Of a stretch of DNA of 61,209 bases, positions 1 to 61,209 are shown in pieces. Source of the stretch: Candidatus Zhuqueibacterota bacterium (GTDB taxonomy: Bacteria > BS750m-G25); assembly GCA_016783505.1 (NCBI GenBank), contig JADHWK010000010.1, forward strand, positions 1-61,209, given 5' to 3'. A program made the translations under genes and the position numbers. Below the pieces are notes generated by a model, which was given only the letters and a program-made list of their open reading frames with translations, did not search any database and was not told the origin of the DNA. Positions within the stretch are counted from its first letter, which is position 1. Every line of letters begins with the position of its first letter.

Positions 1-197
1 CACCGAACAAACCAAAAAAGTCCGTTAAGGGCTTAATGGGGAGTTATATCCAAAAAATCACTGATTTTTATCCCTTTGAATTTACTACAACTTTTCGGCA
101 CCCACTTTTTTCTTGACAGGAGCATTATAGGATGTCCCCTATTACACGTACAGTGGAAAAAAGGAAAACCAGGGTCATTTTATGAGGTCATCAAACA

Positions 198-965
198 ATG
201 AAAAAAAACCCTCTTAAAAAAGCATTTTCAGAAAACAGGCAAACCTATGGATCGTGGATAACGCTTTCCCATCCCTTGATCCCTGAAATACTGGCCCCGG
301 CAGGATTTGACTGGCTGGTGGTGGATATGGAACACAGCTCGATCGGATTAACAGAGCTTTTCCCCCTGATCATATCCATCGAAGCAAACGGCATGGTGCC
401 GCTGGTGCGCGTTGGTGAGAACAATCCCAATTTGATTAAACGGGTAATGGATGCCGGAAGTTATGGGGTGATCGTCCCTAATGTGAAGAGCGCACAGGAG
501 GCACTCCATGCTGTCCATGCGGTTAAATATCCGCCCGAAGGTACCCGCGGCGTAGGTCTTTATCGGGCCCAGAAGTACGGCCGGGAGTTCGAAGAGTATA
601 AGAAATGGCTTTCAGAGCAGAGCCTTGTCATTATTCAGATTGAACACATTGAAGCAGTTCACCGGATTGATGAGATATTCACAGTGCCGGGCATCGATGC
701 CTTCATGATCGGACCCTACGATCTCTCCGGTTCTCTTGGAAAACCCGGTGAATTTGGTGACCCTGAAGTCGTTGAAGCACTGGAAAAAGTCCAGGAGGCA
801 GCCGATCGTCATCAGGTACCGGCAGGTTTTCATTCGGTTTCTTCCGACCCGGAAGAAGCCCGCCGAAGAATGGAACAGGGATACCGGTTTTTGGCCTTCA
901 GTCTCGATACTATTTTTTTAGGTGATGCGGCCTCCCGCGCATTATCGGAATTGAGAGGGTATTAG
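198..965 (+). CDS. HpcH/HpaI family class II (pyruvate) aldolase
   Basis: Motifs GFDWLVVDMEHS, PLVRV, YPPEGTRGVG, IQIEH, IGPYDLSGSLG; GAGG RBS upstream. Confidence 0.92.
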   Translation: MKKNPLKKAFSENRQTYGSWITLSHPLIPEILAPAGFDWLVVDMEHSSIGLTELFPLIISIEANGMVPLVRVGENNPNLIKRVMDAGSYGVIVPNVKSAQEALHAVHAVKYPPEGTRGVGLYRAQKYGREFEEYKKWLSEQSLVIIQIEHIEAVHRIDEIFTVPGIDAFMIGPYDLSGSLGKPGEFGDPEVVEALEKVQEAADRHQVPAGFHSVSSDPEEARRRMEQGYRFLAFSLDTIFLGDAASRALSELRGY

Positions 966-1745
966 ATGAATATCATCGGCATAATACCGGCGCGAATGGC
1001 ATCGACCCGATTTCCAGGAAAACCCCTTGCAGAAATCCTGGGAACTCCCATGCTGGGTCACGTTTACTTTCGCAGTCGCATGAGTGCCACGCTGAATGAT
1101 CTTTATGTGGCCACCTGCGATCATGAGATCGTTGATTATATTTCGTCGATTGACGGTAAGGCGATAATGACCAAAGATACACACGAACGGGCATCCGACC
1201 GAACCGCTGAAGCGATGCTCAAAATCGAATCGGAAACCGGAAGCCATATCGATATTGTGGTTATGATCCAGGGAGATGAACCTATGGTGTTTCCGGAGAT
1301 GATAGATGCATCAGTCCGACCTCTAGTCAATGATAAGCGCATCATGGTCAGCAATTTGATGGCCCCCTTGAAGAATCGCGCGGAGCATGAGGATCCGAAC
1401 GAAGTAAAGGTCGTGGTGGACCGGGAGAACTTTGCCCTCTATTTCTCCCGTGAACCTATACCTTCGTGGAAAAAAGGTGCAGAAACCCTTCCCATGCTGA
1501 AACAGGTCTGCATTATTCCCTTTCAGAGAGATTTTTTAATCAAGTTCAATGAACTGGAACAAACCACTCTGGAAGAGATCGAGTCCGTGGATATGCTCAG
1601 AATCCTGGAACATGGATACCAGGTGAAAATGATTGAGGTTGATATGGATACATACAGTGTGGATACCATTGAGGATTTAAAGCGTGTCGAGAAACTGATG
1701 GAGAAAGATTCTTTGATAGCCAAGTACGAAATGGAAAAGAAATGA
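966..1745 (+). CDS. kdsB: CMP-Kdo synthetase-like 3-deoxy-ulosonate cytidylyltransferase
   Basis: IIPARMASTRFPGKPL, QGDEP, VKVV..ALYFSREPIP, LEEIESVDMLR, SVDT. Confidence 0.88.
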   Translation: MNIIGIIPARMASTRFPGKPLAEILGTPMLGHVYFRSRMSATLNDLYVATCDHEIVDYISSIDGKAIMTKDTHERASDRTAEAMLKIESETGSHIDIVVMIQGDEPMVFPEMIDASVRPLVNDKRIMVSNLMAPLKNRAEHEDPNEVKVVVDRENFALYFSREPIPSWKKGAETLPMLKQVCIIPFQRDFLIKFNELEQTTLEEIESVDMLRILEHGYQVKMIEVDMDTYSVDTIEDLKRVEKLMEKDSLIAKYEMEKK

Positions 1746-2656
1746 ATATTGCGATCACAACCACTTCGTTTGGTAAATATGATAGTTCACCTTTGGCGCG
1801 ATTGAAAGGCGCGCAGATTCACTATATTTTAAATCCCTATGGAAGGAAGCTTACAAAGGAAGAAGTTCTTGATATGTCGAAAGGTGTAGACGGTATTATT
1901 GCCGGGACGGAACCGTTAGGTGAGCAGGTGCTAAGAAAATTGCCACGACTCAAAGTAATTTCGCGATGTGGGGCCGGGATGGATAATGTTGATTTAGACG
2001 CGGCAGAAAGACTGGGAATTAAGGTTTTCAACACGCCCTACGGGCCAACGTTAGCCGTTGCAGAGTTGACCGTAGGCTTGATCCTCGATCTTTTAAGAAA
2101 AGTTACCCTGATGGACAGCGAGTTAAGGGCGGGTGTGTGGAATAAACGAATGGGAAACCTTCTATACGGCAAGAAGGTCGGGATTATTGGTTTTGGAAGG
2201 ATAGGCCAGAAAGTTGCTGAACTGGTGATGACCTTTGGCGTCGAGGTCGGCTACTGTGATGTCTGTGAGATTTCATGTGATTTATCTTGTACCGCAAAGG
2301 AATTCGAAAACCTACTTGCTTGGTCCGATATTATTACCCTGCATATATCTGCGCAAAAGGAGATGGTACTCATTTTAGGGGAAAAAGAAATAGGAATGAT
2401 GAAAGAAGGGGCGTGGTTGGTGAATGTAGCTCGAGGGGGGATTGTGGATGAAGAGGCTCTTTATCAAACGTTAAAAAGAAATCATTTGGCAGGAGTTGCT
2501 CTGGATGTGTTCGGCAGTGAACCATACAATGGCCCATTGAGTACTTTAAACAATGTTATTATAACGCCCCATATAGGATCATACGCTCTGGAAGCACGGG
2601 TCGCGATGGAAATGGAGTCAGTTGAGAATATTATTGTAGGATTAAAAGGTAAATGA
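1742..2656 (+). CDS. D-isomer-specific 2-hydroxyacid dehydrogenase (phosphoglycerate dehydrogenase-like)
   Basis: GAGMDNVD, GIIGFGRIG, NVARGGIVDE, LDVF..EP, TPHIGS; ATGA overlap with the upstream gene. Confidence 0.9.
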   Translation: MNIAITTTSFGKYDSSPLARLKGAQIHYILNPYGRKLTKEEVLDMSKGVDGIIAGTEPLGEQVLRKLPRLKVISRCGAGMDNVDLDAAERLGIKVFNTPYGPTLAVAELTVGLILDLLRKVTLMDSELRAGVWNKRMGNLLYGKKVGIIGFGRIGQKVAELVMTFGVEVGYCDVCEISCDLSCTAKEFENLLAWSDIITLHISAQKEMVLILGEKEIGMMKEGAWLVNVARGGIVDEEALYQTLKRNHLAGVALDVFGSEPYNGPLSTLNNVIITPHIGSYALEARVAMEMESVENIIVGLKGK

Positions 2657-2766
2657 AAATGAAAGAAGGTGGCAAAAAAAGTTAAGCAGTTATGACGATA
2701 TGAATCAGGGGGTTTGGACGTGCTATATTGGGGAATTTGAAAACTGATGAATGTGAAGGATATTGT

Positions 2767-3423
2767 ATGAAGGATATTCAGGCGATCTTTTTTGATTTCG
2801 ATGGTGTTATCCTCGAATCGGTGGACGCAAAGGCATGGGCTTTTGAAAAGTTATTTGATGAATACCCTCAATACGTTGACGATATTGTATCCTTTCATTA
2901 TGCAAACGGTGGTATGTCCCGTTTCGATAAGTTTCGATACATCTATAAAAGTATCCTAAAACAACCCCTTTCAGAAGTACAATTTAAACAACTCTGTGAT
3001 GATTTTTCAGATCTTGTTTATAATCGTGTACTGGAATGTGATTTTGTCTCAGGAGCCAGGGAGTTTTTAGACAATTACTACAAGAAAATGTCGTTATTCA
3101 TTATATCAGGAACACCCCAAGATGAAATGGTTAAGATAGTGAATGAAAAAGGATTATGTCAGTATTTTCAAGGTATTTACGGCTCGCCGACACCGAAGGG
3201 GGTGTGGTTAAAGAGAATTATTGAAGAGAGATGCCTGGATCCAACGAAATGCATTTTTGTAGGTGATGCAACCAGCGATTATAATGCAGCAAGAGAGAAT
3301 GATCTTTTTTTTGTGTTGCGGGTGACCGATTCAAATTACGACATTTTCAAGGACAAAAAAGTTGATCTTGAGATATCAGACCTTTTTGAATTGGAGAGTT
3401 ATATCTCACAAGGGGGTAATTAA
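2767..3423 (+). CDS. HAD-family hydrolase/phosphatase
   Basis: Motif I FDFDGVI, SGTP, motif IV FVGDATSD; ATG at 2767 preferred over TTG at 2728. Confidence 0.88.
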   Translation: MKDIQAIFFDFDGVILESVDAKAWAFEKLFDEYPQYVDDIVSFHYANGGMSRFDKFRYIYKSILKQPLSEVQFKQLCDDFSDLVYNRVLECDFVSGAREFLDNYYKKMSLFIISGTPQDEMVKIVNEKGLCQYFQGIYGSPTPKGVWLKRIIEERCLDPTKCIFVGDATSDYNAARENDLFFVLRVTDSNYDIFKDKKVDLEISDLFELESYISQGGN

Positions 3424-4611
3424 GTGGATAAAAAAGAAGTTCCATGGAGTGGGAGGGGGCATAATTATACCAAGACTGAAATTGATGCCGTAATTGAAGC
3501 CATGACCCAAGCAGACCCCCTGACACAGGGAACACATTTGGCTGAATTTGAAAAAAAGTTTAAACATTACTTGGGCATTGAGCACGCCTTTGCAGTGGCC
3601 AACTGTACAAACGCACTCGATCTTGCCGCATTATTATCAGGGCTAAGAAACGGTGACGAAGTAATTATTCCCGCCCACACTTTTTGTGCAACGGCCATTC
3701 CTTTTGCCAGGACAGGCGCTAAGATAGTGTGGGCCGATATAGATCCACAGACGCTGGTCGTATCAGCCGAAACGATAAGACCGCTCATTACTGAAAAAAC
3801 CAAGGTTGTCGTGGTTGTCCATCTATATGGATTAATGAGCGACATGGAATCCATAATGGACCTGGCAAAAGAATTTGGTCTCTTGATCGTTGAAGATTGC
3901 GCTCAGGCCATCGGTGCGGATATTAATGGGGAGAAAGCCGGGACCTTTGGAGATTTCGCTTGTTTCAGCTTCCATGGCGCTAAAAACATGTCCACTTTGG
4001 GCGAAGGAGGAATGCTGGTTGTTAGATCAAACGAGCTTGCTTCGCCAGTGCTAGGATTACGTCATAATGGCAGTCGCCCGTATAGAGGAGAAAGGGATCA
4101 ATACTGGAAACCGGCTATGAGCAATGTGGAATCCGACATAGATGGTATTTGGCCTTACAATTTTTGTTTAGGAGAAATTGCGTGTGCTGTAGGTTCCACT
4201 TTGCTTGACCGAATAGATGAGATGAATGCCCAAAGAATCGCGCGTGCAACCCGATTCATCAAGGCGATGAGGGATTATCCAGAAATAGTTTTTCAAAAAA
4301 TGCCAACAGGTTTTAAACATATTTACCACCTTCTTGCTGCCAGGTTTGATAGTCCGAAATATGGAAAATCAAACGATGACTTTATTCGGCTCATGTCAAC
4401 AAAGTACAGAGTGAAGGTGATTGTACAGTATTACCCCCTCTATAGATATCCACTATTTATTAAAAACGGATTTGGAGAAGCCAACTGCCCCAACTCCGAC
4501 GCCTTTTACGACAACATGGTTTCATTTCCCTTTCATCTGTGGATGACCGAGACGGACTTTGACTATATGATTCATGCAACCCGAGCGGCACTCGATGAGC
4601 TGAGGAGGTAA
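3424..4611 (+). CDS. DegT/DnrJ/EryC1/StrS PLP-dependent sugar aminotransferase
   Basis: GDEVIIPAHTFCAT, VHLYG, VEDCAQ, SFHGAKNMSTLGEGG (PLP lysine). Confidence 0.92.
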   Translation: MDKKEVPWSGRGHNYTKTEIDAVIEAMTQADPLTQGTHLAEFEKKFKHYLGIEHAFAVANCTNALDLAALLSGLRNGDEVIIPAHTFCATAIPFARTGAKIVWADIDPQTLVVSAETIRPLITEKTKVVVVVHLYGLMSDMESIMDLAKEFGLLIVEDCAQAIGADINGEKAGTFGDFACFSFHGAKNMSTLGEGGMLVVRSNELASPVLGLRHNGSRPYRGERDQYWKPAMSNVESDIDGIWPYNFCLGEIACAVGSTLLDRIDEMNAQRIARATRFIKAMRDYPEIVFQKMPTGFKHIYHLLAARFDSPKYGKSNDDFIRLMSTKYRVKVIVQYYPLYRYPLFIKNGFGEANCPNSDAFYDNMVSFPFHLWMTETDFDYMIHATRAALDELRR

Positions 4612-4613
4612 AA

Positions 4614-5759
4614 GTGGAATTCTCCTTTTTTATGGGGACACGTATCTTTTTCGGGAGTGACAGCTTTGCCCAACTTAGGCAAATCATAAAAAGTACCCGG
4701 TATTCGAGGATCGGGATTGTTGTGGATCACAATCTTACAGGCCTTCCCATTACCCAGGATCTGCTCTCGGTGATAAAAGAAAATACCGGGACTATTACCA
4801 ACAAGGTTACGGTCACAGAGCCAACTTACCGCTACCTTGAAGAAATCCGCCAGCCCTTTATGGAAAGCGGCATACAGGCCGTTGTCGGAATCGGGGGGGG
4901 AAGCGCATTGGATACGGCCAAGGCCGTTGCCGTGCTGGTCAACAACAAGGATAAGGCTATTACCTACCGGGGTTTCGATAAAATGACCGAACCGGTGCTG
5001 CCTGTTTTGGCCATTCCCACGACTGCCGGAACAGGCTCAGAAGTAACTCTCAACGCTTCCTTCATTGACGACGATGAGAAAAGAAAACTTGGTATCAATG
5101 GGGAGGCCATTCGGCCCCAGTATGCTTTTTTAAATCCAAAAATGGTTGTGAGCTGCCCCAAAGAGGCCGCTGTTTCAGCAGGATTGGATGCACTGGTTCA
5201 CGCTGTGGAAGCCTTTGCAGCAAAGAAATCGACATATGTCTCGCGGATCTTTTCCAGGGAAGCGGTTCGCCTTGTATTGAATAATCTCGAAAAAGCTGTT
5301 CTGGAGAGGAATGAGAGCGCCCTCGAACAGGTATTCCTGGGAAGCATGTTTGCCGGAATCGCGATGATGAATTCGGGTACGGGACCGGCAGCGGCATTTT
5401 CATATCCATTAGGTGTTCATAAAAAGGTGCCCCATGGATTAGCGGGTGGTGTTTTTTTGCCCATGATTATGGAGTGGAATGTCAGAAGTGGTTATCAAGG
5501 ATATGGAGATCTGGCTTCAATGATTTCAATGGAGAAATCATCGTCTCCTCAGGACGAAAAGGCCCGATATGTGGTCAATCGATTCAGAGAGTTGTGGCAG
5601 AACCTTGGTGTCCCAACAGACCTTAAGGAATATAATTTCGTTGCTGAAGATACATCTGTATTTTTAAATGATATCCTGGAATTACAGGGTGCCCTGGAAC
5701 AAAATCCCATCGGCCTTGGCGAAAATGAAATCAAAATGTTTCTGGAGAGTGTTTTATAA
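4614..5759 (+). CDS. Iron-containing (group III) alcohol dehydrogenase
   Basis: GIGGGSALDTAKA, PTTAGTGSEVT, DALVHAVE, PHG. Confidence 0.9.
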   Translation: MEFSFFMGTRIFFGSDSFAQLRQIIKSTRYSRIGIVVDHNLTGLPITQDLLSVIKENTGTITNKVTVTEPTYRYLEEIRQPFMESGIQAVVGIGGGSALDTAKAVAVLVNNKDKAITYRGFDKMTEPVLPVLAIPTTAGTGSEVTLNASFIDDDEKRKLGINGEAIRPQYAFLNPKMVVSCPKEAAVSAGLDALVHAVEAFAAKKSTYVSRIFSREAVRLVLNNLEKAVLERNESALEQVFLGSMFAGIAMMNSGTGPAAAFSYPLGVHKKVPHGLAGGVFLPMIMEWNVRSGYQGYGDLASMISMEKSSSPQDEKARYVVNRFRELWQNLGVPTDLKEYNFVAEDTSVFLNDILELQGALEQNPIGLGENEIKMFLESVL

Positions 5760-6413
5760 ATGCCAAGCATATCTGTTCTCATAACCGCATATAATGTTGA
5801 AAGATACATCGGCAGGGCAATAAGATCTGCATTAAGCCAGAGTATTCCAAATGAGGCTTACGAAATTATTGTTATTAATGATTGCAGCTATGATCGCACG
5901 CGTTTTGCCCTTGAAGTTTTTGAAGATGATATAAAATTGATTAACAATAAAAACAGGCTTGGCCTCCCGGCTTCATTAAATAAGGGGATTAAAAAGGCAA
6001 AGGGCCGCTTTGTGGTACGTCAGGATGGAGATGATTACATCCATAAAGATTTCTTGAAAGTTCTTGATCTTCATCTAAGCCTCAATGACGATATCGATGC
6101 AATCGCATGTGATTATCTCCTGGTTGATAATGATGAACATATATTAGGCAAGATGAACTGTATGGAACACCCCATTGCATGTGGTATTATGTTCAGGATA
6201 GATCAATTGATCGACATTGGTATGTATGATGAAAATTTTATTGCACGCGAGGATGAGGATTTGAGGATACGTTTTTTGCAAAAATATAATATCGAGCGGG
6301 TACAGATACCGCTGTACAGGTATAGAAGACATGATAATAATCTTACAAATAACAAAAAAGTTATGCGTAAATATGATAATATGCTAACAACTAAGCATTT
6401 TTTAAAGGATTAA
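5760..6413 (+). CDS. Glycosyltransferase family 2
   Basis: SVLITAYN, INDCSYD, GLPASLNKG, DGDD, EDEDL. Confidence 0.9.
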   Translation: MPSISVLITAYNVERYIGRAIRSALSQSIPNEAYEIIVINDCSYDRTRFALEVFEDDIKLINNKNRLGLPASLNKGIKKAKGRFVVRQDGDDYIHKDFLKVLDLHLSLNDDIDAIACDYLLVDNDEHILGKMNCMEHPIACGIMFRIDQLIDIGMYDENFIAREDEDLRIRFLQKYNIERVQIPLYRYRRHDNNLTNNKKVMRKYDNMLTTKHFLKD

Positions 6414-6419
6414 TGCTCA

Positions 6420-7490
6420 ATGTCACGTATCTTTCCTTCTATAACAATAGGCAATAGAATCATAAATTGTTGTACCTTGCCTTATATCATTGCTGAAATC
6501 GGGGTTAACCATGAAGGCTCGATAGAAAAGGCAAAAGAACTTATTACTCTGGCAAGAGAAGGTGGGGCTGACGCAGTCAAATTTCAGACCTATAAAGCGG
6601 AAACCTTAGCTTCGCAACAAAGTCCTGCCTATTGGGATTTATCAAAAGAACCTACTGCCAGTCAGTATGAATTGTTCCAAAAATATGACAAATTCGGAGA
6701 AAAAGAATATGAACTTTTAGCTGAATATTGCAGAAAGGTGGGAATAGATTTTTTGTCTACCCCATTTGATGATCGGGCTGTGGAATTCCTTTTTCCATTG
6801 GTTTCTTGCTTTAAAGCTGCTTCAGCCGATATTACCAACTATCCGTTATTAAGAAAGATAGCAAAAAAGGGAAAACCTGTGCTGCTTTCCACAGGGGCGT
6901 CCACGCTGGCTGAGATAGAGAGCGCTATAACTGAATTGGAAGGAGTCGGATGTGAATCATTGGCCTTGCTTCACTGTATTTTGAATTACCCAACTCCGTA
7001 TGAAAATGCTAACCTCAATATGATCCAAGGGTTGTGCAAAGTTTTCCCAAATTATCTTATAGGCTATTCTGACCATACCGTTCCCGATCAGACCATGTTG
7101 ATTTTGACTGCCGCCTATCTTAAGGGGGCGCGAATTATAGAAAAACATTTTACCTATGACAGGAGTTTGCCGGGCAATGACCATTATCATGCGATGGATG
7201 TGAATGGTTTGAAGCGATTAAAGGAGAATTTTTTGCTTCTCCAAAAAGGCGAAGGAATCACACATAAATACCCTATTTTATCGGAAATGCCAGCCAGAAA
7301 AAATGCCAGAAGAAGTATTGTGCTTAGAGAAAAACTGAACAAAGGCACAATCTTGACTGAGGCAATGATTACCCCCAAACGACCGGCTTGCGGAATTAGT
7401 CCCATACATTGGAATGATGTCATTGGCAGAAAAGTTGTACGTGATCTTCCCGAAGATCATATTCTATGTTGGGAGGATCTTTCTCGGTGA
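6420..7490 (+). CDS. NeuB-family nonulosonate (N-acetylneuraminate-type) synthase with C-terminal SAF domain
   Basis: IIAEIGVNHEG, AVKFQTY, STPFD, GYSDHT, IEKHFT, ARRS, KRP..GISP. Confidence 0.93.
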   Translation: MSRIFPSITIGNRIINCCTLPYIIAEIGVNHEGSIEKAKELITLAREGGADAVKFQTYKAETLASQQSPAYWDLSKEPTASQYELFQKYDKFGEKEYELLAEYCRKVGIDFLSTPFDDRAVEFLFPLVSCFKAASADITNYPLLRKIAKKGKPVLLSTGASTLAEIESAITELEGVGCESLALLHCILNYPTPYENANLNMIQGLCKVFPNYLIGYSDHTVPDQTMLILTAAYLKGARIIEKHFTYDRSLPGNDHYHAMDVNGLKRLKENFLLLQKGEGITHKYPILSEMPARKNARRSIVLREKLNKGTILTEAMITPKRPACGISPIHWNDVIGRKVVRDLPEDHILCWEDLSR

Positions 7491-8197
7491 AGAGACACTC
7501 ACTACGGACAGTGGGGGTGATCCAGGCAAGAATGGGATCATCACGTCTTCCAGGTAAAATGATGGAGGATCTTTGCGGAGTTCCTCTTCTAACATGGGTG
7601 ATCGAAAGATGCAAAAGGGCATCGGCATTGGATGAGATTGTCATCGCTACGACCAACAACGCGGAAGATGATCGTTTAATCACCATTGCACAAGATCTTG
7701 GGGCAGAGGTTTTTCGGGGAAGCGAAAAGGATGTCTTGAGCCGGTTTGTTGTAGCGGCTGAGCAGCATAATGCTGAGATTGTTGTAAGGATTTGTGCAGA
7801 TAACCCTCTTGTTTCTCCTGAAGAAATTGATCGATTGTTTGAGTTTTATGTGATGAATTTGCCCGACTATGCATTTAATCATGTTCCGCGCTTGAATAAT
7901 AATTATCCCGATGGCCTTGGCGTTGAGATATTCTCGAAGGATTTCCTTAAAAGCATAAATAGTGTTGCGACTGATGCTAACTACCGCGAGCATGTTACGC
8001 TTTGGGTATGGGAGCATACTGACCAGGTAAACATTCAGACAATAAACTGTCCGAGTGCGTATGCGTACCCCGATGCAAAGTTGGATATAGATACCCCCGA
8101 TGACTTAATGAGAATGAGAACCCTATGCAGGCACTTGCGGTTTGATTCAAAGCCGGCTGAAATTTTGAGATGGTGGCGTTCTTTGAAGGAAATATAA
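7466..8197 (+). CDS. SpsF-like cytidylyltransferase (spore coat polysaccharide protein F family)
   Basis: IQARMGSSRLPGKMM, FRGSEKDVLSRF, VRICADNP, REHVT, LDIDTPDD; exact start uncertain. Confidence 0.88.
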   Translation: MLGGSFSVKRHSLRTVGVIQARMGSSRLPGKMMEDLCGVPLLTWVIERCKRASALDEIVIATTNNAEDDRLITIAQDLGAEVFRGSEKDVLSRFVVAAEQHNAEIVVRICADNPLVSPEEIDRLFEFYVMNLPDYAFNHVPRLNNNYPDGLGVEIFSKDFLKSINSVATDANYREHVTLWVWEHTDQVNIQTINCPSAYAYPDAKLDIDTPDDLMRMRTLCRHLRFDSKPAEILRWWRSLKEI

Positions 8198-9945
8198 TGT
8201 TTTTAGCGACAACCGCTATTGATTCATTTTGGGACAAAAACGAAAAGATCCTGTTTTTGGGTCCGTGGTGCCTCTTACCACAAGATAAACATATATGGAA
8301 ATTACTTGATTATGAAATAATGCCGAGCCCATGGCGGGATCGTGATGCTTATTATAAAGCGGGGAAATATACTTATAGGACATATCACTATTTGTTAGCC
8401 CAATTGACCGGTTATCTCAATTCTGTTCATAACACAAATCACACCGAACGGTTTTGGCAGATTATTATAGGGCCGTGGTTACTTCACTTTATTGAAGCGT
8501 TGTATGACAAGTATTGGTGTTTGAGAAAGGCACTGAGGCAAGAGCGTAAGCTCAGGACAACTCTACTGGATGATAAGTGTTTTATGACACCAATCGATAC
8601 TCTGGAGTTTTTTGACTTGTCCTTGGGTGATTTCTATAACTTGCAGATGTATTCGCAGTTGCTTAGTTGTCTTGGTGTTAAAGGCAAGACAAAGGCTTTT
8701 GAATTAGAGAAAAGGACTGTACTCCGAAAAGGCAAAAGTTTCAAAGATGTTATCAAGAAACTTGTTTTCATTCTGAGCTGTAAAATAGCGGGCAGGTCCA
8801 GAATTATTTTATGGGACGTTTACTTATCCAATCACCAGTTGTTCCAATATGTATTAGCATCAAGCTTTTCGGCTTTTCCAATTCTGTACTCTGATGATGG
8901 TCAAATGAATTGTCACAACAGTTGCTCTGACCATAGGCGCAATGGATTATCGGCGTTGGATTCATGTGATGAGTTCACTCGAATGCTGGTTAGCATTTTG
9001 CCAAGTAATTTTCCCATTCTTTATTTAGAAGGTTTCAAGGGGTTTTCTGGGGGGTTGTCTGTGAAACGGAAATCACCCCCAAAGGTGATTGTAAGCGCAA
9101 CAGGGTGGACGTTTAATGAAACACTGAAATTCTGTGCTGCAGACTGGTGTCAAAATGGCACAATACTTTGTGGAGTTCAGCATGGAGGGCTTTACGGAAC
9201 CGCTAAATGGATGCCAGTTGAAAAGCATGAAATTGAAATAACAGACAATTTTTACAGTTGGGGGTGGAGATCAAAGGATAATAAAGCGGTGAAGCCTCTT
9301 GCCAATCCGAAGGTGGGTTGGTCAAGATATAAGAGAAAAGGGAAAAAGCGGAAAAGCCATATCTTGTTTGTGGGAAATTCTAACCGCAGATATCTTTACC
9401 GATTTACTAGTTGGCCTGTAGCAGAAATGTTCGAGGAATACATGCAATGGCGGAATTTATTTTTACAGGAGTTGTCACCTGAAGTACGTGCTAATGTTTT
9501 GGTTCGGCTCCATGCAGAGGATTACGGGCGAGGTGAAAGAGAAGCAATCCTAAAAGTGATGAAAGAGGTTGCTTTCGACGATCACAGTGCATCGTTTTTG
9601 TCAAGACTAGATAATGCAGAGATTGTTGTCAGCGATCATCCAATCACTTGTATTTTCGAAAGCACATCAAAAAATGTCCCGACAGTTATGTTTTGGAATC
9701 CAGAGCATTGGGAATTGCGTAAAGACGCGAAGGAATTTTTTGAAGGACTCTTTGATGTCGGTATCTGGCATAAAGGACCAGAGGAGGCGGGTAAATTCCT
9801 AAACAAGATTATAAAAGACCCGTTGAAATGGTGGATGGACGCAAAAACGCAGGAGGCAAAAGACCGCTTCTTACATAGATACGCTATGGGCAGCAATCGT
9901 TGGGCAAAGATGTGGTGGCGCGAAATGAAGGCTCTAATTGCATGA
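8197..9945 (+). CDS. Putative surface-glycan transferase, LIC12162-like family
   Basis: N-terminal FLATTA..FWD..ILFLGPWC, W.IIIGPWL, QHGG.YG, SWGW; TAATG overlap with the upstream stop; family recognised from memory. Confidence 0.7.
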   Translation: MFLATTAIDSFWDKNEKILFLGPWCLLPQDKHIWKLLDYEIMPSPWRDRDAYYKAGKYTYRTYHYLLAQLTGYLNSVHNTNHTERFWQIIIGPWLLHFIEALYDKYWCLRKALRQERKLRTTLLDDKCFMTPIDTLEFFDLSLGDFYNLQMYSQLLSCLGVKGKTKAFELEKRTVLRKGKSFKDVIKKLVFILSCKIAGRSRIILWDVYLSNHQLFQYVLASSFSAFPILYSDDGQMNCHNSCSDHRRNGLSALDSCDEFTRMLVSILPSNFPILYLEGFKGFSGGLSVKRKSPPKVIVSATGWTFNETLKFCAADWCQNGTILCGVQHGGLYGTAKWMPVEKHEIEITDNFYSWGWRSKDNKAVKPLANPKVGWSRYKRKGKKRKSHILFVGNSNRRYLYRFTSWPVAEMFEEYMQWRNLFLQELSPEVRANVLVRLHAEDYGRGEREAILKVMKEVAFDDHSASFLSRLDNAEIVVSDHPITCIFESTSKNVPTVMFWNPEHWELRKDAKEFFEGLFDVGIWHKGPEEAGKFLNKIIKDPLKWWMDAKTQEAKDRFLHRYAMGSNRWAKMWWREMKALIA

Positions 9946-10031
9946 AAATCCCCGCAATAATCCAGACACGTATGAATGCCAAGAGGTTTCCGGGAAAAGT
10001 TATTCAGCACATACGCGGCAACCGTTTTTGA
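9942..10031 (+). pseudogene. Truncated N-terminus of a second SpsF-like cytidylyltransferase
   Basis: Reads MKIPAIIQTRMNAKRFPGKVIQHIRGNRF*, matching the IQARM.S.RLPGK motif; ATGA-coupled to the upstream stop. Confidence 0.75.
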
Positions 10032-10076
10032 AAAAGAGTGATGTAGAATAAAAAAAGAAAGGATATTTCTATAAAT

Positions 10077-11057
10077 ATGATTCATATTTGCTTATCTTGT
10101 GATATCAATTATATCCAGCACATGGCTGTTACCATGAGTTCTATCCTGTATAATGAAGATGATAACAGGAAGTTGTTTTTCCACGTCATCCATAATGGCG
10201 GATTGACAGAGGATATTATAAAAAAAATAAATAAATTAACATCCTTAAAACCGTTTCAATTGAATACATACTGCGTGGATGCTGATTTTTATAAACGTTT
10301 GGAAAATGTTCCGGTAAAAGGTCGTTTCACCGAAACCGTTTTATATAGAATCATGGCCCCTTCAATTTTACATGATGTGTCGAAAATTATATATCTGGAT
10401 TCAGACATTGTCGTTACTCAAAACATAAGTGGATTATGGGATATGCCCATGAGAAACCATAGCCTTGCCGCCATTGATAACTTTCCTTTTCCCGATCATA
10501 TGTCCGATGTCGGGATTCCACGGGAAGGACCTTACTTCAACTCCGGTGTCCTCGTTATGGATTTGGAACTTATGAGAAGGGAGGAAACAGAAGGGAAAGC
10601 GATCGATTTTGTAAAGAAGAGCGGGCATTTGTGCAGGGCGCCGGACCAGGATGTATTGAACGCGGTTTTTTACAACGCATATCTTCGGTTGCCGCCGAAA
10701 TACAATGCGCGACACCTTTTTTTCATGCCGTCATTTTATTTAAATAAGAAACTCTATCATGCCGTCAGGCAGTATTATGGAGATGATGATTTCAACGAGG
10801 CCATCAATTCTCCGATAATCATCCACTATGCCGGGCCATCAAAACCATGGCATTATGAGAACAAAAACCGTCTAAAAAGTGAATACTGGAAGTATCTGCG
10901 AATGACACCATGGTCAGAATATCAATTTGATATGAGCTGGGGCAAATTCGTCGAAAAATGGACACCTGAATCGTTTAAATATTACGCCTGGAACTTGATC
11001 ATGCCGGGTGTTTTGAAAAAAGCCATCAAAAAATATGCTCTTACCAATAAGAATTGA
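10077..11057 (+). CDS. Glycosyltransferase family 8
   Basis: IYLDSD, YFNSGVLVMDL, PDQDVLN, IIHYAGPSKPW. Confidence 0.93.
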   Translation: MIHICLSCDINYIQHMAVTMSSILYNEDDNRKLFFHVIHNGGLTEDIIKKINKLTSLKPFQLNTYCVDADFYKRLENVPVKGRFTETVLYRIMAPSILHDVSKIIYLDSDIVVTQNISGLWDMPMRNHSLAAIDNFPFPDHMSDVGIPREGPYFNSGVLVMDLELMRREETEGKAIDFVKKSGHLCRAPDQDVLNAVFYNAYLRLPPKYNARHLFFMPSFYLNKKLYHAVRQYYGDDDFNEAINSPIIIHYAGPSKPWHYENKNRLKSEYWKYLRMTPWSEYQFDMSWGKFVEKWTPESFKYYAWNLIMPGVLKKAIKKYALTNKN

Positions 11058-11209
11058 TATTTTAAGCAACCCCTTAGAACGATCACAGGGGAATGAATCA
11101 CTCGATTACAGGGGTGAATGGCCTGAAGGACAAATACAAATCAGGCATGATAAACGGTCGTGATGAAGAATGTCACATCTCGTCTTGTTACTGTTAAGGA
11201 CAGGCGCCC

Positions 11210-12091
11210 ATGAAGGGATTTAAAACACATATTCAGAAGCTATTTAACATATTTGGTCTGACCTTGGAAGAGTTTTACCAGAAATTTGCCTATTGGTCCA
11301 TATCAAAGGCGAAGAAGCAACAAGCATTATCCGATCTGGTCAACATTTTGCGGAGGATCGTCCCCAATATTGCTAAACAGGAGACTGGGAAAGATAACGG
11401 GTTCCATTCCGGTTGGGAATTGAAAATGAGGGCACAACAAGCATTTCAATGTCTCATCATGATGAGGGCGATTGAAGATATCTCAAAAAAAGAGATCATG
11501 GTTGTCGATATTGGGGATGCCTACGGGACACAGATGCTTTATTTAAAAGAAATAGCAAAAAGAAAACATGAGATTGAAACATTGAGTGTCAACCTGGACC
11601 CTGTGGCAATAAATACAATCCAGGGGCAGGGTCTGACAGCAATTCTGAAAAGGGCGGAAGACATAGAACCGGAAGATGTCAACGGGAATGCAGACTTGAT
11701 CACATTATTCGAAACCATGGAACACCTGAACAACCCCGTCTTTTTTTTACAACGAATGGCTGAAAAATCATTGTGCAATCGAATGCTGGTTACGGTTCCA
11801 TATTTGAGCAAAAGCAGGATGGGATTACATCATATCAGGTCACAATCTCATGACCCATGCTACGCCAGGAATACCCATGTGTTTGAGCTCAATCCGGAGG
11901 ATTGGAGCCTGCTTTTTTTTCATTCGGGATGGAAAGTCATTTACAGCTGGATATATTATCAGTATCCGAGGAAATGGCCCCTTATCAGTGGCCTGTTGCG
12001 ATGGTACTGGCGGAGAGGGGACTATGAGGGATTCTGGGCCGCAATTCTCCAAAAGGATAGTACATATACCGAATTATACAAGGATTCATAA
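11210..12091 (+). CDS. Class I SAM-dependent methyltransferase-like protein
   Basis: VVDIGDAYG (degenerate motif I), LFETMEHLNNP, LVTVP. Confidence 0.7.
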   Translation: MKGFKTHIQKLFNIFGLTLEEFYQKFAYWSISKAKKQQALSDLVNILRRIVPNIAKQETGKDNGFHSGWELKMRAQQAFQCLIMMRAIEDISKKEIMVVDIGDAYGTQMLYLKEIAKRKHEIETLSVNLDPVAINTIQGQGLTAILKRAEDIEPEDVNGNADLITLFETMEHLNNPVFFLQRMAEKSLCNRMLVTVPYLSKSRMGLHHIRSQSHDPCYARNTHVFELNPEDWSLLFFHSGWKVIYSWIYYQYPRKWPLISGLLRWYWRRGDYEGFWAAILQKDSTYTELYKDS

Positions 12092-12099
12092 TAGGGAAG

Positions 12100-13032
12100 G
12101 TGAACGGCCATTGCCGTCTTGTATTTCAAGATTCCAGAGAAAACATGAGAGGACCTGTTAAAAGACTGTTGCGATATGTCGTAAAAAATGATTTTACCTG
12201 GCGAATGATTGACGCGACCATCATACCTTTGTCCAATTATTGCCAGTGGCAGAGAGAGAAGATCAAATTATATCAAAACATGAATATCGATAGGGATGCT
12301 ATAAAATCGCTTTCAGACGAAATGGTCGTTAGAAACGGCCCCTTCAAAGGAATGAAATACCCCAAAATATCTGAAGGCGAAATTATGCTCCTGCCAAATG
12401 GGGGGGGCACATTTTTACCCAAATTGCTGGGTAGTTACGAGAGAGAGATTCAACCGGTCATAGAGAGAATATGTCAAACAGAGTATACAGAAGTAATCGA
12501 TGTCGGTTGCGCTGACGGTTATTATGCGGTGGGCCTGGCCTTAAACATGAAAAGTGCGAGAATCTATGCATTTGACACGGAAGAAAGGGCCCGGGTTTTA
12601 TGCAGAAGATTGGTGAAGGTTAATGGCGTGGGAGACAGCGTTCATGTTCACGGATCATTTTCAAGTGACAGGCTCATTAATTTTCCATTTACCGGAAGGG
12701 GACTCATATTGTGTGATTGCGAGGGGTTTGAAAAGGAGTTATTTACCAAAGAAGTGGTACCTTCCCTGGTAAATTGTGATTTGCTGATTGAGTTACACGA
12801 TTCCATCGATATCAATATATCTTCATATATTCTCAGCCTGTTTTCAAGGACGCATGACCAATTCATCATTGAGAGCATCGATGATATCCGGAAGGCCAAA
12901 ACATACTGTTTTAGTGAACTCGAAGGCTTAAACCTGGAAACAAAAAAATATATTTTACGGGAGAGGAGGGCATCTATCATGGAGTGGGTGTTTCTTCAAT
13001 CCAAACGATCTCGAACAAAGAACGAGCAATAG
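12100..13032 (+). CDS. Class I SAM-dependent methyltransferase (FkbM-like)
   Basis: GPFKGMKY, LGSYERE, IDVGCADGYYAVG, CDCEGFE, IELHD; start may be ATG 12145. Confidence 0.75.
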   Translation: MNGHCRLVFQDSRENMRGPVKRLLRYVVKNDFTWRMIDATIIPLSNYCQWQREKIKLYQNMNIDRDAIKSLSDEMVVRNGPFKGMKYPKISEGEIMLLPNGGGTFLPKLLGSYEREIQPVIERICQTEYTEVIDVGCADGYYAVGLALNMKSARIYAFDTEERARVLCRRLVKVNGVGDSVHVHGSFSSDRLINFPFTGRGLILCDCEGFEKELFTKEVVPSLVNCDLLIELHDSIDINISSYILSLFSRTHDQFIIESIDDIRKAKTYCFSELEGLNLETKKYILRERRASIMEWVFLQSKRSRTKNEQ

Positions 13033-13089
13033 CAAGAATATTGTCTATAAATAACCGCAGTCACGCATCATACTGGCAACGCCGATCAT

Positions 13090-14595
13090 ATGTCTGAAAT
13101 AGTACTCATCAATCCCAGAGTTACCGAAAACCGCTCTTCTTTTAAAGGGGAATACGCTGGGAGAGAGCCGCTTGGTGTATTAGCTCTTGGAAGTTTTTTG
13201 CACGGTAATAAGTATAATGTTGAAATTATTGATGCGAACCTTTATTACGAGAACGACGTTAGAGAGATGTTAGAATCAGTTCTTCACGAGTCAACAATCT
13301 TCGTCGGGTTTTCAGTAATGACTTCCCAGATTCCTCATGCTCTTGAGTTAAGTGATTACTTAAAGAAGGGAGATAAAAAACCATTTATTATATGGGGAGG
13401 AATCCATCCAACACTTTTTCCTAAGCAAACCTCCCTAAACCAAAACGTTGATTTGGTAATTTATGGGCCCGGAGAAGCCACATCACTTGAAGTGGCTAAA
13501 CAAGTTGAGTCAGGCGATTATGATTTTCAACATATTCAGGGGGTTTCAATTGGCGGAAGAATAAATGATGCGCGAGAAAAGGAGGACATAAATACTTTTC
13601 CTTTCTTTAATTATGACCTGCTTGATATCAAAAGATCTCTGAAGCCTTCCCTAGGTGTTTTATTTGGAAAAGACTCAAGGTCGTTAAATATTATATCATC
13701 AAGGGGATGTCCATGGAGATGCACTTTTTGCATTAACTATGCAACCAAAAACAGATGGAGAGGATTAACATCTGAGCGTTTTCTGGACGAATTGGAATAT
13801 CATATCGATAGGTATAAATTGGAAGCTGTTCGCATATTAGATGAGGACTTTTTTGTAAATGAAAAAAGAGTTACGGCTTTTATAGAAGGAATGGAAAAAA
13901 GAGATATTAGAATTAAATGGGGTACAAATGCTCGGGCAAATTACTTCAATGAAAAATATATTACTTTAGACTTTGCGAAAAGATTAAAGAATGTCGGGTG
14001 CAACTTTTTAGGGTTTGGAGCAGAGTCGGGAAGTAATCGAATTTTAAAGCTACTTAAGAAAGATATAAGTACAGGGCAGATATTGCATTCTGCAAAAATA
14101 TGTGCAAATGCAGGTATAAGGCCTCGTTACTCGTGGATGATCGGCATACCTGGACAAAGCAAGGAAGAAATGAAAAGTAATATTTTCTTGATGCGCGAAA
14201 TTAATAAAATCTGCCCTGAGGCTATGCATACTACAAATTGGATATATCGGCCATGGCCCGGCGGAGAGCTATATAATACAGCTAAGAAAGAAGGACTGAA
14301 AGAGCCGAAATCATTATCAGAGTGGGTTAGCTTTGGAGTTGATAAAAAGGATAACACAGGCTCTTATTCAGCAAAGGAGCTTCCTTGGATTGAGGACCAC
14401 ATCTTTGTTGAATTCCTTTCAAGATTCACGCCGCATATTATAGCGCAATTCCCGGAAAGATTGTCGCAGCGTTCCATCGTGGGCAAAATTGTAAAAGTGC
14501 TTTATTGGGCATGGGATTGGAAAATATGGAACTTTTTTGTTAAAACAATTGCCCGCATCCTCAATATCAGTTTTGACAAAAAACACTCCCAATAG
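13090..14595 (+). CDS. B12-binding domain radical SAM protein (class B methyltransferase-like)
   Basis: PLG.L.L, GFSVMT, WGGIHPT (B12 domain); SRGCPWRCTFC (CxxxCxxC); GAESGS; MIGIPG. Confidence 0.9.
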   Translation: MSEIVLINPRVTENRSSFKGEYAGREPLGVLALGSFLHGNKYNVEIIDANLYYENDVREMLESVLHESTIFVGFSVMTSQIPHALELSDYLKKGDKKPFIIWGGIHPTLFPKQTSLNQNVDLVIYGPGEATSLEVAKQVESGDYDFQHIQGVSIGGRINDAREKEDINTFPFFNYDLLDIKRSLKPSLGVLFGKDSRSLNIISSRGCPWRCTFCINYATKNRWRGLTSERFLDELEYHIDRYKLEAVRILDEDFFVNEKRVTAFIEGMEKRDIRIKWGTNARANYFNEKYITLDFAKRLKNVGCNFLGFGAESGSNRILKLLKKDISTGQILHSAKICANAGIRPRYSWMIGIPGQSKEEMKSNIFLMREINKICPEAMHTTNWIYRPWPGGELYNTAKKEGLKEPKSLSEWVSFGVDKKDNTGSYSAKELPWIEDHIFVEFLSRFTPHIIAQFPERLSQRSIVGKIVKVLYWAWDWKIWNFFVKTIARILNISFDKKHSQ

Positions 14596-14731
14596 GATGA
14601 AGATGGCCACACAATGTGAGAGCTTCTTGTGGTCAATTATCCTCTTAATTCAGGCCTTCTGACAAAGAATACGAGAATATTTTGACATGAAAATGAAAGA
14701 GGCATTTTCTTTATAACATCGCAGTAATTAA

Positions 14732-16585
14732 ATGGATCCTCAAATAGAAGAGAAAAGTTTCTATAAATTATCTAAAGAAATCTTCAAAAATATTCCATAT
14801 AAACGAAGAAAACAGTTTTGGTTTATTTTGTGTGGAATGATATTTTGCGCTGGATTTGAAACTGTCACTCTCGGTGCGATAGCATTTTATGCATCCACCA
14901 TTAATGATCCCGGGGCGATATTAGAATCGACCTATATGAAACGGATTCAGGATATAACGGGTTTTACATTTATCAATGACGTTTCAGGCCTCATTATAAT
15001 TCTGAGTGTCGTTGTTATCATCTTGGTATTGATGAAGAACCTCATGCTTACTATGTTAAAATACGTTGTTGCAAAATATACCTTAATGATCAGCCGGCAT
15101 TTTGGAGAATTAATCTTAAATGGTTTTTTGAGGATGCCATATGAATGGCATCTCACACAAAATTCGGCAGATTTGGTACTGGCTGTGCAATGGTCAAGTT
15201 TTTTCGGTGCCTACTCACAACTGGTTCTGAATATAATAAGTGACGCGTTCCTTGTCACCCTTATGATTTCTGCAATAATCACCCTGGAACCTTTACCGTC
15301 ACTGATCGTTTTAGTATTTTTAGGAGGCACTTCAGTAATTATATTTTTTAACGTCAGAAAACTAATCGATAAAAGTGCCTTTCGTTGTGCATCTTCTGAA
15401 GAAGCTATGAATAGATATGCGACAAGATCTTTACACGGAATTAAAGACGTAAAAATATTTGGAAAAGAGATCCCCTTTTTAAAAGCTTTCAGTGATGAGA
15501 TGAAAACGTTTATAAGGATGAGTGCCATAAGAGATGCCATCATTGGTATACCCGCTTATTTATTGGAATCTGTTGGATTTCTTGCCATTACATCTTCGGT
15601 TTGTATAATGATATTTTTAACGAATAAATCAAGTCTCAATATTATGGGAACGATAACGCTACTTGTGGTCGCTGCCTGGAGGATTTTACCCGCGGTTAAA
15701 AGAATGCTGGGAAGCATCAATGTGATGAGATCTTATCTTCCCTATCTGGGGAAAGAATTTAAATATATCGATGAATTTGAGGGTCAACTACAAGAATATC
15801 AACTTAAAACGTTTCTAGAAAGAAGTGCAGGTTTGGGAAAAGTTTTCAAGGAGAATATATGTTTGAAGGAAGTTTATTTCTCTTATAATGGTTCCTTGTC
15901 TTTCGCTCTACAAGATATTGGGCTGACAATAAGAAAGGCGACAACGGTGGGCATTATCGGAGCCTCTGGGGGCGGTAAGAGTACGCTTGTTGACATTTTA
16001 ATAGGGATATTGGCTCCGACAAAAGGTAATGTTATTCTTGATGGAAAGGAAATGGATAAAAGTAGCCTTGCTGAATGGATAGATGCAGTTGGATACGTGC
16101 CACAGACCCCCTATATTTTTGATGGTACCTTAGCACAAAATGTCGCTTTTGGGCTAAGAGATAATGAGATTGAAAGGGAGAAAGTCATTGAATGTTGTCA
16201 AATGGCCGCCATTGATTATCTTGAAGATTTATACAACGGTATCGATTCCTTGATTGGAGAGAGGGGCGTGCGGTTATCCGGTGGACAAAGACAGAGAGTG
16301 GCCATTGCAAGGGCGCTTTATAAGAGTCCTGAAACAATCATCTTTGATGAAGCAACAAGTTCTCTTGACACAAAGAGTGAAAAAGAGATTCAGAAGACCA
16401 TATATAGCCTGAAAAGAAATCACACTCTGATCATTGTTGCTCATCGTTTGAGCACTGTGGAGGATTGCGATTACATCGTTTGGATGGAAAAAGGAAAAGT
16501 AAACAAAGTCGGTAATTCTAAGGATATATTAAGGGAATATTCAAAAGGGGACGATATAGATAATTCGGAATATGAAAATAAGTAA
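14732..16585 (+). CDS. ABC transporter permease/ATPase (MsbA/PglK-like glycan flippase)
   Basis: N-terminal TM helices; Walker A GASGGGKST; signature LSGGQRQR; Walker B IFDEATSSLD; AHRLST. Confidence 0.92.
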   Translation: MDPQIEEKSFYKLSKEIFKNIPYKRRKQFWFILCGMIFCAGFETVTLGAIAFYASTINDPGAILESTYMKRIQDITGFTFINDVSGLIIILSVVVIILVLMKNLMLTMLKYVVAKYTLMISRHFGELILNGFLRMPYEWHLTQNSADLVLAVQWSSFFGAYSQLVLNIISDAFLVTLMISAIITLEPLPSLIVLVFLGGTSVIIFFNVRKLIDKSAFRCASSEEAMNRYATRSLHGIKDVKIFGKEIPFLKAFSDEMKTFIRMSAIRDAIIGIPAYLLESVGFLAITSSVCIMIFLTNKSSLNIMGTITLLVVAAWRILPAVKRMLGSINVMRSYLPYLGKEFKYIDEFEGQLQEYQLKTFLERSAGLGKVFKENICLKEVYFSYNGSLSFALQDIGLTIRKATTVGIIGASGGGKSTLVDILIGILAPTKGNVILDGKEMDKSSLAEWIDAVGYVPQTPYIFDGTLAQNVAFGLRDNEIEREKVIECCQMAAIDYLEDLYNGIDSLIGERGVRLSGGQRQRVAIARALYKSPETIIFDEATSSLDTKSEKEIQKTIYSLKRNHTLIIVAHRLSTVEDCDYIVWMEKGKVNKVGNSKDILREYSKGDDIDNSEYENK

Positions 16586-16697
16586 ATAAGTAAATTGATT
16601 ATTGTCTTTTAAGGAAAAATGGTTGAAGGATTATTAGTATGAATTTTGTTGCGGTTAATATTCTTAGAAATTATTGAAGAATAAAGGATGCCTGTTC

Positions 16698-19067
16698 ATG
16701 ATTAATTTCAGCACAAAAGCTGGGACTTTAGAGGCTTTCAGGCCTCTTCTAAAAAAAAGCAAAATCTGTGAGAGTGTATATTTTACTGTAAATGAGTGGT
16801 CTAACAATTCTCATGAAATTATAAAAAGGATACAGCAAAGATTCTGTCACAGTAATATTATTGTGCGAAGCAGTACACTGAATGAGGATGGGGCTGATAC
16901 GTCCATGGCAGGGAGTTTCCATTCAAGTATGAACATTGATCCATCTTCCAAAAATGAAATAGAAGGTGCTGTAAATCAAGTGATCGAATCTTATGGGAAA
17001 TTGCGCTGTGATCATGATGAAGTCCTTGTTCAGCGCATGATTAATTCTGTCTCAATGAGTGGCGTGATATTTAGCCATGATCTGAATACAGGCGCTCCAT
17101 ATTACGTTGTTAATTATGACGATCTATCGGGAAAGACGGATACAATAACTTCTGGTAACGGTGATACAAGTCGAACCTTGTTAATTTATCGAACTCATAT
17201 ACGTGATCTACAATCTTCCCGGTTCAAGGGGCTTCTGGAAGCCGTTAGGGAAATCGAGGGGTTGTCTTCTTGTCCAGGGCTTGATATTGAATTTGCTGTC
17301 GCAAAAGATGAAACGATCTTCATTTTTCAAATTAGACGATTGGCAGTGCAGGAAAATTGGAATCGTAACATTTCTAATAAAATTGATACGTCACTCAAAG
17401 AAATAGCAGATTTTTTAGGGAATCGATTTCAAGCGAGGCACGGCATTTCAGGGCACATGTCCATCTTTGGCGAAATGCCTGACTGGAATCCTGCAGAAAT
17501 GATTGGCCCAGCACCCCGCCCCTTATCCCGTTCACTTTATGAAAAGCTAATTACGAACAGAATTTGGGCAGAGGCCAGGGCGGAGATGGGGTATCGTGAC
17601 TTGTCCGGAAGGCCTTTAATGGTTAATTTAGGTGGGCGTGTTTATATAGATGTCCGAGAAAGTTTCAACTCCTTTCTGCCCAGTGACCTTGATCCGAAGA
17701 TAGCAGAAAAACTGGTTTGCGCATGGCTTGAGCGATTGAAATCGAACCCTGAATTACATGATAAAATCGAGTTTGAGATTGCCATTACGGGTTATGCTTT
17801 TGATTTTGATCAAAAGATCTACCCTGTTTCTAATGTATTATCGGAGGGAGAAATTGAAAAATTCAAGAAATCACTCAAGAGATTCACTAACAATATTATT
17901 CTTGAAAAACGTGCAGGCATTCGCCAACAGTTAGATAGAATTGAGTATCTTGATAATAGCCGCAAAACGTTACTTAAAAAAAGCTCGCAGAACAACCAAA
18001 TTGAAATAGCAAGAGATTTATTAAATGATTGCAGGATATGGGGAACAAAACCCTTTTCCATTCTCGCCCGCGATGCGTTTATTGCGGAATCTTTTTTACG
18101 CTCCATGGAAGCCGTGAAAATTCTTAAGAGTAAGAGAATAAATTCATTTCGTAGATCAATAAATACAATACTGACGGAATTTTTGATTTCTATGGAAGCT
18201 TTACAAAAGAACGAAATTAAGAAGGAAGAATTTGTCGAGCGTTTCGGCCATTTACGTCCCGGAACTTATGATATTCTTGCAATAAGATATAGTAAACGTG
18301 AAAAGATGGAATCATTTGCTCCCGTTTCATTGGATGCTCATCAAGTTTCAAACCCCTTTGAGTTTTCAGATGTTGAAAAGGCATCGGTTAATCGAGTTCT
18401 GATTAATGAAGGTTTTGAGTTTGACAGCGATGTGCTGTTCGATTTTATTCGGAAAGCCATCTCGGGACGAGAATACTCAAAATTCATATTTTCACGTAAT
18501 ATTAGCGATGCACTTGAATTAATTGCAGAGTGGGGTGTGACAATCGGTTTGAATCGCGAGGAAATTTCTTTTCTTACAATTGATCAAATATTTCAAACTC
18601 TAACTCATACTTTTCATGAACCCATAGAGACTCGTTTACGAAATTTATCAGAGGAAGCGTTTAGGGAATATGAAATTACCCAGGCACTGCGTTTGCCCTA
18701 TCTGATTTCCAGGATAGAAGATATCTATATCGTTCCTTTACTTAAGAGCAGGCCCAACTTTATAACAAAAAAAAGGATGGAATGTCCTTTACATTATCTT
18801 TCAGGACATGAGATTCAATCATCTTGTCCTGATGGTCATATTATATTGACGGAGAGAGCTGATCCCGGACATGACTGGATATTTTTAAATCCAGTAGCAG
18901 GTTTGATTACTAAATATGGTGGTTCTAATTCCCATATGGCAATTAGATGTGCTGAATTGGGTATTCCTGCGGCAATTGGTTGTGGTGAACAATTATTTGA
19001 ATTGCTTCAACAGGCAAACAGGGTTCTGCTGGATTGTGGTTCTAAACTCGTTATCCCTATTCAATAG
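16698..19067 (+). CDS. PPDK/PEP-utilising fold kinase, L-glutamine kinase (Cj1418-like)
   Basis: IVRSS..ED..SMAG, VLVQRMI..SGVIF, LDIEFA..FQIR (ATP-grasp); MPDWNPAEMIG; GHLRPGTYDI; C-terminal phospho-His domain GGSNSHMAIRCAELGIPAAIGCG. Confidence 0.82.
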   Translation: MINFSTKAGTLEAFRPLLKKSKICESVYFTVNEWSNNSHEIIKRIQQRFCHSNIIVRSSTLNEDGADTSMAGSFHSSMNIDPSSKNEIEGAVNQVIESYGKLRCDHDEVLVQRMINSVSMSGVIFSHDLNTGAPYYVVNYDDLSGKTDTITSGNGDTSRTLLIYRTHIRDLQSSRFKGLLEAVREIEGLSSCPGLDIEFAVAKDETIFIFQIRRLAVQENWNRNISNKIDTSLKEIADFLGNRFQARHGISGHMSIFGEMPDWNPAEMIGPAPRPLSRSLYEKLITNRIWAEARAEMGYRDLSGRPLMVNLGGRVYIDVRESFNSFLPSDLDPKIAEKLVCAWLERLKSNPELHDKIEFEIAITGYAFDFDQKIYPVSNVLSEGEIEKFKKSLKRFTNNIILEKRAGIRQQLDRIEYLDNSRKTLLKKSSQNNQIEIARDLLNDCRIWGTKPFSILARDAFIAESFLRSMEAVKILKSKRINSFRRSINTILTEFLISMEALQKNEIKKEEFVERFGHLRPGTYDILAIRYSKREKMESFAPVSLDAHQVSNPFEFSDVEKASVNRVLINEGFEFDSDVLFDFIRKAISGREYSKFIFSRNISDALELIAEWGVTIGLNREEISFLTIDQIFQTLTHTFHEPIETRLRNLSEEAFREYEITQALRLPYLISRIEDIYIVPLLKSRPNFITKKRMECPLHYLSGHEIQSSCPDGHIILTERADPGHDWIFLNPVAGLITKYGGSNSHMAIRCAELGIPAAIGCGEQLFELLQQANRVLLDCGSKLVIPIQ

Positions 19068-19093
19068 CGAGGGATAATAATAAGGGGGCATTA

Positions 19094-19606
19094 ATGGTAC
19101 TCTGGTTAATTGGGCTTTCGGGTGCTGGTAAAACAACTCTGGCAGAGGAAATTGTGTCTTTAGCAAGAAAGGATGTTTCTAACGTTGCATTGATAGATGG
19201 TGATATTATACGTGAATTATTTAGCAATGATCTTGGACACTCGCTTGAAGACCGCAAAAAAAATGCGGATAGAATTTGTCGTCTTTGTAAATTCATGGAT
19301 GATCAACAAATCCACGTTGTATGCGCTATTCTTTCTCTATTTCCAGAATCAAGGGAATGGAATCGAGAAAATATAAGAAACTATTTTGAGGTTTTTATTG
19401 ATGCTCCTTTTGAACACCTTGTTGAAAGAGATTACAAAGGTTTGTATCATAAAGCTCTCAACAATGAAATTAAGGATGTTGCTGGTATGGATATAGAATT
19501 TGCCCAACCAACAAGTTCAGATCTGATTATCAAAAACGATGAAGGGAAAGAAAAATTATTATCATTTGCCCCTATGCTTGCTAACAAAATAATTGGAGAA
19601 AATTAG
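19094..19606 (+). CDS. Adenylylsulfate-kinase-like protein (Cj1415-like cytidine diphosphoramidate kinase candidate)
   Basis: WLIGLSGAGKTT, DGDIIR, RDYKGLY; directly follows the glutamine-kinase-like gene. Confidence 0.85.
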   Translation: MVLWLIGLSGAGKTTLAEEIVSLARKDVSNVALIDGDIIRELFSNDLGHSLEDRKKNADRICRLCKFMDDQQIHVVCAILSLFPESREWNRENIRNYFEVFIDAPFEHLVERDYKGLYHKALNNEIKDVAGMDIEFAQPTSSDLIIKNDEGKEKLLSFAPMLANKIIGEN

Positions 19607-19607
19607 A

Positions 19608-20375
19608 ATGAACTATTCTTACAGTAACGAGAATCGAATAGTTTCACCATGTACCTATATGTATACTCCTTATGAAGGAATATCACTGTTAGAAAGTTAT
19701 TCATCAAACCGTGGTATTTTCCTTAACAAAGGCAGAGAGATAATTCGTAACACGGTTGAAATTGATGCAATGATCAAGGAAATCTTGAATTGTGGAATAA
19801 ATGAATATCTCCAGATTGCAAAAAAAGAGGGTGATGAAAAAGTATCGGACGGATTATCAGGAATTATTAAAGACCATGCATGGCTTGCCGATAATTTTTT
19901 ATTACAAAAAGGCAACTCAGGATTATCCCGAAAAAAGGAAATATTGGAGTCATTTTCTCCTGATAGAAAAGTAGAGACGATGAGTCTCTTGATTTCCTTA
20001 TTTAGCAATATCCTGAGTAATTTAAAACATTCGCCTTTAGTGAAAATGTGGATGGACAGGTTAGTGCAGCGTTTTGAGGTGACAAAAAAGCTTTACGAAA
20101 GATACAAACCAGGATTTCGAAAAGGGGAAGGAAAGAGCGAGCGCCTCATTTTATATGCGCTATTTGCAATGATTTTATCTATTTACTATTATAAAAACAA
20201 GAACTTGAAATACTTGAACGCATTATTGAAAATCAATGACACGCTTATTTCTGTAATTGTTAAATTAGCAGACGTTTACCCCGCAATTTTCATGGCATAC
20301 TTATCGGCATCATGCGAAGACTGTTTTGTCGGAAAGTTAGTAAAAAGCAAGGGGATAATGGATGCCACTATCTGA
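19608..20375 (+). CDS. Hypothetical protein
   Basis: Long ORF with GGAGA RBS before ATG 19608; YMYT, RFEVTKKLY, YLNALLKINDTL segments; overlaps the next gene. Confidence 0.7.
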   Translation: MNYSYSNENRIVSPCTYMYTPYEGISLLESYSSNRGIFLNKGREIIRNTVEIDAMIKEILNCGINEYLQIAKKEGDEKVSDGLSGIIKDHAWLADNFLLQKGNSGLSRKKEILESFSPDRKVETMSLLISLFSNILSNLKHSPLVKMWMDRLVQRFEVTKKLYERYKPGFRKGEGKSERLILYALFAMILSIYYYKNKNLKYLNALLKINDTLISVIVKLADVYPAIFMAYLSASCEDCFVGKLVKSKGIMDATI

Positions 20376-21102
20376 TATAGGGATGATCATAGCGGATACA
20401 CCAAGGTCTAAAACTTATGTGCAGGCTCTTGTGCAAAATAAACTGGTACCAAATCTTGTCCTTATAATGAAAAGTGAATTAAATGACATGTTACCCGGTC
20501 AAACGGCGGATGGAATAGCTGACAGCGTTCATGTTATTCCAGATCAATTCTCGAAGGTTGGTTTTGTGTTTAAGCCTTCTGAAGCCCTTGAGGACACACT
20601 GACACAATCTGGAATTCCTTTTCAGTATGTACCCTCTGTTGATATCAACAGTGATGAGGTAATATTCGCCATACAAGAAAGGTCAGAAACTGTATTTATT
20701 TATTCTGGATTTGGCGGTGCCATTCTAAGAAACAAAATTTTGAGCATTGACAAAAAATTTCTCCATATTCATGGTGGATATTTGCCCGATTACAAGGGGA
20801 GTACAACGAACTATTATAGCTTGATTAATGAAAATGAATGTGGGGCGTCATCAATTTTCATGGAGGAGGAAATTGATAGTGGTCCTATATTAATTCGCAG
20901 ACGATTTTCACCGCCTGAAGATCGCAGAGAAATAGACTATATTTATGATTCGATATTTCGAGCTAAAGTTCTTGTTGAGACAATTCAGAAGTTTAGTATA
21001 GATGGTAGATGGCATTTCGAAGTTCCAAATAACTCTGGCGGGGAAACCTATTTCATTATTCATCCTGTTTTAAAACATATTGCAATCCTTTCTAACACAT
21101 AG
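20362..21102 (+). CDS. Formyltransferase-fold protein (Fmt/PurN N-domain-like)
   Basis: LHIHGGYLPDYKGST and EEIDSGPI resemble the NxHPxxLPxxRG and D.GPI motifs. Confidence 0.75.
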   Translation: MPLSDIGMIIADTPRSKTYVQALVQNKLVPNLVLIMKSELNDMLPGQTADGIADSVHVIPDQFSKVGFVFKPSEALEDTLTQSGIPFQYVPSVDINSDEVIFAIQERSETVFIYSGFGGAILRNKILSIDKKFLHIHGGYLPDYKGSTTNYYSLINENECGASSIFMEEEIDSGPILIRRRFSPPEDRREIDYIYDSIFRAKVLVETIQKFSIDGRWHFEVPNNSGGETYFIIHPVLKHIAILSNT

Positions 21103-21130
21103 GATTGTTTGGTGAATTTACCTCTTCTTA

Positions 21131-21928
21131 ATGAGAATCACATACAGAACGCAACATGTAAAACAATATTGGACTAAACGCTGGGATGATATTCCCGCTG
21201 ATGCTCCAATGGAAAATGCTGATGTATATCCGCTAAAATACGCGGAGCTTACTGTCAGATCTAATGATGGTAGAATCTTAGAAGCTGGGTGCGGAGCTGG
21301 GCGAATCCTTCGATATTACAAGAATAGGGGCTATGACATTGTTGGGATAGATTTCATCAAAGGTGCTGTGGAAAAATTAAAAGGCATTGACCCTGAGTTG
21401 AATGTTGAAGTGGGTGATATAACTCGCTTAAGGTTTGAAGAAAATTCCTTTAAATATGTACTTTCATTTGGCTTATATCATAATTTAGAGCATGGACTCG
21501 ACAAGGCAATACGTGAAACATATCGCGTCCTTCAGCCAGGGGGGGGGGTGTGTGCCTCATTCAGGGCAGACAATATTCAAACAAGATTAACTGACTGGTT
21601 GGCTGATCATCGCAGAAAAAAGCAAGCGGGGAGCGCACATGCTACTGAATTTCACAAAAGGAATCTAAAACGATCAGAGTTTGTTGATGTATTCAATCGT
21701 GCTGGTTTCAAAGTTGAAAAAGTTTATCATGTAGAAAATATGCCCATATTTTATAAATTTAGATTTTTCCGATCACAGGGCCACAAGATTTTCAATGAAA
21801 ACATGGCCAGAAAAGAAGGATACAGATTATCTCCTTTAGGCAACACAATTCAAAAGATCCTTATCCGTTATTTCCCCGACCAGTTTTGCAATATTTATGT
21901 CGCGATTGCTCGAAAGCCAGAAAGGTAA
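21131..21928 (+). CDS. Class I SAM-dependent methyltransferase
   Basis: ILEAGCGAGR, GIDF, GDIT.L.F, RVLQPGG. Confidence 0.88.
   Translation: MRITYRTQHVKQYWTKRWDDIPADAPMENADVYPLKYAELTVRSNDGRILEAGCGAGRILRYYKNRGYDIVGIDFIKGAVEKLKGIDPELNVEVGDITRLRFEENSFKYVLSFGLYHNLEHGLDKAIRETYRVLQPGGGVCASFRADNIQTRLTDWLADHRRKKQAGSAHATEFHKRNLKRSEFVDVFNRAGFKVEKVYHVENMPIFYKFRFFRSQGHKIFNENMARKEGYRLSPLGNTIQKILIRYFPDQFCNIYVAIARKPER
21539..21548 (+). repeat. G10 homopolymer tract, currently in frame, inside the methyltransferase
   Basis: CCA GGG GGG GGG GTG: ten consecutive G in an AT-rich gene. Confidence 0.9.
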
Positions 21929-21937
21929 TACTGTACG

Positions 21938-22627
21938 GTGTCGTTACTCATAGGGATAACCCAGCGAGTCAGTGTAGTTCCTGAGTACGGAGAACGTCGT
22001 GATGCGTTAGACCAGGCTTGGGTTGGTTTTTTTTCGGCATGCAATTTAGATCCCTTGATAATCCCCAACAGGCTCGCTGATCCTGTTGCGTATGCCCAAA
22101 AGATGGGAGTAAAAGGAATTGTTTTAACAGGCGGTAATAATTTTTCTGATGCCGTAAAGACAATACAAAACTTGCCCGTGCGCAATTTACCGCAAAGCGA
22201 TGATCTGGCGCCAGAGAGAGATGCAACAGAAATTGCTCTTTTGAAACAAAGTATTGAAAAAGGATGGCCTGTAATTGGTGTTTGTAGAGGAATGCAATTA
22301 TTAAATCTCTTTTACGGAGGGGAAATAGGCTCTGTCGAAAACCATGTTGGATTATATCATGATCTAACAACCAAAGAGAAAATAGGAATTCCATTTGAAG
22401 TTATGTTTGATAATCCGGTGAATTCATTCCATGATTTTGGAATTCATTCAAGTGGTATGAGTCCTGAGTTTAATATATTGGCACAGACAGGTGATGTGGT
22501 TGAGTCCTTTGTTCATCGAGAATATCCACATATGGGGATAATGTGGCATCCGGAGCGAAATGTTAATCCGTCTGTTAATGATGTTAATCTATTTCGTAAT
22601 TATTTTGCATGCTGGATTAAAGAATGA
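21938..22627 (+). CDS. Peptidase C26/class I glutamine amidotransferase (Cj1417-like gamma-glutamyl-CDP-amidate hydrolase)
   Basis: IGITQRV, ERRDALDQAW, LTGGN, ERD..E, GVCRGMQ (nucleophile Cys), NSFH, WHPER. Confidence 0.88.
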   Translation: MSLLIGITQRVSVVPEYGERRDALDQAWVGFFSACNLDPLIIPNRLADPVAYAQKMGVKGIVLTGGNNFSDAVKTIQNLPVRNLPQSDDLAPERDATEIALLKQSIEKGWPVIGVCRGMQLLNLFYGGEIGSVENHVGLYHDLTTKEKIGIPFEVMFDNPVNSFHDFGIHSSGMSPEFNILAQTGDVVESFVHREYPHMGIMWHPERNVNPSVNDVNLFRNYFACWIKE

Positions 22628-23385
22628 CAAAAGTTATCATTTTGGCGGCTGGTGAAGGTACCCGTCTTCATCCCTATACTTTGGATTGCCCTAAATGTTT
22701 GGTGAAAGTAGGCGGTAAAAGCTTGCTGGATTATCAACTCGCTGTTTTGAAAAGTCAAGGCATTGAACACATTGTTCTCATTAAAGGATATCTTTCTGAT
22801 ACATTGCATAGACCCGGCGTAATGACTTATTGCAACGAAAGGTACGCTGACACAAATATGGTCTGGACACTCTTTTGTGCTGAAGAGGAAATGACAGGCA
22901 ATGTGATCGTATCCTATGGCGATATTGCCTATTCAAAAGAAGTTCTAATTGAATTGATGAAATCTTCACAAAATATCTCTGTTGTTGTCGATAGGGGGTG
23001 GAAAACATATTGGGAGACTCGATTTGATAATCCATTGGATGATGCCGAAACGTTGAAAATTGGACATGACGGAAGGATTGTAGAAATTGGTCAAACCCCC
23101 AACAGTTTAGACGAAATTGAAGGGCAGTACATAGGTTTAATGAAATTTTCTGAAAAAGGTTTGTCTTCGCTTAAAGAGTTATTCAAGAAGTCGAAATCCG
23201 CTGGAATGTTAGGCACAAAAGGACCAGAAAAAGCGTATATGACAGATTTGCTGCAGGCAGCTATAGATAAAGGATACGATGTCTGGCCCGTTTTTATTGA
23301 GGGAGATTGGGTGGAAGTCGATACAGTCAATGATTTGAATTTGGAAATTACAAGGCAACGCTTGGAAAAAATATCCCGGATGTAA
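22624..23385 (+). CDS. LicC-like nucleotidyltransferase (Cj1416-like phosphoglutamine cytidylyltransferase candidate)
   Basis: IILAAGEGTRL, PKCL, TNMVWTL, SYGDI, DDAETL, GQYIGLMKFS, WVEVDT. Confidence 0.85.
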   Translation: MTKVIILAAGEGTRLHPYTLDCPKCLVKVGGKSLLDYQLAVLKSQGIEHIVLIKGYLSDTLHRPGVMTYCNERYADTNMVWTLFCAEEEMTGNVIVSYGDIAYSKEVLIELMKSSQNISVVVDRGWKTYWETRFDNPLDDAETLKIGHDGRIVEIGQTPNSLDEIEGQYIGLMKFSEKGLSSLKELFKKSKSAGMLGTKGPEKAYMTDLLQAAIDKGYDVWPVFIEGDWVEVDTVNDLNLEITRQRLEKISRM

Positions 23386-23527
23386 GTATAGGGCGAAAAG
23401 CCAGCCGATAATGAATAACTGGATTTTTTTGTAGATCAGAATTGTCCGATTAGGTTTTTGCATAATTCAAGAGCAATTGTGTAAATTTTTAAATCGAAAA
23501 AATGAAATTGGATTAAATGTGGGAAAT

Positions 23528-24721
23528 ATGAAAATTGACAGTATTCCGGTTGTATTTTTATTAGGTGTGGGAAGGTGTGGGGGTGATTTAACAAGGGGAA
23601 TTCTGGATTGGCATGATCAAGTGCTTATTATTCCTATTTCAAACAAGTTTTACCCTACATGGAAAAGTTATAAATGTGATTATATTGATGATCCTGACAA
23701 AATAGCGGATATTTTCTTAAACAATTCGAAGTTATCTTGGTTCAAAGAAAATAAGTTTATTCATAGCTATAGCCAGTTTGAATATGATTTTTCTGATGTT
23801 AATTGGAAGATATTTAATACCTCATTTCACGAATATTTGCATAAGCACAAATTATGTGCACGTAATGTATATTATGGTATTTTTTATGCTTATGCATGTG
23901 CCTGTAATAAAAGAATTGAGAAGGTTCGTGTAATCATTGCAGATGCCTTTTATGATAATTATATGTCAGAAATATTGAATGATTTTTCCGATGCGAGATT
24001 CATACATATCGTAAGGGATCATAGGGCTAATATCTCCTCACTCAAATCTTTCTTCTTGACTATGTACGGAACCCTTGTCTATCCTGGAAAAGGATTGAAG
24101 TTTGGCAGATCACTTTTTATACATATTATCAATGATTATATGGTTAAAGTAATGCGAATGCTCCATGATAACAAGAAAACAATGAGTGCTGATTATCTAA
24201 GAGTGATACGTTTTGAAGATATAAAACTAAATCCTAAATCAACGATAGAAGGCCTTGCTGGCTGGTTAGGTATTGATTTTAATGAGTGTTTAATGAAACT
24301 GACTAAAGTTGGAAAATTGGTACATGGAAATAGCAGTTTTTATGACCAGCCTGTTGAAGGATTCACCATTGAACCTGTATACAGATGGAAGAAACATTTG
24401 CGTTGTTACGAAATTAGAATGATTGAGTTCATTTTTGGTCAGAGCATGCTTAATCTCGACTATAAACCTGTTTATAGTCGGAATCCGGTCTCTAAATTAA
24501 TCGGATTTATCTGTTGTTTTATGCCATGGAAAGGCGAAATATTTTATATGGGGTATATGAAAAAGGCTCATGCACTCTCAAAATTTAAGCGTTTTTTAAG
24601 ATGTTATGTGATACCTTTTTATTATTTCCCTAGAAACATTTTGATGTTTTTCATTAGCAGAGCATTTTTTTTAAAGCTTTTCATCAAAGGTTATTTAAAA
24701 GTGGTTCCTCATGAGAAGTAG
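23528..24721 (+). CDS. Sulfotransferase-fold protein
   Basis: FLLGVGRCGG (5'-PSB-like loop), FIHIVRDHRANISS (3'-PB-like), IRFEDIKLNP, RWKKHL. Confidence 0.72.
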   Translation: MKIDSIPVVFLLGVGRCGGDLTRGILDWHDQVLIIPISNKFYPTWKSYKCDYIDDPDKIADIFLNNSKLSWFKENKFIHSYSQFEYDFSDVNWKIFNTSFHEYLHKHKLCARNVYYGIFYAYACACNKRIEKVRVIIADAFYDNYMSEILNDFSDARFIHIVRDHRANISSLKSFFLTMYGTLVYPGKGLKFGRSLFIHIINDYMVKVMRMLHDNKKTMSADYLRVIRFEDIKLNPKSTIEGLAGWLGIDFNECLMKLTKVGKLVHGNSSFYDQPVEGFTIEPVYRWKKHLRCYEIRMIEFIFGQSMLNLDYKPVYSRNPVSKLIGFICCFMPWKGEIFYMGYMKKAHALSKFKRFLRCYVIPFYYFPRNILMFFISRAFFLKLFIKGYLKVVPHEK

Positions 24722-25098
24722 AAAATCCAGCATCCAGGAAAGTCCCGAAGGAAAATAACAGAAAGAAAGTCTACTTTTTGACACTGCAAATGATCTCTGC
24801 CATCGTACCCTATAGATAACAAGGCCCACCAACATGAAATACCCCAATTTACCACTCAAATTCAGAAAAAACCACGAACTTGGGTTAACCGGTTGATTCC
24901 ATGCGTTTTGGGGCTTTATTTGCAGGATATCATTGCGAAGTCGAAGTTTGAAGCAAGAATAGTATCAAATAAAGCGGTTAATGGATGTAATTCACAAGTC
25001 GCAGGAATTGGCGATAGGAAGCTAAGTCCAATAGCAAATAAAAACAATAGTAATATACTTTAACTGATTAATTTATTCAGGCTTGAAGAACTATAAAA

Positions 25099-26148
25099 TT
25101 GAATATAAGCAACTTGGAAGAAAACAAAAAGGACTTTATATCTGCAGCTATAATAGGATGCGGTAATATTGCTAGTGGTCTAGATGATGATGTCAAAAAG
25201 CGGCATATTTACAGTCACGCAAAAGCCATTAGTTTTGTTAAAGCCATTAGATTAGTTGCCTGTTGCGATATAGATGAAAGCCGGCTTTTAGATTTCAGTG
25301 AAAAATGGCATGTTCCCAGAGCATATATTACTTTAGAGAAAATGCTTGGTGAGGAAAAAATTGATATTTTGATAATAGCGACGCCAGCTAAGTGCCACCA
25401 CGATAACCTTCTTACGGCATTAACGAGTGAAGTGGAGGTGATATTTTGCGAGAAGCCCTTTGTCCTTGATTTTGAATTGGGAATGAAGATTGTAAAAAAC
25501 GAAAGGGAAAGAGATAAACTGATTACTGTAAACTACATGAGGCGGTGGGATAAATTTTACGCTGAATGCAAGCGTATTTTGGAGACTGGACAGCTTGGAC
25601 GGATCGAAACGATTGTCGGGTATGTGGATACTGCATTATACATGAACTCCATCCACATGCTGGACATGCTTGCCTATTTTGGCGGAGATGTGTTGTCCTG
25701 TACAGGGTATTTGGATAAGACATCAGAACCCAGAATTGTCCATGGAAAACCCGATGTTGGAGGTATCGCGCTTTTCAGACATAAAAACGGGGTCACCAGT
25801 TTTTTCAAAGGGACAGGGGAAAGCCGGCGGAACCACTTCTTTGAACTTGACATCCAGTGCACAAAGGGCCGGATGCGGATCCTAAACGACGACGAAAAAT
25901 ATGAGATATACAGATTTGACGAGAGCCCGCAGCATACAGGACTTGTTGAGTTAAAGCTGACGGAAACAAAGTATAATGCTGATCAGGATGAACGGGTGGT
26001 GAATGTGTACCGTGAAATTGTTGACTACCTGAAAACTGGCAGACTGCCCTCCTATACCGCTAAAGACGCCCTGAAATCCCTGGAAATGGTTAATATGATC
26101 TATGAATCAGACGCTCTTGATCATCAACTGATTTTTTCAAGACTTTGA
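25099..26148 (+). CDS. Gfo/Idh/MocA family NAD(P)-dependent oxidoreductase
   Basis: IIGCGNIA, IATP, FCEKP, VNYMRRW, IHMLD. Confidence 0.9.
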   Translation: MNISNLEENKKDFISAAIIGCGNIASGLDDDVKKRHIYSHAKAISFVKAIRLVACCDIDESRLLDFSEKWHVPRAYITLEKMLGEEKIDILIIATPAKCHHDNLLTALTSEVEVIFCEKPFVLDFELGMKIVKNERERDKLITVNYMRRWDKFYAECKRILETGQLGRIETIVGYVDTALYMNSIHMLDMLAYFGGDVLSCTGYLDKTSEPRIVHGKPDVGGIALFRHKNGVTSFFKGTGESRRNHFFELDIQCTKGRMRILNDDEKYEIYRFDESPQHTGLVELKLTETKYNADQDERVVNVYREIVDYLKTGRLPSYTAKDALKSLEMVNMIYESDALDHQLIFSRL

Positions 26149-26156
26149 GGTGAACC

Positions 26157-27542
26157 ATGAAACTGGCGCTTCTGGGTGGAAAGCCTGTGAGACATAAGCC
26201 ATTCAAATCACAGCCTTATGTTACAGAAGAAATGATTAAAAGGGTTGCCAGTCTTTTGCGGGAAAAAAGACTCACAAGGTTTATCGGTTCACCTGTAGAG
26301 GGATCCCGCAGGATTATAGGCCTCAAAAGCAGGGAGTCTGAGGATCTGAGGGATGCTTTTTCAGTTCTGGGGGGTCCCAGCGTCAGAAAGCTCGAAAGCG
26401 AGTGGTCGAAGAAACATGAGGTTGATTACTCTGTGGCGGTGAATTCAGCAACGTCAGGATTGACTGCGGCGATTATGGCCCTGAATTTGGGACCGGGCGA
26501 TGAGTTGATCTGTTCCCCGTTTTCATTTACGGCTTCCGCCACCGCCATTGTGGCCGCTAATGTGATTCCCGTTTTTGCGGACATTGACCCGGAGACGTTC
26601 TGTCTGTCCCCGGAGTCAGCAGAAGCGGCAATAACGGATTGCACAAGAGCAATTATGCCTATCCACTGGAACAGCAACGCCGGGCAACTGGAAGAAATAT
26701 TGTCGCTTGCTGATCAAAAAGGGCTCAAGGTGGTTGAAGATGCATCTCAGTCCCCGGGTATGCGATACAGGGGGAAACATCTGGGGACGCACGGAGACGC
26801 GGGTGTGTTTTCTCTAAACGAACCCAAAAACATCATGACCGGTGAGGGCGGAGTTATTGTAACGCATGATAGGGATATCGCAATAAAGTGCAGGCTCATT
26901 CGAAATCACGGGGAAGCCATTGTTGATGAAGACGCGCCCGATGATCTGCTAATCAATGCAATCGGTTACAACTTCAGGCTGGTTGAGCTACTTGCTGAAA
27001 TCGGTGTTGATCAGTTGCAACACCTTGAGTATCTAAACAATATCCGAAAAGAGAATTATGAGTACCTTGTTCAAAGAATGGTCAATGAGTTTGGAAACTG
27101 CATCAAGCCTCAGAAAATCACCCATCCTGAGAGCTACTGTCCCTATGCTGCCGGTTTTCGTTGGCTGGCGAGTGACATCGTGATACACCGCAACATTGTG
27201 GCCAAAGTACTTCGTTCTGAGGGCATACCTGTAGCAGACGGAATTTCAAGACTAATGTCAGATAATCCGCTCTTTCAAAGACAATTGGCATACGGTCGGG
27301 ACCATTGTCCATTTTCCTGCCACCTTTACAAGAATAGGGCCATTTACTTTATTCGTGATCTTCCCAATGCAAGAAAGCTCCAGGATGAAGAATATTTGGG
27401 ATTTTTCCAGATGGGCTGGCCCAATACGCCGGAAGATATGGATGACATTATCCAAGCATTCAAGAAGATACTTGATAACAAGCATCATTTAAGCGGAAAA
27501 GCCAGCATCATTAATAACAGCGGATTTGTGTCTGGTCGATAA
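26157..27542 (+). CDS. DegT/DnrJ/EryC1/StrS aminotransferase
   Basis: KLALLGG.PVR, VNSATSGL, EDASQ, SLNEPKNIMTGEGG, GYNFRL. Confidence 0.92.
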   Translation: MKLALLGGKPVRHKPFKSQPYVTEEMIKRVASLLREKRLTRFIGSPVEGSRRIIGLKSRESEDLRDAFSVLGGPSVRKLESEWSKKHEVDYSVAVNSATSGLTAAIMALNLGPGDELICSPFSFTASATAIVAANVIPVFADIDPETFCLSPESAEAAITDCTRAIMPIHWNSNAGQLEEILSLADQKGLKVVEDASQSPGMRYRGKHLGTHGDAGVFSLNEPKNIMTGEGGVIVTHDRDIAIKCRLIRNHGEAIVDEDAPDDLLINAIGYNFRLVELLAEIGVDQLQHLEYLNNIRKENYEYLVQRMVNEFGNCIKPQKITHPESYCPYAAGFRWLASDIVIHRNIVAKVLRSEGIPVADGISRLMSDNPLFQRQLAYGRDHCPFSCHLYKNRAIYFIRDLPNARKLQDEEYLGFFQMGWPNTPEDMDDIIQAFKKILDNKHHLSGKASIINNSGFVSGR

Positions 27543-27550
27543 GGGGGAAT

Positions 27551-28267
27551 ATGGAAGTCCTGGCGGTGATACCTGCGCGCGGAGGGTCGGTCCGTGTGCC
27601 AAAAAAAAATATTCGGCTGCTAAACGGCAAGCCATTGATTGCCTATGCCATCGAGGCAGCAAAAACCTCCCGGAGCGTTGATCGTATTGTCATTTCAACG
27701 GACGATGAAGAAATAAAGCAGGTTGCATTGGAGTATGGGGCTGAAGTTCCCTTCAAGCGGCCCGCAGAAATTTCAGAGGATGTTCCTACAGAAGATGTGG
27801 CGCTTCACGCGGTCAACTGGTTAAAGGAATCTGAATCCTACCTGCCGGATATTGTGGTTTGCCTTGAGCCCCCGGTTCCCTTTAGAAGGGCGGAGCATAT
27901 CGATAAATGCGTTGAGGGTATGGTGCAAAATGACGAAGTGGATTCGGCCATTACGGTTGTCAACATAAGAGGATTCAGGCCTGAATGGATGGTACGCATT
28001 GACAATGCAGGTTTCATCCAACCTTATACCGACTACTTTACCAGGCGAGGTGAGGCCCTGCTCAAATTTCCAGCCAGCCAGGAATTCGAAAAATTGTATA
28101 AGACCAGCGGTGTTGTGTTTTCGTGCAGAACAGAGACGCTTGTTCGGTATCAGAGTTTTGTCGGAAAGAAATGTTTGGCAATAGTGATCGATCCTTCGGA
28201 TGTATTTGATCTGGATTATCCTGAGGATTTTGATATGTGCGAAATATTGATGCAAAGGCGGAATTAG
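27551..28267 (+). CDS. NeuA-like acylneuraminate cytidylyltransferase
   Basis: VIPARGGSVRVPKKNIR..GKPLI, VISTDD, RPAEIS, DLDYPEDF. Confidence 0.9.
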   Translation: MEVLAVIPARGGSVRVPKKNIRLLNGKPLIAYAIEAAKTSRSVDRIVISTDDEEIKQVALEYGAEVPFKRPAEISEDVPTEDVALHAVNWLKESESYLPDIVVCLEPPVPFRRAEHIDKCVEGMVQNDEVDSAITVVNIRGFRPEWMVRIDNAGFIQPYTDYFTRRGEALLKFPASQEFEKLYKTSGVVFSCRTETLVRYQSFVGKKCLAIVIDPSDVFDLDYPEDFDMCEILMQRRN

Positions 28268-28314
28268 GGGCTGAAAGTGAGAAAACATACGATGGCAAGG
28301 ATGGAGGTATTGAA

Positions 28315-28503
28315 ATGAGCGAAAAAGGTGGGCCTTTGTTCAAGAACCTTCGCTACTGCACAAGATGCTGCATGCCTGAAACCAATGAAGGCATACAGTT
28401 TGATGAGATGGGGATATGCCTGGCGTGCCGGTCTTCTAAACAAAAGATGCATATTGACTGGAGTAAACGCAAAGAGCGTTTGCTTGAGATTCTCGCGGAG
28501 TAA
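28315..28503 (+). pseudogene. Truncated N-acetyl-sugar amidotransferase (WbuX/PseA-like) N-terminus
   Basis: GGAGG RBS then MSEK..LRYCTRCCMPETNEGIQFDEMGICLAC..IDW..R, stopping after 62 aa before the expected SGGKDS loop. Confidence 0.8.
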
Positions 28504-28763
28504 CGTTCGAAAAAATCTGACTATATTTGAAATTTCTAACTCAACTGAGAAGTGCTTTATTATAAACAGATATCAACTTTCTGAAAGACAAATTCGCAGA
28601 TTTGCAAGGTAAGAATCTAACGTTGCAAAAAGCGAAGGATGATTGACTCAGGTAATTAAGCTGCCTTCTGAACAAAATCCAGGAAGTGCAACATATCCTT
28701 TCTGGCTGGGATAACTTGGCGGGTCTAGATTCAGTTTATCCCAAAGGAATGAGGTAGAAGCCT

Positions 28764-29480
28764 GTGGAAGATATACACATCGGATGTATCTGCGCTAACG
28801 ATAGCCCATTTGTAGGAAGAATCATAGGAGCGCTTTTGAGTAGTGGCCTAAGCGTCGATACAATCATCTTTGATTCGAAGAATTTTGGAATACATGGATT
28901 ACAGCTATTTGAGGAAAGAACAGGGGGCAAAATGCCTTTGATTTCTATTGATGAGTTTGATGAATACAAGATACCATGTTTCTTTGTTAAAAATTTCAAT
29001 TCATCTGTTGCAATAAGCATTGTAAGGTCATTTAATCTCGATATTCTGATTAATGCCGGAACAGCAAGAATTCTTAGAAAAGACATCATCAATGCTCCAA
29101 AGATTGGAGTATTAAATTGTCATCCCGGACTATTGCCCGATTTTCGAGGATGTACATGCGTGGAATGGGCCGTATTCCTGGATGAAAGGATTGGGAACAC
29201 CGTTCATTTCATGAATGAAAGGATTGATGAAGGCCCGATTATTCTCAAAGAGGCGCTATGTTTTTCAAAAAATGACCTCTATCCTGATGTACGTACAAAA
29301 GTACTTCTGGATGGTATCCAATTAATTGCCAAAGCTGTACGTAAAATCTTAAAAGAGAATGTTACGCCCACTACATTAGCTAAGCAAGGAACAGGTCGAT
29401 ATTTTGATGTTATCGATGATAATAAAATGATATGCGTGATAGATAAACTAAAAAGGGGTAAATATAGGTATCAATTATGA
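28764..29480 (+). CDS. Formyltransferase (N10-formyl-THF-dependent) family protein
   Basis: LNCHPGLLPDFRG, TVHFMNERIDEGPII. Confidence 0.85.
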   Translation: MEDIHIGCICANDSPFVGRIIGALLSSGLSVDTIIFDSKNFGIHGLQLFEERTGGKMPLISIDEFDEYKIPCFFVKNFNSSVAISIVRSFNLDILINAGTARILRKDIINAPKIGVLNCHPGLLPDFRGCTCVEWAVFLDERIGNTVHFMNERIDEGPIILKEALCFSKNDLYPDVRTKVLLDGIQLIAKAVRKILKENVTPTTLAKQGTGRYFDVIDDNKMICVIDKLKRGKYRYQL

Positions 29481-31582
29481 TGGAACGTGGCAATATGATT
29501 CACGTATGGGTTGAACGATTAACTTCTTTCGGAATTATTAAGCTATATTGTGATCTAAGGAAGTACGATGATATTATCATCTTTTATCATAGGCTCTCAA
29601 GAGTTGCTGGTTTGTTTGCTGTCTTACTTGAAAACGGAAGTGTTAGCTCCAGAAGAATCGTTTTTAGAAAGATAGATTATGAATATTTTGCAAAGGACGC
29701 CCATGGGAGGGCGTTAATATATAAAGTAGAGCAGGGAGCTGCGATTCTTGCAGAACGGTTTTTTGGTGAATATTTGGCTCAGATGGAATGGTTGCCTGAT
29801 GGATATGACGAGTACAAAGATGAGTGGAAACGGATAGTTAAGTCATCACTCACAATGGTAGCTCGAGAGTCCTTGAAGTATTTGTTTATTATTGCAAATA
29901 TGTATGACACACATCAGATTGACAGATCAGGTATAAAGCAGATCATCATATATTTAAACCAGTCTGTTGTATCCCGGTTTATGGAACGCTTCTTCCAAAT
30001 ACCAATCAATATCCCATCTTCAATTCGGACTATTCCTAATTATAAGTATAATTTGATGTTTTACCCTATTCCTGGAAAACTCATCCAATTATTCTTTCAG
30101 ATTTTCATTGGATGCATGAAAAATGGAAAAAACCTTCATTATATATCAGAACAGGCCGTGAAAAATGGCGTCTTTATTGAAGAGTATCATCGTAGCATAT
30201 TCAGCCGTTATCCACTGGCAGGGCATTTATTCTGGTTTTCAGAAAGCAATTTGCCGCCTGAAAGGGTAATATTGTATTTTGATCGACCGGATTCGCCTTG
30301 TGATACTAAAGCGAGGCAAGAGGTTGAGTCATACGGGTTTGGCTGGTTGGATATGGACAATCCATGGCGGCATGTTAGATCGCCAGTGAGAATTTTGTCG
30401 AGCTGCTTTTTCAATGTGAGAAAATCCTTTCTCAAAAGCCGGATGGAAATTAGTATATGGCTGTGGGTTTTCTTGTTTTATCACAGCCTGCTTCTGGAGT
30501 GTTTTCGCGAGATTTATCGGACATACAATGTAAAGATGATGCATCAGCATCAGGAGTGGTGGCCGAGTTCCCTGGTCAGGGCCCTTGCCATCCGGATGGA
30601 AGGTGGAAAATCTGTCTGGTTTTTTTGGTCAGTTACTCAATATCCGTTTGGCTATTTCAATTCAGGTTTTGCGGATCTCGTTCTTTCCTGGGGGCCGTTG
30701 AATGATGGATTCATTAACGCTCATGATTTTTCCTACAGATACCTGGTAAGAATCGGTCGAATTGCCGCTGACGGATTTGATGATGAAGTAAGGCGTGATG
30801 CCCGTGCCATTCGAAAGCGATTCTCCCCTGATACATCCTTTGTCATCACTATTTTTGACAGTTCGCACAGCAATGATCCTGGCTTTCATCAATCGACAGC
30901 CTCCATGTTGACGTTTTATGACAACTTGCTCTCGTCTGCTCAACAAAGAAGTCACTGGGGCATTTTGATTAAGTCCAAGGGAGACTTTTTTAACCGATTG
31001 CCCCTCTCACACAGATTCTACAGTGCTTTTGAGCAGCTTACCGCCCAGGGCAGATGCATATTGCTGGATGGCCAAAACCTGGTGTCTCGGGCCGCCTTTG
31101 CCGGTGATGTTGCTGTGTGCTATAACATTAACTCAGCCGGTGTGCTGGCCGCTCTGTGTAACAAACCGGTCCTTCACTGGGATATTTGCGGGGCATTGGA
31201 TCATCCCCTTTATCAGGCAGGCGGTGAGGGCGGGATTATTTTTAAGACCTACGACGAGGTCTTGAATGCGCTGCTGAGGATTGAAGAGGGCGATAGCGTT
31301 TGTGGAAACCACGATCAATGGCTGGGGCTTGTGGATGAATTTCGGGATGAGATGGGAAATCAGCGGGCCGCCGAACTGATCGACGGATATATGATGCGGC
31401 GCGACCAGGGGATGGATCAAAACACGGCCCTTAGAAAATCAGTGGAGGCGTTCTCACGAAGATGGGGCCAGGATAAGGTTTCAACAATGGACTGTGTTCA
31501 ACCGCATTTGGGAAATGATCTGTGGCTCAAAGTGATAGAGAAAGCATCACAATCCGTTGAACAACGCCTCAGTCACCGTTGA
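29477..31582 (+). CDS. Large hypothetical surface-carbohydrate biosynthesis protein (putative transferase)
   Basis: 701-aa ORF coupled to its neighbours; C-terminal GT-B-like features (SWG, IFDSS, LIKSK, SAG..AAL..KP). Confidence 0.6.
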   Translation: MMERGNMIHVWVERLTSFGIIKLYCDLRKYDDIIIFYHRLSRVAGLFAVLLENGSVSSRRIVFRKIDYEYFAKDAHGRALIYKVEQGAAILAERFFGEYLAQMEWLPDGYDEYKDEWKRIVKSSLTMVARESLKYLFIIANMYDTHQIDRSGIKQIIIYLNQSVVSRFMERFFQIPINIPSSIRTIPNYKYNLMFYPIPGKLIQLFFQIFIGCMKNGKNLHYISEQAVKNGVFIEEYHRSIFSRYPLAGHLFWFSESNLPPERVILYFDRPDSPCDTKARQEVESYGFGWLDMDNPWRHVRSPVRILSSCFFNVRKSFLKSRMEISIWLWVFLFYHSLLLECFREIYRTYNVKMMHQHQEWWPSSLVRALAIRMEGGKSVWFFWSVTQYPFGYFNSGFADLVLSWGPLNDGFINAHDFSYRYLVRIGRIAADGFDDEVRRDARAIRKRFSPDTSFVITIFDSSHSNDPGFHQSTASMLTFYDNLLSSAQQRSHWGILIKSKGDFFNRLPLSHRFYSAFEQLTAQGRCILLDGQNLVSRAAFAGDVAVCYNINSAGVLAALCNKPVLHWDICGALDHPLYQAGGEGGIIFKTYDEVLNALLRIEEGDSVCGNHDQWLGLVDEFRDEMGNQRAAELIDGYMMRRDQGMDQNTALRKSVEAFSRRWGQDKVSTMDCVQPHLGNDLWLKVIEKASQSVEQRLSHR

Positions 31583-31614
31583 CAGGTGATAAACCGGGAA
31601 ATCTTGGATCGGGT

Positions 31615-33894
31615 ATGAACATAGATAAGGACATCAAAAAATATATTGTTTTTTCGGAAGATTCCCTGCTGCATGGCCTGGAAAAGATCAGCAAGAACAA
31701 AAGGCAGATTGTTTTCGGTGTCAGTGAAGCAGGGGTAATGGAAGGGGTGCTGTCAGACGGGGATTTTCGCAGGTGGGTGGTAGATCAAAAGGATTTCGAT
31801 ATCCAAATCTCTATCTCACGCATACTGAAAAAGGATTTTGTCTATTGCAGGGAGACGGATTCTCCCGAGACAATGGAGGCCCACTTTTTTCAAGGTATAG
31901 CCTATATCCCGATCCTGGATGATCAGAATCGGCTGATAGCGGTGGCCACCAGAGAAGATCCGAAAATATGTGTTGGGGACTGGACCATCAGTGATGAAAG
32001 CCCATGTTTTGTTATTGCTGAAATTGGAAATAACTATAACGGCGGTTTTGAGAAAGCAAAAGACCTGGTTGATGCGGCCCTTTGGGCCGGGGCCTCGTGC
32101 GCCAAATTCCAGATGAGAAGTATGGAAAGCCTGTACCGGCAGGCAGGGTTTGAAACAAATCACAGAGAGGATTTAGGGACCGAGTATGTGCTTGACCTGC
32201 TGAACAGGTTTCAATTGAGCGACGACGATATGTTTCGCATCTTTGACTATTGCAGGGAAAAGGGGATTCTGCCGCTGTGTACGCCATACGACATGGAAAG
32301 CCTGAAAAAGCTTGAAGGCTATGGCATGGAGGCCTTCAAGCTTGCATCTGCCGATCTGACCAACCATGAAATGATAGAGACCATGGCTCAGACCCGAAAC
32401 CCCCTTTTCTGCTCTGTGGGTATGTCAACGGATGAGGAGATTGTGCTGGCGGTGGATCTTCTTAAAAAGCATGGGGCCCAATATGTCCTGATGCAGTGCA
32501 ATTCCACCTACCCGCCGCCCTTTAAAGACATCAACCTCAACTATATGCGCACACTGAAACGATATGGCCATTGCCCGGTGGGCTACTCAGGGCATGAGCG
32601 CGGAATAAGTGTAGCGATTGCAGCGGTGGCAATGGGCGCCAAAGTTTTGGAAAAGCATCTAACCCTGGATAAAGGCATGGAAGGTAATGACCATAAGATC
32701 AGTTTGCTGCCTGAAGAATTCAAGGCCATGGTCCAGGGTATTCGCGAAGTCGAACAGGCGTTTGGAGAGGAAAAAACCCGTCGTATTTCCCAGGGAGAGC
32801 TGATTGTTCGGGAGGGCCTGGCGAAAAGCCTTGTTGCCTCTATGGAAATTAGGAGGGGCGATGTCATAACCGAGGAGGGAATCAGCATTCGCTCCCCAGG
32901 CAAAGGACTTCCTCCGTATCGAAAAAAGGAGTTAATCGGGAAAACCGCCAAGCGGGATTTCAAAGAAGGCGATTTCTTTCACTTGTCGGACCTCCAAATG
33001 GACACTGTCAAGCCGAGGGATTACAAGTTCGAAAGAGAATGGGGGATCCCAGTTCGCTTCCATGATTTCAAAGCCATATATGAGAAGTCAAACATGAAAC
33101 TGGTGGAGTTTCATCTCAGTTATAAGGATCTGGAATTGTCGCTTGACGAGTATCTTACCGAAATTTATCCTATCAACTTCATAGTGCATGCGCCTGAGTT
33201 GTTTGCGCATGATCATATATTGGATTTGTGCACTAGGGATGAGGATTACCGGCGCAGATCAATTGATGAACTTCAAAAGGTCATCAGGAAGACGCTGGAA
33301 GTGAAGCGCTATTTCCCAAAAACAGAGAAGCCTTTGATTGTCGTCAATGCCGGCGGTTTTACCATGAACCATCACATATCGCCTTCGGAAAGAAAGCAGC
33401 TTTATGAATTTTTTGTTTATAGCCGCCATGAACTGGATATGAACGGCGTTGAAATTATCCCTCAGACCATGCCACCTTTTCCCTGGCATTTCGGTGGACA
33501 AAGATATCACAATCTTTTTGTTGATCCCCATGAAATAGCTGAAATCTGTAGAGAAAATGAAATGAAAATATGTCTCGATATTTCCCATTCAAAATTAGCA
33601 TGTAATTTTTATAAATGGTCATTAAGGGAATTTATTGAGATCGTTGCCCCCTTTGTAGTTCATATTCATCTTGCTGACGCCGCAGGGCTTGACGGTGAAG
33701 GATTGCAGATTGAAGAGGGAGAGCTAAACTTTAGAAACCTGATGGATGATCTTAACAGATGGATCCCGGATGCCTCATTCATACCGGAAATTTGGCAGGG
33801 GCATAAGGACAGAGGTGCGGGATTTTGGAAGGCTTTAGATCGATTAGAGAAGTATGAACCCGATGAACCCGTCTTAAAGCGAAATATGGTATAA
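31615..33894 (+). CDS. Multidomain NeuB-family synthase: CBS pair + NeuB + SAF + xylose-isomerase-like TIM barrel
   Basis: GVLSDGDFRR (CBS); IAEIGNN, AKFQMR, GYSGHERG, EKHLTLD (NeuB); SPGKGL (SAF); EFHLS, HAPE, CLDISHS, HLADA, PEIWQGH (TIM barrel). Confidence 0.88.
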   Translation: MNIDKDIKKYIVFSEDSLLHGLEKISKNKRQIVFGVSEAGVMEGVLSDGDFRRWVVDQKDFDIQISISRILKKDFVYCRETDSPETMEAHFFQGIAYIPILDDQNRLIAVATREDPKICVGDWTISDESPCFVIAEIGNNYNGGFEKAKDLVDAALWAGASCAKFQMRSMESLYRQAGFETNHREDLGTEYVLDLLNRFQLSDDDMFRIFDYCREKGILPLCTPYDMESLKKLEGYGMEAFKLASADLTNHEMIETMAQTRNPLFCSVGMSTDEEIVLAVDLLKKHGAQYVLMQCNSTYPPPFKDINLNYMRTLKRYGHCPVGYSGHERGISVAIAAVAMGAKVLEKHLTLDKGMEGNDHKISLLPEEFKAMVQGIREVEQAFGEEKTRRISQGELIVREGLAKSLVASMEIRRGDVITEEGISIRSPGKGLPPYRKKELIGKTAKRDFKEGDFFHLSDLQMDTVKPRDYKFEREWGIPVRFHDFKAIYEKSNMKLVEFHLSYKDLELSLDEYLTEIYPINFIVHAPELFAHDHILDLCTRDEDYRRRSIDELQKVIRKTLEVKRYFPKTEKPLIVVNAGGFTMNHHISPSERKQLYEFFVYSRHELDMNGVEIIPQTMPPFPWHFGGQRYHNLFVDPHEIAEICRENEMKICLDISHSKLACNFYKWSLREFIEIVAPFVVHIHLADAAGLDGEGLQIEEGELNFRNLMDDLNRWIPDASFIPEIWQGHKDRGAGFWKALDRLEKYEPDEPVLKRNMV

Positions 33895-33927
33895 AAGGAC
33901 GTTATTCATTTGTAAAGGAGATAAAAT

Positions 33928-34590
33928 ATGATTGAACTACCGGACTTTAACCGGTCTTTCGAATATGAAAATGATTTTTATCTGTCATGTGAGGCACAAC
34001 GTTTAGGAAAAGCTTTTGCGCATTATGAATTGTACAAAAAAACAATGCATATACCCGGGCAAATTGTTGAGTGCGGTGTTTTCAAGGGCGCATCCTTATC
34101 AAGATTTGCCATGTTAAGAGAGCTTTATGGGAACGGCGCGATTCAAAAAATAATTGCTTTTGATACCTTCGGGAAATTTCCGGAAATAGTTTTTGAAGAT
34201 GATAGAGAAAAAAGACAAAAATTCACCAAAGAAGCCGGAGATGAAAGTATTTCCTGTGAACAAATGAAAAACGTTTTAATGAATAAAAATTGTGAAGAAA
34301 ATATTGAGTTAATAGAAGGTGATATATGTAAGACAGTACCTGATTATGCAAGGGATAACCCCGAGTTGAAAATAGCCCTTTTAAATTTAGATGTGGATCT
34401 CTATGAACCTACTGTTACCGTTCTTAGGTACCTTGAACCAAAAATAGTAAAGGGCGGCGTACTGATACTAGACGATTATGGTGTTTTTCCGGGAGAAACC
34501 AAGGCTGTAGATGAATATTTCGTTGACGGCCCTCTGAACATTCGTAGATTTCCGATCAGCAAGACTCCAAGCTATATGATCAAGAAATAA
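33928..34590 (+). CDS. TylF/MycF/NovP-family O-methyltransferase
   Basis: PGQIVECGVFKGAS, FDTFGKFP, LNLDVDLYEPT, GGVLILDDY; AAGGAG RBS. Confidence 0.88.
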   Translation: MIELPDFNRSFEYENDFYLSCEAQRLGKAFAHYELYKKTMHIPGQIVECGVFKGASLSRFAMLRELYGNGAIQKIIAFDTFGKFPEIVFEDDREKRQKFTKEAGDESISCEQMKNVLMNKNCEENIELIEGDICKTVPDYARDNPELKIALLNLDVDLYEPTVTVLRYLEPKIVKGGVLILDDYGVFPGETKAVDEYFVDGPLNIRRFPISKTPSYMIKK

Positions 34591-34625
34591 AAGTCGCATA
34601 TCCTTATAAGAAAGGTGATTGGCTT

Positions 34626-35471
34626 ATGGAGGATGGATTGAATGCATATGTCGGTACCATTTTCGATTTACACAACAGAACCGCCATCGTCAGCGGAGGG
34701 GCGGGATTGCTCGGCAGGGAATTCTGTAAAGCACTGGCATCAGCCGGGGCAAATATCGTATTAGCCGATAACGACGAAATAAGCATGGATTCCGCGGAAA
34801 AGGAAATCCGTGGGATGTATAAAAACAGTCCAATCACAAAGCATATTATAGATGTAACGAACGAAAAATCCATTTCAGAATGTGTCATGTTTACAGAGAG
34901 AGAGTTTGGGAACATTGATATACTTGTCAACAGCGCTGCTATCGATCCAAAATTTGACGAAGATTCAGACACGTCCTCCTATTCTTCTTTCGCTGAGTTT
35001 CCGATTGACCTATGGAACAAATCCACTGAGGTCAATCTGACCGGAACCTTTCTTCTGACCCAAGCTGTCTGCCGGAATATGGAGAGACGGGGTAAGGGGT
35101 CGGTCATTAATTTGGGATCAAACTATGGCCTTGTCGGACCGGATCAAGGCATCTATAAAAGAAAAGATGAGAAACCGCAATCCTATAAGCCCGTTGTATA
35201 TTCGGTTTGTAAAGCGGGAATTATCGGTTTCACAAAATATCTGGCTGCCTATTACGCGGGCACGGAGATTAGAGTCAATGTATTGACACCGAGCGGCGTA
35301 TATAACAAACAGGACGATTTTTTTGTAAAAAATTACGCGTCACGGACAATTCTTCGGCGAATGTCGAATAAGAATGAGTTTTGGGGCGGTGTCATTTTTT
35401 TGGCCTCTGATGCTTCATCCTATATGACGGGCGGCAACCTGATTATCGACGGCGGATGGACGGCTTGGTGA
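34626..35471 (+). CDS. Short-chain dehydrogenase/reductase (PtmA-like)
   Basis: SGGAGLLG, LVNSAA, YSVCKAG, RVNVLTPSG, DGGWTAW. Confidence 0.88.
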   Translation: MEDGLNAYVGTIFDLHNRTAIVSGGAGLLGREFCKALASAGANIVLADNDEISMDSAEKEIRGMYKNSPITKHIIDVTNEKSISECVMFTEREFGNIDILVNSAAIDPKFDEDSDTSSYSSFAEFPIDLWNKSTEVNLTGTFLLTQAVCRNMERRGKGSVINLGSNYGLVGPDQGIYKRKDEKPQSYKPVVYSVCKAGIIGFTKYLAAYYAGTEIRVNVLTPSGVYNKQDDFFVKNYASRTILRRMSNKNEFWGGVIFLASDASSYMTGGNLIIDGGWTAW

Positions 35472-35731
35472 TGGATAAAATGAAATCCGCGTCGGTTGGC
35501 ATTGTCGGGTGCGGTAATATCGCCGGGGACCTTGATGACGATCTGAAAAAACGGCACATATACAGCCATGCAAAAGCGATCAGTATGGTCGAGGCGTTGA
35601 AACTCGTCGTCTGTTGCGATGTAGATGAATCGGCCTTAAGAAAATATGCCGAGAGATGGGATGTTCCGGGGCAGTATAAAAAAGTGGTAATGTTCAAAAG
35701 TGTTGGCATGGGCACAATTCAACGGACTTGA
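35471..35731 (+). pseudogene. Truncated paralog of the Gfo/Idh/MocA oxidoreductase at 25099
   Basis: GCGNIAGDLDDDLKKRHIYSHAKAIS matches GCGNIASGLDDDVKKRHIYSHAKAIS; homology ends near 35677. Confidence 0.88.
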
Positions 35732-35806
35732 TGGAGATGTCAAGGTGGCCCTCAATGCCGAGTTTTTTTAGCCAATACTGTTTCCATTTTTTCCGGGAAT
35801 ATTGTT

Positions 35807-36004
35807 AGACCTTTGCATAACCTGCCAAAAATTGTCAACGGAGGATAGATACTCAAAACTCTAAGAGACCTTTGAATAACTCGACAATTTTTGGCACGAG
35901 CAAACTTGAACGTTAACCTGAGGGCACTTTACCTAAATATGGCTTAATAAAACGTCACCTATGGTTGCCACATTTTGTCCAAATTTTGGTAATGCAAAGG
36001 TCTC
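35807..36004. mobile_element. IS/MITE-like remnant with GAGACCTTTG terminal inverted repeats
   Basis: AGACCTTTGCATAACC (35807) and GAGACCTTTGAATAAC (35865) face GGTAATGCAAAGGTCTC (35988-36004; reverse complement GAGACCTTTGCATTACC); resembles IS5-family ends. Confidence 0.65.
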
Positions 36005-36016
36005 AAGTCGTCTTCC

Positions 36017-36196
36017 CATAAAACGAGCGGTGTGGTTTTCTCCTGCCGAACGGAAATCCTTATGAGATATCAAGCCTTTGTCGGAAAAAAGTGTCTGGCC
36101 GTAGAAATCGATAATAGAGATGTGTTTGATTTGGACTATCCTGAAGATTTTGAAATTTGCGAAATTCTAATGAAAAAACAGAACCCGACATCGTGA
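36017..36196 (+). pseudogene. C-terminal fragment of a paralog of the NeuA-like gene at 27551
   Basis: KTSGVVFSCRTEILMRYQAFVGKKCLAVEIDNRDVFDLDYPEDFEICEILM versus KTSGVVFSCRTETLVRYQSFVGKKCLAIVIDPSDVFDLDYPEDFDMCEILM; N-terminus missing. Confidence 0.9.
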
Positions 36197-36230
36197 TTAA
36201 AAAGATCATAGGAAAGGTCCTAACGGATAT

Positions 36231-37223
36231 ATGGTAAGAGGCCAATACAAAATAGGTAAACAGAAATCACAACCGGGGAGTGATATTTGCTACTTGTGCG
36301 GTAACCGGGGAATGGAGCTCATACGGGAAAGATTAAGACACAATATCAAGAGAGATGTTCTGAGATGCAAATCGTGCGGTATCGTTTACTTGGAACCGAA
36401 GGACGATGATTTAGAAGACTATTATCGAAAAGACTATACAAAAACCTATACGGGTGTCATCGGTGGGAGGCTAAGCAGCAAAGAGCATTTTGACATGTCT
36501 CTGCCTTTTCAACAGGCGAGAGTCAATGAAATTAAGCATATTTTATCTCCAACGATGACGGCCCTTGATATCGGGTGTTCCGCCGGTTTCTTTCTATATA
36601 CCTTAAAGGACTACATAGGGGATTGTGTCGGTATCGAGTTTAATCGTGATGATGCATACTTTGTTGAGCATGAGCTCAATATCAAAGTCTACCAGGATTC
36701 ATTGGAACATACGGGTATCCCCTTTGAATCCTTCGATTTAATTACCGCATTTCAGGTATTGGAGCATATCGAAGATCCTTTAAATTTTCTTGCTACCGTT
36801 ATGAAATACCTGAAACCTGACGGATATCTGTGTATTGAAGTTCCGAATATCCGAGACCCACTGATTTCAATTTATAATATTCAAAGCTATACGGACTTTT
36901 GGTTCAGGGAACCACATATTTTTTATTATTCTGAAGAAACGCTGTCGATGACGCTGGAACGAGCGGGGTTTATAGGAAATACAAAAACCATACAAAATTA
37001 TTCTTTTCTTAATCATATGAACTGGATTTGTAAAAATGAGCCTCAAAAGGATTTTAGGATGGGCATGTCAAAGCCAAAGTTAGTAACGTCTGAATCGGCG
37101 GATGAAACCATTTCAAATGAATTGAATGTATGGATAGAAAAGGTCGATGAAGAATATAAGGAAATTTTGACCAAACACGGGTTTGGGGAAAATATTTTAT
37201 ATATTGGACAAAAAAGGAAATAG
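36231..37223 (+). CDS. Class I SAM-dependent methyltransferase with N-terminal CxxC..CxxC zinc motif
   Basis: CYLC, CKSC, LDIGCSAG, FQVLEHIEDP, LKPDG..IEVPN. Confidence 0.88.
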   Translation: MVRGQYKIGKQKSQPGSDICYLCGNRGMELIRERLRHNIKRDVLRCKSCGIVYLEPKDDDLEDYYRKDYTKTYTGVIGGRLSSKEHFDMSLPFQQARVNEIKHILSPTMTALDIGCSAGFFLYTLKDYIGDCVGIEFNRDDAYFVEHELNIKVYQDSLEHTGIPFESFDLITAFQVLEHIEDPLNFLATVMKYLKPDGYLCIEVPNIRDPLISIYNIQSYTDFWFREPHIFYYSEETLSMTLERAGFIGNTKTIQNYSFLNHMNWICKNEPQKDFRMGMSKPKLVTSESADETISNELNVWIEKVDEEYKEILTKHGFGENILYIGQKRK

Positions 37224-37252
37224 TGACATAGCATCATTGAGTATTACCAAGG

Positions 37253-38338
37253 ATGAATCTTTACCGGGAAATCAAAAAAACGAATGAACAGAGAAAAATG
37301 AGAGCATTATTTATAGGCTTAGGATCGATCGGGCAACGACATTTACAGAATTTTCAAAGGCTAATGGGCGAAAATAGTTGTGAGGTTATTGCCTATCGTC
37401 ATGGCGATCTTCAGAACATCATTGAGAACGGAGAGGCTATTCACTGCGGCAATATTGCGGCCCATTACGGGTTTAAAGCGTTCAATAATTTTAAAGACGT
37501 CATAGTACAGACCCCGGATATAAGTTTTATCTGCAATCCGAACCGGTTACACATAGAAACGGCTATTCCGCTGGCGGAAATCGGGAGTGATTTATTCATA
37601 GAGAAACCTTTGGGAACCGGCCTCGATCTCCTGGATGAATTAGAAAAAAATATCTCGTTAAAAAAATTGACGACAATGGTAGGATTTCAAAGTCGCTTTC
37701 ATCCATGTATTCGGAAGGTTAAGAAAATCTTGCAGGAGAAAAAATTCGGCAATGTGATTTCGGCCCAGTTTAACTGGTCCAATTATCTTCCCTATTTCCA
37801 TCCCTATGAAGATTATAGAAAGGGATACGCAGCAAGAGAAGATCTTGGTGGAGGAGTAACGTTTACCTATTGTCATGAATTGGATATTATTCAACATTTT
37901 TTCGACATCCCTGAATCCGTATATGCTGTCGGGGGACATCTAAGTAAACTGGAGATGGATGCGGACGATACAATCATCGCCTTATTTAAATGTAAAGGAA
38001 AATTAAGCTCCATGGTGTTTCCGGTTTCTTTGCATCTCAGTCTTGGTCAAGGACAAGAGGAAAGAAAATTTACGATATTAATGGATGATGTCTATATTGA
38101 ATGCGACATAAAGAGAAATAGGCTGAAAATCCAAGACCACGAAAAAAATACCCTAAAAGAAAAAGAATATAATAATCTTGAGCGTAACGACTTATTCTTG
38201 AAAGAGATGGCTCATTTTCTTGATTGCGTCAAAAAGAGGAACGAGACCTTTGTTCCGGTATCAGAAGGGAAAAAAAGCTTATTGATGTCTTTAGCTATTC
38301 ATAAATCATTGAAGACTGGACATGTGGAACCTATATAA
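37253..38338 (+). CDS. Gfo/Idh/MocA oxidoreductase
   Basis: IGLGSIGQRH, FIEKPL, FHPYEDYR.GY, GGGV..HELD; start could be ATG 37298. Confidence 0.88.
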   Translation: MNLYREIKKTNEQRKMRALFIGLGSIGQRHLQNFQRLMGENSCEVIAYRHGDLQNIIENGEAIHCGNIAAHYGFKAFNNFKDVIVQTPDISFICNPNRLHIETAIPLAEIGSDLFIEKPLGTGLDLLDELEKNISLKKLTTMVGFQSRFHPCIRKVKKILQEKKFGNVISAQFNWSNYLPYFHPYEDYRKGYAAREDLGGGVTFTYCHELDIIQHFFDIPESVYAVGGHLSKLEMDADDTIIALFKCKGKLSSMVFPVSLHLSLGQGQEERKFTILMDDVYIECDIKRNRLKIQDHEKNTLKEKEYNNLERNDLFLKEMAHFLDCVKKRNETFVPVSEGKKSLLMSLAIHKSLKTGHVEPI

Positions 38339-38352
38339 GATAACATGTAGGG

Positions 38353-38740
38353 ATGTTTGGCAAAATGGTATGGGTGGGCTGCTTCAGGATAAGGCGGATG
38401 GTAAATGATTTAGGCGTTCAAATAAAGCGCGTGTATGAACTGATTGACTTCTATCACACGGTTGAACATTTGGGTAAAATTGCTGCACGTCGGAAAACAT
38501 GGAACGTGATCGAAGGAAAAAAATGGATGAAGAAGCACAAACAGTTCCTAAAAAGTGGCAAGATTCAGCAAGTAATAGACGCAATAAAGAACTTGCAGAG
38601 GCAGGAGTAGCAAAGAGTTTCGCGGGGAATGCACCTATTTTCTAAGGAATCGTCATCGAATGGTTTACCCTACAATAAGGGAAATACGATTTCGTATAGG
38701 CAGCGGAACCATGGAAGGCGCAATACATTGGATATGTTGA
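38353..38740 (+). mobile_element. Frameshifted ISKra4/ISLre2-like transposase fragment
   Basis: LIDFYHTVEHL in one frame, then YFLRNRHRMVY...RIGSGTMEGAI in another; both are typical C-terminal motifs of these DDE transposases. Confidence 0.75.
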
Positions 38741-38925
38741 AAAAGCAGGCTATTATACCAACTCTAAATGCCAGTATTTAAAAGCTACTCTTTGAGAATT
38801 TGCCGGTTTTGGTCTTGACAGTTCATAAAGGGACAGTCTTGCAATGGGGTAGAAATTCTCGAAATGCGAATGGTGGCATGGGCATTCAAGAAGCAAAGAA
38901 AGGATTGAGGTATTAAAGAAACTTT

Positions 38926-39831
38926 ATGAAGAGCGTTGTGACCGGGGGTTCAGGATTTTTAGGAAGCCATGTGGCTGATGCCTTAAGCGAAAGCGGGCAC
39001 GATGTTACCATCTTTGATAGGGTTGTGTCTCCCTACCTGAGAAAAGATCAAAAAATGGTCGTTGGTGATGTCTCTAACCAAGAGGAAGTCAGAGATGTTA
39101 TAAATGGTAATGATGTTGTTTTTCATTTCGCTGGAATTGCCGATATCCACGAAGCTATTGATAATCCTGTCGATACTGTAAAATATAATATTCTAGGCAC
39201 AACGTTTTTGTTAGATGCCTGCAGGGAATTCGGTGTAAAAAGATTTGTATATGCCAGTACGATTTATGTATACAGTGATCGCGGATCTTTTTATCGAAGC
39301 ACTAAACAGGCTTCCGAGTTATTAATTGAAAATTATAAAAAAATTTATGATTTAGATTTTACTATTTTAAGATTTGGTTCTCTATACGGTAGAAGGGCAA
39401 ATCAATTCAATTTTATTTATTCAATAATTTGCCAAGCCTTATTAGAAGGGAAAATACAGAGAAAAAGCGATGGGGAAGAGATTAGAGACTATATTAATGT
39501 CAGAGACGCTGCAAAAGCCTGCGTCGATATACTGGATAAAGAATATGAAAATCAGTATATCATGCTTACCGGAATTCAGACGATAAAAATAAAAGATCTT
39601 TTAAAAATGATCAAAGAAATCTTTAATAATGAGATCGAAATAGAATATTTAGATCAGAGAATCGAGGAACATTACGAAATCACCCCTTATACATTCAGAC
39701 CGCGGGTGGCCAGAAAATATATCCCAAAGGATCAGTATGATTTAGGACAGGGGATATTAGACTGTATATATGATGTTTATAAGGAAATAAATAATTCATC
39801 GGAAACGGATAAGATCAAGATCAGATTATAG
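38926..39831 (+). CDS. NAD-dependent epimerase/dehydratase (extended SDR)
   Basis: VTGGSGFLGSH, HFAG, YRSTK, LRFGSLYG, RDYINVRD. Confidence 0.9.
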   Translation: MKSVVTGGSGFLGSHVADALSESGHDVTIFDRVVSPYLRKDQKMVVGDVSNQEEVRDVINGNDVVFHFAGIADIHEAIDNPVDTVKYNILGTTFLLDACREFGVKRFVYASTIYVYSDRGSFYRSTKQASELLIENYKKIYDLDFTILRFGSLYGRRANQFNFIYSIICQALLEGKIQRKSDGEEIRDYINVRDAAKACVDILDKEYENQYIMLTGIQTIKIKDLLKMIKEIFNNEIEIEYLDQRIEEHYEITPYTFRPRVARKYIPKDQYDLGQGILDCIYDVYKEINNSSETDKIKIRL

Positions 39832-39855
39832 TAAGAATGAGAAGTGGGTGGCGAG

Positions 39856-40797
39856 ATGAGTACATACTTAGTCACGGGTGCGGCAGGTTTTATCGGTAGC
39901 GTCTTGGCAAAAAAATTGGTTGAAATGGGCCATGAGGTTTACACCATAGATAATTTATCGACCGGTTTCAGAGAAAATATTCCGGAACTGGTCGAATTTA
40001 TTGAAGGAAATTGCCAGGATAAAAATATTATAGAAGAATTAAACAATGTTCATTTTGACGCGATCTTTCATTTAGCGGGACAGAGCTCAGGCGAAATTTC
40101 ATTTGATGATCCAGTCTATGATCTTCAGACGAATACACAATCCAGCCTGTTGTTGTTGGATTATGCACTGAAAACAGAATGTAAAAAGGTTATCTATGCC
40201 AGCACTATGTCGGTTTACGGGGAACAGCCCGACGAGCCGATTCGTGAAACAAACAGATTGATTCCTAAATCATTTTATGCTGTCGGGAAGATTGCCAGTG
40301 AGCATTATTTAAGAATATACAGCGAATATGGTCTGCATACCACGGCTCTTCGGCTGTTCAATGTGTATGGCCCTGGACAGAATATGAAGAATCTCAGACA
40401 GGGCATGGTGAGCATCTTTTTAGCGCAGGCAATTGATAACAGGCATATTCATGTTAAAGGCAGTTCTGAACGCTATCGGGATTTCGTCCATATCGATGAC
40501 GTGGTCCAGGCCTTCTTGATGGCAAACGAAGATAGGAGGGCAGGTTACAACTGCTATAATGTGGGCACAGGTGTCCGACATACCGTAGGCAATCTCATTG
40601 AAAAAATCCTTGCCCATCTTCCGTTTGATGTCACAGTCGAGTATTCGGGATCTACACCTGGAGATCAGTTCGGGATTTATGCGGATATTCAAAAAATAAG
40701 AAACGAAATCGGGTGGAGCTGCCATATATCATTCGATGAGGGCCTGAAGAGGATGACAGAGTGGGCTATCAGAGCAAAGGAACTAAATCATGGATAA
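39856..40797 (+). CDS. NAD-dependent epimerase/dehydratase (extended SDR)
   Basis: VTGAAGFIGS, HLAGQS, YAVGK, RLFNVYGPGQ, RDFVHIDD. Confidence 0.9.
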   Translation: MSTYLVTGAAGFIGSVLAKKLVEMGHEVYTIDNLSTGFRENIPELVEFIEGNCQDKNIIEELNNVHFDAIFHLAGQSSGEISFDDPVYDLQTNTQSSLLLLDYALKTECKKVIYASTMSVYGEQPDEPIRETNRLIPKSFYAVGKIASEHYLRIYSEYGLHTTALRLFNVYGPGQNMKNLRQGMVSIFLAQAIDNRHIHVKGSSERYRDFVHIDDVVQAFLMANEDRRAGYNCYNVGTGVRHTVGNLIEKILAHLPFDVTVEYSGSTPGDQFGIYADIQKIRNEIGWSCHISFDEGLKRMTEWAIRAKELNHG

Positions 40798-41713
40798 TCC
40801 GAGATGCAGATCTTGCAACGCCGAAGAAGAGTATCAGGTTATCAGAGCGCATCATGTATTCGGAAGTGATGGAAATCATCGGTTCTGGGAATGCGAAAAA
40901 TGCGGATTAATATATTTATGGCCGGTGCCGACAGTTGAGCAAGAAAGGATATTTTACTCGCAAGAATTTGAGAAATTCATGGAAAAGCGATCGGGTGGTG
41001 ACCGGGACTGGTCAGGTCCAGAGGCTCATATAATGACTAACAATGATCATGTCGAGAGAAGACTGAAAATTATGAAAGATGATTTGCTACCCGGAAAGGA
41101 CATACTGGAAATTGGGTGCTCATCCGGATTTATGTTGGACGCGTTCAAAGAACTCGGCATGAATCCAATCGGTATCGAACCTTCCGGTTCATTTTCGAAT
41201 TTTCTATCAAATCGGAGCCATATTTCTTATTCCAGTATTGAAGAATTGCACAAGGAAAAACAGGAAATGAAGTTCGATCTGATCGTTCATTTCTTTGTGC
41301 TCGAACATATCCGGGATACGAAGGGTTTTATTCAAGAACAGCTCAGTATGTTGAAACCTGAAGGCATGATTATTTCTGAGGTTCCATGTGTCATGGATCC
41401 CTTGATTACATTATACAAAATATCTGCCTTTGATCAATTCTACTGGTCCATCGCTCACCACTATTATTTTTCTGAAAAGTCGTTGTCTTATATTTTGGAT
41501 CAACTGGATTGTGTTTATGAATATGTCCCGGAACAACGATATGATTTATCAAATCATATGGTATGGATGCTGGAGGGGAAGCCAGGCGGACAAGGTAAGT
41601 ATGATAACGTTTTTTCTAAAGATACTTTAAGATTTTATAAAAGGGATCTTATAAAAAATAATACCTTTGATACATTCTTTGTGTTCATAAAGAAAAAAGA
41701 TAATACAAATTGA
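40790..41713 (+). CDS. Class I SAM-dependent methyltransferase with CxxC..CxxC motif
   Basis: CRSC, CEKC, LEIGCSSG, FVLEHI, LKPEG..EVP. Confidence 0.87.
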   Translation: MDNPRCRSCNAEEEYQVIRAHHVFGSDGNHRFWECEKCGLIYLWPVPTVEQERIFYSQEFEKFMEKRSGGDRDWSGPEAHIMTNNDHVERRLKIMKDDLLPGKDILEIGCSSGFMLDAFKELGMNPIGIEPSGSFSNFLSNRSHISYSSIEELHKEKQEMKFDLIVHFFVLEHIRDTKGFIQEQLSMLKPEGMIISEVPCVMDPLITLYKISAFDQFYWSIAHHYYFSEKSLSYILDQLDCVYEYVPEQRYDLSNHMVWMLEGKPGGQGKYDNVFSKDTLRFYKRDLIKNNTFDTFFVFIKKKDNTN

Positions 41714-41759
41714 TATTCATTTAAAACACAAAATTAGTTGTAACGTTTTAATATAGAGT

Positions 41760-43472
41760 ATGAGAATCGATTTAAGGTTTAAAGGTAAGTTAAATTCGGA
41801 AATATCGGATATATTTAATAATATTGCCTATCGAATGCGTAGGTCTTTTACAGACTTCATTTCGGAATTATCAGAACCTCTAAGGGATAATATCCATTGG
41901 TGGGTTGAAGGACCTGCTAGTCGAAATACACTTGTAAGCCCATTGTTTCATTATTACTGTTCTTTATTTCTTATCGAGGAAATAATCAACAAAAAGGAAA
42001 AGAAAATTTCTAAAATAATTGTGGATTCCGTGGCCTTTAAGACGGTAGTCCTTAATCTATTGAGGCGGCATGAAAAGAAAGATATCAGGATCGAATACGC
42101 CGTGACGGGAAAAAATCTCTTAAAAAGATGGTTAATACAATATCTCTACATTTATTACATTATTTTTAAAAAGGCATTTCAAATATGGTGTGCCCGAAGA
42201 ACAGCAGTACGCGTAAAGGAATTTCCAAAAAGACCATTAACTTTAATCGATACGTTTGTATTTCCGGAATTTCTCAAGAAAGATCATTATTATCCCGGAC
42301 TATGGGAGGCATTGGATAAAGATCAAAAAAGAGATACTTTTTTTGTGCCTACTCTATCAATGCTGCCAGTGAAGACCTTTTTGCCGATTTACAGGCGAAT
42401 AAGGGATTCCGAAAAAAATTATCTCATAAAAGAAGATTTCTTAAAGATTTATGATACCTTAATAGGCTTTAAACATCTTTTCAAGATTAAAAAGTTGCCG
42501 TTCAAAAGGTGTAATGTATTAAACATTGATATGTCCTGTATCATTCAGGAAGAATTAAGGTCTTTGAAAGGTTTTTCTCACGCTATAGATTCTTTGCTTA
42601 ATTACTGTTTTGTAAAACGGTTAAAGGAGAAAGGTATAAAAATACGCCTGACCGTTGATTGGTTTGAAAATCAAGCATTAGACAAAGGATGGAACTTAGG
42701 ATTTAACGAATTTTATCCTGAAGCGAAAAAAACTGGCTATCGTGGTTTCATTCCGAGCCCTTTATACTTATGTGCCTATCCATCGCAGGTAGAAAAAGAA
42801 ATAAAATGTATACCTTCAACTGTTTATGTAATCGGGAAGGGATTCATACATGAAACGAAAGAATTCGTAAATGGATTAGACGTATGCAGTGCACCTGCGT
42901 TTAGATATGATCATCTATGGGCAGGAAGGAATATAAACACCGATAATAATAAGATAATTATTGCTATAGCTTTAACGATAATGCCTGAGGAATCATTGCA
43001 TATATTAGGCATGGTTAAAGATAGTCTAAAATCGATAGATGAAGAGAATGTCATTTTTTGGGTTAAGCCTCATCCAACGATGTCAGATACTATTTTAAAA
43101 CGGAGATTCTATGATTCCTGGCCGGATAAATTTATTATCGTTAAAGGGAAATCCAAAGATTATTTGGGAAAAGCCGACATTTTGATAAGCGGGATGTCGG
43201 GTATTTGCTTGGAATCTATTGTATTAGGAGTCCCCGTAATTGTAGTAAACCATCATCACGGATTTATTTATGACGTAATACCGCATGAGGTACCAAAGCA
43301 TATGTGGATCAATTGCAAATCGAATGAAGAGATTGGTGCTGCCATAAATAATTTCATCGGCAGATCCGAAGAAGAGAAAAGAAAGTATAAAGGAATAGAG
43401 GAGAAAATAAAGAGTAATTATTTTTCGCCCGTCACGAAAAAAGGCGTATTAGCATTTTTAGATTTGAATTAA
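41760..43472 (+). CDS. Hypothetical surface-carbohydrate biosynthesis protein (putative GT-B transferase)
   Basis: WW..ASRN, D.YYPGL, WFENQ..DK, APAFRY, VKPHP, LES..LGVPV. Confidence 0.6.
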   Translation: MRIDLRFKGKLNSEISDIFNNIAYRMRRSFTDFISELSEPLRDNIHWWVEGPASRNTLVSPLFHYYCSLFLIEEIINKKEKKISKIIVDSVAFKTVVLNLLRRHEKKDIRIEYAVTGKNLLKRWLIQYLYIYYIIFKKAFQIWCARRTAVRVKEFPKRPLTLIDTFVFPEFLKKDHYYPGLWEALDKDQKRDTFFVPTLSMLPVKTFLPIYRRIRDSEKNYLIKEDFLKIYDTLIGFKHLFKIKKLPFKRCNVLNIDMSCIIQEELRSLKGFSHAIDSLLNYCFVKRLKEKGIKIRLTVDWFENQALDKGWNLGFNEFYPEAKKTGYRGFIPSPLYLCAYPSQVEKEIKCIPSTVYVIGKGFIHETKEFVNGLDVCSAPAFRYDHLWAGRNINTDNNKIIIAIALTIMPEESLHILGMVKDSLKSIDEENVIFWVKPHPTMSDTILKRRFYDSWPDKFIIVKGKSKDYLGKADILISGMSGICLESIVLGVPVIVVNHHHGFIYDVIPHEVPKHMWINCKSNEEIGAAINNFIGRSEEEKRKYKGIEEKIKSNYFSPVTKKGVLAFLDLN

Positions 43473-43710
43473 CAGATGCCCAATAAAAAAATTGGTAACA
43501 GTTTAGGGTTTTCAAGAGGCCGAATTATCGTCTTGTTGATCGTTTAAAGGAGAAAGGGGACGATGACTGTTTCTGGAAGGCGCTATCTCATAGAAAACTG
43601 CCACATACCTTTGTCGCGGCGAAAAGATGGGATTAGATGCGATGACTTATTAGAGCTAACGATGTTTTTGAATGATATTAGAATAGACAATGAACATTGA
43701 TGGGAAATAA

Positions 43711-44484
43711 ATGAAAGTAATAATTCTCTGTGGCGGGTTTGGTACAAGACTTAGAGAAGAGACCGATGTAAAACCAAAACCGATGGTTGAGATCGGAGGA
43801 ATGCCAATCCTCTGGCATATTATGAAGGGATATGCACACTACGGGTTTAATGAGTTTATTCTGTGCTTGGGTTATAAGGGAGAGGTGATAAAAAATTTTT
43901 TTTATAACTATGAAATGCTGACGAACGATTTTACCATCGAGCTCGGAACAAAGAAGGTTGAGATTTTTCCCCAGCATTCAGAACAGGGATGGAAAGTGAC
44001 GCTTGTCAACACCGGCATTAACGCTATGACGGGCGCACGGATAAAGCGGGTTGAAAGGTTTGTTGACGGTGATATTTTCATGTTAACCTATGGTGATGGT
44101 GTAACTGATTTAAATATTAAAGAATTATTGGCTTTTCATAAGAGTCATGAAAAAATCGGCACTGTTACAGGCGTATCTCCCCCCTCCCGATACGGAGAAT
44201 TATTGATTAAAGAAGATCACGTACTGTCATTTACGGAAAAACCCATCAACCCGAATAGTTCAATCAATGGAGGATACTTTGTTTTCAAGAAAGAGTTTTT
44301 CAATTATCTAAAATATGAAGATGATTGTGTTCTTGAAAAGGAGCCCTTTGAAAGATTGGCCCATGATGGTGAACTAAAAGTATTCAACCACAACGGTTTC
44401 TGGCAATGTATGGATACATATAGGGATATGCGATATCTGGTTGAGCTATGGGAGAAGGGTAACGCGCCATGGAAAAAGGATTAG
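43711..44484 (+). CDS. rfbF: Glucose-1-phosphate cytidylyltransferase
   Basis: ILCGGFGTRLREET..KPKPMVEIG..PILWHIMK, MLTYGDG, INGGYF, GFWQCMDT, APWK. Confidence 0.95.
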   Translation: MKVIILCGGFGTRLREETDVKPKPMVEIGGMPILWHIMKGYAHYGFNEFILCLGYKGEVIKNFFYNYEMLTNDFTIELGTKKVEIFPQHSEQGWKVTLVNTGINAMTGARIKRVERFVDGDIFMLTYGDGVTDLNIKELLAFHKSHEKIGTVTGVSPPSRYGELLIKEDHVLSFTEKPINPNSSINGGYFVFKKEFFNYLKYEDDCVLEKEPFERLAHDGELKVFNHNGFWQCMDTYRDMRYLVELWEKGNAPWKKD

Positions 44485-44727
44485 TTATGTTCTTTTCTTA
44501 CTCAGCATCCCTGGCTCTTATAATATCACCTACACCATCTGTATAAAACAGCCACGTTGTTAGCGTGTTGAAAATCATTCCGGTGGTTAAATCTCACTAT
44601 ATTTGTAAAGTGTATCTTATTATTGACAGGCCCATCCGTACCCATTTCAAGTCCCGACTATCCGTCAGAAAACCAAAATTCAAAAATAGCACGAGACCGG
44701 ACAAAAACCAAGGGATGAAGAGGACAA

Positions 44728-45831
44728 TTGATGTTTAAGGGATTCTATAATGGCAAAAAAGTTCTCGTAACCGGACACACTGGGTTCAAGGGCTCGTGGC
44801 TTTCTCTATGGTTATCGGAGCTTGAAGCAAATGTGGCTGGATTCTCTGCTTATCTTCCTTCAAGCCCCTGCAATTTCGAAGTTTTGGGTCTCGAGAGGCT
44901 ACTCAAACACATTGAAGGGGACGTCCGAAATTTCGATCAGATTAAGCGGGCATTTGATTCTTTCCAACCAGAGATTGTTTTCCATCTCGCAGGGCAACCT
45001 CTCGTTCGGCGCTCTTATAGTGAGCCGAAGAAGACATTCGAGACTAACGTTATGGGTACCGTTAATGTCCTCGAGTGTATTCGGCAAAGTGATCGTGTTA
45101 ATGTATCCGTAATGATCACAAGCGATAAATGCTATCGGAATCTTGAATGGGTATGGGGATATAGGGAGGATGATCAATTAGGCGGGGGAGACCCTTACAG
45201 CGCTTCAAAAGGCTGCGCCGAAATGGTTATCAACGCTTACTGGCAGTCTTTTTTTGAAAGAGGAAACAAGGTTAAAGTAGGTTCTACAAGAGCCGGTAAT
45301 GTTATTGGCGGTGGTGACTGGGGAGAAGATAGGATTGTACCCGATTGCGTCCGTGCCTGGGCCCAATCGGAGCCAGTTAACATCCGAAATCCGCATGCAA
45401 CAAGGCCATGGCAGTTCGTGCTTGAGCCTTTAAGCGGCTATCTATGGCTTGGGGCCCTGATGGGCACCGGTGATTTGAGGGGCGGGGGAGCCTTCAACTT
45501 CGGCCCGAAAGATAACGTCATTCAACCCGTAGATTCGCTGATCGAAGCATTTCAGAAATACTGGGAAGGGGCGAAATGGCAGCTAAAAGAGGGAAACTCA
45601 ATGAAAAAAGAAAGCAGCCTGCTCAAATTGTGCTGCGACAAGGCCCTGGCATGTTTGAACTGGCAGTCCATATTGTCGTTTGAAGAAACGGTTGAATTCA
45701 CTGCATCATGGTACCGGAATTTTTATCAACAGGATGCAAACATACTGACATACTCAAGGCGGCAAATAGAGGAATACTGTTCGCTGGGCAAAGAGAGAAG
45801 GATGGGTTGGGCAGAAAGGGAAGAAAGATGA
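44728..45831 (+). CDS. rfbG: CDP-glucose 4,6-dehydratase
   Basis: VTGHTGFKGSWL, HLAGQPLVRRSY, TSDKCY, DPYSASK, RAGNVIGGGDW, RPWQFVLEPLSGY. Confidence 0.95.
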   Translation: MMFKGFYNGKKVLVTGHTGFKGSWLSLWLSELEANVAGFSAYLPSSPCNFEVLGLERLLKHIEGDVRNFDQIKRAFDSFQPEIVFHLAGQPLVRRSYSEPKKTFETNVMGTVNVLECIRQSDRVNVSVMITSDKCYRNLEWVWGYREDDQLGGGDPYSASKGCAEMVINAYWQSFFERGNKVKVGSTRAGNVIGGGDWGEDRIVPDCVRAWAQSEPVNIRNPHATRPWQFVLEPLSGYLWLGALMGTGDLRGGGAFNFGPKDNVIQPVDSLIEAFQKYWEGAKWQLKEGNSMKKESSLLKLCCDKALACLNWQSILSFEETVEFTASWYRNFYQQDANILTYSRRQIEEYCSLGKERRMGWAEREER

Positions 45832-46277
45832 TAGACGGTGTCATCATATCGCCTTTAAAACAGATAATGGATGAAAGAGGTAAGGTGATGCACATGCTTA
45901 GATGCGATGCAAGCGTGTTCACGGGCTTCGGGGAAATGTACTTTTCCTGCATCTTTCCCGGAGCGATCAAGGGGTGGCACCTGCATAAGCAAATGACGAT
46001 CAACTACGCCGTCCCGCACGGGCAAATTAAATTCGTATTATACGACGACCGGGTCAACAGCCCTACAAAAGGCGAAATCCAGGAGGTTTTCCTGGGACCC
46101 GACAGGTACAACCTCGTGACGGTTCCCCCGTTCATCTGGAATGGGTTTAAGGGCATCGGTACGGATATGGCTATTGTGGCAAATTGTGCATCGATTCCCC
46201 ATGATCCGGAGGAAATTGAACGATTGGATCCATTTGATGAATCTATTCCCTATGATTGGGGGATAAAACACGGATGA
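45828..46277 (+). CDS. RmlC-like cupin NDP-4-keto-6-deoxyhexose epimerase
   Basis: MIDGV, DERG, FGEMYFS, IKGWHLH, VPP..WNGF; ATGA overlap with the rfbG stop. Confidence 0.85.
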   Translation: MIDGVIISPLKQIMDERGKVMHMLRCDASVFTGFGEMYFSCIFPGAIKGWHLHKQMTINYAVPHGQIKFVLYDDRVNSPTKGEIQEVFLGPDRYNLVTVPPFIWNGFKGIGTDMAIVANCASIPHDPEEIERLDPFDESIPYDWGIKHG

Positions 46278-47251
46278 TCGGTACTGTGCTGATTACAGGA
46301 GGTCTGGGATACCTTGGTGGCAGGATTGGAAAATTTCTCTCAGAGAATACAGAATTACGTTTAAAACTTTCAACCCGAAAGTCATCCTTTAACACCCCGA
46401 ACTGGTTGAGAAATGGAATAATCAAAAGACTGGATCTAAATAAAAAAAAAGATCTCGAATCGGCATGTGAAGATGTGCTGTGTGTTGTTCATCTTGCCGC
46501 GCTAAATGAAGTAGAAAGCATTAAAGACCCTGAACTAGCCCTTACAGTGAATGGGCTTTATACCTTGAAACTTCTCAAAGCTGCACAAAAATCAGGAGCA
46601 GAGCGTTTTATCTATTTCTCCACCGCTCATGTCTATGGGGCGCCGCTAAAGGGGACTATAACCGAAAATCTTCTCCCGCGACCTATTCATCCATATGCCA
46701 TTAGCCATAGGGTGGCAGAAGATGTTGTTCTTGCCGCCCATGCTCTGAAGGATATCACTGGCATAGTAATACGCCTGTCAAATGGTTTTGGCGCGCCAGT
46801 TAGCACTGAAGTAAATCGTTGGTCACTTATTGTCAACGATCTCTGCCGCCAGGCAGTTACCACTGGAAAGCTTATTCTTCGCACATCCGGGTTGCAAAAA
46901 CGAGATTTTATTTCACTAACTGATGTTTGTAGGGCGGTATTGCATTTTTTAAACTTACCGGATGATCAATGTGGAAATGGACTTTTCAATCTTGGGGGTG
47001 AGTATTGCATTAAGGTCATTGAAATGGCAGAGCTTATAGCAGATAGGTGTTTCCATCTGTTTAATTTTAGACCTGAAATCAAACGACCAATGCCTCATCC
47101 AGATGAAACTTCTGATTATTTAGAGTACTGCATAGATAAGATCAAATCAACTGGTTTCAAACCGATAGGAAATTTTGAGGAAGAGATTGATTCAACCTTA
47201 TTACTCTGTCAAAAAGAGTGTTCCAAGTCCAAATCGATTCCGACGTGGTAG
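46274..47251 (+). CDS. NAD-dependent epimerase/4-ketoreductase (extended SDR)
   Basis: ITGGLGYLGG, HLAA, FSTAHVYG, YAISH (YxxxH variant), RLSNGFG, RDFI. Confidence 0.85.
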   Translation: MIGTVLITGGLGYLGGRIGKFLSENTELRLKLSTRKSSFNTPNWLRNGIIKRLDLNKKKDLESACEDVLCVVHLAALNEVESIKDPELALTVNGLYTLKLLKAAQKSGAERFIYFSTAHVYGAPLKGTITENLLPRPIHPYAISHRVAEDVVLAAHALKDITGIVIRLSNGFGAPVSTEVNRWSLIVNDLCRQAVTTGKLILRTSGLQKRDFISLTDVCRAVLHFLNLPDDQCGNGLFNLGGEYCIKVIEMAELIADRCFHLFNFRPEIKRPMPHPDETSDYLEYCIDKIKSTGFKPIGNFEEEIDSTLLLCQKECSKSKSIPTW

Positions 47252-47285
47252 AGATAAAATTGCTCAAAGGGTATAGTCTATTTCT

Positions 47286-48587
47286 ATGTCAATTTCAGAT
47301 ATAATTGTCATTACTACAATTATCCTTTTAGTTCCTAAATTGGTAGAAAAATATTTAGGGAGATATGGATTTGTTCGGGAAGTTCGCATGGTCATTATGT
47401 TTGGCGGTATGTTGTGGGTAGCTTTGTCCTGTGGCCATGAGAGTATGCATTGGGTTATTGGTACGGCCGATTCGGATGCAGTGAAGTTCGAGTCGTGGTG
47501 GTACCCTATGCTTGTAAAGTATATGGAATCGGGCAATCATAAGGATCTGGTGGGAAAATTGCTAACCCCTGGACGATTTTTTTATGTAACCTATCAAGCC
47601 ATTTTATATTACTATACAGGCATAACGGTTATTTCGATACTGGGTATTAACGCTTTCATGGCCTTTTGGGGCGGGCTTACCCTGACGCGCCTTATATATT
47701 CCTTTTCGGCACTCCAGCCGCCCAGAAGAGATGTTCTCCCCCTCTTCATAATTTTTACGCCGTCTGTTGTGTTTTGGAGCTCTGCAAATCTGAAAGAAGC
47801 ACTAATGTATTGGTCCATATGCCAAGTTCTTAACTTTATGATGCCAGCAAGAACCAGTAATGGAGAAAATATCAACTTTGGGTTGTTTGCTTTAGGGGCA
47901 TTTCTGGGATCGCTCTTACGCCCGCATTTAATAATAATATGGTTGTTTGGTGTCTTAATAATCAAAATGTTCCAGCCTCGTTTCTGGAAATACTTGATTG
48001 TGATAATCTTGCTTTCCCTGTTAGTTATACCACAGATTGACAAAAGATTTGGATTAGGTAAACTTGTTAAACATCCAATAGCTTCCGTAGTAGCGTATAA
48101 AGAAAGTGCTGAGTGGAAGTATCGACAATTTGTTATGCGTGCGAAAATGCGTCCGAGTATTGGATCTACCTTTACATATGGTGGAGGCCGACCGATCCCC
48201 ATTTTGCACGGCGCGATAAATAGTTTGTTCCGCCCTTTCCTTTGGCAAGTGAGAAATTTACGTTCGATGCTTACTGGCCTTGAGATTTGGACCATCTCCC
48301 TATGCATCATGTTTCTATGGATGCGGATGACTGCAATTGAATGGCGATCGATTCTGCGTAATCCCTTAATAAAACTGGCCATATTAGTTTGCATCCCTTT
48401 TTTCCTCTTTTTTTCCTATACGCCAAACGAAGGGTGGATAGCAAGACAACGCGTCCAAATGTTCCCAGCCCTACTGATAATGCTTTCAATTCCAGTTTTG
48501 CAGCGACGATACTACATCTCTATGGGCAAAATCAAAACACATCGATTTAGAAAGACAATCCATATTACGCAAGGCCAGACTTGCTGA
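47286..48587 (+). CDS. Multi-pass membrane protein (possible Wzy-like polymerase or GT-C fold protein)
   Basis: About 10 hydrophobic segments; PSVVFWSSANLKEA, LRPH, RPFLWQ, RQRVQMFP. Confidence 0.6.
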   Translation: MSISDIIVITTIILLVPKLVEKYLGRYGFVREVRMVIMFGGMLWVALSCGHESMHWVIGTADSDAVKFESWWYPMLVKYMESGNHKDLVGKLLTPGRFFYVTYQAILYYYTGITVISILGINAFMAFWGGLTLTRLIYSFSALQPPRRDVLPLFIIFTPSVVFWSSANLKEALMYWSICQVLNFMMPARTSNGENINFGLFALGAFLGSLLRPHLIIIWLFGVLIIKMFQPRFWKYLIVIILLSLLVIPQIDKRFGLGKLVKHPIASVVAYKESAEWKYRQFVMRAKMRPSIGSTFTYGGGRPIPILHGAINSLFRPFLWQVRNLRSMLTGLEIWTISLCIMFLWMRMTAIEWRSILRNPLIKLAILVCIPFFLFFSYTPNEGWIARQRVQMFPALLIMLSIPVLQRRYYISMGKIKTHRFRKTIHITQGQTC

Positions 48588-48636
48588 TGGCCCATTTCCT
48601 TTTCTTGTTGTTAGGCATTTCAATGACAAATTAATT

Positions 48637-49536
48637 ATGGCCACGTTACCTGAAATATCAATTATTGTACCTACCTACAATCATGGACACCTAATTAAAA
48701 GATGCATTGATTCGATTATTAGGCAGACGTTTACAAATTGGGAAGCTATTATTGTAAATAATTTTTCGGAGGACAACACAATTGAAGTCATAAAAAGCTT
48801 TACTGATCCAAGAGTGCTCTTAGTGAATATTCGGAATGACGGTGTGATCGCGGTGTCAAGAAACAAAGGGATTAGTTTAGCCAAAGGAAGATACATAGCT
48901 TTCCTCGATTCAGATGACTGGTGGTATCCGGAAAAACTTGAGGCGTCGATGAGGCGCTTTGACTCAGCAGATATTGTTTTTCACGATCTTGATATTCACA
49001 CCCCAAATGGTAAGACAATCATCCGGAAAGCCAAAGGAAGGCATTTGGCAAGACCGGTATTTGCTGATTTAATGACTGGAGGAAATGCTTTGTGTAGTTC
49101 AAGTGTCATTGTAAAAAAGAGTATTGTTCATAAGGTGGGCGGATTTAGTGAAAGCCGAAGGCTTATTAGCATAGAAGATTTTGATCTTTGGCTGAAGATC
49201 GCCAGGATAACGGATCAATTTATATACATTCCCAAAGCGCTGGGTAATAAATGGATCTGGTCACAGAACACTACTGAGATCTCAGAAAGAAAAATTGAAC
49301 AAATCAAAGAAGTATATGAGAAATATTGGCCAGTTTTGGGATGGCAAGATAGAAAACAGTCCGAGCTCCATATGTTGTATTCTATCGCAAGGATCAAACA
49401 AAGAATGGGGAAGTGGCAGGAGGCTCTGGGATTATTCAAAGTGGCTTTGAAATCCAAAAAAAGTAAGGACAGGCTGAAGTCATTATTCTTCGTTATCATA
49501 ATAAGCAGTTTTCGCCGACTATCCGTTAGGATATGA
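48637..49536 (+). CDS. Glycosyltransferase family 2
   Basis: SIIVPTYN, SRNKG, AFLDSDDWW..KL, EDFDLWL. Confidence 0.92.
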   Translation: MATLPEISIIVPTYNHGHLIKRCIDSIIRQTFTNWEAIIVNNFSEDNTIEVIKSFTDPRVLLVNIRNDGVIAVSRNKGISLAKGRYIAFLDSDDWWYPEKLEASMRRFDSADIVFHDLDIHTPNGKTIIRKAKGRHLARPVFADLMTGGNALCSSSVIVKKSIVHKVGGFSESRRLISIEDFDLWLKIARITDQFIYIPKALGNKWIWSQNTTEISERKIEQIKEVYEKYWPVLGWQDRKQSELHMLYSIARIKQRMGKWQEALGLFKVALKSKKSKDRLKSLFFVIIISSFRRLSVRI

Positions 49537-49682
49537 TGGATCGGTCAAATTCAGGATATATCAAGGACCAATCTTAAGAGGCCGTTGTAATATAGTTGTT
49601 TATAGTAATATGTGTTTTAATTATTACTGTAGTCATGGAGTCAGCCTGAATTGAGAGAGGTTAATGTTGTTGTTCAGCCAAA

Positions 49683-50564
49683 TTGACAATTTTGCTTATG
49701 GACCATCGTGAGGTTTCGGGACCGGCAGCAGTGGCTAGAAAGACAGTGTCTGTGAGGATGTGGCGGAAGGCTATTGCAGTTCTATTTACAGGGTTTGGCG
49801 CTTTGTTGTTGGTGTTTTCATTACTCGGACTAAATACATATCTCGGGCGTTATGAGAGCAAAACTGTGATTGGGGAGAGATTTGACGCTGCGTTGGCACC
49901 TAAATTGAAGAGCGTAAATGAGTTATATGGTGAGGCTTTAATGCGGCAAGGTAATTGGCAGAATGCAACATCTGAAGAAAAAATGAGTGCCTTTTATGAT
50001 GTTGTGGTCGAACGCTTTACATACGGGAGTAAGGCAAAGTACAATCTTTTTAGTAATTGGATTATGTGGGTTCTGGGTTTATTCAATTCTGATGCAGCTT
50101 ATATTTCTGATCCCGACATACTTTTAAAATATGGCTTTTCGATTATGTGTCATCAGAGTTCGTGGGTTCTCGCTACTTTAGCCAAGAAAGAAAATCTTCC
50201 ATTTCGGCATGTTGAACTAAGTGGTCATGTGGTTATGGAGGCTTGGTGGGGAGATGCATGGCATCTATATGATCCGTCCTTTGAGGTTATCCCATTGAGA
50301 GAGGGTACGATTCTTAGTGGTCGTGATCTTGAGGATAAGCCCTATTTGGTCAAGTTATTTTATGGGAATAGAGGCGATTGTGTTGAACCGTTATTCGCTA
50401 CTAAATATGACAACAGCTTTGTAACAGACGGAATGTTTATTTGGAAAGCTGAGGTACTGTCATTAATCGAACGTGTTTCCAATTATGCCAAATGGGCTTT
50501 ACCTATTCTGATGATTATTGTTGGTATTTGTCTTTTTTTATTAGGGATTAAAAAAGGCGGATGA
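49683..50564 (+). CDS. Membrane-anchored transglutaminase-like (Cys-His-Asp) protein
   Basis: N- and C-terminal TM segments flank MCHQSS, GHVVMEAW, WHLYDP; start uncertain. Confidence 0.6.
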   Translation: MTILLMDHREVSGPAAVARKTVSVRMWRKAIAVLFTGFGALLLVFSLLGLNTYLGRYESKTVIGERFDAALAPKLKSVNELYGEALMRQGNWQNATSEEKMSAFYDVVVERFTYGSKAKYNLFSNWIMWVLGLFNSDAAYISDPDILLKYGFSIMCHQSSWVLATLAKKENLPFRHVELSGHVVMEAWWGDAWHLYDPSFEVIPLREGTILSGRDLEDKPYLVKLFYGNRGDCVEPLFATKYDNSFVTDGMFIWKAEVLSLIERVSNYAKWALPILMIIVGICLFLLGIKKGG

Positions 50565-50967
50565 TTCTGCCGCAATGCCATGTTTGGGATGCTTTTCGGA
50601 AAGCTGATAGAGAGCTGTAACAGAAATGGGTTAACGTTAAAGTATTGCCAACACTGGTGTTTCCTAAGGAGAACTTCAGGAAAAAGTAACATAAAACAGC
50701 AAACGAGAAAACGTTACAGCCATTTCCTTTAACAAACATTGACGAACGGGTGAAAATTGTTGTCAATTTGCCTGAGGCTGGATCGGTAAGTCATTGATCA
50801 TAGGCTGTATTGTCTGGTGCAAATTGTAAATTCGAGAGCTGACTGTGTTTTAATTTTTGGGCTGTGGAAAGCTCTTCAGGGAGGCCGGGTAATATTGTGA
50901 GCATTAGGGGTTTTTTTAGGATGGTGGTTGTGCATGGGCATTGAAAATGAGGTGGTGCTAATCAGAA

Positions 50968-52632
50968 ATGGGGATGAAAGAGAAATTGAGAATTGGAATA
51001 TTGATAGACTCTTTTGAGGTAAGTGCATGGAAATATGCAATGATTGAGAGGATAGTTAATTCAGACTATGCTAAAATTGAACTCATCGTTCTCAATTCTG
51101 GTAGCAATGTACCCGGATCAGTTTATAACAGACTAATAAGGAGCCGCAAGAATTTAATTTATTGTCTATATAAAAGAATTGATGAGACAGTTTTTAGATC
51201 TAGTCCAAACGCGTTTGCGAATAAAAATATTGGATTGTTACTGCCAGATGTTCCAACAGTGGAAGTCGCCCCGATTCAGAAAAAATATTTTGACTATTTT
51301 AGGACCGCAGACGTTAATACTATCAAAAGATATCATATTCATGTTTTAATTCGTCTGGGGTTCAGAATACTAAAGGGGGACATTTTTAGCTCTTCTGAAT
51401 ATGGAATTTGGTCGTATCATCATGGTGATAATACAATTAATAGAGGAGGACCTGCCGGTTTTTGGGAAGTCGTTAACAATCTGCCTGAGACTGGATCTAC
51501 CCTTCAGATTCTAAGTAAAGATTCGGATGATGGAAAAGTCATTTATAGATCCTGGGCAAGAACCTATCCATTGTCGCCTGCTAAGAACAGGAATAGATCT
51601 TACTGGAAATCTCTATCATTTGTGCCAAGAAAGCTTGAAGAACTGAGTCGCGTTGGAGAAGATAAGTTTCTTGAAAATTTGGATAGAAGCAACAAGGAGA
51701 TAAAGTTTTATACTCATAAGCTATATAAAGAACCGCATAACATAAACGCATTACAATTGGCTATCAAGCAGCTGTCTAAAATAGCTAAAAGAGGCTTCCA
51801 GAAGGCATTCCTACTAGATCAATGGTTTTTAATGTTTGATTTGGGCAATGACATTTCAACGGAATTTAGGGGATTCAAAAAAATATTTCCCCCTAAAGAC
51901 AGATTCTGGGCAGATCCGCATGTAATATTTTGGGATAGCAAATATTATGTTTTTATTGAGGAATTGATGTATAAGACGTTGAAAGGCCATATTGCTGTCA
52001 TTGAGATGGATCAGCGGGGTAACATAACGAAACCAGTCAAGATATTGGAAAAAGACTATCATCTTTCGTACCCATTTGTCTTTGAATGGGAAGGGAACAT
52101 TTACATGATTCCCGAGAGCAGTCAAAACAAAACTATTGAATTATACGCATGTGTGGAATTTCCTCATAAATGGGATCATAAGATGAATTTGATGGAGAAT
52201 GTTATTTCTGTTGATACCACGTTGCTCTACTATAATGAACGATGGTGGCTTTTCACAAATATTGTCGAAAATGAAGGGGCGGGATATGATGATGAATTGT
52301 TTCTGTTTTACTCTGATAACTTATTTACAACGCAGTGGAATGAGCATGAATCAAATCCTATTGTTTCGGATGTAAAAAGAGCAAGACCAGCAGGAAAACT
52401 TTTTATTAGAGATGGGAAAGTTTATAGACCCTCACAGGATGGCTCACAAATCTTCGGCCATGGCTTCAATTTAAATGAAATTGTGGTTCTAACGGAAACT
52501 GACTTTGTTGAAGAAACAATAGCTTCAGTGAAACCAAATTGGGATGAAAGGATAAAGGGCGTGCATACTTTTACATATGAGAAAGGATTAACCTTCATTG
52601 ATGGCTTTATGAGAAGGCAAAAGTTGTTTTAG
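50968..52632 (+). CDS. Formyltransferase-like domain fused to a GH43-like five-bladed beta-propeller
   Basis: GIWSYHHGD..RGGPAGFWE..DDGKVI in the N-half; FWADPH, HLSYPFVF, YMIPES, RPAG, RPSQD, HT in the C-half. Confidence 0.7.
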   Translation: MGMKEKLRIGILIDSFEVSAWKYAMIERIVNSDYAKIELIVLNSGSNVPGSVYNRLIRSRKNLIYCLYKRIDETVFRSSPNAFANKNIGLLLPDVPTVEVAPIQKKYFDYFRTADVNTIKRYHIHVLIRLGFRILKGDIFSSSEYGIWSYHHGDNTINRGGPAGFWEVVNNLPETGSTLQILSKDSDDGKVIYRSWARTYPLSPAKNRNRSYWKSLSFVPRKLEELSRVGEDKFLENLDRSNKEIKFYTHKLYKEPHNINALQLAIKQLSKIAKRGFQKAFLLDQWFLMFDLGNDISTEFRGFKKIFPPKDRFWADPHVIFWDSKYYVFIEELMYKTLKGHIAVIEMDQRGNITKPVKILEKDYHLSYPFVFEWEGNIYMIPESSQNKTIELYACVEFPHKWDHKMNLMENVISVDTTLLYYNERWWLFTNIVENEGAGYDDELFLFYSDNLFTTQWNEHESNPIVSDVKRARPAGKLFIRDGKVYRPSQDGSQIFGHGFNLNEIVVLTETDFVEETIASVKPNWDERIKGVHTFTYEKGLTFIDGFMRRQKLF

Positions 52633-52700
52633 AATGTAAGTCTTGCCTTGCTTGAACCGTGGAGCAGAGAACCCTTAAACGGGTGACCTAGTGAGGAATA

Positions 52701-54563
52701 ATGTCACAGTTAAATAGAAAAGTAATTGAATCGCTAATTAAGGAGAAAGAGTTCGAGCTCGCCTATATAAAGCTGAATGAATCTATAAAGCCTCATTCAA
52801 GTCTAAATAATTTTTTGTTTGCAGAAAAAATCTACAGGGTATTAGTTGAAGAATTAGCCTTTCGTAGATTTCGGATAGCTATATTACGAACAATTACAGT
52901 TGAGCCAATGCTCCCATTTATCAAGGTAATGTGCTATGCGAACAAGATAAACCCAGAGCTTTATTTAGGTGGATACAACATAATTGATCAAGGAATACTG
53001 GATCAAGGTAGCAAATTATATGCCTTTAAACCTGATGCTCTTATAATTTTTTGGCGAGCTGAGGAGGTGTGTCCAAAGCTAATGGACTCCTATCTAGAAT
53101 TATCCTCAAATGAAGTTGTGATGGTAAAGGAGAGCGTTGTTGCCAAAATAGATAAACTAATATCAGCTTTTAGAACAAACTCAGAGGGAAAAATAATTGT
53201 GCATAACTTCGAGCTACCTCAGTTCCCCGTTTTTGGAATAGTAGATAGTCAACATAAAAGGAGCCAGAAAGGATTATTTGAGGAACTAAATAATCTGCTA
53301 ATAGAAACAACCAATAAGTATGTGGACGTTTACGTATTAGATTATGAACATTTAGTCTCACGATATGGTAAACGAAACTGGTTTGATGAAAGACTGTGGT
53401 TTACAGCAAAAGCTCCACTCTCTATAGTCGCGATGCAGGCGTTAGCAAACGAATACACCAAATATTTTAAGGCAATGCTGGGTATGACAAAGAAATGCAT
53501 TGTTCTGGATTTAGACAATACTCTTTGGGGCGGGATATTGGGTGAAGAAGGGATTCAAGGTATTAAAATCGGGCAAGCCTCTCCAGGTAACGCCTTCACG
53601 GAATTTCAAAAAGAGCTTTTGAAACTATATCATAAGGGGTTTGTCTTAGCAATAAACAGTAAGAATGATGAAGAAGCTGTTATGGAGGTTTTTGATAAGC
53701 ATCCGGATATGGTCCTGAGGAAAAAGCATTTTGCATCTATGAAAATTAATTGGACTAATAAAGCCCAAAACATGAAGGATATAGCGGAAGAACTAAATAT
53801 TGGGCTAGATACTTTTGTTTTCCTTGATGATAGTCCGGTAGAAAGAGAGCTAATCAAACAACAACTTCCAGAGGTTCATTGTGTGGCACTTCCAAATAAT
53901 GCGCATTTATATCCGAAGATATTAAGAGAATTGCCAGATTTCGAGCGCTTAAGTTTTACTGAGGAGGATTTGAGAAGAGGTGAAATGTACAAGACGCAAA
54001 TTAAGAGGAAAAAACTTGAAAAGAGCAGTACATCTCTTGAAGACTTTTATTCCTCGTTGGAAATGGTAGCAATAGTTAGGGTAAATGACAGCTTTGAAGT
54101 ATCGCGGCTGGCGGATATGACCCAGAAGACAAATCAGTTCAATCTTACTACCAGGCGTTATTCCAAAAGTGATATTTCTCGTTTTATTACGTCCCGAAAT
54201 TATCAAGTATACTCTCTCCGGCTTATTGATAAGTTTGGAGATAATGGCGTAGTCGGATCAATAATAGTAAAACAAGACAATGATATATGGGAACTTTATG
54301 GCTTCTGGTTAAGCTGTAGGGTGATGGGCAGAACGGTTGAAACCGCATTTCTTTCCTATATTTGTGAAAAAGGGTTAAAAGACAATATTAAAAGCATACT
54401 GGGAAAATATGTCCCAAGTAAAAGGAATTCTCCTGTTAAAGACTTGTATAAAGAGCATGGATTTAGATTGGTAAAAAAAGATAAGGGAATCACAAGTTGG
54501 AAATTAGATAGAAAAAAGACCTCAATCAAATGTCCGCGATGGATTGCAATTCGTGAAGGATAA
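52701..54563 (+). CDS. FkbH-like HAD-IIIC glyceryl-transferase/phosphatase
   Basis: KKCIVLDLDNTLWGG, SKND, INW..K, FLDDSPVER, KTNQFNLTT, DKFGDNG, LSCRVMGR. Confidence 0.93.
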   Translation: MSQLNRKVIESLIKEKEFELAYIKLNESIKPHSSLNNFLFAEKIYRVLVEELAFRRFRIAILRTITVEPMLPFIKVMCYANKINPELYLGGYNIIDQGILDQGSKLYAFKPDALIIFWRAEEVCPKLMDSYLELSSNEVVMVKESVVAKIDKLISAFRTNSEGKIIVHNFELPQFPVFGIVDSQHKRSQKGLFEELNNLLIETTNKYVDVYVLDYEHLVSRYGKRNWFDERLWFTAKAPLSIVAMQALANEYTKYFKAMLGMTKKCIVLDLDNTLWGGILGEEGIQGIKIGQASPGNAFTEFQKELLKLYHKGFVLAINSKNDEEAVMEVFDKHPDMVLRKKHFASMKINWTNKAQNMKDIAEELNIGLDTFVFLDDSPVERELIKQQLPEVHCVALPNNAHLYPKILRELPDFERLSFTEEDLRRGEMYKTQIKRKKLEKSSTSLEDFYSSLEMVAIVRVNDSFEVSRLADMTQKTNQFNLTTRRYSKSDISRFITSRNYQVYSLRLIDKFGDNGVVGSIIVKQDNDIWELYGFWLSCRVMGRTVETAFLSYICEKGLKDNIKSILGKYVPSKRNSPVKDLYKEHGFRLVKKDKGITSWKLDRKKTSIKCPRWIAIREG

Positions 54564-54576
54564 ATGGAGATTTGGT

Positions 54577-54807
54577 ATGGAACAGAAACTAAAACGGATT
54601 ATGTCAACTTTATTCGATGTTAAGGAAGATGAAATAAGGGATGAATCGTCAATCGAAAACATTGATGAATGGGATTCATTGAAGCATATTAATCTAATTT
54701 TGGCAATTGAAGAGGAATTTGGAATATCCACAGATGAAGACCAAATGGCTGAAATGATAAGCTTTGCTAAAATTATGCATGTCCTAACAGATAAAGGCGT
54801 CCGTTAA
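54577..54807 (+). CDS. Acyl carrier protein
   Basis: Small acidic protein with WDSLKH (phosphopantetheinyl Ser) and EEEFGI. Confidence 0.9.
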   Translation: MEQKLKRIMSTLFDVKEDEIRDESSIENIDEWDSLKHINLILAIEEEFGISTDEDQMAEMISFAKIMHVLTDKGVR

Positions 54808-54809
54808 AA

Positions 54810-56522
54810 ATGAAAAATAGTAATAAAATGCTATTTGACGATTTTGTGGGGGAAACCAAGGAGAGGTTTGATTTCAGTGTAAACAAAGAGACCCTAGAAT
54901 CATTCGCAATGATGACAGGAGACTATAGCTCACTTCACATGGATGAAGCATTTTCCAGAAGAATGAAATATAGAGATCGCATTGTACATGGAATGCTGCC
55001 CCTTTGTTATATTTCGGCTCTAAGGATATTTCGTGTGAGGAATTATGTTGGTTCAATCGTTAGCATTGATGCGGAATTCAGCCAGCCGATTTATTTGGAA
55101 AGCAACCTTAGAATAACGGCGGAGATTGTTAAGAAAAGGTCATCTAACAGAACGTTAAGCTTGAAAATAACGATTATGAATATTAGGTCAAAAATAGTTG
55201 CGACAAGAGCTTCAGTAGCTGTGAAATTTGAAAAAGGTGGGAATAAATTAATTGATTATCCCTCTGCGTTTGTGGAAAGCGATATAGGTTTATTAACGAA
55301 GTCTATTAGGGAAAACAAATACACTTTTGAGGAAGTTAGAGAAGGCCTTACCAAATCCGTTGAATTTGAAATTTCAGATGAACATTTCCAACACTTTCTA
55401 GAAATGCTTCAAAAGGGGCTGAAAAAAAAGTGTGAAAGGCCAGAGATAAGGACTAGTTTGCAGAATGTCATAAAGAGTATTCTTTGTGCAAGTTTAGTCT
55501 CTACATTTATAGGAATGCATATCCCAGGTAGAAATTCAACGTTAATAGGTTTTAGGATAGAATATTTGAAGCAAATTCCTCAAATGAAAAAGCTTCTTTT
55601 AAGGGGAGAGGTTAAGCGACGATCTGTAGGTACTAAGGGAATTAGCCTTGGATTATCAATATCGGATAATCTAAGTAAGACTGAATATGCTATCGGAAGT
55701 GCTACGGTAATAGTGAATCCATGCCCAAAAGAAATGCCTTCAATCATAGAAATGAAACAGTTTACTGATTATAAGCTAACAGATAAAGTTGTGTTGGTTA
55801 CGGGTGCTAGTCGAGGCATTGGCGAGACAACTGCTCTTCTATTTGCGTTGATGGGTGCCAAAATAATTGTTAACTACTATCGAGGTAAGGAGGATGCTGA
55901 AAAGGTCGTTAAGCAGATTATGCAAAACGGCGGAGATGCGATAGCGCTGAGAGCCGATGTCGCAAATTCTGATGAAGTGAATGAAATGGTTAAAGCAGCA
56001 TACAGGAAGTATGGAACTATCGATGTTTTAGTGAATAATGCCGTTAAAGATTTCTTGCCATATGAATTTGCAAGATTAAGATGGGAGGATGTACAGAAGG
56101 AGATAGATGTAACTGTCAAAGGGGCATTTAACACTTGCAAGGCTGTGATACCTCTGATGATTAAAGGTGGTGGTGGAAGCATAATCAATGTTTCATCAAT
56201 GGTTACTGATAATCCCCAACGTAAACAATTAAAATACGTAATTGCAAAAAGTGCTGTGGTTGGTTTAACGCGAGGCTTGGCAGTTGAGTACGCGGAGAAT
56301 AACATACGGGTTAACATGGTAGTACCGAATTTTGTTGAAACCGACCTCGTTTCGAATATTCCCTCCGCGTTTCAAAAAAAGGCGGCAAACCAAACGCCTA
56401 TGAAGAGAAACGCTAGTCCTGTTGATGTCGCCCAGGCAATTGTATTCGCTGCTTCTTCCTTCTCATCATATACCACCGGGCAAAGAATAATGGTAACTGG
56501 CGGCGGCCTTCCTTTGCTGTAG
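54810..56522 (+). CDS. MaoC (hot-dog) dehydratase domains fused to a FabG-like ketoreductase
   Basis: FAMMTGDYSSLHMD..IVHGML (MaoC); second degenerate hot-dog (STFIGMHIPG); VLVTGASRGIG, LVNNA, YVIAK (SDR). Confidence 0.85.
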   Translation: MKNSNKMLFDDFVGETKERFDFSVNKETLESFAMMTGDYSSLHMDEAFSRRMKYRDRIVHGMLPLCYISALRIFRVRNYVGSIVSIDAEFSQPIYLESNLRITAEIVKKRSSNRTLSLKITIMNIRSKIVATRASVAVKFEKGGNKLIDYPSAFVESDIGLLTKSIRENKYTFEEVREGLTKSVEFEISDEHFQHFLEMLQKGLKKKCERPEIRTSLQNVIKSILCASLVSTFIGMHIPGRNSTLIGFRIEYLKQIPQMKKLLLRGEVKRRSVGTKGISLGLSISDNLSKTEYAIGSATVIVNPCPKEMPSIIEMKQFTDYKLTDKVVLVTGASRGIGETTALLFALMGAKIIVNYYRGKEDAEKVVKQIMQNGGDAIALRADVANSDEVNEMVKAAYRKYGTIDVLVNNAVKDFLPYEFARLRWEDVQKEIDVTVKGAFNTCKAVIPLMIKGGGGSIINVSSMVTDNPQRKQLKYVIAKSAVVGLTRGLAVEYAENNIRVNMVVPNFVETDLVSNIPSAFQKKAANQTPMKRNASPVDVAQAIVFAASSFSSYTTGQRIMVTGGGLPLL

Positions 56523-56538
56523 AATTATAAGATTTATC

Positions 56539-57576
56539 ATGTGTTTCAAACTTTTGGAGTCAAATCAAGGTGCTATAAGTGAATTTATACGCTTTAACAA
56601 GAAGGTCTATTCAAACAGAAAAGACATCAAAAAGCGCTTCTGTTGGTATATCCTTGAAAATCCAGTTTTAGAGGATAAGGAGAAACCAAACGTATTGCTC
56701 TGTTTCGGGAAGGGGAGTAAGATAGTGGGGCAATACTTACTTAATCCGTTTGAATGGTCTTTTCGAGGAAAAAAGCATAAGGGTTATTGGGGTATTGATT
56801 ACTTTGTATTAGAGGGTGAAAGTGGTGTTTGCGGTGCAGTACTGGCAAGGACAGCAATAAGAAACTATAGGCCCTATTTTACTATTGGTCCTTCGGAAAT
56901 ATCCAAAATGATTTGTTTAGCCTTAGGAACAAGAACAGTTGGAAGCCTAAAAAAATTCATCTGGCCAAGAAATCCGGCTATCCCGCTGCTGATAGGAATA
57001 AGCCTTATCGTTAAAAGGAGGCCGTTTTTGATAAGGCAGGAAAGCAATGATGATAAATTTCCAGTAAGGTTATCCTGTAACGGTGTAAAATTTAGGCGCA
57101 TTGAGGAATTGGATGGTTGGAAAGAATATCATTGGAAAGAAACCATCGAACTTTCCCGATCCCTGCAATTTTTGAGGTGGCGATTCTTTAATAAATATAG
57201 AAAATATTATTTTTATTTAACAAGTAACCTGGCAAAGCCTTCATATTTTGTAGTAAGAAGGTGTTTTTGGCGTGGCTTAATAGTTTTAGTAATCGTTGAT
57301 TATAGAACAGCATATAGAGATTATGATAGTTGGCAAGCAATTCTGCATGCTGCAAAGGTATTGGCAAGACTGAATAGGTGTGACGGAGTAATTACTGGGA
57401 GCTCACATGAATTTTTTGACAAAGGACTGAAAAGGAAGTCTTTTATCAAGGTTGGGAGAGAAAGCTTAATACTAACGAATTGTGAAATATGCTTTTCTGA
57501 TGAGGTTATTGAAAAGAGGGAGATTATATATGCAACAATGGCTGACTGTGACACAGATTTATGTTTTGGTGAGTAA
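56539..57576 (+). CDS. Hypothetical protein, possibly tandem GNAT-fold acyltransferase
   Basis: W...NP, IVGQY, WGIDYFV, RS..FLRWRF, terminal ADCDTD pattern seen in GNAT-like proteins of glycan loci. Confidence 0.5.
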   Translation: MCFKLLESNQGAISEFIRFNKKVYSNRKDIKKRFCWYILENPVLEDKEKPNVLLCFGKGSKIVGQYLLNPFEWSFRGKKHKGYWGIDYFVLEGESGVCGAVLARTAIRNYRPYFTIGPSEISKMICLALGTRTVGSLKKFIWPRNPAIPLLIGISLIVKRRPFLIRQESNDDKFPVRLSCNGVKFRRIEELDGWKEYHWKETIELSRSLQFLRWRFFNKYRKYYFYLTSNLAKPSYFVVRRCFWRGLIVLVIVDYRTAYRDYDSWQAILHAAKVLARLNRCDGVITGSSHEFFDKGLKRKSFIKVGRESLILTNCEICFSDEVIEKREIIYATMADCDTDLCFGE

Positions 57577-57967
57577 TTGTATAAAGAAGTGATGTACGGT
57601 TCAAAAATGGTGATAGGTTGAAAATGTTCGTTGATTTTATGTGATGGATTACTGAAATGGAGGAAATATGTGTTTGGAGTGTTAAAAGCAGTTGCTATGA
57701 TACCTTGGAAAATCTCAATATTTCTGCCAAGATCAAGACGGATGAGGATTTTAGGCAGAGAAACCATTGGATATTTAGCGGAGTAAAACGGGAATGCAAC
57801 GTAGAGATTGTCCGAAGGAGTGGATTCCTAAAAGTCCCGTCTGGTTACAATTTAGACTCGATACTTGTTTTTGGGTATTAAATATAGGGACCGGCCCAAT
57901 CGTCGCTGTTTGGGTCGTCTTGATTGGTGATATGATTATTATCTCTTTTGGAGATGGTGTGTAATCA

Positions 57968-59971
57968 ATGTGCGGAATTGCTGGTTTTATAGATTACAAG
58001 CGCAGATGGGGCAGGCAAGAGCTTGAAAAGATAGCAAGTGAGATGGCTTTGGCTCTGCGCCATCGTGGGCCTGATGACAGTGGAACCTGGGTGGACGAAA
58101 AAGCCGGTGTTGCTTTCGGTCATTGCCGGCTTTCCATAATCGACCTCTCTTCGGCAGGTCATCAACCAATGGTTTCTGAGAGTGGGCGTTATGTGATCAT
58201 ATATAATGGCGAGGTCTATAATTTTCAAGCCCTTAAGGAGTTGCTAAAGTCCATGGGACAGAGATTCCGAGGACATTCGGATACAGAAGTTGTCTTGGCC
58301 GCTATCGAACAATGGGGAGTAAGTGGGGCCGTAAATAAGTTCCAGGGAATGTTTGCTTTTGTTCTGTGGGATCGATTTGAGAGGCGTCTCCATTTGGTCC
58401 GCGATCGTATGGGGATAAAGCCTATTTACTACGGGTGGATGGATGGCTTATTTCTTTTTGGATCTGAATTGAAGGCATTTCGTACCAATCCTTGTTGGAA
58501 TAGCGAGATCGACAGAGATGTATTGGCGCTCTTTATGCGACACAGCTATATCCCTTCTCCGTATTCCATCTACAGGAACGTTTACAAACTTTTTCCTGGA
58601 TGTATCCTGAGTGTGGATGCCAAAGGGGGACCGAGGCACAACGATTTTAGCCCTTTACCTGCCGGTGAAGGTGCCGGCATTCACAAGCTGCAACCACGGC
58701 CGTATTGGTCGATTCGTAAAGTTGCTGAGGAAGGGCGAAAGAATCCATTCATGGGGAATGAAGAAGAAGGAATATGTCAGCTTCAGAAAATACTCGGCAG
58801 TGCGGTTACCGACCGTATGATTGCCGATGTACCCTTAGGTGCCTTTTTGTCGGGTGGCATAGACTCTTCCGTCGTGGTAGCGCTTATGCAAAGCAGCACA
58901 ATCAAACCCGTTAAAACATTTACCATAGGATTTCACGATGCGAACTATAATGAGGCGAAATACGCTAAAGATGTGGCTTATTATCTGGGAACGGATCATA
59001 CTGAATTGTATATTTCGCCTGAAGAGGCAGTTGGTGTAATACCAAGACTTCCCATGCTTTATGATGAGCCATTCGCTGACTCCTCGCAGATCCCAACCCT
59101 CATGGTCTACGAATTGGCAAAAGAAAATGTTAAAGTCGGCCTTTCAGGAGACGGGGGCGATGAGAACTTCGCCGGTTACAATCAATACTTTCTGGCGACC
59201 GCTATCTGGAATAAAACACGCTTGTTATCTCCATCCATGAGGAAACTGATAGCTAAGGGTATGGCAAGCGTTCCTCTGAGGTCATGGGAGAAGTTTTTTC
59301 GCTACACAAACAAGTTTGTGGGCCGCGAACTCAGGAATCGTATGTCTGGTGACGCTATCCACAAGGCTGTCGATATGATTGTGGCAAAAACACCGGACAT
59401 ACTTTTCAGAACCCTTACTTCTCACTGGAAACAAGTGGAGGGTCTTGTTCTTGACGCAGAGCACGTGCCGACGGAACGGTTTGATTCATATGCTACGGTT
59501 AAAAAGTATAACTTTGCGAGGCGTATGATGATCACTGACTTGGTCACTTATCTTCCTGACGACATCCTCGTGAAAGTGGATCGAGCGAGCATGGGGGTTA
59601 GTCTGGAGGCTCGTGTGCCTATTCTAGACCACAGAGTAGTGGAATTTGTTGCACGCTTGCCTTTGTCGATGCTAATCAAGGGAAATATCAGGAAGTATCT
59701 ATTACGAAGGTTACTCTATAAATACGTCCCCATGAATCTGATTGAGCGACCAAAAAGAGGGTTTGCTTTGCCGCTTGGAGAATGGTTGAGAGGATCTTTA
59801 AAAGATTGGGCTGAATCTCTGTTGAACGAGTCGCGTTTGCGCAGGGAGGGCTACCTTAGCCCAACAGTCGTCAATGATAAATGGAGAGAGCACCTTTCAG
59901 GTGAAAGAGACTGGAAATATCATCTATGGAACGTATTGATGTTTGAAGCATGGTTGGACGGGGAAAGATAA
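57968..59971 (+). CDS. asnB: Asparagine synthase (glutamine-hydrolysing)-type amidotransferase
   Basis: MCGIAG, HRGPD, RLSIIDLS, YNGEVYN, LSGGIDSS, SGDGGDE, KVDRASM..SLEARVP. Confidence 0.93.
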   Translation: MCGIAGFIDYKRRWGRQELEKIASEMALALRHRGPDDSGTWVDEKAGVAFGHCRLSIIDLSSAGHQPMVSESGRYVIIYNGEVYNFQALKELLKSMGQRFRGHSDTEVVLAAIEQWGVSGAVNKFQGMFAFVLWDRFERRLHLVRDRMGIKPIYYGWMDGLFLFGSELKAFRTNPCWNSEIDRDVLALFMRHSYIPSPYSIYRNVYKLFPGCILSVDAKGGPRHNDFSPLPAGEGAGIHKLQPRPYWSIRKVAEEGRKNPFMGNEEEGICQLQKILGSAVTDRMIADVPLGAFLSGGIDSSVVVALMQSSTIKPVKTFTIGFHDANYNEAKYAKDVAYYLGTDHTELYISPEEAVGVIPRLPMLYDEPFADSSQIPTLMVYELAKENVKVGLSGDGGDENFAGYNQYFLATAIWNKTRLLSPSMRKLIAKGMASVPLRSWEKFFRYTNKFVGRELRNRMSGDAIHKAVDMIVAKTPDILFRTLTSHWKQVEGLVLDAEHVPTERFDSYATVKKYNFARRMMITDLVTYLPDDILVKVDRASMGVSLEARVPILDHRVVEFVARLPLSMLIKGNIRKYLLRRLLYKYVPMNLIERPKRGFALPLGEWLRGSLKDWAESLLNESRLRREGYLSPTVVNDKWREHLSGERDWKYHLWNVLMFEAWLDGER

Positions 59972-60170
59972 TGAGACAAGTGTGGGATACTTAGCCCGAA
60001 CAGGGGAAGGTTTAAAGATTTTACCGAAAAGTATTTGCCTGATTAACCTGAAACTAAAACAGTCGTAACTTATTGGCATTACTGTCTATCAGTTTTTCCC
60101 AAAGCATCTGTTTATAGGACCTTGAGTAAACCTTGGGAAATATGATCTTGTACAAGAACGAAGTAGAATA

Positions 60171-61209
60171 ATGGCCAAGAAGAGAATTCTTTTTCTAAGC
60201 CCTTCCATGCGTTCAGGCGGTGCTGAGAGAGTTATTAGAAATATTATCAAGTATATTGATAAAGAGCATTTTTTCCCGATGTTGGGATTACTGAAAAGAG
60301 AAGGAAGGATTTTAAAAGAGTTGCCTCATGGTCTTGAGATATCGGAGTTAGGGGCTGGAAGAGTACGTTATTCTTTAGGAAAATTAGTCGCCCTTATACA
60401 TGAAAAACGCCCTGACATTATCTTCTCCATTCTTGGGCAGCTTAATCTCACCACGATGTTTGTTCGGCCATTAATATCAAGGAAGGTCAAGTTTATTGCC
60501 AGAGAAACAAATATCCCGAGCAAAAATATCAGTCAAAGCAATTTTCCAGGCTTATTCCCCGTTTTGTATCGAGTCTTATACCCTAGATTTGATAAAGTGA
60601 TCTGCCAGTCAAGTGATATGATGTATGATCTGGCGGTGAATTTTGGCGTCCCTTTAGAGAAAGCCGTAGTCATCAACAACCCCGTTGACATTTTGGATAT
60701 CTGTAGACGAGCGCATTATAACGGTAAGGTTTTTTCCAAGGGTAGATTTAATATTTTGGCCGCTGGGAAGTTAAAGTATCAGAAGGGATTTGATTTGCTT
60801 TTGAAGTCAATGACTTATCTCGACAATGATAAATTTCATTTGACCTTGTTGGGACAAGGTCCGGAAGAAGGAAATCTTAAACGTCTTGCACATGATTTAC
60901 AAGTAGCGAAACAGGTAACCTTCGTAGGTGCTGTGGACAACCCGTATCCCTATATGAAGCAAGCAGATATGTTTGCGTTGAGCTCGCGATTTGAGGGTTT
61001 TCCCAATGTTGTACTGGAGTCCATGTCTCTCGGTAAGCCGGTAGTTGCCTTTGAATGTCCTGGAGGGATTAATGAGATTATCAAGGATGGGATAAATGGA
61101 TGGAAAATAGATGTTGGTGATACTGAAGCCTTTGCAAAGGCTCTGCAAAAAGCTGAGCAAACACAGTGGAATTCTAAAGTGATAGGGGAGCACATTGAAA
61201 GAAGGTATA
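60171..61209 (+). CDS. Glycosyltransferase family 4 (runs off the window end)
   Basis: Not in the ORF track because it has no stop; MAKKRILFLSPSMRSGGAER, GKLKYQKGFDLL, SSRFEGFPNVVLESMSLGKPVV. Confidence 0.9.
   Translation, partial: MAKKRILFLSPSMRSGGAERVIRNIIKYIDKEHFFPMLGLLKREGRILKELPHGLEISELGAGRVRYSLGKLVALIHEKRPDIIFSILGQLNLTTMFVRPLISRKVKFIARETNIPSKNISQSNFPGLFPVLYRVLYPRFDKVICQSSDMMYDLAVNFGVPLEKAVVINNPVDILDICRRAHYNGKVFSKGRFNILAAGKLKYQKGFDLLLKSMTYLDNDKFHLTLLGQGPEEGNLKRLAHDLQVAKQVTFVGAVDNPYPYMKQADMFALSSRFEGFPNVVLESMSLGKPVVAFECPGGINEIIKDGINGWKIDVGDTEAFAKALQKAEQTQWNSKVIGEHIERRY

Follow-up and report, generated by a model that had tools for sequence, protein, structure and literature searches.

The window analyzed here is the whole stretch of 61,209 nucleotides from Candidatus Zhuqueibacterota bacterium (contig JADHWK010000010.1, positions 1 to 61,209), and the 60 kb surrounding the gene of interest is occupied throughout by glycan biosynthesis, the glycan being rich in nonulosonic acids. 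The target ORF ends an eight-gene unit on one strand (Table 1), arranged in the order glutamine kinase, 3'-kinase, helical protein, formyltransferase-like protein, methyltransferase, amidohydrolase, cytidylyltransferase and sulfotransferase-fold protein. The cassette genes upstream of the target overlap or are separated by gaps of no more than 29 bp, the gap from the cytidylyltransferase to the target is 143 bp, and 378 bp lie beyond the target ORF. An alternative TTG start at 23477 would extend the target to 414 amino acids. A promoter and terminator scan of positions 16000-26000 finds no more sites than are present in shuffled sequences.

Table 1. Genes of the phosphoramidate cassette and its immediate neighbors
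Feature	Positions	Strand	Remarks
ABC exporter	14732..16585	+	Membrane and ATPase domains fused in one protein; immediately precedes the cassette
L-Glutamine kinase homolog, Cj1418 type	16674..19067	+	First cassette gene; PPDK_N and PEP-utilizers domains
APS-kinase-like, Cj1415-like, presumed CDP-amidate 3'-kinase	19094..19606	+	PF01583, 123 bits
260-amino acid all-helical protein, no known family	19593..20375	+	Travels with the formyltransferase-like gene
Formyltransferase-like protein	20362..21102	+	Asn96, His137 and Asp172 invariant in a 5-sequence alignment
Class I SAM methyltransferase	21131..21928	+	Inside the cassette; Methyltransf_11/25
Peptidase C26/class I amidotransferase, Cj1417-like gamma-glutamyl-CDP-amidate hydrolase	21938..22627	+	
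Nucleotidyltransferase, Cj1416-like CTP:phosphoglutamine cytidylyltransferase	22624..23385	+	Assigned by homology
Target ORF, sulfotransferase fold	23528..24721	+	397 amino acids; ATG start at 23528, stop at 24721

The glutamine kinase matches NF004508 with 880.2 bits (cut-off 501). The presumed 3'-kinase belongs, with support 0.985, to a clade of kinases encoded beside glutamine kinases and carries the motif VAGMDIEF, compared with FTGISDPYE in the genome's own CysC. For the C26 amidohydrolase the best NCBIfam model is NF045546 at 102 bits, below the cut-off of 250, and in the first locus set 17 homologous ORFs come after the kinase gene. Homologs of the helical protein occur at loci L012, L014, L015, L027 and L095, the same loci in which the formyltransferase-like gene is conserved beside the cassette. 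The AF2 model of the helical protein has helices throughout with a pLDDT of 56, and the protein was rejected as a rival transferase, having no family, no PDB relative and a low-confidence all-helical model. The methyltransferase has a close homolog in L011 (E 4.6e-81) and is a candidate for supplying an O-methyl group. Homologs of the exporter are located beside the cassette at six loci (L011, L013, L016, L017, L018 and L025) at E <= 6e-49, with weaker matches in L085, L087 and L097. Further downstream, a 701-amino acid ORF (29477-31582) is placed by the protein atlas near PFTS/LIC12162/Capsule_synth-type clusters; kinship with the Capsule_synth protein of L012 was considered and rejected, as the two show no similarity.

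The target matches the Pfam model PF13469 (Sulfotransfer_3) with an E-value of 1.6e-12 and 48.6 bits (cut-off 27) over residues 7-253, covering the full model length (1-216), and no NCBIfam family matches it at E <= 0.001. A sulfotransferase fold is predicted with confidence by the AF2 model (pLDDT 94.7), which superposes with VIA-align onto the OLS sulfotransferase (PDB code 4gox) with a Z score of 18.6 and an rmsd of 3.8 over 247 residues, and onto TPST1/2 with Z scores of 16.3-17.0; Foldseek and VIA-align return the CurM sulfotransferase (PDB code 4gbm) with a Z score of 18.2. The structural likeness to the PAPS sulfotransferases spans residues 1-317, and a profile of the CurM/OLS/TPST type matches with an E-value of 2.7e-23. 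Residues ~318-397 form a helical extension in the model. No membrane span is predicted, there being no 19-residue window with a mean Kyte-Doolittle hydropathy of 1.6 or above. The sequence-only reading of this DNA had placed a sulfotransferase-fold gene directly after a phosphoramidate cassette, and the Pfam match, the model and the position 143 bp beyond homologs of Cj1418, Cj1415, Cj1417 and Cj1416 bear this out.

The canonical 5'-phosphosulfate-binding loop of sulfotransferases reads [KR]-S-G-[ST]-[ST], a definition with which the alignments made here agree. This sequence is absent from the target, which has R-C-G-G-D in its place within the stretch GVGRCGGDL (GRCGG being residues 16-20), as had been noted earlier in describing an RCGG loop replacing the usual RSGT. 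The distant relatives of the target carry [KR]SGT[TS]. The Thr/Ser pair of the loop is missing in all eight of the closest N-terminally complete cluster representatives, and the alignment places Ser, Thr or Asn at the general-base position in these eight, whereas 58 of 88 relatives at ranks 61-153 have both the pair and an acidic residue (Glu or Asp) at the base. In the target itself the alignment shows P36-I-S38 where OLS, CurM and TPST have the general-base Glu within P-x-E. The 3'-phosphate-binding motif R-x(7)-S is kept as R163-D-H-R-A-N-I-S-S171, and Arg-163 is nearly invariant in a 60-sequence alignment. A closer alignment of five sequences sharing 37-53% identity shows no variation in the loop arginine, in the 3'-phosphate motif or in 43 other columns. 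Thus the target shares the fold, the loop arginine and the R...S motif with the PAPS sulfotransferases of known structure (PDB codes 4gbm, 4gox, 3ap1 and 5wrj) and differs from them in having GRCGG for [KR]SGT[TS], Ser-38 for the Glu base and 80 additional helical residues at the C terminus. Its gene also differs in setting, belonging to a phosphoramidate-donor operon instead of neighboring sat/cysC.

The sequence-only reading also held that the window encodes no transferase resembling Cj1421/22, and the search over the whole source genome agrees, with no match to PF11186 (DUF2972) or NF058596 at E <= 0.1 and none to PF11186 even at E <= 10, using models for which there was no positive control match. 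PF11186 is likewise unmatched in 10 other glutamine-kinase genomes. Among 401 evenly drawn Pseudomonadota, 14 encode the glutamine kinase and none has DUF2972, and therefore some other transferase must exist. No sign of a relation between DUF2972 and the sulfotransferases appears when 10 sulfotransferases are scanned with Pfam at E <= 10, in the protein atlas, or at the same threshold in 14 genomes. We know of no fold described for the Campylobacter transferase family. Cj1421/22 are described as having a membrane span between the N-terminal region and the DUF2972 domain, PF11186 (PMC5808241). The target resembles Cj1421 and Cj1422 in being encoded beside homologs of cj1415-cj1418 and a methyltransferase, and under the best reading would likewise move (methyl)phosphoramidate from an activated cytidine nucleotide to a glycan hydroxyl. 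It differs in length (397 compared with 592-603 amino acids), in having no predicted membrane span, and in showing no sequence relation to them detectable with PF11186 or NF058596, for which a positive control match was lacking.

The supply of PAPS has to be considered at the level of the genome as well as of the locus. The earlier point that no ATP sulfurylase is present holds for the window, but the argument drawn from it is weakened by contig C87, where the sole PF01747 match of the genome, Sat (344 bits), lies 2 kb from a canonical CysC (211 bits), so that the genome can probably make PAPS. No second sulfotransferase-fold gene is detected in the source genome, which is 59.9% complete, and this leaves the target as the one visible consumer of PAPS. 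An attempt to exclude PAPS at the genome level failed, as Sat or CysD is present in four of the five genomes tested (G003 has neither), and CysC-type kinases are present in most genomes. In favor of phosphoramidate transfer, the only sulfotransferase-fold gene found in the source genome and in G001 adjoins the cassette, and G001 has the cassette kinase as its only APS-kinase-like gene. Against it, G020 has two cassette-adjacent sulfotransferases alongside only a canonical CysC.

The association of sulfotransferase-fold genes with glutamine-kinase genes was measured at loci of other genomes as a sulfotransferase-fold match within 10 kb of the kinase gene, with DegT glycan loci of the same genomes as controls; the counts refer to sulfotransferase-fold genes in general rather than to the subfamily of the target. 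The first sample gives 7/18 kinase loci compared with 1/42 DegT loci (p 5e-4) and the second 9/14 compared with 4/80 (p 1e-6). The pooled result is 16/32 compared with 5/122 (Fisher p 3e-9), p-values that overstate the evidence because the loci are not phylogenetically independent, and the remaining 16 of the 32 kinase loci have no sulfotransferase within 10 kb. The co-occurrence proposed from the sequence is thus found for the fold as a whole. An ATP sulfurylase is encoded at three of the 32 loci (L013, L016 and L027), two of which also have a sulfotransferase, making 2 of the 16 sulfotransferase-positive loci, and the association is not explained by a co-located PAPS module. In L013 and L016 the sulfotransferase stands beside the ATP sulfurylase and a second kinase, and sulfation and phosphoramidation probably coexist there. 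The pathway is divided between contigs in G072 and G148, where the sulfotransferase remains with the glutamine kinase and the cytidylyltransferase, kinase and hydrolase are encoded on a different contig. Two or three sulfotransferase paralogs, or a tandem double domain, are found at some loci. Against the phosphoramidate reading, different candidate transferases go with the cassette at other loci. One of these, a cytoplasmic protein of the sulfatase family (569-603 amino acids), is encoded after the cytidylyltransferase at six loci; at four it follows directly, and in L011 and L013 it lies further downstream by one or more genes. A 399-amino acid relative is located upstream in L027, and a Capsule_synth-type protein is present in L012 and L015.

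Close relatives of the target, of which 46 representatives reach E <= 1e-30, are found only in metagenome protein sets. A pattern scan for the subfamily returns nothing from genome contigs or viral contigs and a single metagenome contig, on which the homolog (L008) lies 115 bp from the contig end. The cassette-adjacent sulfotransferases score 20-53 bits on PF13469, a range that includes the 48.6 bits of the target, compared with 100-180 bits for others in the same genomes. In the tree, 11 cassette-adjacent domains from seven loci group with the target clade on a side marked by the pattern GRxG, which stands apart from the canonical [PRH]KSGT[TS] clade. The cassette-adjacent proteins of L010, L014, L086, L090, L091 and L093-L096 thus resemble the target in being divergent, low-scoring Sulfotransfer_3 members beside the same donor genes and, for most of the set, in lying on the GRxG side. 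They differ in identity, which is only ~22-30% to the target or to relatives of it, in their loops, and in that many are ORFs of 550-800 amino acids with extra regions or tandem domains. The loops of other cassette-adjacent sulfotransferases read GRSGS, ARGGTG, TRSGSH or PGSGSS, and RCGG is not diagnostic of the cassette. A correlated loss of the 3'-phosphate motif at loci without a neighboring kinase was considered and rejected, as R...S is kept in all cassette-adjacent sulfotransferases; of four loci that seem to lack a kinase, three belong to genomes that encode one of the cassette type at another site. The best 150 representatives include fusions to GNAT (P0011), APS-kinase-like (P0037), CysQ-like (P0119) and TPR (P0056) domains and none to a main-clade cassette enzyme. 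A search for fused forms among relatives of 721-2055 amino acids found none. P0037 has the equally odd loop GHCGID, and its APS-kinase-like domain carries a canonical-type ..G.T.PYE motif and is placed by the tree beyond the main clade of cassette kinases. This counts against the phosphoramidate reading, but the point cuts both ways because the sister of that domain, the kinase of L026 (support 0.85), is glutamine-kinase-adjacent.

The pairing of sulfotransferase-fold genes with phosphoramidate genes recurs across bacteria, and this makes the target a strong but unproven candidate for phosphoramidate attachment; we put the chances at about even that it transfers phosphoramidate from the cassette nucleotide to a glycan hydroxyl. 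The compound 3'-phospho-cytidine-5'-diphosphoramidate is the cytidine and phosphoramidate analog of PAPS. The donor, acceptor and chemistry that we infer are as follows. Four enzymes homologous to Cj1418, Cj1416, Cj1417 and Cj1415 would make this nucleotide, and the target would bind it as sulfotransferases bind PAPS, held by the 3'-phosphate motif (Arg-163 and Ser-171) and the loop residue Arg-16. The terminal phosphoramidate would pass to a hydroxyl of the nonulosonic-acid-rich glycan built by the rest of the window with release of cytidine 3',5'-bisphosphate, and the O-methyl group would be added by the cassette methyltransferase. The earlier proposal of phosphoramidate rather than sulfate transfer is therefore upheld in part: it gains from the association with kinase loci and the lack of DUF2972 matches and loses from the probable availability of PAPS, and the donor retains a presumptive status.

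A real, if minority, possibility is that the target is a glycan O-sulfotransferase of the ordinary kind that depends on PAPS. Sulfate and phosphoramidate would then both be present on the glycan, and the phosphoramidate would be attached by another protein of the island. The attaching protein might be the family-less ORF 8170-9945 or 41760-43472, the PFTS/LIC12162-like ORF noted above, or the helical and formyltransferase-like pair, and three window ORFs of 570-701 amino acids are without assigned function. All solved structural relatives of the target are PAPS enzymes, which favors sulfation, as do the Sat and canonical CysC of a genome with no other sulfotransferase seen, the interleaving of sulfation genes with the cassette in L013 and L016, and the fusions of P0037 and P0119 to APS-kinase-like and CysQ-like domains. 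However, sulfotransferase-fold genes are far more enriched next to glutamine-kinase genes than they are at other glycan loci, the ATP sulfurylase is rare at the sulfotransferase-positive loci of other genomes, G001 has no kinase found other than that of the cassette, and where the pathway splits the sulfotransferase stays with the glutamine kinase. The loss of the loop Thr/Ser pair and the Glu base in the target clade, set against their retention in most distant relatives, also argues against sulfation.

Two further explanations concern the role of the protein rather than sulfate as such. The target might use the cassette nucleotide while another enzyme completes the decoration, loading a carrier, lipid or protein or modifying an intermediate before methylation or formylation. 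This is improbable, although the helical, formyltransferase-like and methyltransferase genes give the cassette three extra members of unclear role, the closest structural relatives (CurM, OLS and the TPSTs) have carrier-bound acyl chains or proteins, and not sugars, as their substrates, and the paralogs and double domains at some loci would fit such a division. Against it, no carrier gene is seen in the cassette and the surroundings are those of glycan biosynthesis. That the target is catalytically dead, kept as a binding or scaffolding subunit, is very improbable. The alignment-based replacement of the Glu base by Ser and the loss of two loop Thr/Ser residues would suit a structural role, but the invariance of the loop arginine, the 3'-phosphate motif and the 43 further columns at such divergence, together with the very confident AF2 model, speaks for a functional site, and the occurrence of the same substitutions in all eight closest representatives points to selection rather than decay.

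To our knowledge, the final step of methyl-phosphoramidate decoration has not yet been reconstituted. In a literature search, no paper was found that connects phosphoramidate transfer with sulfotransferases. The target, with 397 amino acids, no predicted span and a confident model, would be an easy enzyme to test. In a 2025 paper, the group that solved the donor pathway places the decoration steps in future work (PMC12409886).

Were phosphoramidate transfer by the target true, the sulfotransferase fold would gain a new chemistry, with phosphoryl-type in place of sulfuryl transfer and a donor built on cytidine rather than adenosine. There would also be a rationale for the dedicated 3'-kinase and the 3'-phosphate that it adds to the donor, and in many phyla the label of sulfotransferase given to genes next to a glutamine kinase would be mistaken. 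More tentatively, at a little under an even chance, the divergent GRxG branch of Sulfotransfer_3 to which the target belongs may consist of widespread phosphoramidate transferases that use 3'-phospho-CDP-amidate as others use PAPS, and glycans with P-N decorations would then occur in many phyla that have no Campylobacter-type transferase.

A glycan-biosynthesis island of 61 kb makes up the window; its long ORFs lie essentially all on the forward strand and encode two NeuB homologues, several CMP-sugar synthetase-type cytidylyltransferases, DegT aminotransferases and epimerases together with methyltransferases, a B12-radical SAM enzyme and an ABC exporter. Within it lies a tight eight-gene unit, four genes of which match, family for family, Campylobacter jejuni Cj1418, Cj1415, Cj1417 and Cj1416, whose functions are as given in the literature (PMC6429109). 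The sulfotransferase-fold gene (the target) closes this phosphoramidate cassette, as the sequence-only reading had it in proposing that the product may move phosphoramidate, not sulfate, onto the glycan. The helical and formyltransferase-like proteins of the unit also accompany the cassette as a pair in L012, L014, L015, L027 and L095. In L027, which is archaeal, they form a single fused ORF of 522 aa, and in L095 the helical part shares a stop-to-stop frame with the kinase. Asn96, His137 and Asp172 of the formyltransferase-like protein are invariant in a 5-sequence alignment, and possible targets for modification by the pair are the phosphoramidate nitrogen and an amino sugar.

Features and their coordinates (window positions unless a contig, C, or locus, L, is named)
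Feature	Position	Strand	Observation
Eight-gene unit	16674-24721		Target last
Gene 1, glutamine kinase			NF004508, 880 bits (cut-off 501)
Gene 2, APS-kinase-like kinase			
Gene 3, 260-aa helical protein	19593-21102 (with gene 4)		No known family
Gene 4, formyltransferase-like protein	19593-21102 (with gene 3)		
Gene 5, SAM methyltransferase			
Gene 6, C26 amidohydrolase			Best NCBIfam model gamma-glutamyl-CDP-amidate hydrolase, 102 bits, under cut-off 250
Gene 7, nucleotidyltransferase			
Gene 8, target	23528-24721	+	143 bp after gene 7
701-aa protein	29477-31582		No Pfam family; protein atlas position near PFTS/LIC12162/Capsule_synth-type clusters
771-aa fusion	31579-33894		CBS, NeuB, SAF and xylose-isomerase-like barrel; follows the 701-aa protein
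Sat/CysC region	C87 60600-66100 (L006 5627-11081)		Sat, CysC and two PF01663 phosphodiesterase-family genes, adjoining T9SS-tailed proteins
Sulfatase-domain protein	C51 44660-46825	-	722 aa, membrane-anchored, EptA/LtaS-like layout; own-genome best match to the cassette-associated sulfatase family, far from the cassette
Tandem sulfotransferase	L093 2691-6197		One 1169-aa open frame, two sulfotransferase domains; adjoins cassette kinase
ATP sulfurylase fusion	L013 3756-5972; L016 13359-15536; L104		Pyruvate-kinase barrel, PUA and ATP sulfurylase in one protein

The target (397 aa from the ATG) is matched by Sulfotransfer_3 over the whole model, and its AlphaFold2 structure (pLDDT 94.7, 60-sequence alignment as input) has only PAPS sulfotransferases as structural matches (Foldseek, VIA-align), the best over residues 1-317 being the sulfotransferase domains of OLS (Z 18.6) and CurM (Z 18.2), with tyrosylprotein sulfotransferases (TPST) at Z ~17. 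Residues 318-397 form an additional helical tail lacking a membrane span. The loop had been read correctly as RCGG (GVGRCGGDL), and the 3'-phosphate motif RDHRANISS is kept whole. On alignment to OLS and TPST, Ser38 of the target occupies the position of the Glu base in these enzymes and most relatives. Among 1.84 billion representatives searched by profile, 46 proteins match at E <= 1e-30 and 9508 at E <= 1e-3; the Thr/Ser pair is absent in all eight of the closest N-terminally complete representatives, in which the residue aligned with the base is S, T or N, and both canonical features occur in 58 of 88 relatives at ranks 61-153.

The Campylobacter transferases Cj1421 and Cj1422 have a conserved N terminus, a membrane span and DUF2972 (PF11186), as laid out in PMC5808241. 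No recognisable transferase of this type had been seen in the window, and genome-wide PF11186 and NF058596 gave no match either, an unvalidated negative since neither model registered in a positive control; with the same limit, PF11186 matched 0/10 other glutamine-kinase genomes and 0/401 evenly drawn Pseudomonadota, 14 of which carry glutamine kinase.

A scan with the kinase of the window as query found 20 loci in at least seven phyla, reduced to 18 on leaving out L009 and L028 as too short. When the 18 genomes are tabulated for PF13469 and PF00685 throughout, a sulfotransferase-fold match falls <= 10 kb from the kinase in seven loci (L010, L011, L013, L014, L016, L023 and L024), compared with 1/42 control DegT loci (53 in the same genomes minus 11 within 30 kb of a kinase). 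A second sample, chosen independently of the window (14 loci from 13 new kinase-positive genomes among the 401 Pseudomonadota) and scored with PF13469 alone, has matches within the same distance in 9/14 kinase loci versus 4/80 DegT controls, one control near a kinase being left out. Since the loci are phylogenetically non-independent (several are from Rhodospirillales, and L091 shares almost the same arrangement with L094) and sample 2 relies on PF13469 alone, the p-values are upper bounds on evidence strength: 5e-4 (one-sided Fisher) for sample 1, 1e-6 for sample 2 (8e-5 when kinase loci count only matches above the Pfam cut-off) and 3e-9 pooled. The co-occurrence sought for the target's subfamily is found for sulfotransferase-fold genes generally (16/32 kinase loci versus 5/122 controls), and their association with the phosphoramidate-donor cassette is both genuine and strong.

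Cassette-adjacent sulfotransferases, the target included, score weakly on PF13469 (20-53 bits), with others in the same genomes at 100-180. A midpoint-rooted FastTree phylogeny of 136 representatives and 14 cassette-adjacent domains groups 11 domains from seven Pseudomonadota loci with the representative P0068, on what appears to be the same 'GRxG' side as the target clade and apart from the large [PRH]KSGT[TS] clade. ATP sulfurylase is in the locus in only 3/32 cases (L013, L016 and L027), and in genome G001 the cassette genes are the only sulfotransferase and only APS-kinase-like gene. In two genomes the sulfotransferase abuts the glutamine kinase, with the cytidylyltransferase, kinase and hydrolase on another contig (G072, L091 and L106; G148, L094 and L105). 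The PUA/ATP sulfurylase fusion is followed by APS-kinase-like genes of a distinct clade (motif LIGY..P/VY), and these genes lie within glutamine-kinase loci or close to them.

Six loci of Alphaproteobacteria type (L011, L013, L016, L017, L018 and L025) encode a 569-603-aa member of the sulfatase family (PF00884) after the cytidylyltransferase, directly so in four; this protein is cytoplasmic, having no membrane span or signal peptide, with FTQ replacing the CxPxR motif, and is a second, unrelated candidate phosphoramidate transferase. A relative of 399 aa is encoded upstream in L027, and L012 and L015 have Capsule_synth-type proteins.

Context and analogy make transfer of phosphoramidate from 3'-phospho-CDP-amidate the best single reading of the target, which we hold with roughly even confidence. 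Ordinary sulfation, with PAPS from Sat and CysC, is a serious rival and a quite possible one. The organism can probably make PAPS because contig C87 carries an ATP sulfurylase 2 kb from a canonical APS kinase, with two PF01663 genes interspersed; that region shows no evident consumer of PAPS. The main argument for sulfation is that the target is the only sulfotransferase-fold gene found with PF13469, PF00685 and custom profiles in this probably PAPS-capable genome (2.5-Mb assembly, 59.9% complete). The cassette kinase is of a different type from the C87 kinase: in a 48-sequence tree it falls in a clade of glutamine-kinase-adjacent kinases (support 0.985), and the C87 enzyme goes with canonical CysC. 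This genome, the sole one of its phylum in the collection by phylum-level search, also encodes T9SS-type sorting domains.

Further points weaken the case for phosphoramidate transfer. In L013 and L016 a sulfotransferase has the ATP sulfurylase fusion and another kinase as neighbours, and genuine sulfation modules thus mingle with the cassette. The case is also weakened by the varied loops of cassette-adjacent sulfotransferases, which rule out RCGG as a cassette signature, and by P0037, which has an equally deviant loop and whose fused APS-kinase-like domain falls outside the main cassette clade, although the sister of that domain is the kinase adjoining the glutamine kinase of L026. The PF00884 and Capsule_synth-type candidates of other cassettes, genome G020 with canonical CysC only, and the genomic context of the target's close subfamily, which is the window locus alone, point the same way.

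No paper proposing a sulfotransferase-fold protein as a phosphoramidate transferase was found in the literature; the present analysis adds an enrichment test with controls and a highly divergent new member from a single-genome phylum.

What the first reader, a model, noticed from the sequence alone, without database searches (positions are those of the whole stretch)
52701..57576. PKS-like glyceryl/lactyl loading module (FkbH + ACP + MaoC-KR fusion + GNAT-like) serving a glycan locus
Seen: four tightly linked genes; FkbH keeps DLDNT and LSCRV and the ACP keeps its DSL serine; no ketosynthase is present. Known: FkbH loads glycerate from 1,3-bisphosphoglycerate onto ACP, and in the bryostatin and FR901464 loading modules accompanying DH and KR domains are proposed to convert glyceryl-ACP to lactyl-ACP. 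Inference: a free-standing lactyl- (or glyceryl-) ACP pathway acylates an amino sugar, with the GNAT-like protein as the transferase.
Basis: partly seen in the sequence, partly recalled or inferred. Interest (0 to 1): 0.75.

Follow-up and report, generated by a model that had tools for sequence, protein, structure and literature searches.

The report
Carrier-protein acyl cassette for surface sugars
Four tightly packed genes in a large sugar-coat gene cluster probably build a three-carbon hydroxy-acid (most likely lactate) from a glycolysis intermediate on a small carrier protein and attach it to an amino sugar, a route known from antibiotic synthesis that the papers searched here have not shown for bacterial surface sugars.

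Summary
Window 52701-57576 holds four + strand genes separated by 13, 2 and 16 bases:
- an FkbH-type loader (DLDNT and LSCRV present);
- a 76-residue carrier protein (WDSL serine);
- a 570-residue double-hotdog MaoC dehydratase fused to a FabG-like reductase;
- a 345-residue tandem-GNAT protein.

No ketosynthase was found in the 52 window ORFs scanned.

The reading is supported by comparison, not by biochemistry.
- Of 17 FkbH loci from unrelated genomes, 9 carry a MaoC gene beside FkbH-ACP. In 5 of these it is fused to an SDR.
- Relatives of the tandem GNAT sit beside FkbH plus a carrier protein in 4 of 15 loci. They sit beside a carrier protein plus an adenylating enzyme in 2 more.
- A complex model places the carrier's serine at the GNAT cofactor loop (score 0.74, best control 0.01).

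The acyl group (lactyl versus glyceroyl) and the acceptor sugar remain open. Unlike most relatives, the window has no deacetylase nearby.

The closest characterised system is the DH-KR/FkbH/ACP lactyl starter of the FR901464 and lankacidin polyketides.

Earlier notes of this scan describe the same kind of cassette on other DNA: 27 notes in at least 26 genomes. It is therefore a recurrent, overlooked module and not unique to this window.

The parts
52701..54563 (+). FkbH-type loader (FkbH_N + HAD-IIIC phosphatase + C-terminal acyl-enzyme domain), 620 aa. Predicted to take glycerate from 1,3-bisphosphoglycerate onto the carrier protein.
   Evidence: TIGR01686 E 1.4e-94, 316.9 bits against a cut-off of 146.65; FkbH_N E 3.9e-21. 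D270-L-D-N-T and L-S-C539-R-V are present. DxDxx and SCR[VI] are kept in all 21 aligned FkbH proteins. Residues 50-421 match PDB 3SLR, uncharacterized BF1531 of Bacteroides fragilis, E 2.3e-54.
54577..54807 (+). Dedicated acyl carrier protein, 76 aa, with the phosphopantetheine serine S34 at codon 54676-54678.
   Evidence: PP-binding E 4.2e-5. GGAGA lies 7 bases before ATG 54577. W32-D33-S34 is invariant in 13 cassette ACPs.
54810..55235 (+). Fusion protein, hotdog 1 (residues 1-142): MaoC-type dehydratase domain with D38 and H43.
   Evidence: MaoC_dehydratas E 6.5e-14, 52 bits against a cut-off of 27. The sequence GDYSSLH is present. D38 and H43 are invariant in 32 relatives. AlphaFold model.
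55317..55715 (+). Fusion protein, hotdog 2 (residues 170-302): second, probably non-catalytic hotdog, forming an intramolecular double hotdog.
   Evidence: The AlphaFold model shows a central helix at 215-237 wrapped by strands 243-302, pLDDT 89.4. Dozens of proteins of 534-577 aa align over residues 1-317.
55767..56522 (+). Fusion protein, FabG-like short-chain reductase (residues 320-570).
   Evidence: adh_short_C2 E 1.6e-56. TGASRGIG at residue 331; Y476 and K480. The best PDB matches are FabG enzymes, 39% identity, TM 0.93.
56539..57576 (+). Tandem-GNAT acyltransferase, 345 aa: N-terminal GNAT about residues 1-143, second GNAT-like domain about 177-325. Predicted to receive the acyl group from the carrier protein.
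   Evidence: 11 of 13 family members hit GNAT Pfam models. AlphaFold pLDDT 85.6. N-myristoyltransferases and Eis-like tandem GNATs (4my0, 2ozg) match with Z 19.6-21.1 over 270-305 residues. Complex model with the ACP: score 0.74, best control 0.01.
57968..59971 (+). AsnB-type glutamine amidotransferase, 667 aa. Possibly linked to the cassette; its role is not established.
   Evidence: Asn_synthase E 1.6e-112, GATase_6/7; the protein starts M-C-G-I. A 49%-identical homologue lies in the most similar cassette, L031, whose order is FkbH, ACP, long MaoC-SDR, NodB, distant GNAT relative, AsnB.
50968..52632 (+). 554-aa protein with a GINT1_N domain, 68 bases upstream of FkbH. Function unknown; possibly associated.
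   Evidence: GINT1_N E 8.5e-43. A GINT1_N protein also lies near FkbH in L026. The nearest Atlas clusters are about 560-aa bacterial GINT1_N proteins.

Best explanation
This is a free-standing, carrier-protein-based acyl-donor cassette that decorates a sugar of the locus's glycan.

Step 1 (inferred from family membership): FkbH takes the glyceryl unit of 1,3-bisphosphoglycerate, removes the phosphate, and passes glyceryl through its cysteine (C539) onto the phosphopantetheine arm of the dedicated ACP (S34).

Step 2 (inferred from gene linkage and from the polyketide precedent): the double-hotdog MaoC domain removes water across C2-C3. This gives enol-pyruvoyl-ACP, which tautomerises to pyruvoyl-ACP. 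The fused FabG-like reductase then reduces the 2-oxo group to give lactyl-ACP.

Step 3 (inferred from gene linkage and a complex model): the tandem-GNAT protein docks the ACP at the cofactor loop of its N-terminal GNAT domain and transfers the C3 acyl group to a free sugar amine. The likely acceptor is an amino sugar made by one of the two DegT aminotransferases of the locus, possibly a nonulosonic-acid precursor.

What is shown here: the genes, their motifs, their folds and the recurrent linkage. What is not shown: any of the chemistry.
For: FkbH:
- It scores above the curated cut-off and keeps its catalytic motifs.

Carrier protein beside FkbH:
- tblastn found an ACP beside FkbH in 16 of the 20 FkbH loci fetched from unrelated genomes.
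- Pfam added one more and the WDSL motif another, giving 18 of 20.

MaoC and SDR beside FkbH:
- A MaoC gene lies within 4.5 kb of FkbH in 9 of the 17 loci whose neighbours were scanned.
- An SDR lies there in 7 of 17.
- A MaoC-SDR fusion lies directly against FkbH-ACP in 5 of 17: L024, L031, L038, L039 and L040.
- D38, H43, Y476 and K480 are invariant in 32 long-form fusions.

Literature precedent:
- DH-KR bifunctional proteins that convert glyceryl-S-ACP to lactyl-S-ACP are reported as characterised in FR901464 and lankacidin biosynthesis (passage of PMC4765723).

Tandem GNAT and carrier-protein loaders:
- Relatives lie beside FkbH plus a carrier protein in L012, L013, L020 and L023.
- They lie beside an ACP plus an AMP-binding enzyme in L018 and L019.
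- An AMP-binding gene lies two genes upstream in L021.
- These counts are out of 15 loci.

Complex model of the GNAT with the ACP:
- Score 0.74 (three runs: 0.74, 0.77, 0.74); best of 3 controls 0.01.
- The runs agree in at least 98% of their contacts, and the partner's pLDDT is at least 89.
- The pass mark was reached by 116 of 157 solved complexes and by 2 of 215 mismatched pairs. These counts hold only roughly here, because my own alignments were used.
- ACP S34 touches GNAT residues 98-100, 103 and 125. This is the beta4-alpha3 loop, where GNATs bind the pantetheine-pyrophosphate (that role is recalled).

Other acyltransferases in the window:
- No Hexapep acyltransferase and no other GNAT hit was found in the 52 scanned ORFs of the 61-kb locus.
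- The locus does hold two DegT aminotransferases.

Chemical precedent:
- N-(2,3-di-O-methylglyceroyl)-pseudaminic acid occurs in C. jejuni 11168, whose flagellin glycosylation locus holds the fkbH-domain gene cj1302 (passages of PMC3068675 and PMC7099621).
- N-glyceroyl pseudaminic acid occurs in Tannerella forsythia; a candidate gene for it 'remains elusive' (passage of PMC6120980).
Against: - Nothing here is biochemical.
- The MaoC-SDR fusion is absent from all 12 scanned loci of the GNAT's relatives. Three of those loci (L013, L020, L023) carry a small Glyoxalase_4 protein beside FkbH instead. So the fusion is an optional tailoring step, and the GNAT family accepts an acyl group that the fusion has not processed.
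- FabG-type SDRs normally reduce 3-oxo groups, not 2-oxo groups.
- The dehydratase is a MaoC type. I could not test whether it is related to the PKS DH* domains.
- A CE4 deacetylase lies beside the GNAT in 7 of 12 relatives' loci, but none was found in this window. The own-genome hits are on contigs C81 and C63 only.
- 5 of the 12 scanned GNAT loci show no carrier-protein gene in the DNA held. The family may therefore also use acyl-CoA.
- No phosphopantetheinyl transferase was found in the genome, which is only 59.9% complete.
- The complex model may score high through likeness to solved carrier-protein complexes.
Confidence: 0.5

Rival explanations
1. The group transferred is glyceroyl or another C3 group (pyruvoyl, or an epimerised glyceroyl), not lactyl. 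In this reading the MaoC-SDR fusion inverts C2 by dehydration and rehydration or by oxidation and reduction, or it makes an oxo-acyl group. The rest of the pathway (FkbH, ACP, GNAT) is as in the best explanation.
For: - The only sugar decorations tied to an fkbH gene in the papers I saw are glyceroyl-type, in C. jejuni.
- Relatives of the GNAT work with FkbH-ACP and no MaoC-SDR. There a Glyoxalase_4 protein sits beside FkbH (L013, L020, L023). From recall, that Pfam family includes methylmalonyl-CoA epimerase, so an epimerase step on the thioester is plausible.
- Some FkbH loci have MaoC without an SDR: L030, L033 and L035.
Against: - MaoC and SDR are fused in 5 of 17 loci, and their catalytic residues are invariant. 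This argues for two coupled chemical steps.
- The dehydrate-then-reduce sequence is the one reported for the DH-KR proteins of the FR901464 and lankacidin pathways.
Confidence: 0.25
2. The tandem GNAT is an ordinary acyl-CoA-dependent N-acetyltransferase of an amino-sugar or nonulosonic-acid pathway, doing the job of PseH or PglD. In this reading another protein passes on the ACP-bound acyl group: the GINT1_N protein, an enzyme encoded elsewhere, or an O-acyltransferase.
For: - 5 of 12 scanned loci of the GNAT family (L001, L010, L011, L017, L022) show no carrier-protein gene in the DNA held.
- Elsewhere, FkbH-ACP cassettes pair with other transferase families: Hexapep in 6, MBOAT in 3 and Antibiotic_NAT in 2 of 17 loci.
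- The window has no other recognisable N-acetyltransferase, although its aminotransferase products need one.
Against: - The GNAT gene starts 16 bases after the fusion gene.
- The family is linked to two different kinds of ACP loader: FkbH in 4 loci and an adenylating enzyme plus ACP in 2 to 3 loci.
- The complex model places the ACP serine at the cofactor loop, with controls at or below 0.01.
Confidence: 0.15
3. The cassette makes a small molecule or lipid that has nothing to do with the glycan, for example a tetronate-like or polyketide-like product, and lies in the glycan locus by chance.
For: FkbH proteins of the same length class also occur in tetronate or PKS cassettes. Plasmids of Methylosinus trichosporium OB3b and Pseudalkalibacillus hwajinpoensis carry KAS III, FkbH, ACP and an E2-like acyltransferase together.
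Against: - The window has no KAS III, ketosynthase, E2-like acyltransferase or PKS.
- All genes lie on one strand among glycosyltransferases and sugar-nucleotide enzymes.
- Sibling cassettes lie among GT1, GT2 and GT4 genes, flippases, DegT genes and deacetylases.
Confidence: 0.05

Closest known systems
Lactyl-S-ACP starter-unit module of the FR901464 and lankacidin polyketide synthases (FkbH-type loader, ACP, DH-KR bifunctional protein), and the DH-KR-FkbH-ACP loading module of bryostatin BryA
   Same: It has the same four activities: an FkbH loader, a carrier protein, a dehydratase and a ketoreductase. The dehydratase and reductase are joined in one protein. Conversion of glyceryl-S-ACP to lactyl-S-ACP is reported as characterised (passage of PMC4765723 citing He et al. 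2014). I did not read the 2014 paper itself, and the BryA case is recalled.
   Different: The window has no ketosynthase or PKS to receive the unit. The dehydratase here is a MaoC-type double hotdog and the reductase is FabG-like. Homology to the PKS DH* and KR* domains was not tested, because I held no sequence of them. The predicted receiver is a tandem-GNAT transferase in a glycan locus.
Campylobacter jejuni NCTC 11168 flagellin glycosylation region around cj1295-cj1302, which gives N-(2,3-di-O-methylglyceroyl)-pseudaminic acid
   Same: An fkbH-domain gene (cj1302) lies in a nonulosonic-acid glycosylation locus (passage of PMC7099621), and a glycerate-derived N-acyl group is found on the sugar (passages of PMC3068675). 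It is the only published genetic link I found between FkbH and a glycan.
   Different: The product keeps both oxygens, so no dehydration is implied. Cj1295 was proposed to remove the acetyl group first. Only Cj1295 was tested, by mutation. The gene content of that region other than cj1295, cj1301 and cj1302 is recalled and was not checked here.
Nod-factor N-acylation (NodB deacetylase, NodA N-acyltransferase, NodF dedicated ACP); recalled, not checked in a paper here
   Same: The logic is the same: a dedicated carrier protein supplies an unusual acyl group to a sugar amine. In 7 of 12 scanned loci the GNAT relatives sit directly beside a NodB-type (PF01522) deacetylase.
   Different: This window has no deacetylase. 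The transferase is a tandem GNAT, not NodA. The acyl group is a C3 hydroxy-acid from FkbH, not a fatty acid.
Tandem-GNAT acyltransferases: N-myristoyltransferase and Eis-like proteins (PDB 4qbj, 4my0, 2ozg)
   Same: The two-GNAT fold matches over about 270-305 of 345 residues, with Z 19.6-21.1.
   Different: Sequence identity is only 10-13%. A profile search of PDB sequences found nothing. The known members use acyl-CoA, whereas here the linkage and the model point to acyl-ACP.
Tetronate and methoxymalonyl-ACP pathways (FkbH with KAS III and an E2-like acyltransferase, or FkbG/I/K)
   Same: They begin with the same FkbH plus dedicated ACP step. Examples are the plasmid loci L044 and L045.
   Different: The signature partner genes are absent from the window, and MaoC-SDR and a GNAT are present instead.

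Membership tests
FkbH-type glyceryl-ACP synthase (TIGR01686 / HAD-IIIC) | Score above the curated family cut-off | tested here: met
   316.9 bits against a cut-off of 146.65, E 1.4e-94, residues 263-590.
FkbH-type glyceryl-ACP synthase (TIGR01686 / HAD-IIIC) | HAD phosphatase motif DxDxT, and a cysteine in the C-terminal domain (its role as acyl-enzyme residue is recalled from work on OzmB) | tested here: met
   D270-L-D-N-T and L-S-C539-R-V. DxD and SCR[VI] are kept in 21 of 21 aligned FkbH proteins.
FkbH-type glyceryl-ACP synthase (TIGR01686 / HAD-IIIC) | Adjacent dedicated carrier protein with a phosphopantetheine serine | tested here: met
   The ACP starts 13 bases downstream and has WDSL.
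FkbH-type glyceryl-ACP synthase (TIGR01686 / HAD-IIIC) | Forms glyceryl-ACP from 1,3-bisphosphoglycerate | not testable with these tools
   This needs an enzyme assay.
DH-KR/FkbH/ACP lactyl-ACP module of polyketide synthases | A dehydratase and a ketoreductase joined together and linked to FkbH-ACP | tested here: met
   MaoC and SDR lie in one 570-aa protein, 2 bases after the ACP gene. The same linkage is seen in 5 of 17 other FkbH loci.
DH-KR/FkbH/ACP lactyl-ACP module of polyketide synthases | Homology of the dehydratase and reductase to the PKS DH* and KR* domains | not tested
   I held no sequence of Fr9, Lkc or BryA. Here the dehydratase is a MaoC type (Pfam PF01575) and the reductase is FabG-like.
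DH-KR/FkbH/ACP lactyl-ACP module of polyketide synthases | Hands the starter unit to a ketosynthase of an assembly line | tested here: not met
   No ketosynthase or PKS domain was found in the 52 scanned ORFs of the 61-kb window. It works like the module but is not a PKS loading module.
GNAT superfamily, tandem-GNAT architecture | GNAT fold in both halves | tested here: met
   AlphaFold pLDDT 85.6, pTM 0.86. Foldseek E down to 2.6e-10, probability 1.00, to N-myristoyltransferases, and E 4.9e-9 to the tandem GNAT 2ozg. VIA Z 19.6-21.1.
GNAT superfamily, tandem-GNAT architecture | Sequence match to a Pfam GNAT model | tested here: inconclusive
   The window protein itself gives only E 0.19. Among its relatives, 11 of 13 match Acetyltransf_9 (best E 2.8e-5) and 8 of 13 match Acetyltransf_1 (best E 2.8e-8).
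GNAT superfamily, tandem-GNAT architecture | Donor is a thioester bound at the beta4-alpha3 loop | tested here: inconclusive
   Model only: ACP S34 lies against residues 98-100, 103 and 125; score 0.74 against 0.01 for the best control.
NodB/NodA/NodF-type N-acyl swap | CE4 deacetylase encoded with the transferase | tested here: not met
   There is no PF01522 hit in the window. Own-genome hits are only on contigs C81 and C63. The feature is met in 7 of 12 scanned loci of the GNAT's relatives.
Tetronate / methoxymalonyl-ACP pathways | KAS III-like and E2-like acyltransferase genes, or FkbG/I/K-type genes, beside FkbH-ACP | tested here: not met
   None were found in the window. They are present in the plasmid loci L044 and L045.

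The most novel reading that the evidence does not exclude
FkbH plus a dedicated ACP, with optional MaoC and SDR tailoring, is a general and so far undescribed way in which bacteria make C3 hydroxy-acyl decorations (lactoyl, glyceroyl and their methylated forms) on surface sugars. The 345-aa protein would then found a new family of acyl-ACP-dependent tandem-GNAT sugar N-acyltransferases. That would supply the missing genes for decorations such as the N-glyceroyl group of Tannerella pseudaminic acid, whose genetic basis papers of 2017 and 2018 still call unknown.
Probability: 0.4. Interest if true: 0.75.

Novelty: new variant of a known kind. Interest (0 to 1): 0.6.

Why it matters
Unusual N-acyl groups on bacterial surface sugars shape immune recognition and phage binding, yet the genes that make them are mostly unknown.

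- For Tannerella forsythia, the genetic basis of the N-glyceroyl group was called 'a major challenge' in 2017 (PMC5378307).
- In 2018 a candidate gene for it still 'remains elusive' (PMC6120980).

If the reading here is right, it names a concrete four-enzyme route that can be tested in vitro. FkbH was found in 28 of 400 sampled genomes, and most of the 17 loci I examined were glycan loci, so the route may be widespread. The reading also predicts that MaoC-SDR genes mark lactoyl rather than glyceroyl products. Finally, it adds an acyl-ACP-using branch to the tandem-GNAT enzymes.

Tried and rejected
- Whole fusion protein against 40 other genomes and against plasmids. Both searches were swamped by ordinary SDR hits and said nothing about the hotdog half. 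I then used residues 1-320 alone.
- Foldseek on the whole fusion model listed only FabG-type reductases. The double hotdog was therefore not compared with solved structures.
- A profile of the GNAT family against PDB sequences found no match at E up to 10. Only the fold search found relatives.
- The genome-contig scan with the GNAT alignment gave one locus, the archaeal MAG locus L001, with no FkbH.
- Own-genome searches for flagellin and for a phosphopantetheinyl transferase found nothing. The genome is 59.9% complete, so this shows nothing either way.
- The plasmid FkbH hits I opened (H34, H36) were tetronate or PKS cassettes, not glycan loci.
- I compared the GNAT cofactor-loop sequence between relatives that have a nearby carrier-protein gene and those that do not. 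No clear pattern emerged.
- The promoter and terminator scan of 50400-58200 gave nothing usable.
- A permissive Pfam re-scan of the unassigned window ORFs found no hidden deacetylase or acyltransferase.
- Names for ten relatives of the fusion: only one cluster member carried any, '3-oxoacyl-ACP reductase'.
- Look-ups of earlier scan notes by sequence, for the fusion and for the GNAT, returned nothing.
- Paper searches found no paper that ties FkbH or glyceryl-ACP to glycan acylation by experiment. Most subscription journals are not in the library, so such a paper may still exist.

Full report
WHAT IS THERE

The window is one whole contig (C42) of a 2.5-Mb metagenome-assembled genome. The genome is 59.9% complete, and its held relatives are related only at domain level. 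Every long ORF lies on the + strand. The Pfam content is a very large glycan locus:
- two NeuB-family synthases;
- several cytidylyltransferases;
- two DegT aminotransferases;
- two formyltransferase-fold proteins;
- a sulfotransferase and an APS kinase;
- a B12 radical-SAM enzyme;
- methyltransferases;
- GT2, GT4 and GT8 glycosyltransferases.

THE FOUR GENES

FkbH (52701-54563, 620 aa):
- It scores 316.9 bits on TIGR01686, against a cut-off of 146.65.
- It keeps D270-L-D-N-T and L-S-C539-R-V.
- Its N-terminal two-thirds match the solved but uncharacterised Bacteroides fragilis protein BF1531, PDB 3SLR, E 2.3e-54.

ACP:
- It most likely starts at ATG 54577, behind a GGAGA.
- Its W32-D33-S34 is invariant in 13 carrier proteins taken from such cassettes.

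Fusion (54810-56522):
- It is more than 'MaoC-KR'. The AlphaFold model (pLDDT 89.4) has two hotdog domains followed by a FabG-like SDR.
- An exhaustive HMMER search with residues 1-320 found 1294 proteins at E up to 0.001 and 131 at E up to 1e-10. Dozens of these are proteins of 534-577 aa that align over the whole double hotdog.
- In 32 of these long forms the hydratase residues D38 and H43 and the SDR residues Y476 and K480 are invariant.

The 345-aa protein (56539-57576):
- It has no significant Pfam match itself, but 11 of 13 relatives hit GNAT models.
- Its model (pLDDT 85.6) is a tandem GNAT. It is closest to N-myristoyltransferases and Eis-like proteins, with Z 19.6-21.1 over 270-305 residues.

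DO THE PARTS BELONG TOGETHER? TEST 1: START FROM THE GNAT

I found 15 loci that encode relatives of the GNAT: one from genome contigs and 14 from metagenome contigs, at 34-55% identity.

tblastn with the window's proteins, Pfam scans of neighbours in 12 of the loci, and inspection of small ORFs gave the following.
- FkbH plus a carrier protein is present in L012, L013, L020 and L023. In L020 the FkbH is 54% identical to the window's.
- An ACP followed by an AMP-binding enzyme lies directly downstream of the GNAT in L018 and L019.
- An AMP-binding gene lies two genes upstream in L021.
- L014-L016 carry GNAT copies with identical match statistics and were not scanned by Pfam. Their neighbourhood has the same ORF layout as L011.
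- A NodB-type deacetylase (PF01522) lies directly beside the GNAT in 7 of the 12 scanned loci.
- No locus has the MaoC-SDR fusion. L013, L020 and L023 instead have a protein of about 130 aa of the Glyoxalase_4 family beside FkbH.

The GNAT family is thus tied to carrier-protein loading by two different loaders. That is what one expects of an acyl-ACP-dependent transferase. The fusion is an optional extra.

DO THE PARTS BELONG TOGETHER? TEST 2: START FROM FKBH

TIGR01686 was found in 28 of 400 other genomes sampled across the domain, in 30 places when the window's own copy is counted.

I fetched 20 places where the ORF was about 570-760 aa. I left out 9:
- 4 inside ORFs of 1052-4116 aa (presumably PKS);
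- 4 with ORFs of 360-400 aa;
- 1 with an internal stop.

A carrier protein lies beside FkbH in 18 of the 20: 16 by tblastn, one more by Pfam, and one by the WDSL motif.

I scanned the neighbours in 17 of the 20. The three dropped were L036, which is too short, and L041 and L043, which match only the FkbH core. Results:
- MaoC in 9 of 17.
- An SDR in 7 of 17.
- A MaoC-SDR fusion directly against FkbH-ACP in 5 of 17 (L024, L031, L038, L039, L040).

The likely transferases vary: Hexapep in 6 loci, MBOAT in 3, Antibiotic_NAT in 2, and GNAT-type in 3. In L035 the Antibiotic_NAT is fused to a MaoC domain.

L031 is the most similar to the window. Its gene order is FkbH, ACP, long MaoC-SDR, NodB deacetylase, a 357-aa protein, and an AsnB 49% identical to the window's. 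The 357-aa protein is a distant relative of the GNAT family (hhalign probability 67%, E 5.2e-5, 240 columns).

Glycosyltransferases, flippases, DegT genes and deacetylases surround many of these cassettes.

COMPLEX MODEL

Because the claim that the GNAT takes its acyl group from the ACP was open, I spent the one complex job on it, using alignments for both chains.
- The score was 0.74 (runs 0.74, 0.77, 0.74). The best of three controls was 0.01.
- The runs agree in at least 98% of their contacts, and the partner's pLDDT is at least 89.
- The pass mark was reached by 116 of 157 solved complexes and by 2 of 215 mismatched pairs. These counts hold only roughly, because my own alignments were used.
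- The interface puts ACP S34 against GNAT residues 98-100, 103 and 125. This is the loop before helix 3 of the N-terminal GNAT domain. From recall, GNATs bind the pantetheine-pyrophosphate of their donor there.

The model supports binding but does not show it. It may also reflect likeness to solved carrier-protein complexes.

HOW IT MOST LIKELY WORKS

- FkbH makes glyceryl-ACP (by family membership).
- The MaoC double hotdog dehydrates glyceryl-ACP to enol-pyruvoyl-ACP, which becomes pyruvoyl-ACP. The SDR then reduces this to lactyl-ACP. [quoted passage not shown] I did not read the primary paper, He et al. 2014.
- The tandem GNAT moves the acyl group to a sugar amine.

Most relatives pair the GNAT with a deacetylase, which suggests replacing an N-acetyl group. 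The window has no deacetylase, no other GNAT hit and no Hexapep acyltransferase, but it does have two DegT aminotransferases. Here the GNAT may therefore acylate the fresh amine of a nucleotide-linked amino sugar, at the step where PseH or PglD would act. That comparison is recalled. The acceptor is not identified.

COMPARISON WITH WHAT IS KNOWN

The chemistry is that of the PKS lactyl starter module. The window fails the defining feature of such a module, because there is no ketosynthase. Its dehydratase belongs to a different Pfam family from the one I would expect for PKS dehydratase domains. Homology to the PKS proteins was not tested.

In glycobiology, the only link I found is C. jejuni.
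- cj1302 is called an fkbH-domain gene of the flagellar glycosylation locus (passage of PMC7099621).
- Strain 11168 makes N-(2,3-di-O-methylglyceroyl)-pseudaminic acid. Only Cj1295 has been tested, and the authors proposed that the acetyl group is removed and then replaced (passages of PMC3068675).
- A 2026 preprint still treats these groups descriptively (passages of 10.64898/2026.04.20.719630).

For Tannerella forsythia, the genetic basis of the N-glyceroyl group 'remains a major challenge' (PMC5378307), and a candidate gene 'remains elusive' (PMC6120980).

Six full-text searches found no experimental paper that joins FkbH or glyceryl-ACP to glycan acylation. The library lacks most subscription journals, and I opened no supplements.

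EARLIER NOTES OF THIS SCAN

After my own analysis I looked up earlier notes.
- 27 notes in at least 26 other genomes describe FkbH/ACP/MaoC cassettes in glycan loci.
- Follow-up agents reached the same reading. One mentions a 'new double-GNAT transferase' and several draw the Nod-factor analogy.
- These are unchecked AI notes and not independent evidence. They do show that this window is one more instance of a recurrent module.

VERDICT

The acyl identity and the acceptor are open.

It is a new variant of a known kind: the lactyl/glyceryl-ACP module, free-standing, with a MaoC-type dehydratase and a new tandem-GNAT receiver, in a glycan locus.

Interest is moderate to high because it makes an open question in bacterial glycobiology directly testable. 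It is tempered because fkbH-domain genes in glycosylation loci are already annotated and nothing here is biochemical.

Noticed in passing
window 31579-33894 (+): A 771-aa fusion of a NeuB-family nonulosonic-acid synthase (NeuB + SAF) with a C-terminal xylose-isomerase-like TIM barrel (AP_endonuc_2). A second, ordinary NeuB lies at 6420-7490.
   Followed up: no
window 16674-24721 (+): A run of genes suggesting a sulfated glycan: a 797-aa protein with PPDK_N and PEP-utilizers domains, an APS kinase (19094-19606), a formyltransferase-fold protein, a methyltransferase, a class-I glutamine amidotransferase, a nucleotidyltransferase and a sulfotransferase (23477-24721).
   Followed up: no
window 50968-52632 (+); L026 4440-5348 (-): A 554-aa protein with a GINT1_N domain lies 68 bases upstream of FkbH. 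Another GINT1_N protein lies near FkbH in L026. The nearest Atlas clusters are about 560-aa bacterial proteins of unknown function, and one cluster has Formyl_trans_N on 12% of its members.
   Followed up: partly
window 57577-57967: A 391-base gap lies between the GNAT gene and the AsnB gene, the only long gap in the cassette. It holds a 74-aa ORF (57657-57881) with no Pfam match, and no terminator-like site was found.
   Followed up: partly
L013 11984-12382 (-); L020 1755-2156 (+); L023 1121-1513 (-); L037 3639-4106 (-): A protein of about 130-155 aa of the Glyoxalase_4 (VOC) family lies beside FkbH-ACP in loci that lack MaoC-SDR. It may be an alternative tailoring step on glyceryl-ACP, such as epimerisation.
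   Followed up: no
L035 5663-8380: A MaoC domain is fused to an Antibiotic_NAT (AAC(3)-fold) acyltransferase directly after FkbH-ACP. Next to it is a DUF4910/DUF2172 protein. From recall, C. jejuni Cj1295, described in PMC3068675 as having an aminopeptidase-like domain, may belong to that family. This was not checked.
   Followed up: no
L025, L033, L042: In three genomes FkbH-ACP is followed by an MBOAT membrane O-acyltransferase, with or without MaoC and SDR. The layout recalls the Dlt system and suggests O-acylation outside the cell.
   Followed up: no
window 198-5759 (+): The contig begins with an HpcH/HpaI-type aldolase, a cytidylyltransferase, a D-2-hydroxyacid dehydrogenase, a HAD hydrolase, a DegT aminotransferase and an iron alcohol dehydrogenase. 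This set may make a further unusual activated acid or sugar.
   Followed up: no
FkbH alignment: FkbH proteins that sit directly after a short MaoC-SDR fusion (L038, L039, L040), and the one in L030, read DCD in place of DLD in the phosphatase motif. L024, which also has a short fusion, and the window read DLD.
   Followed up: no
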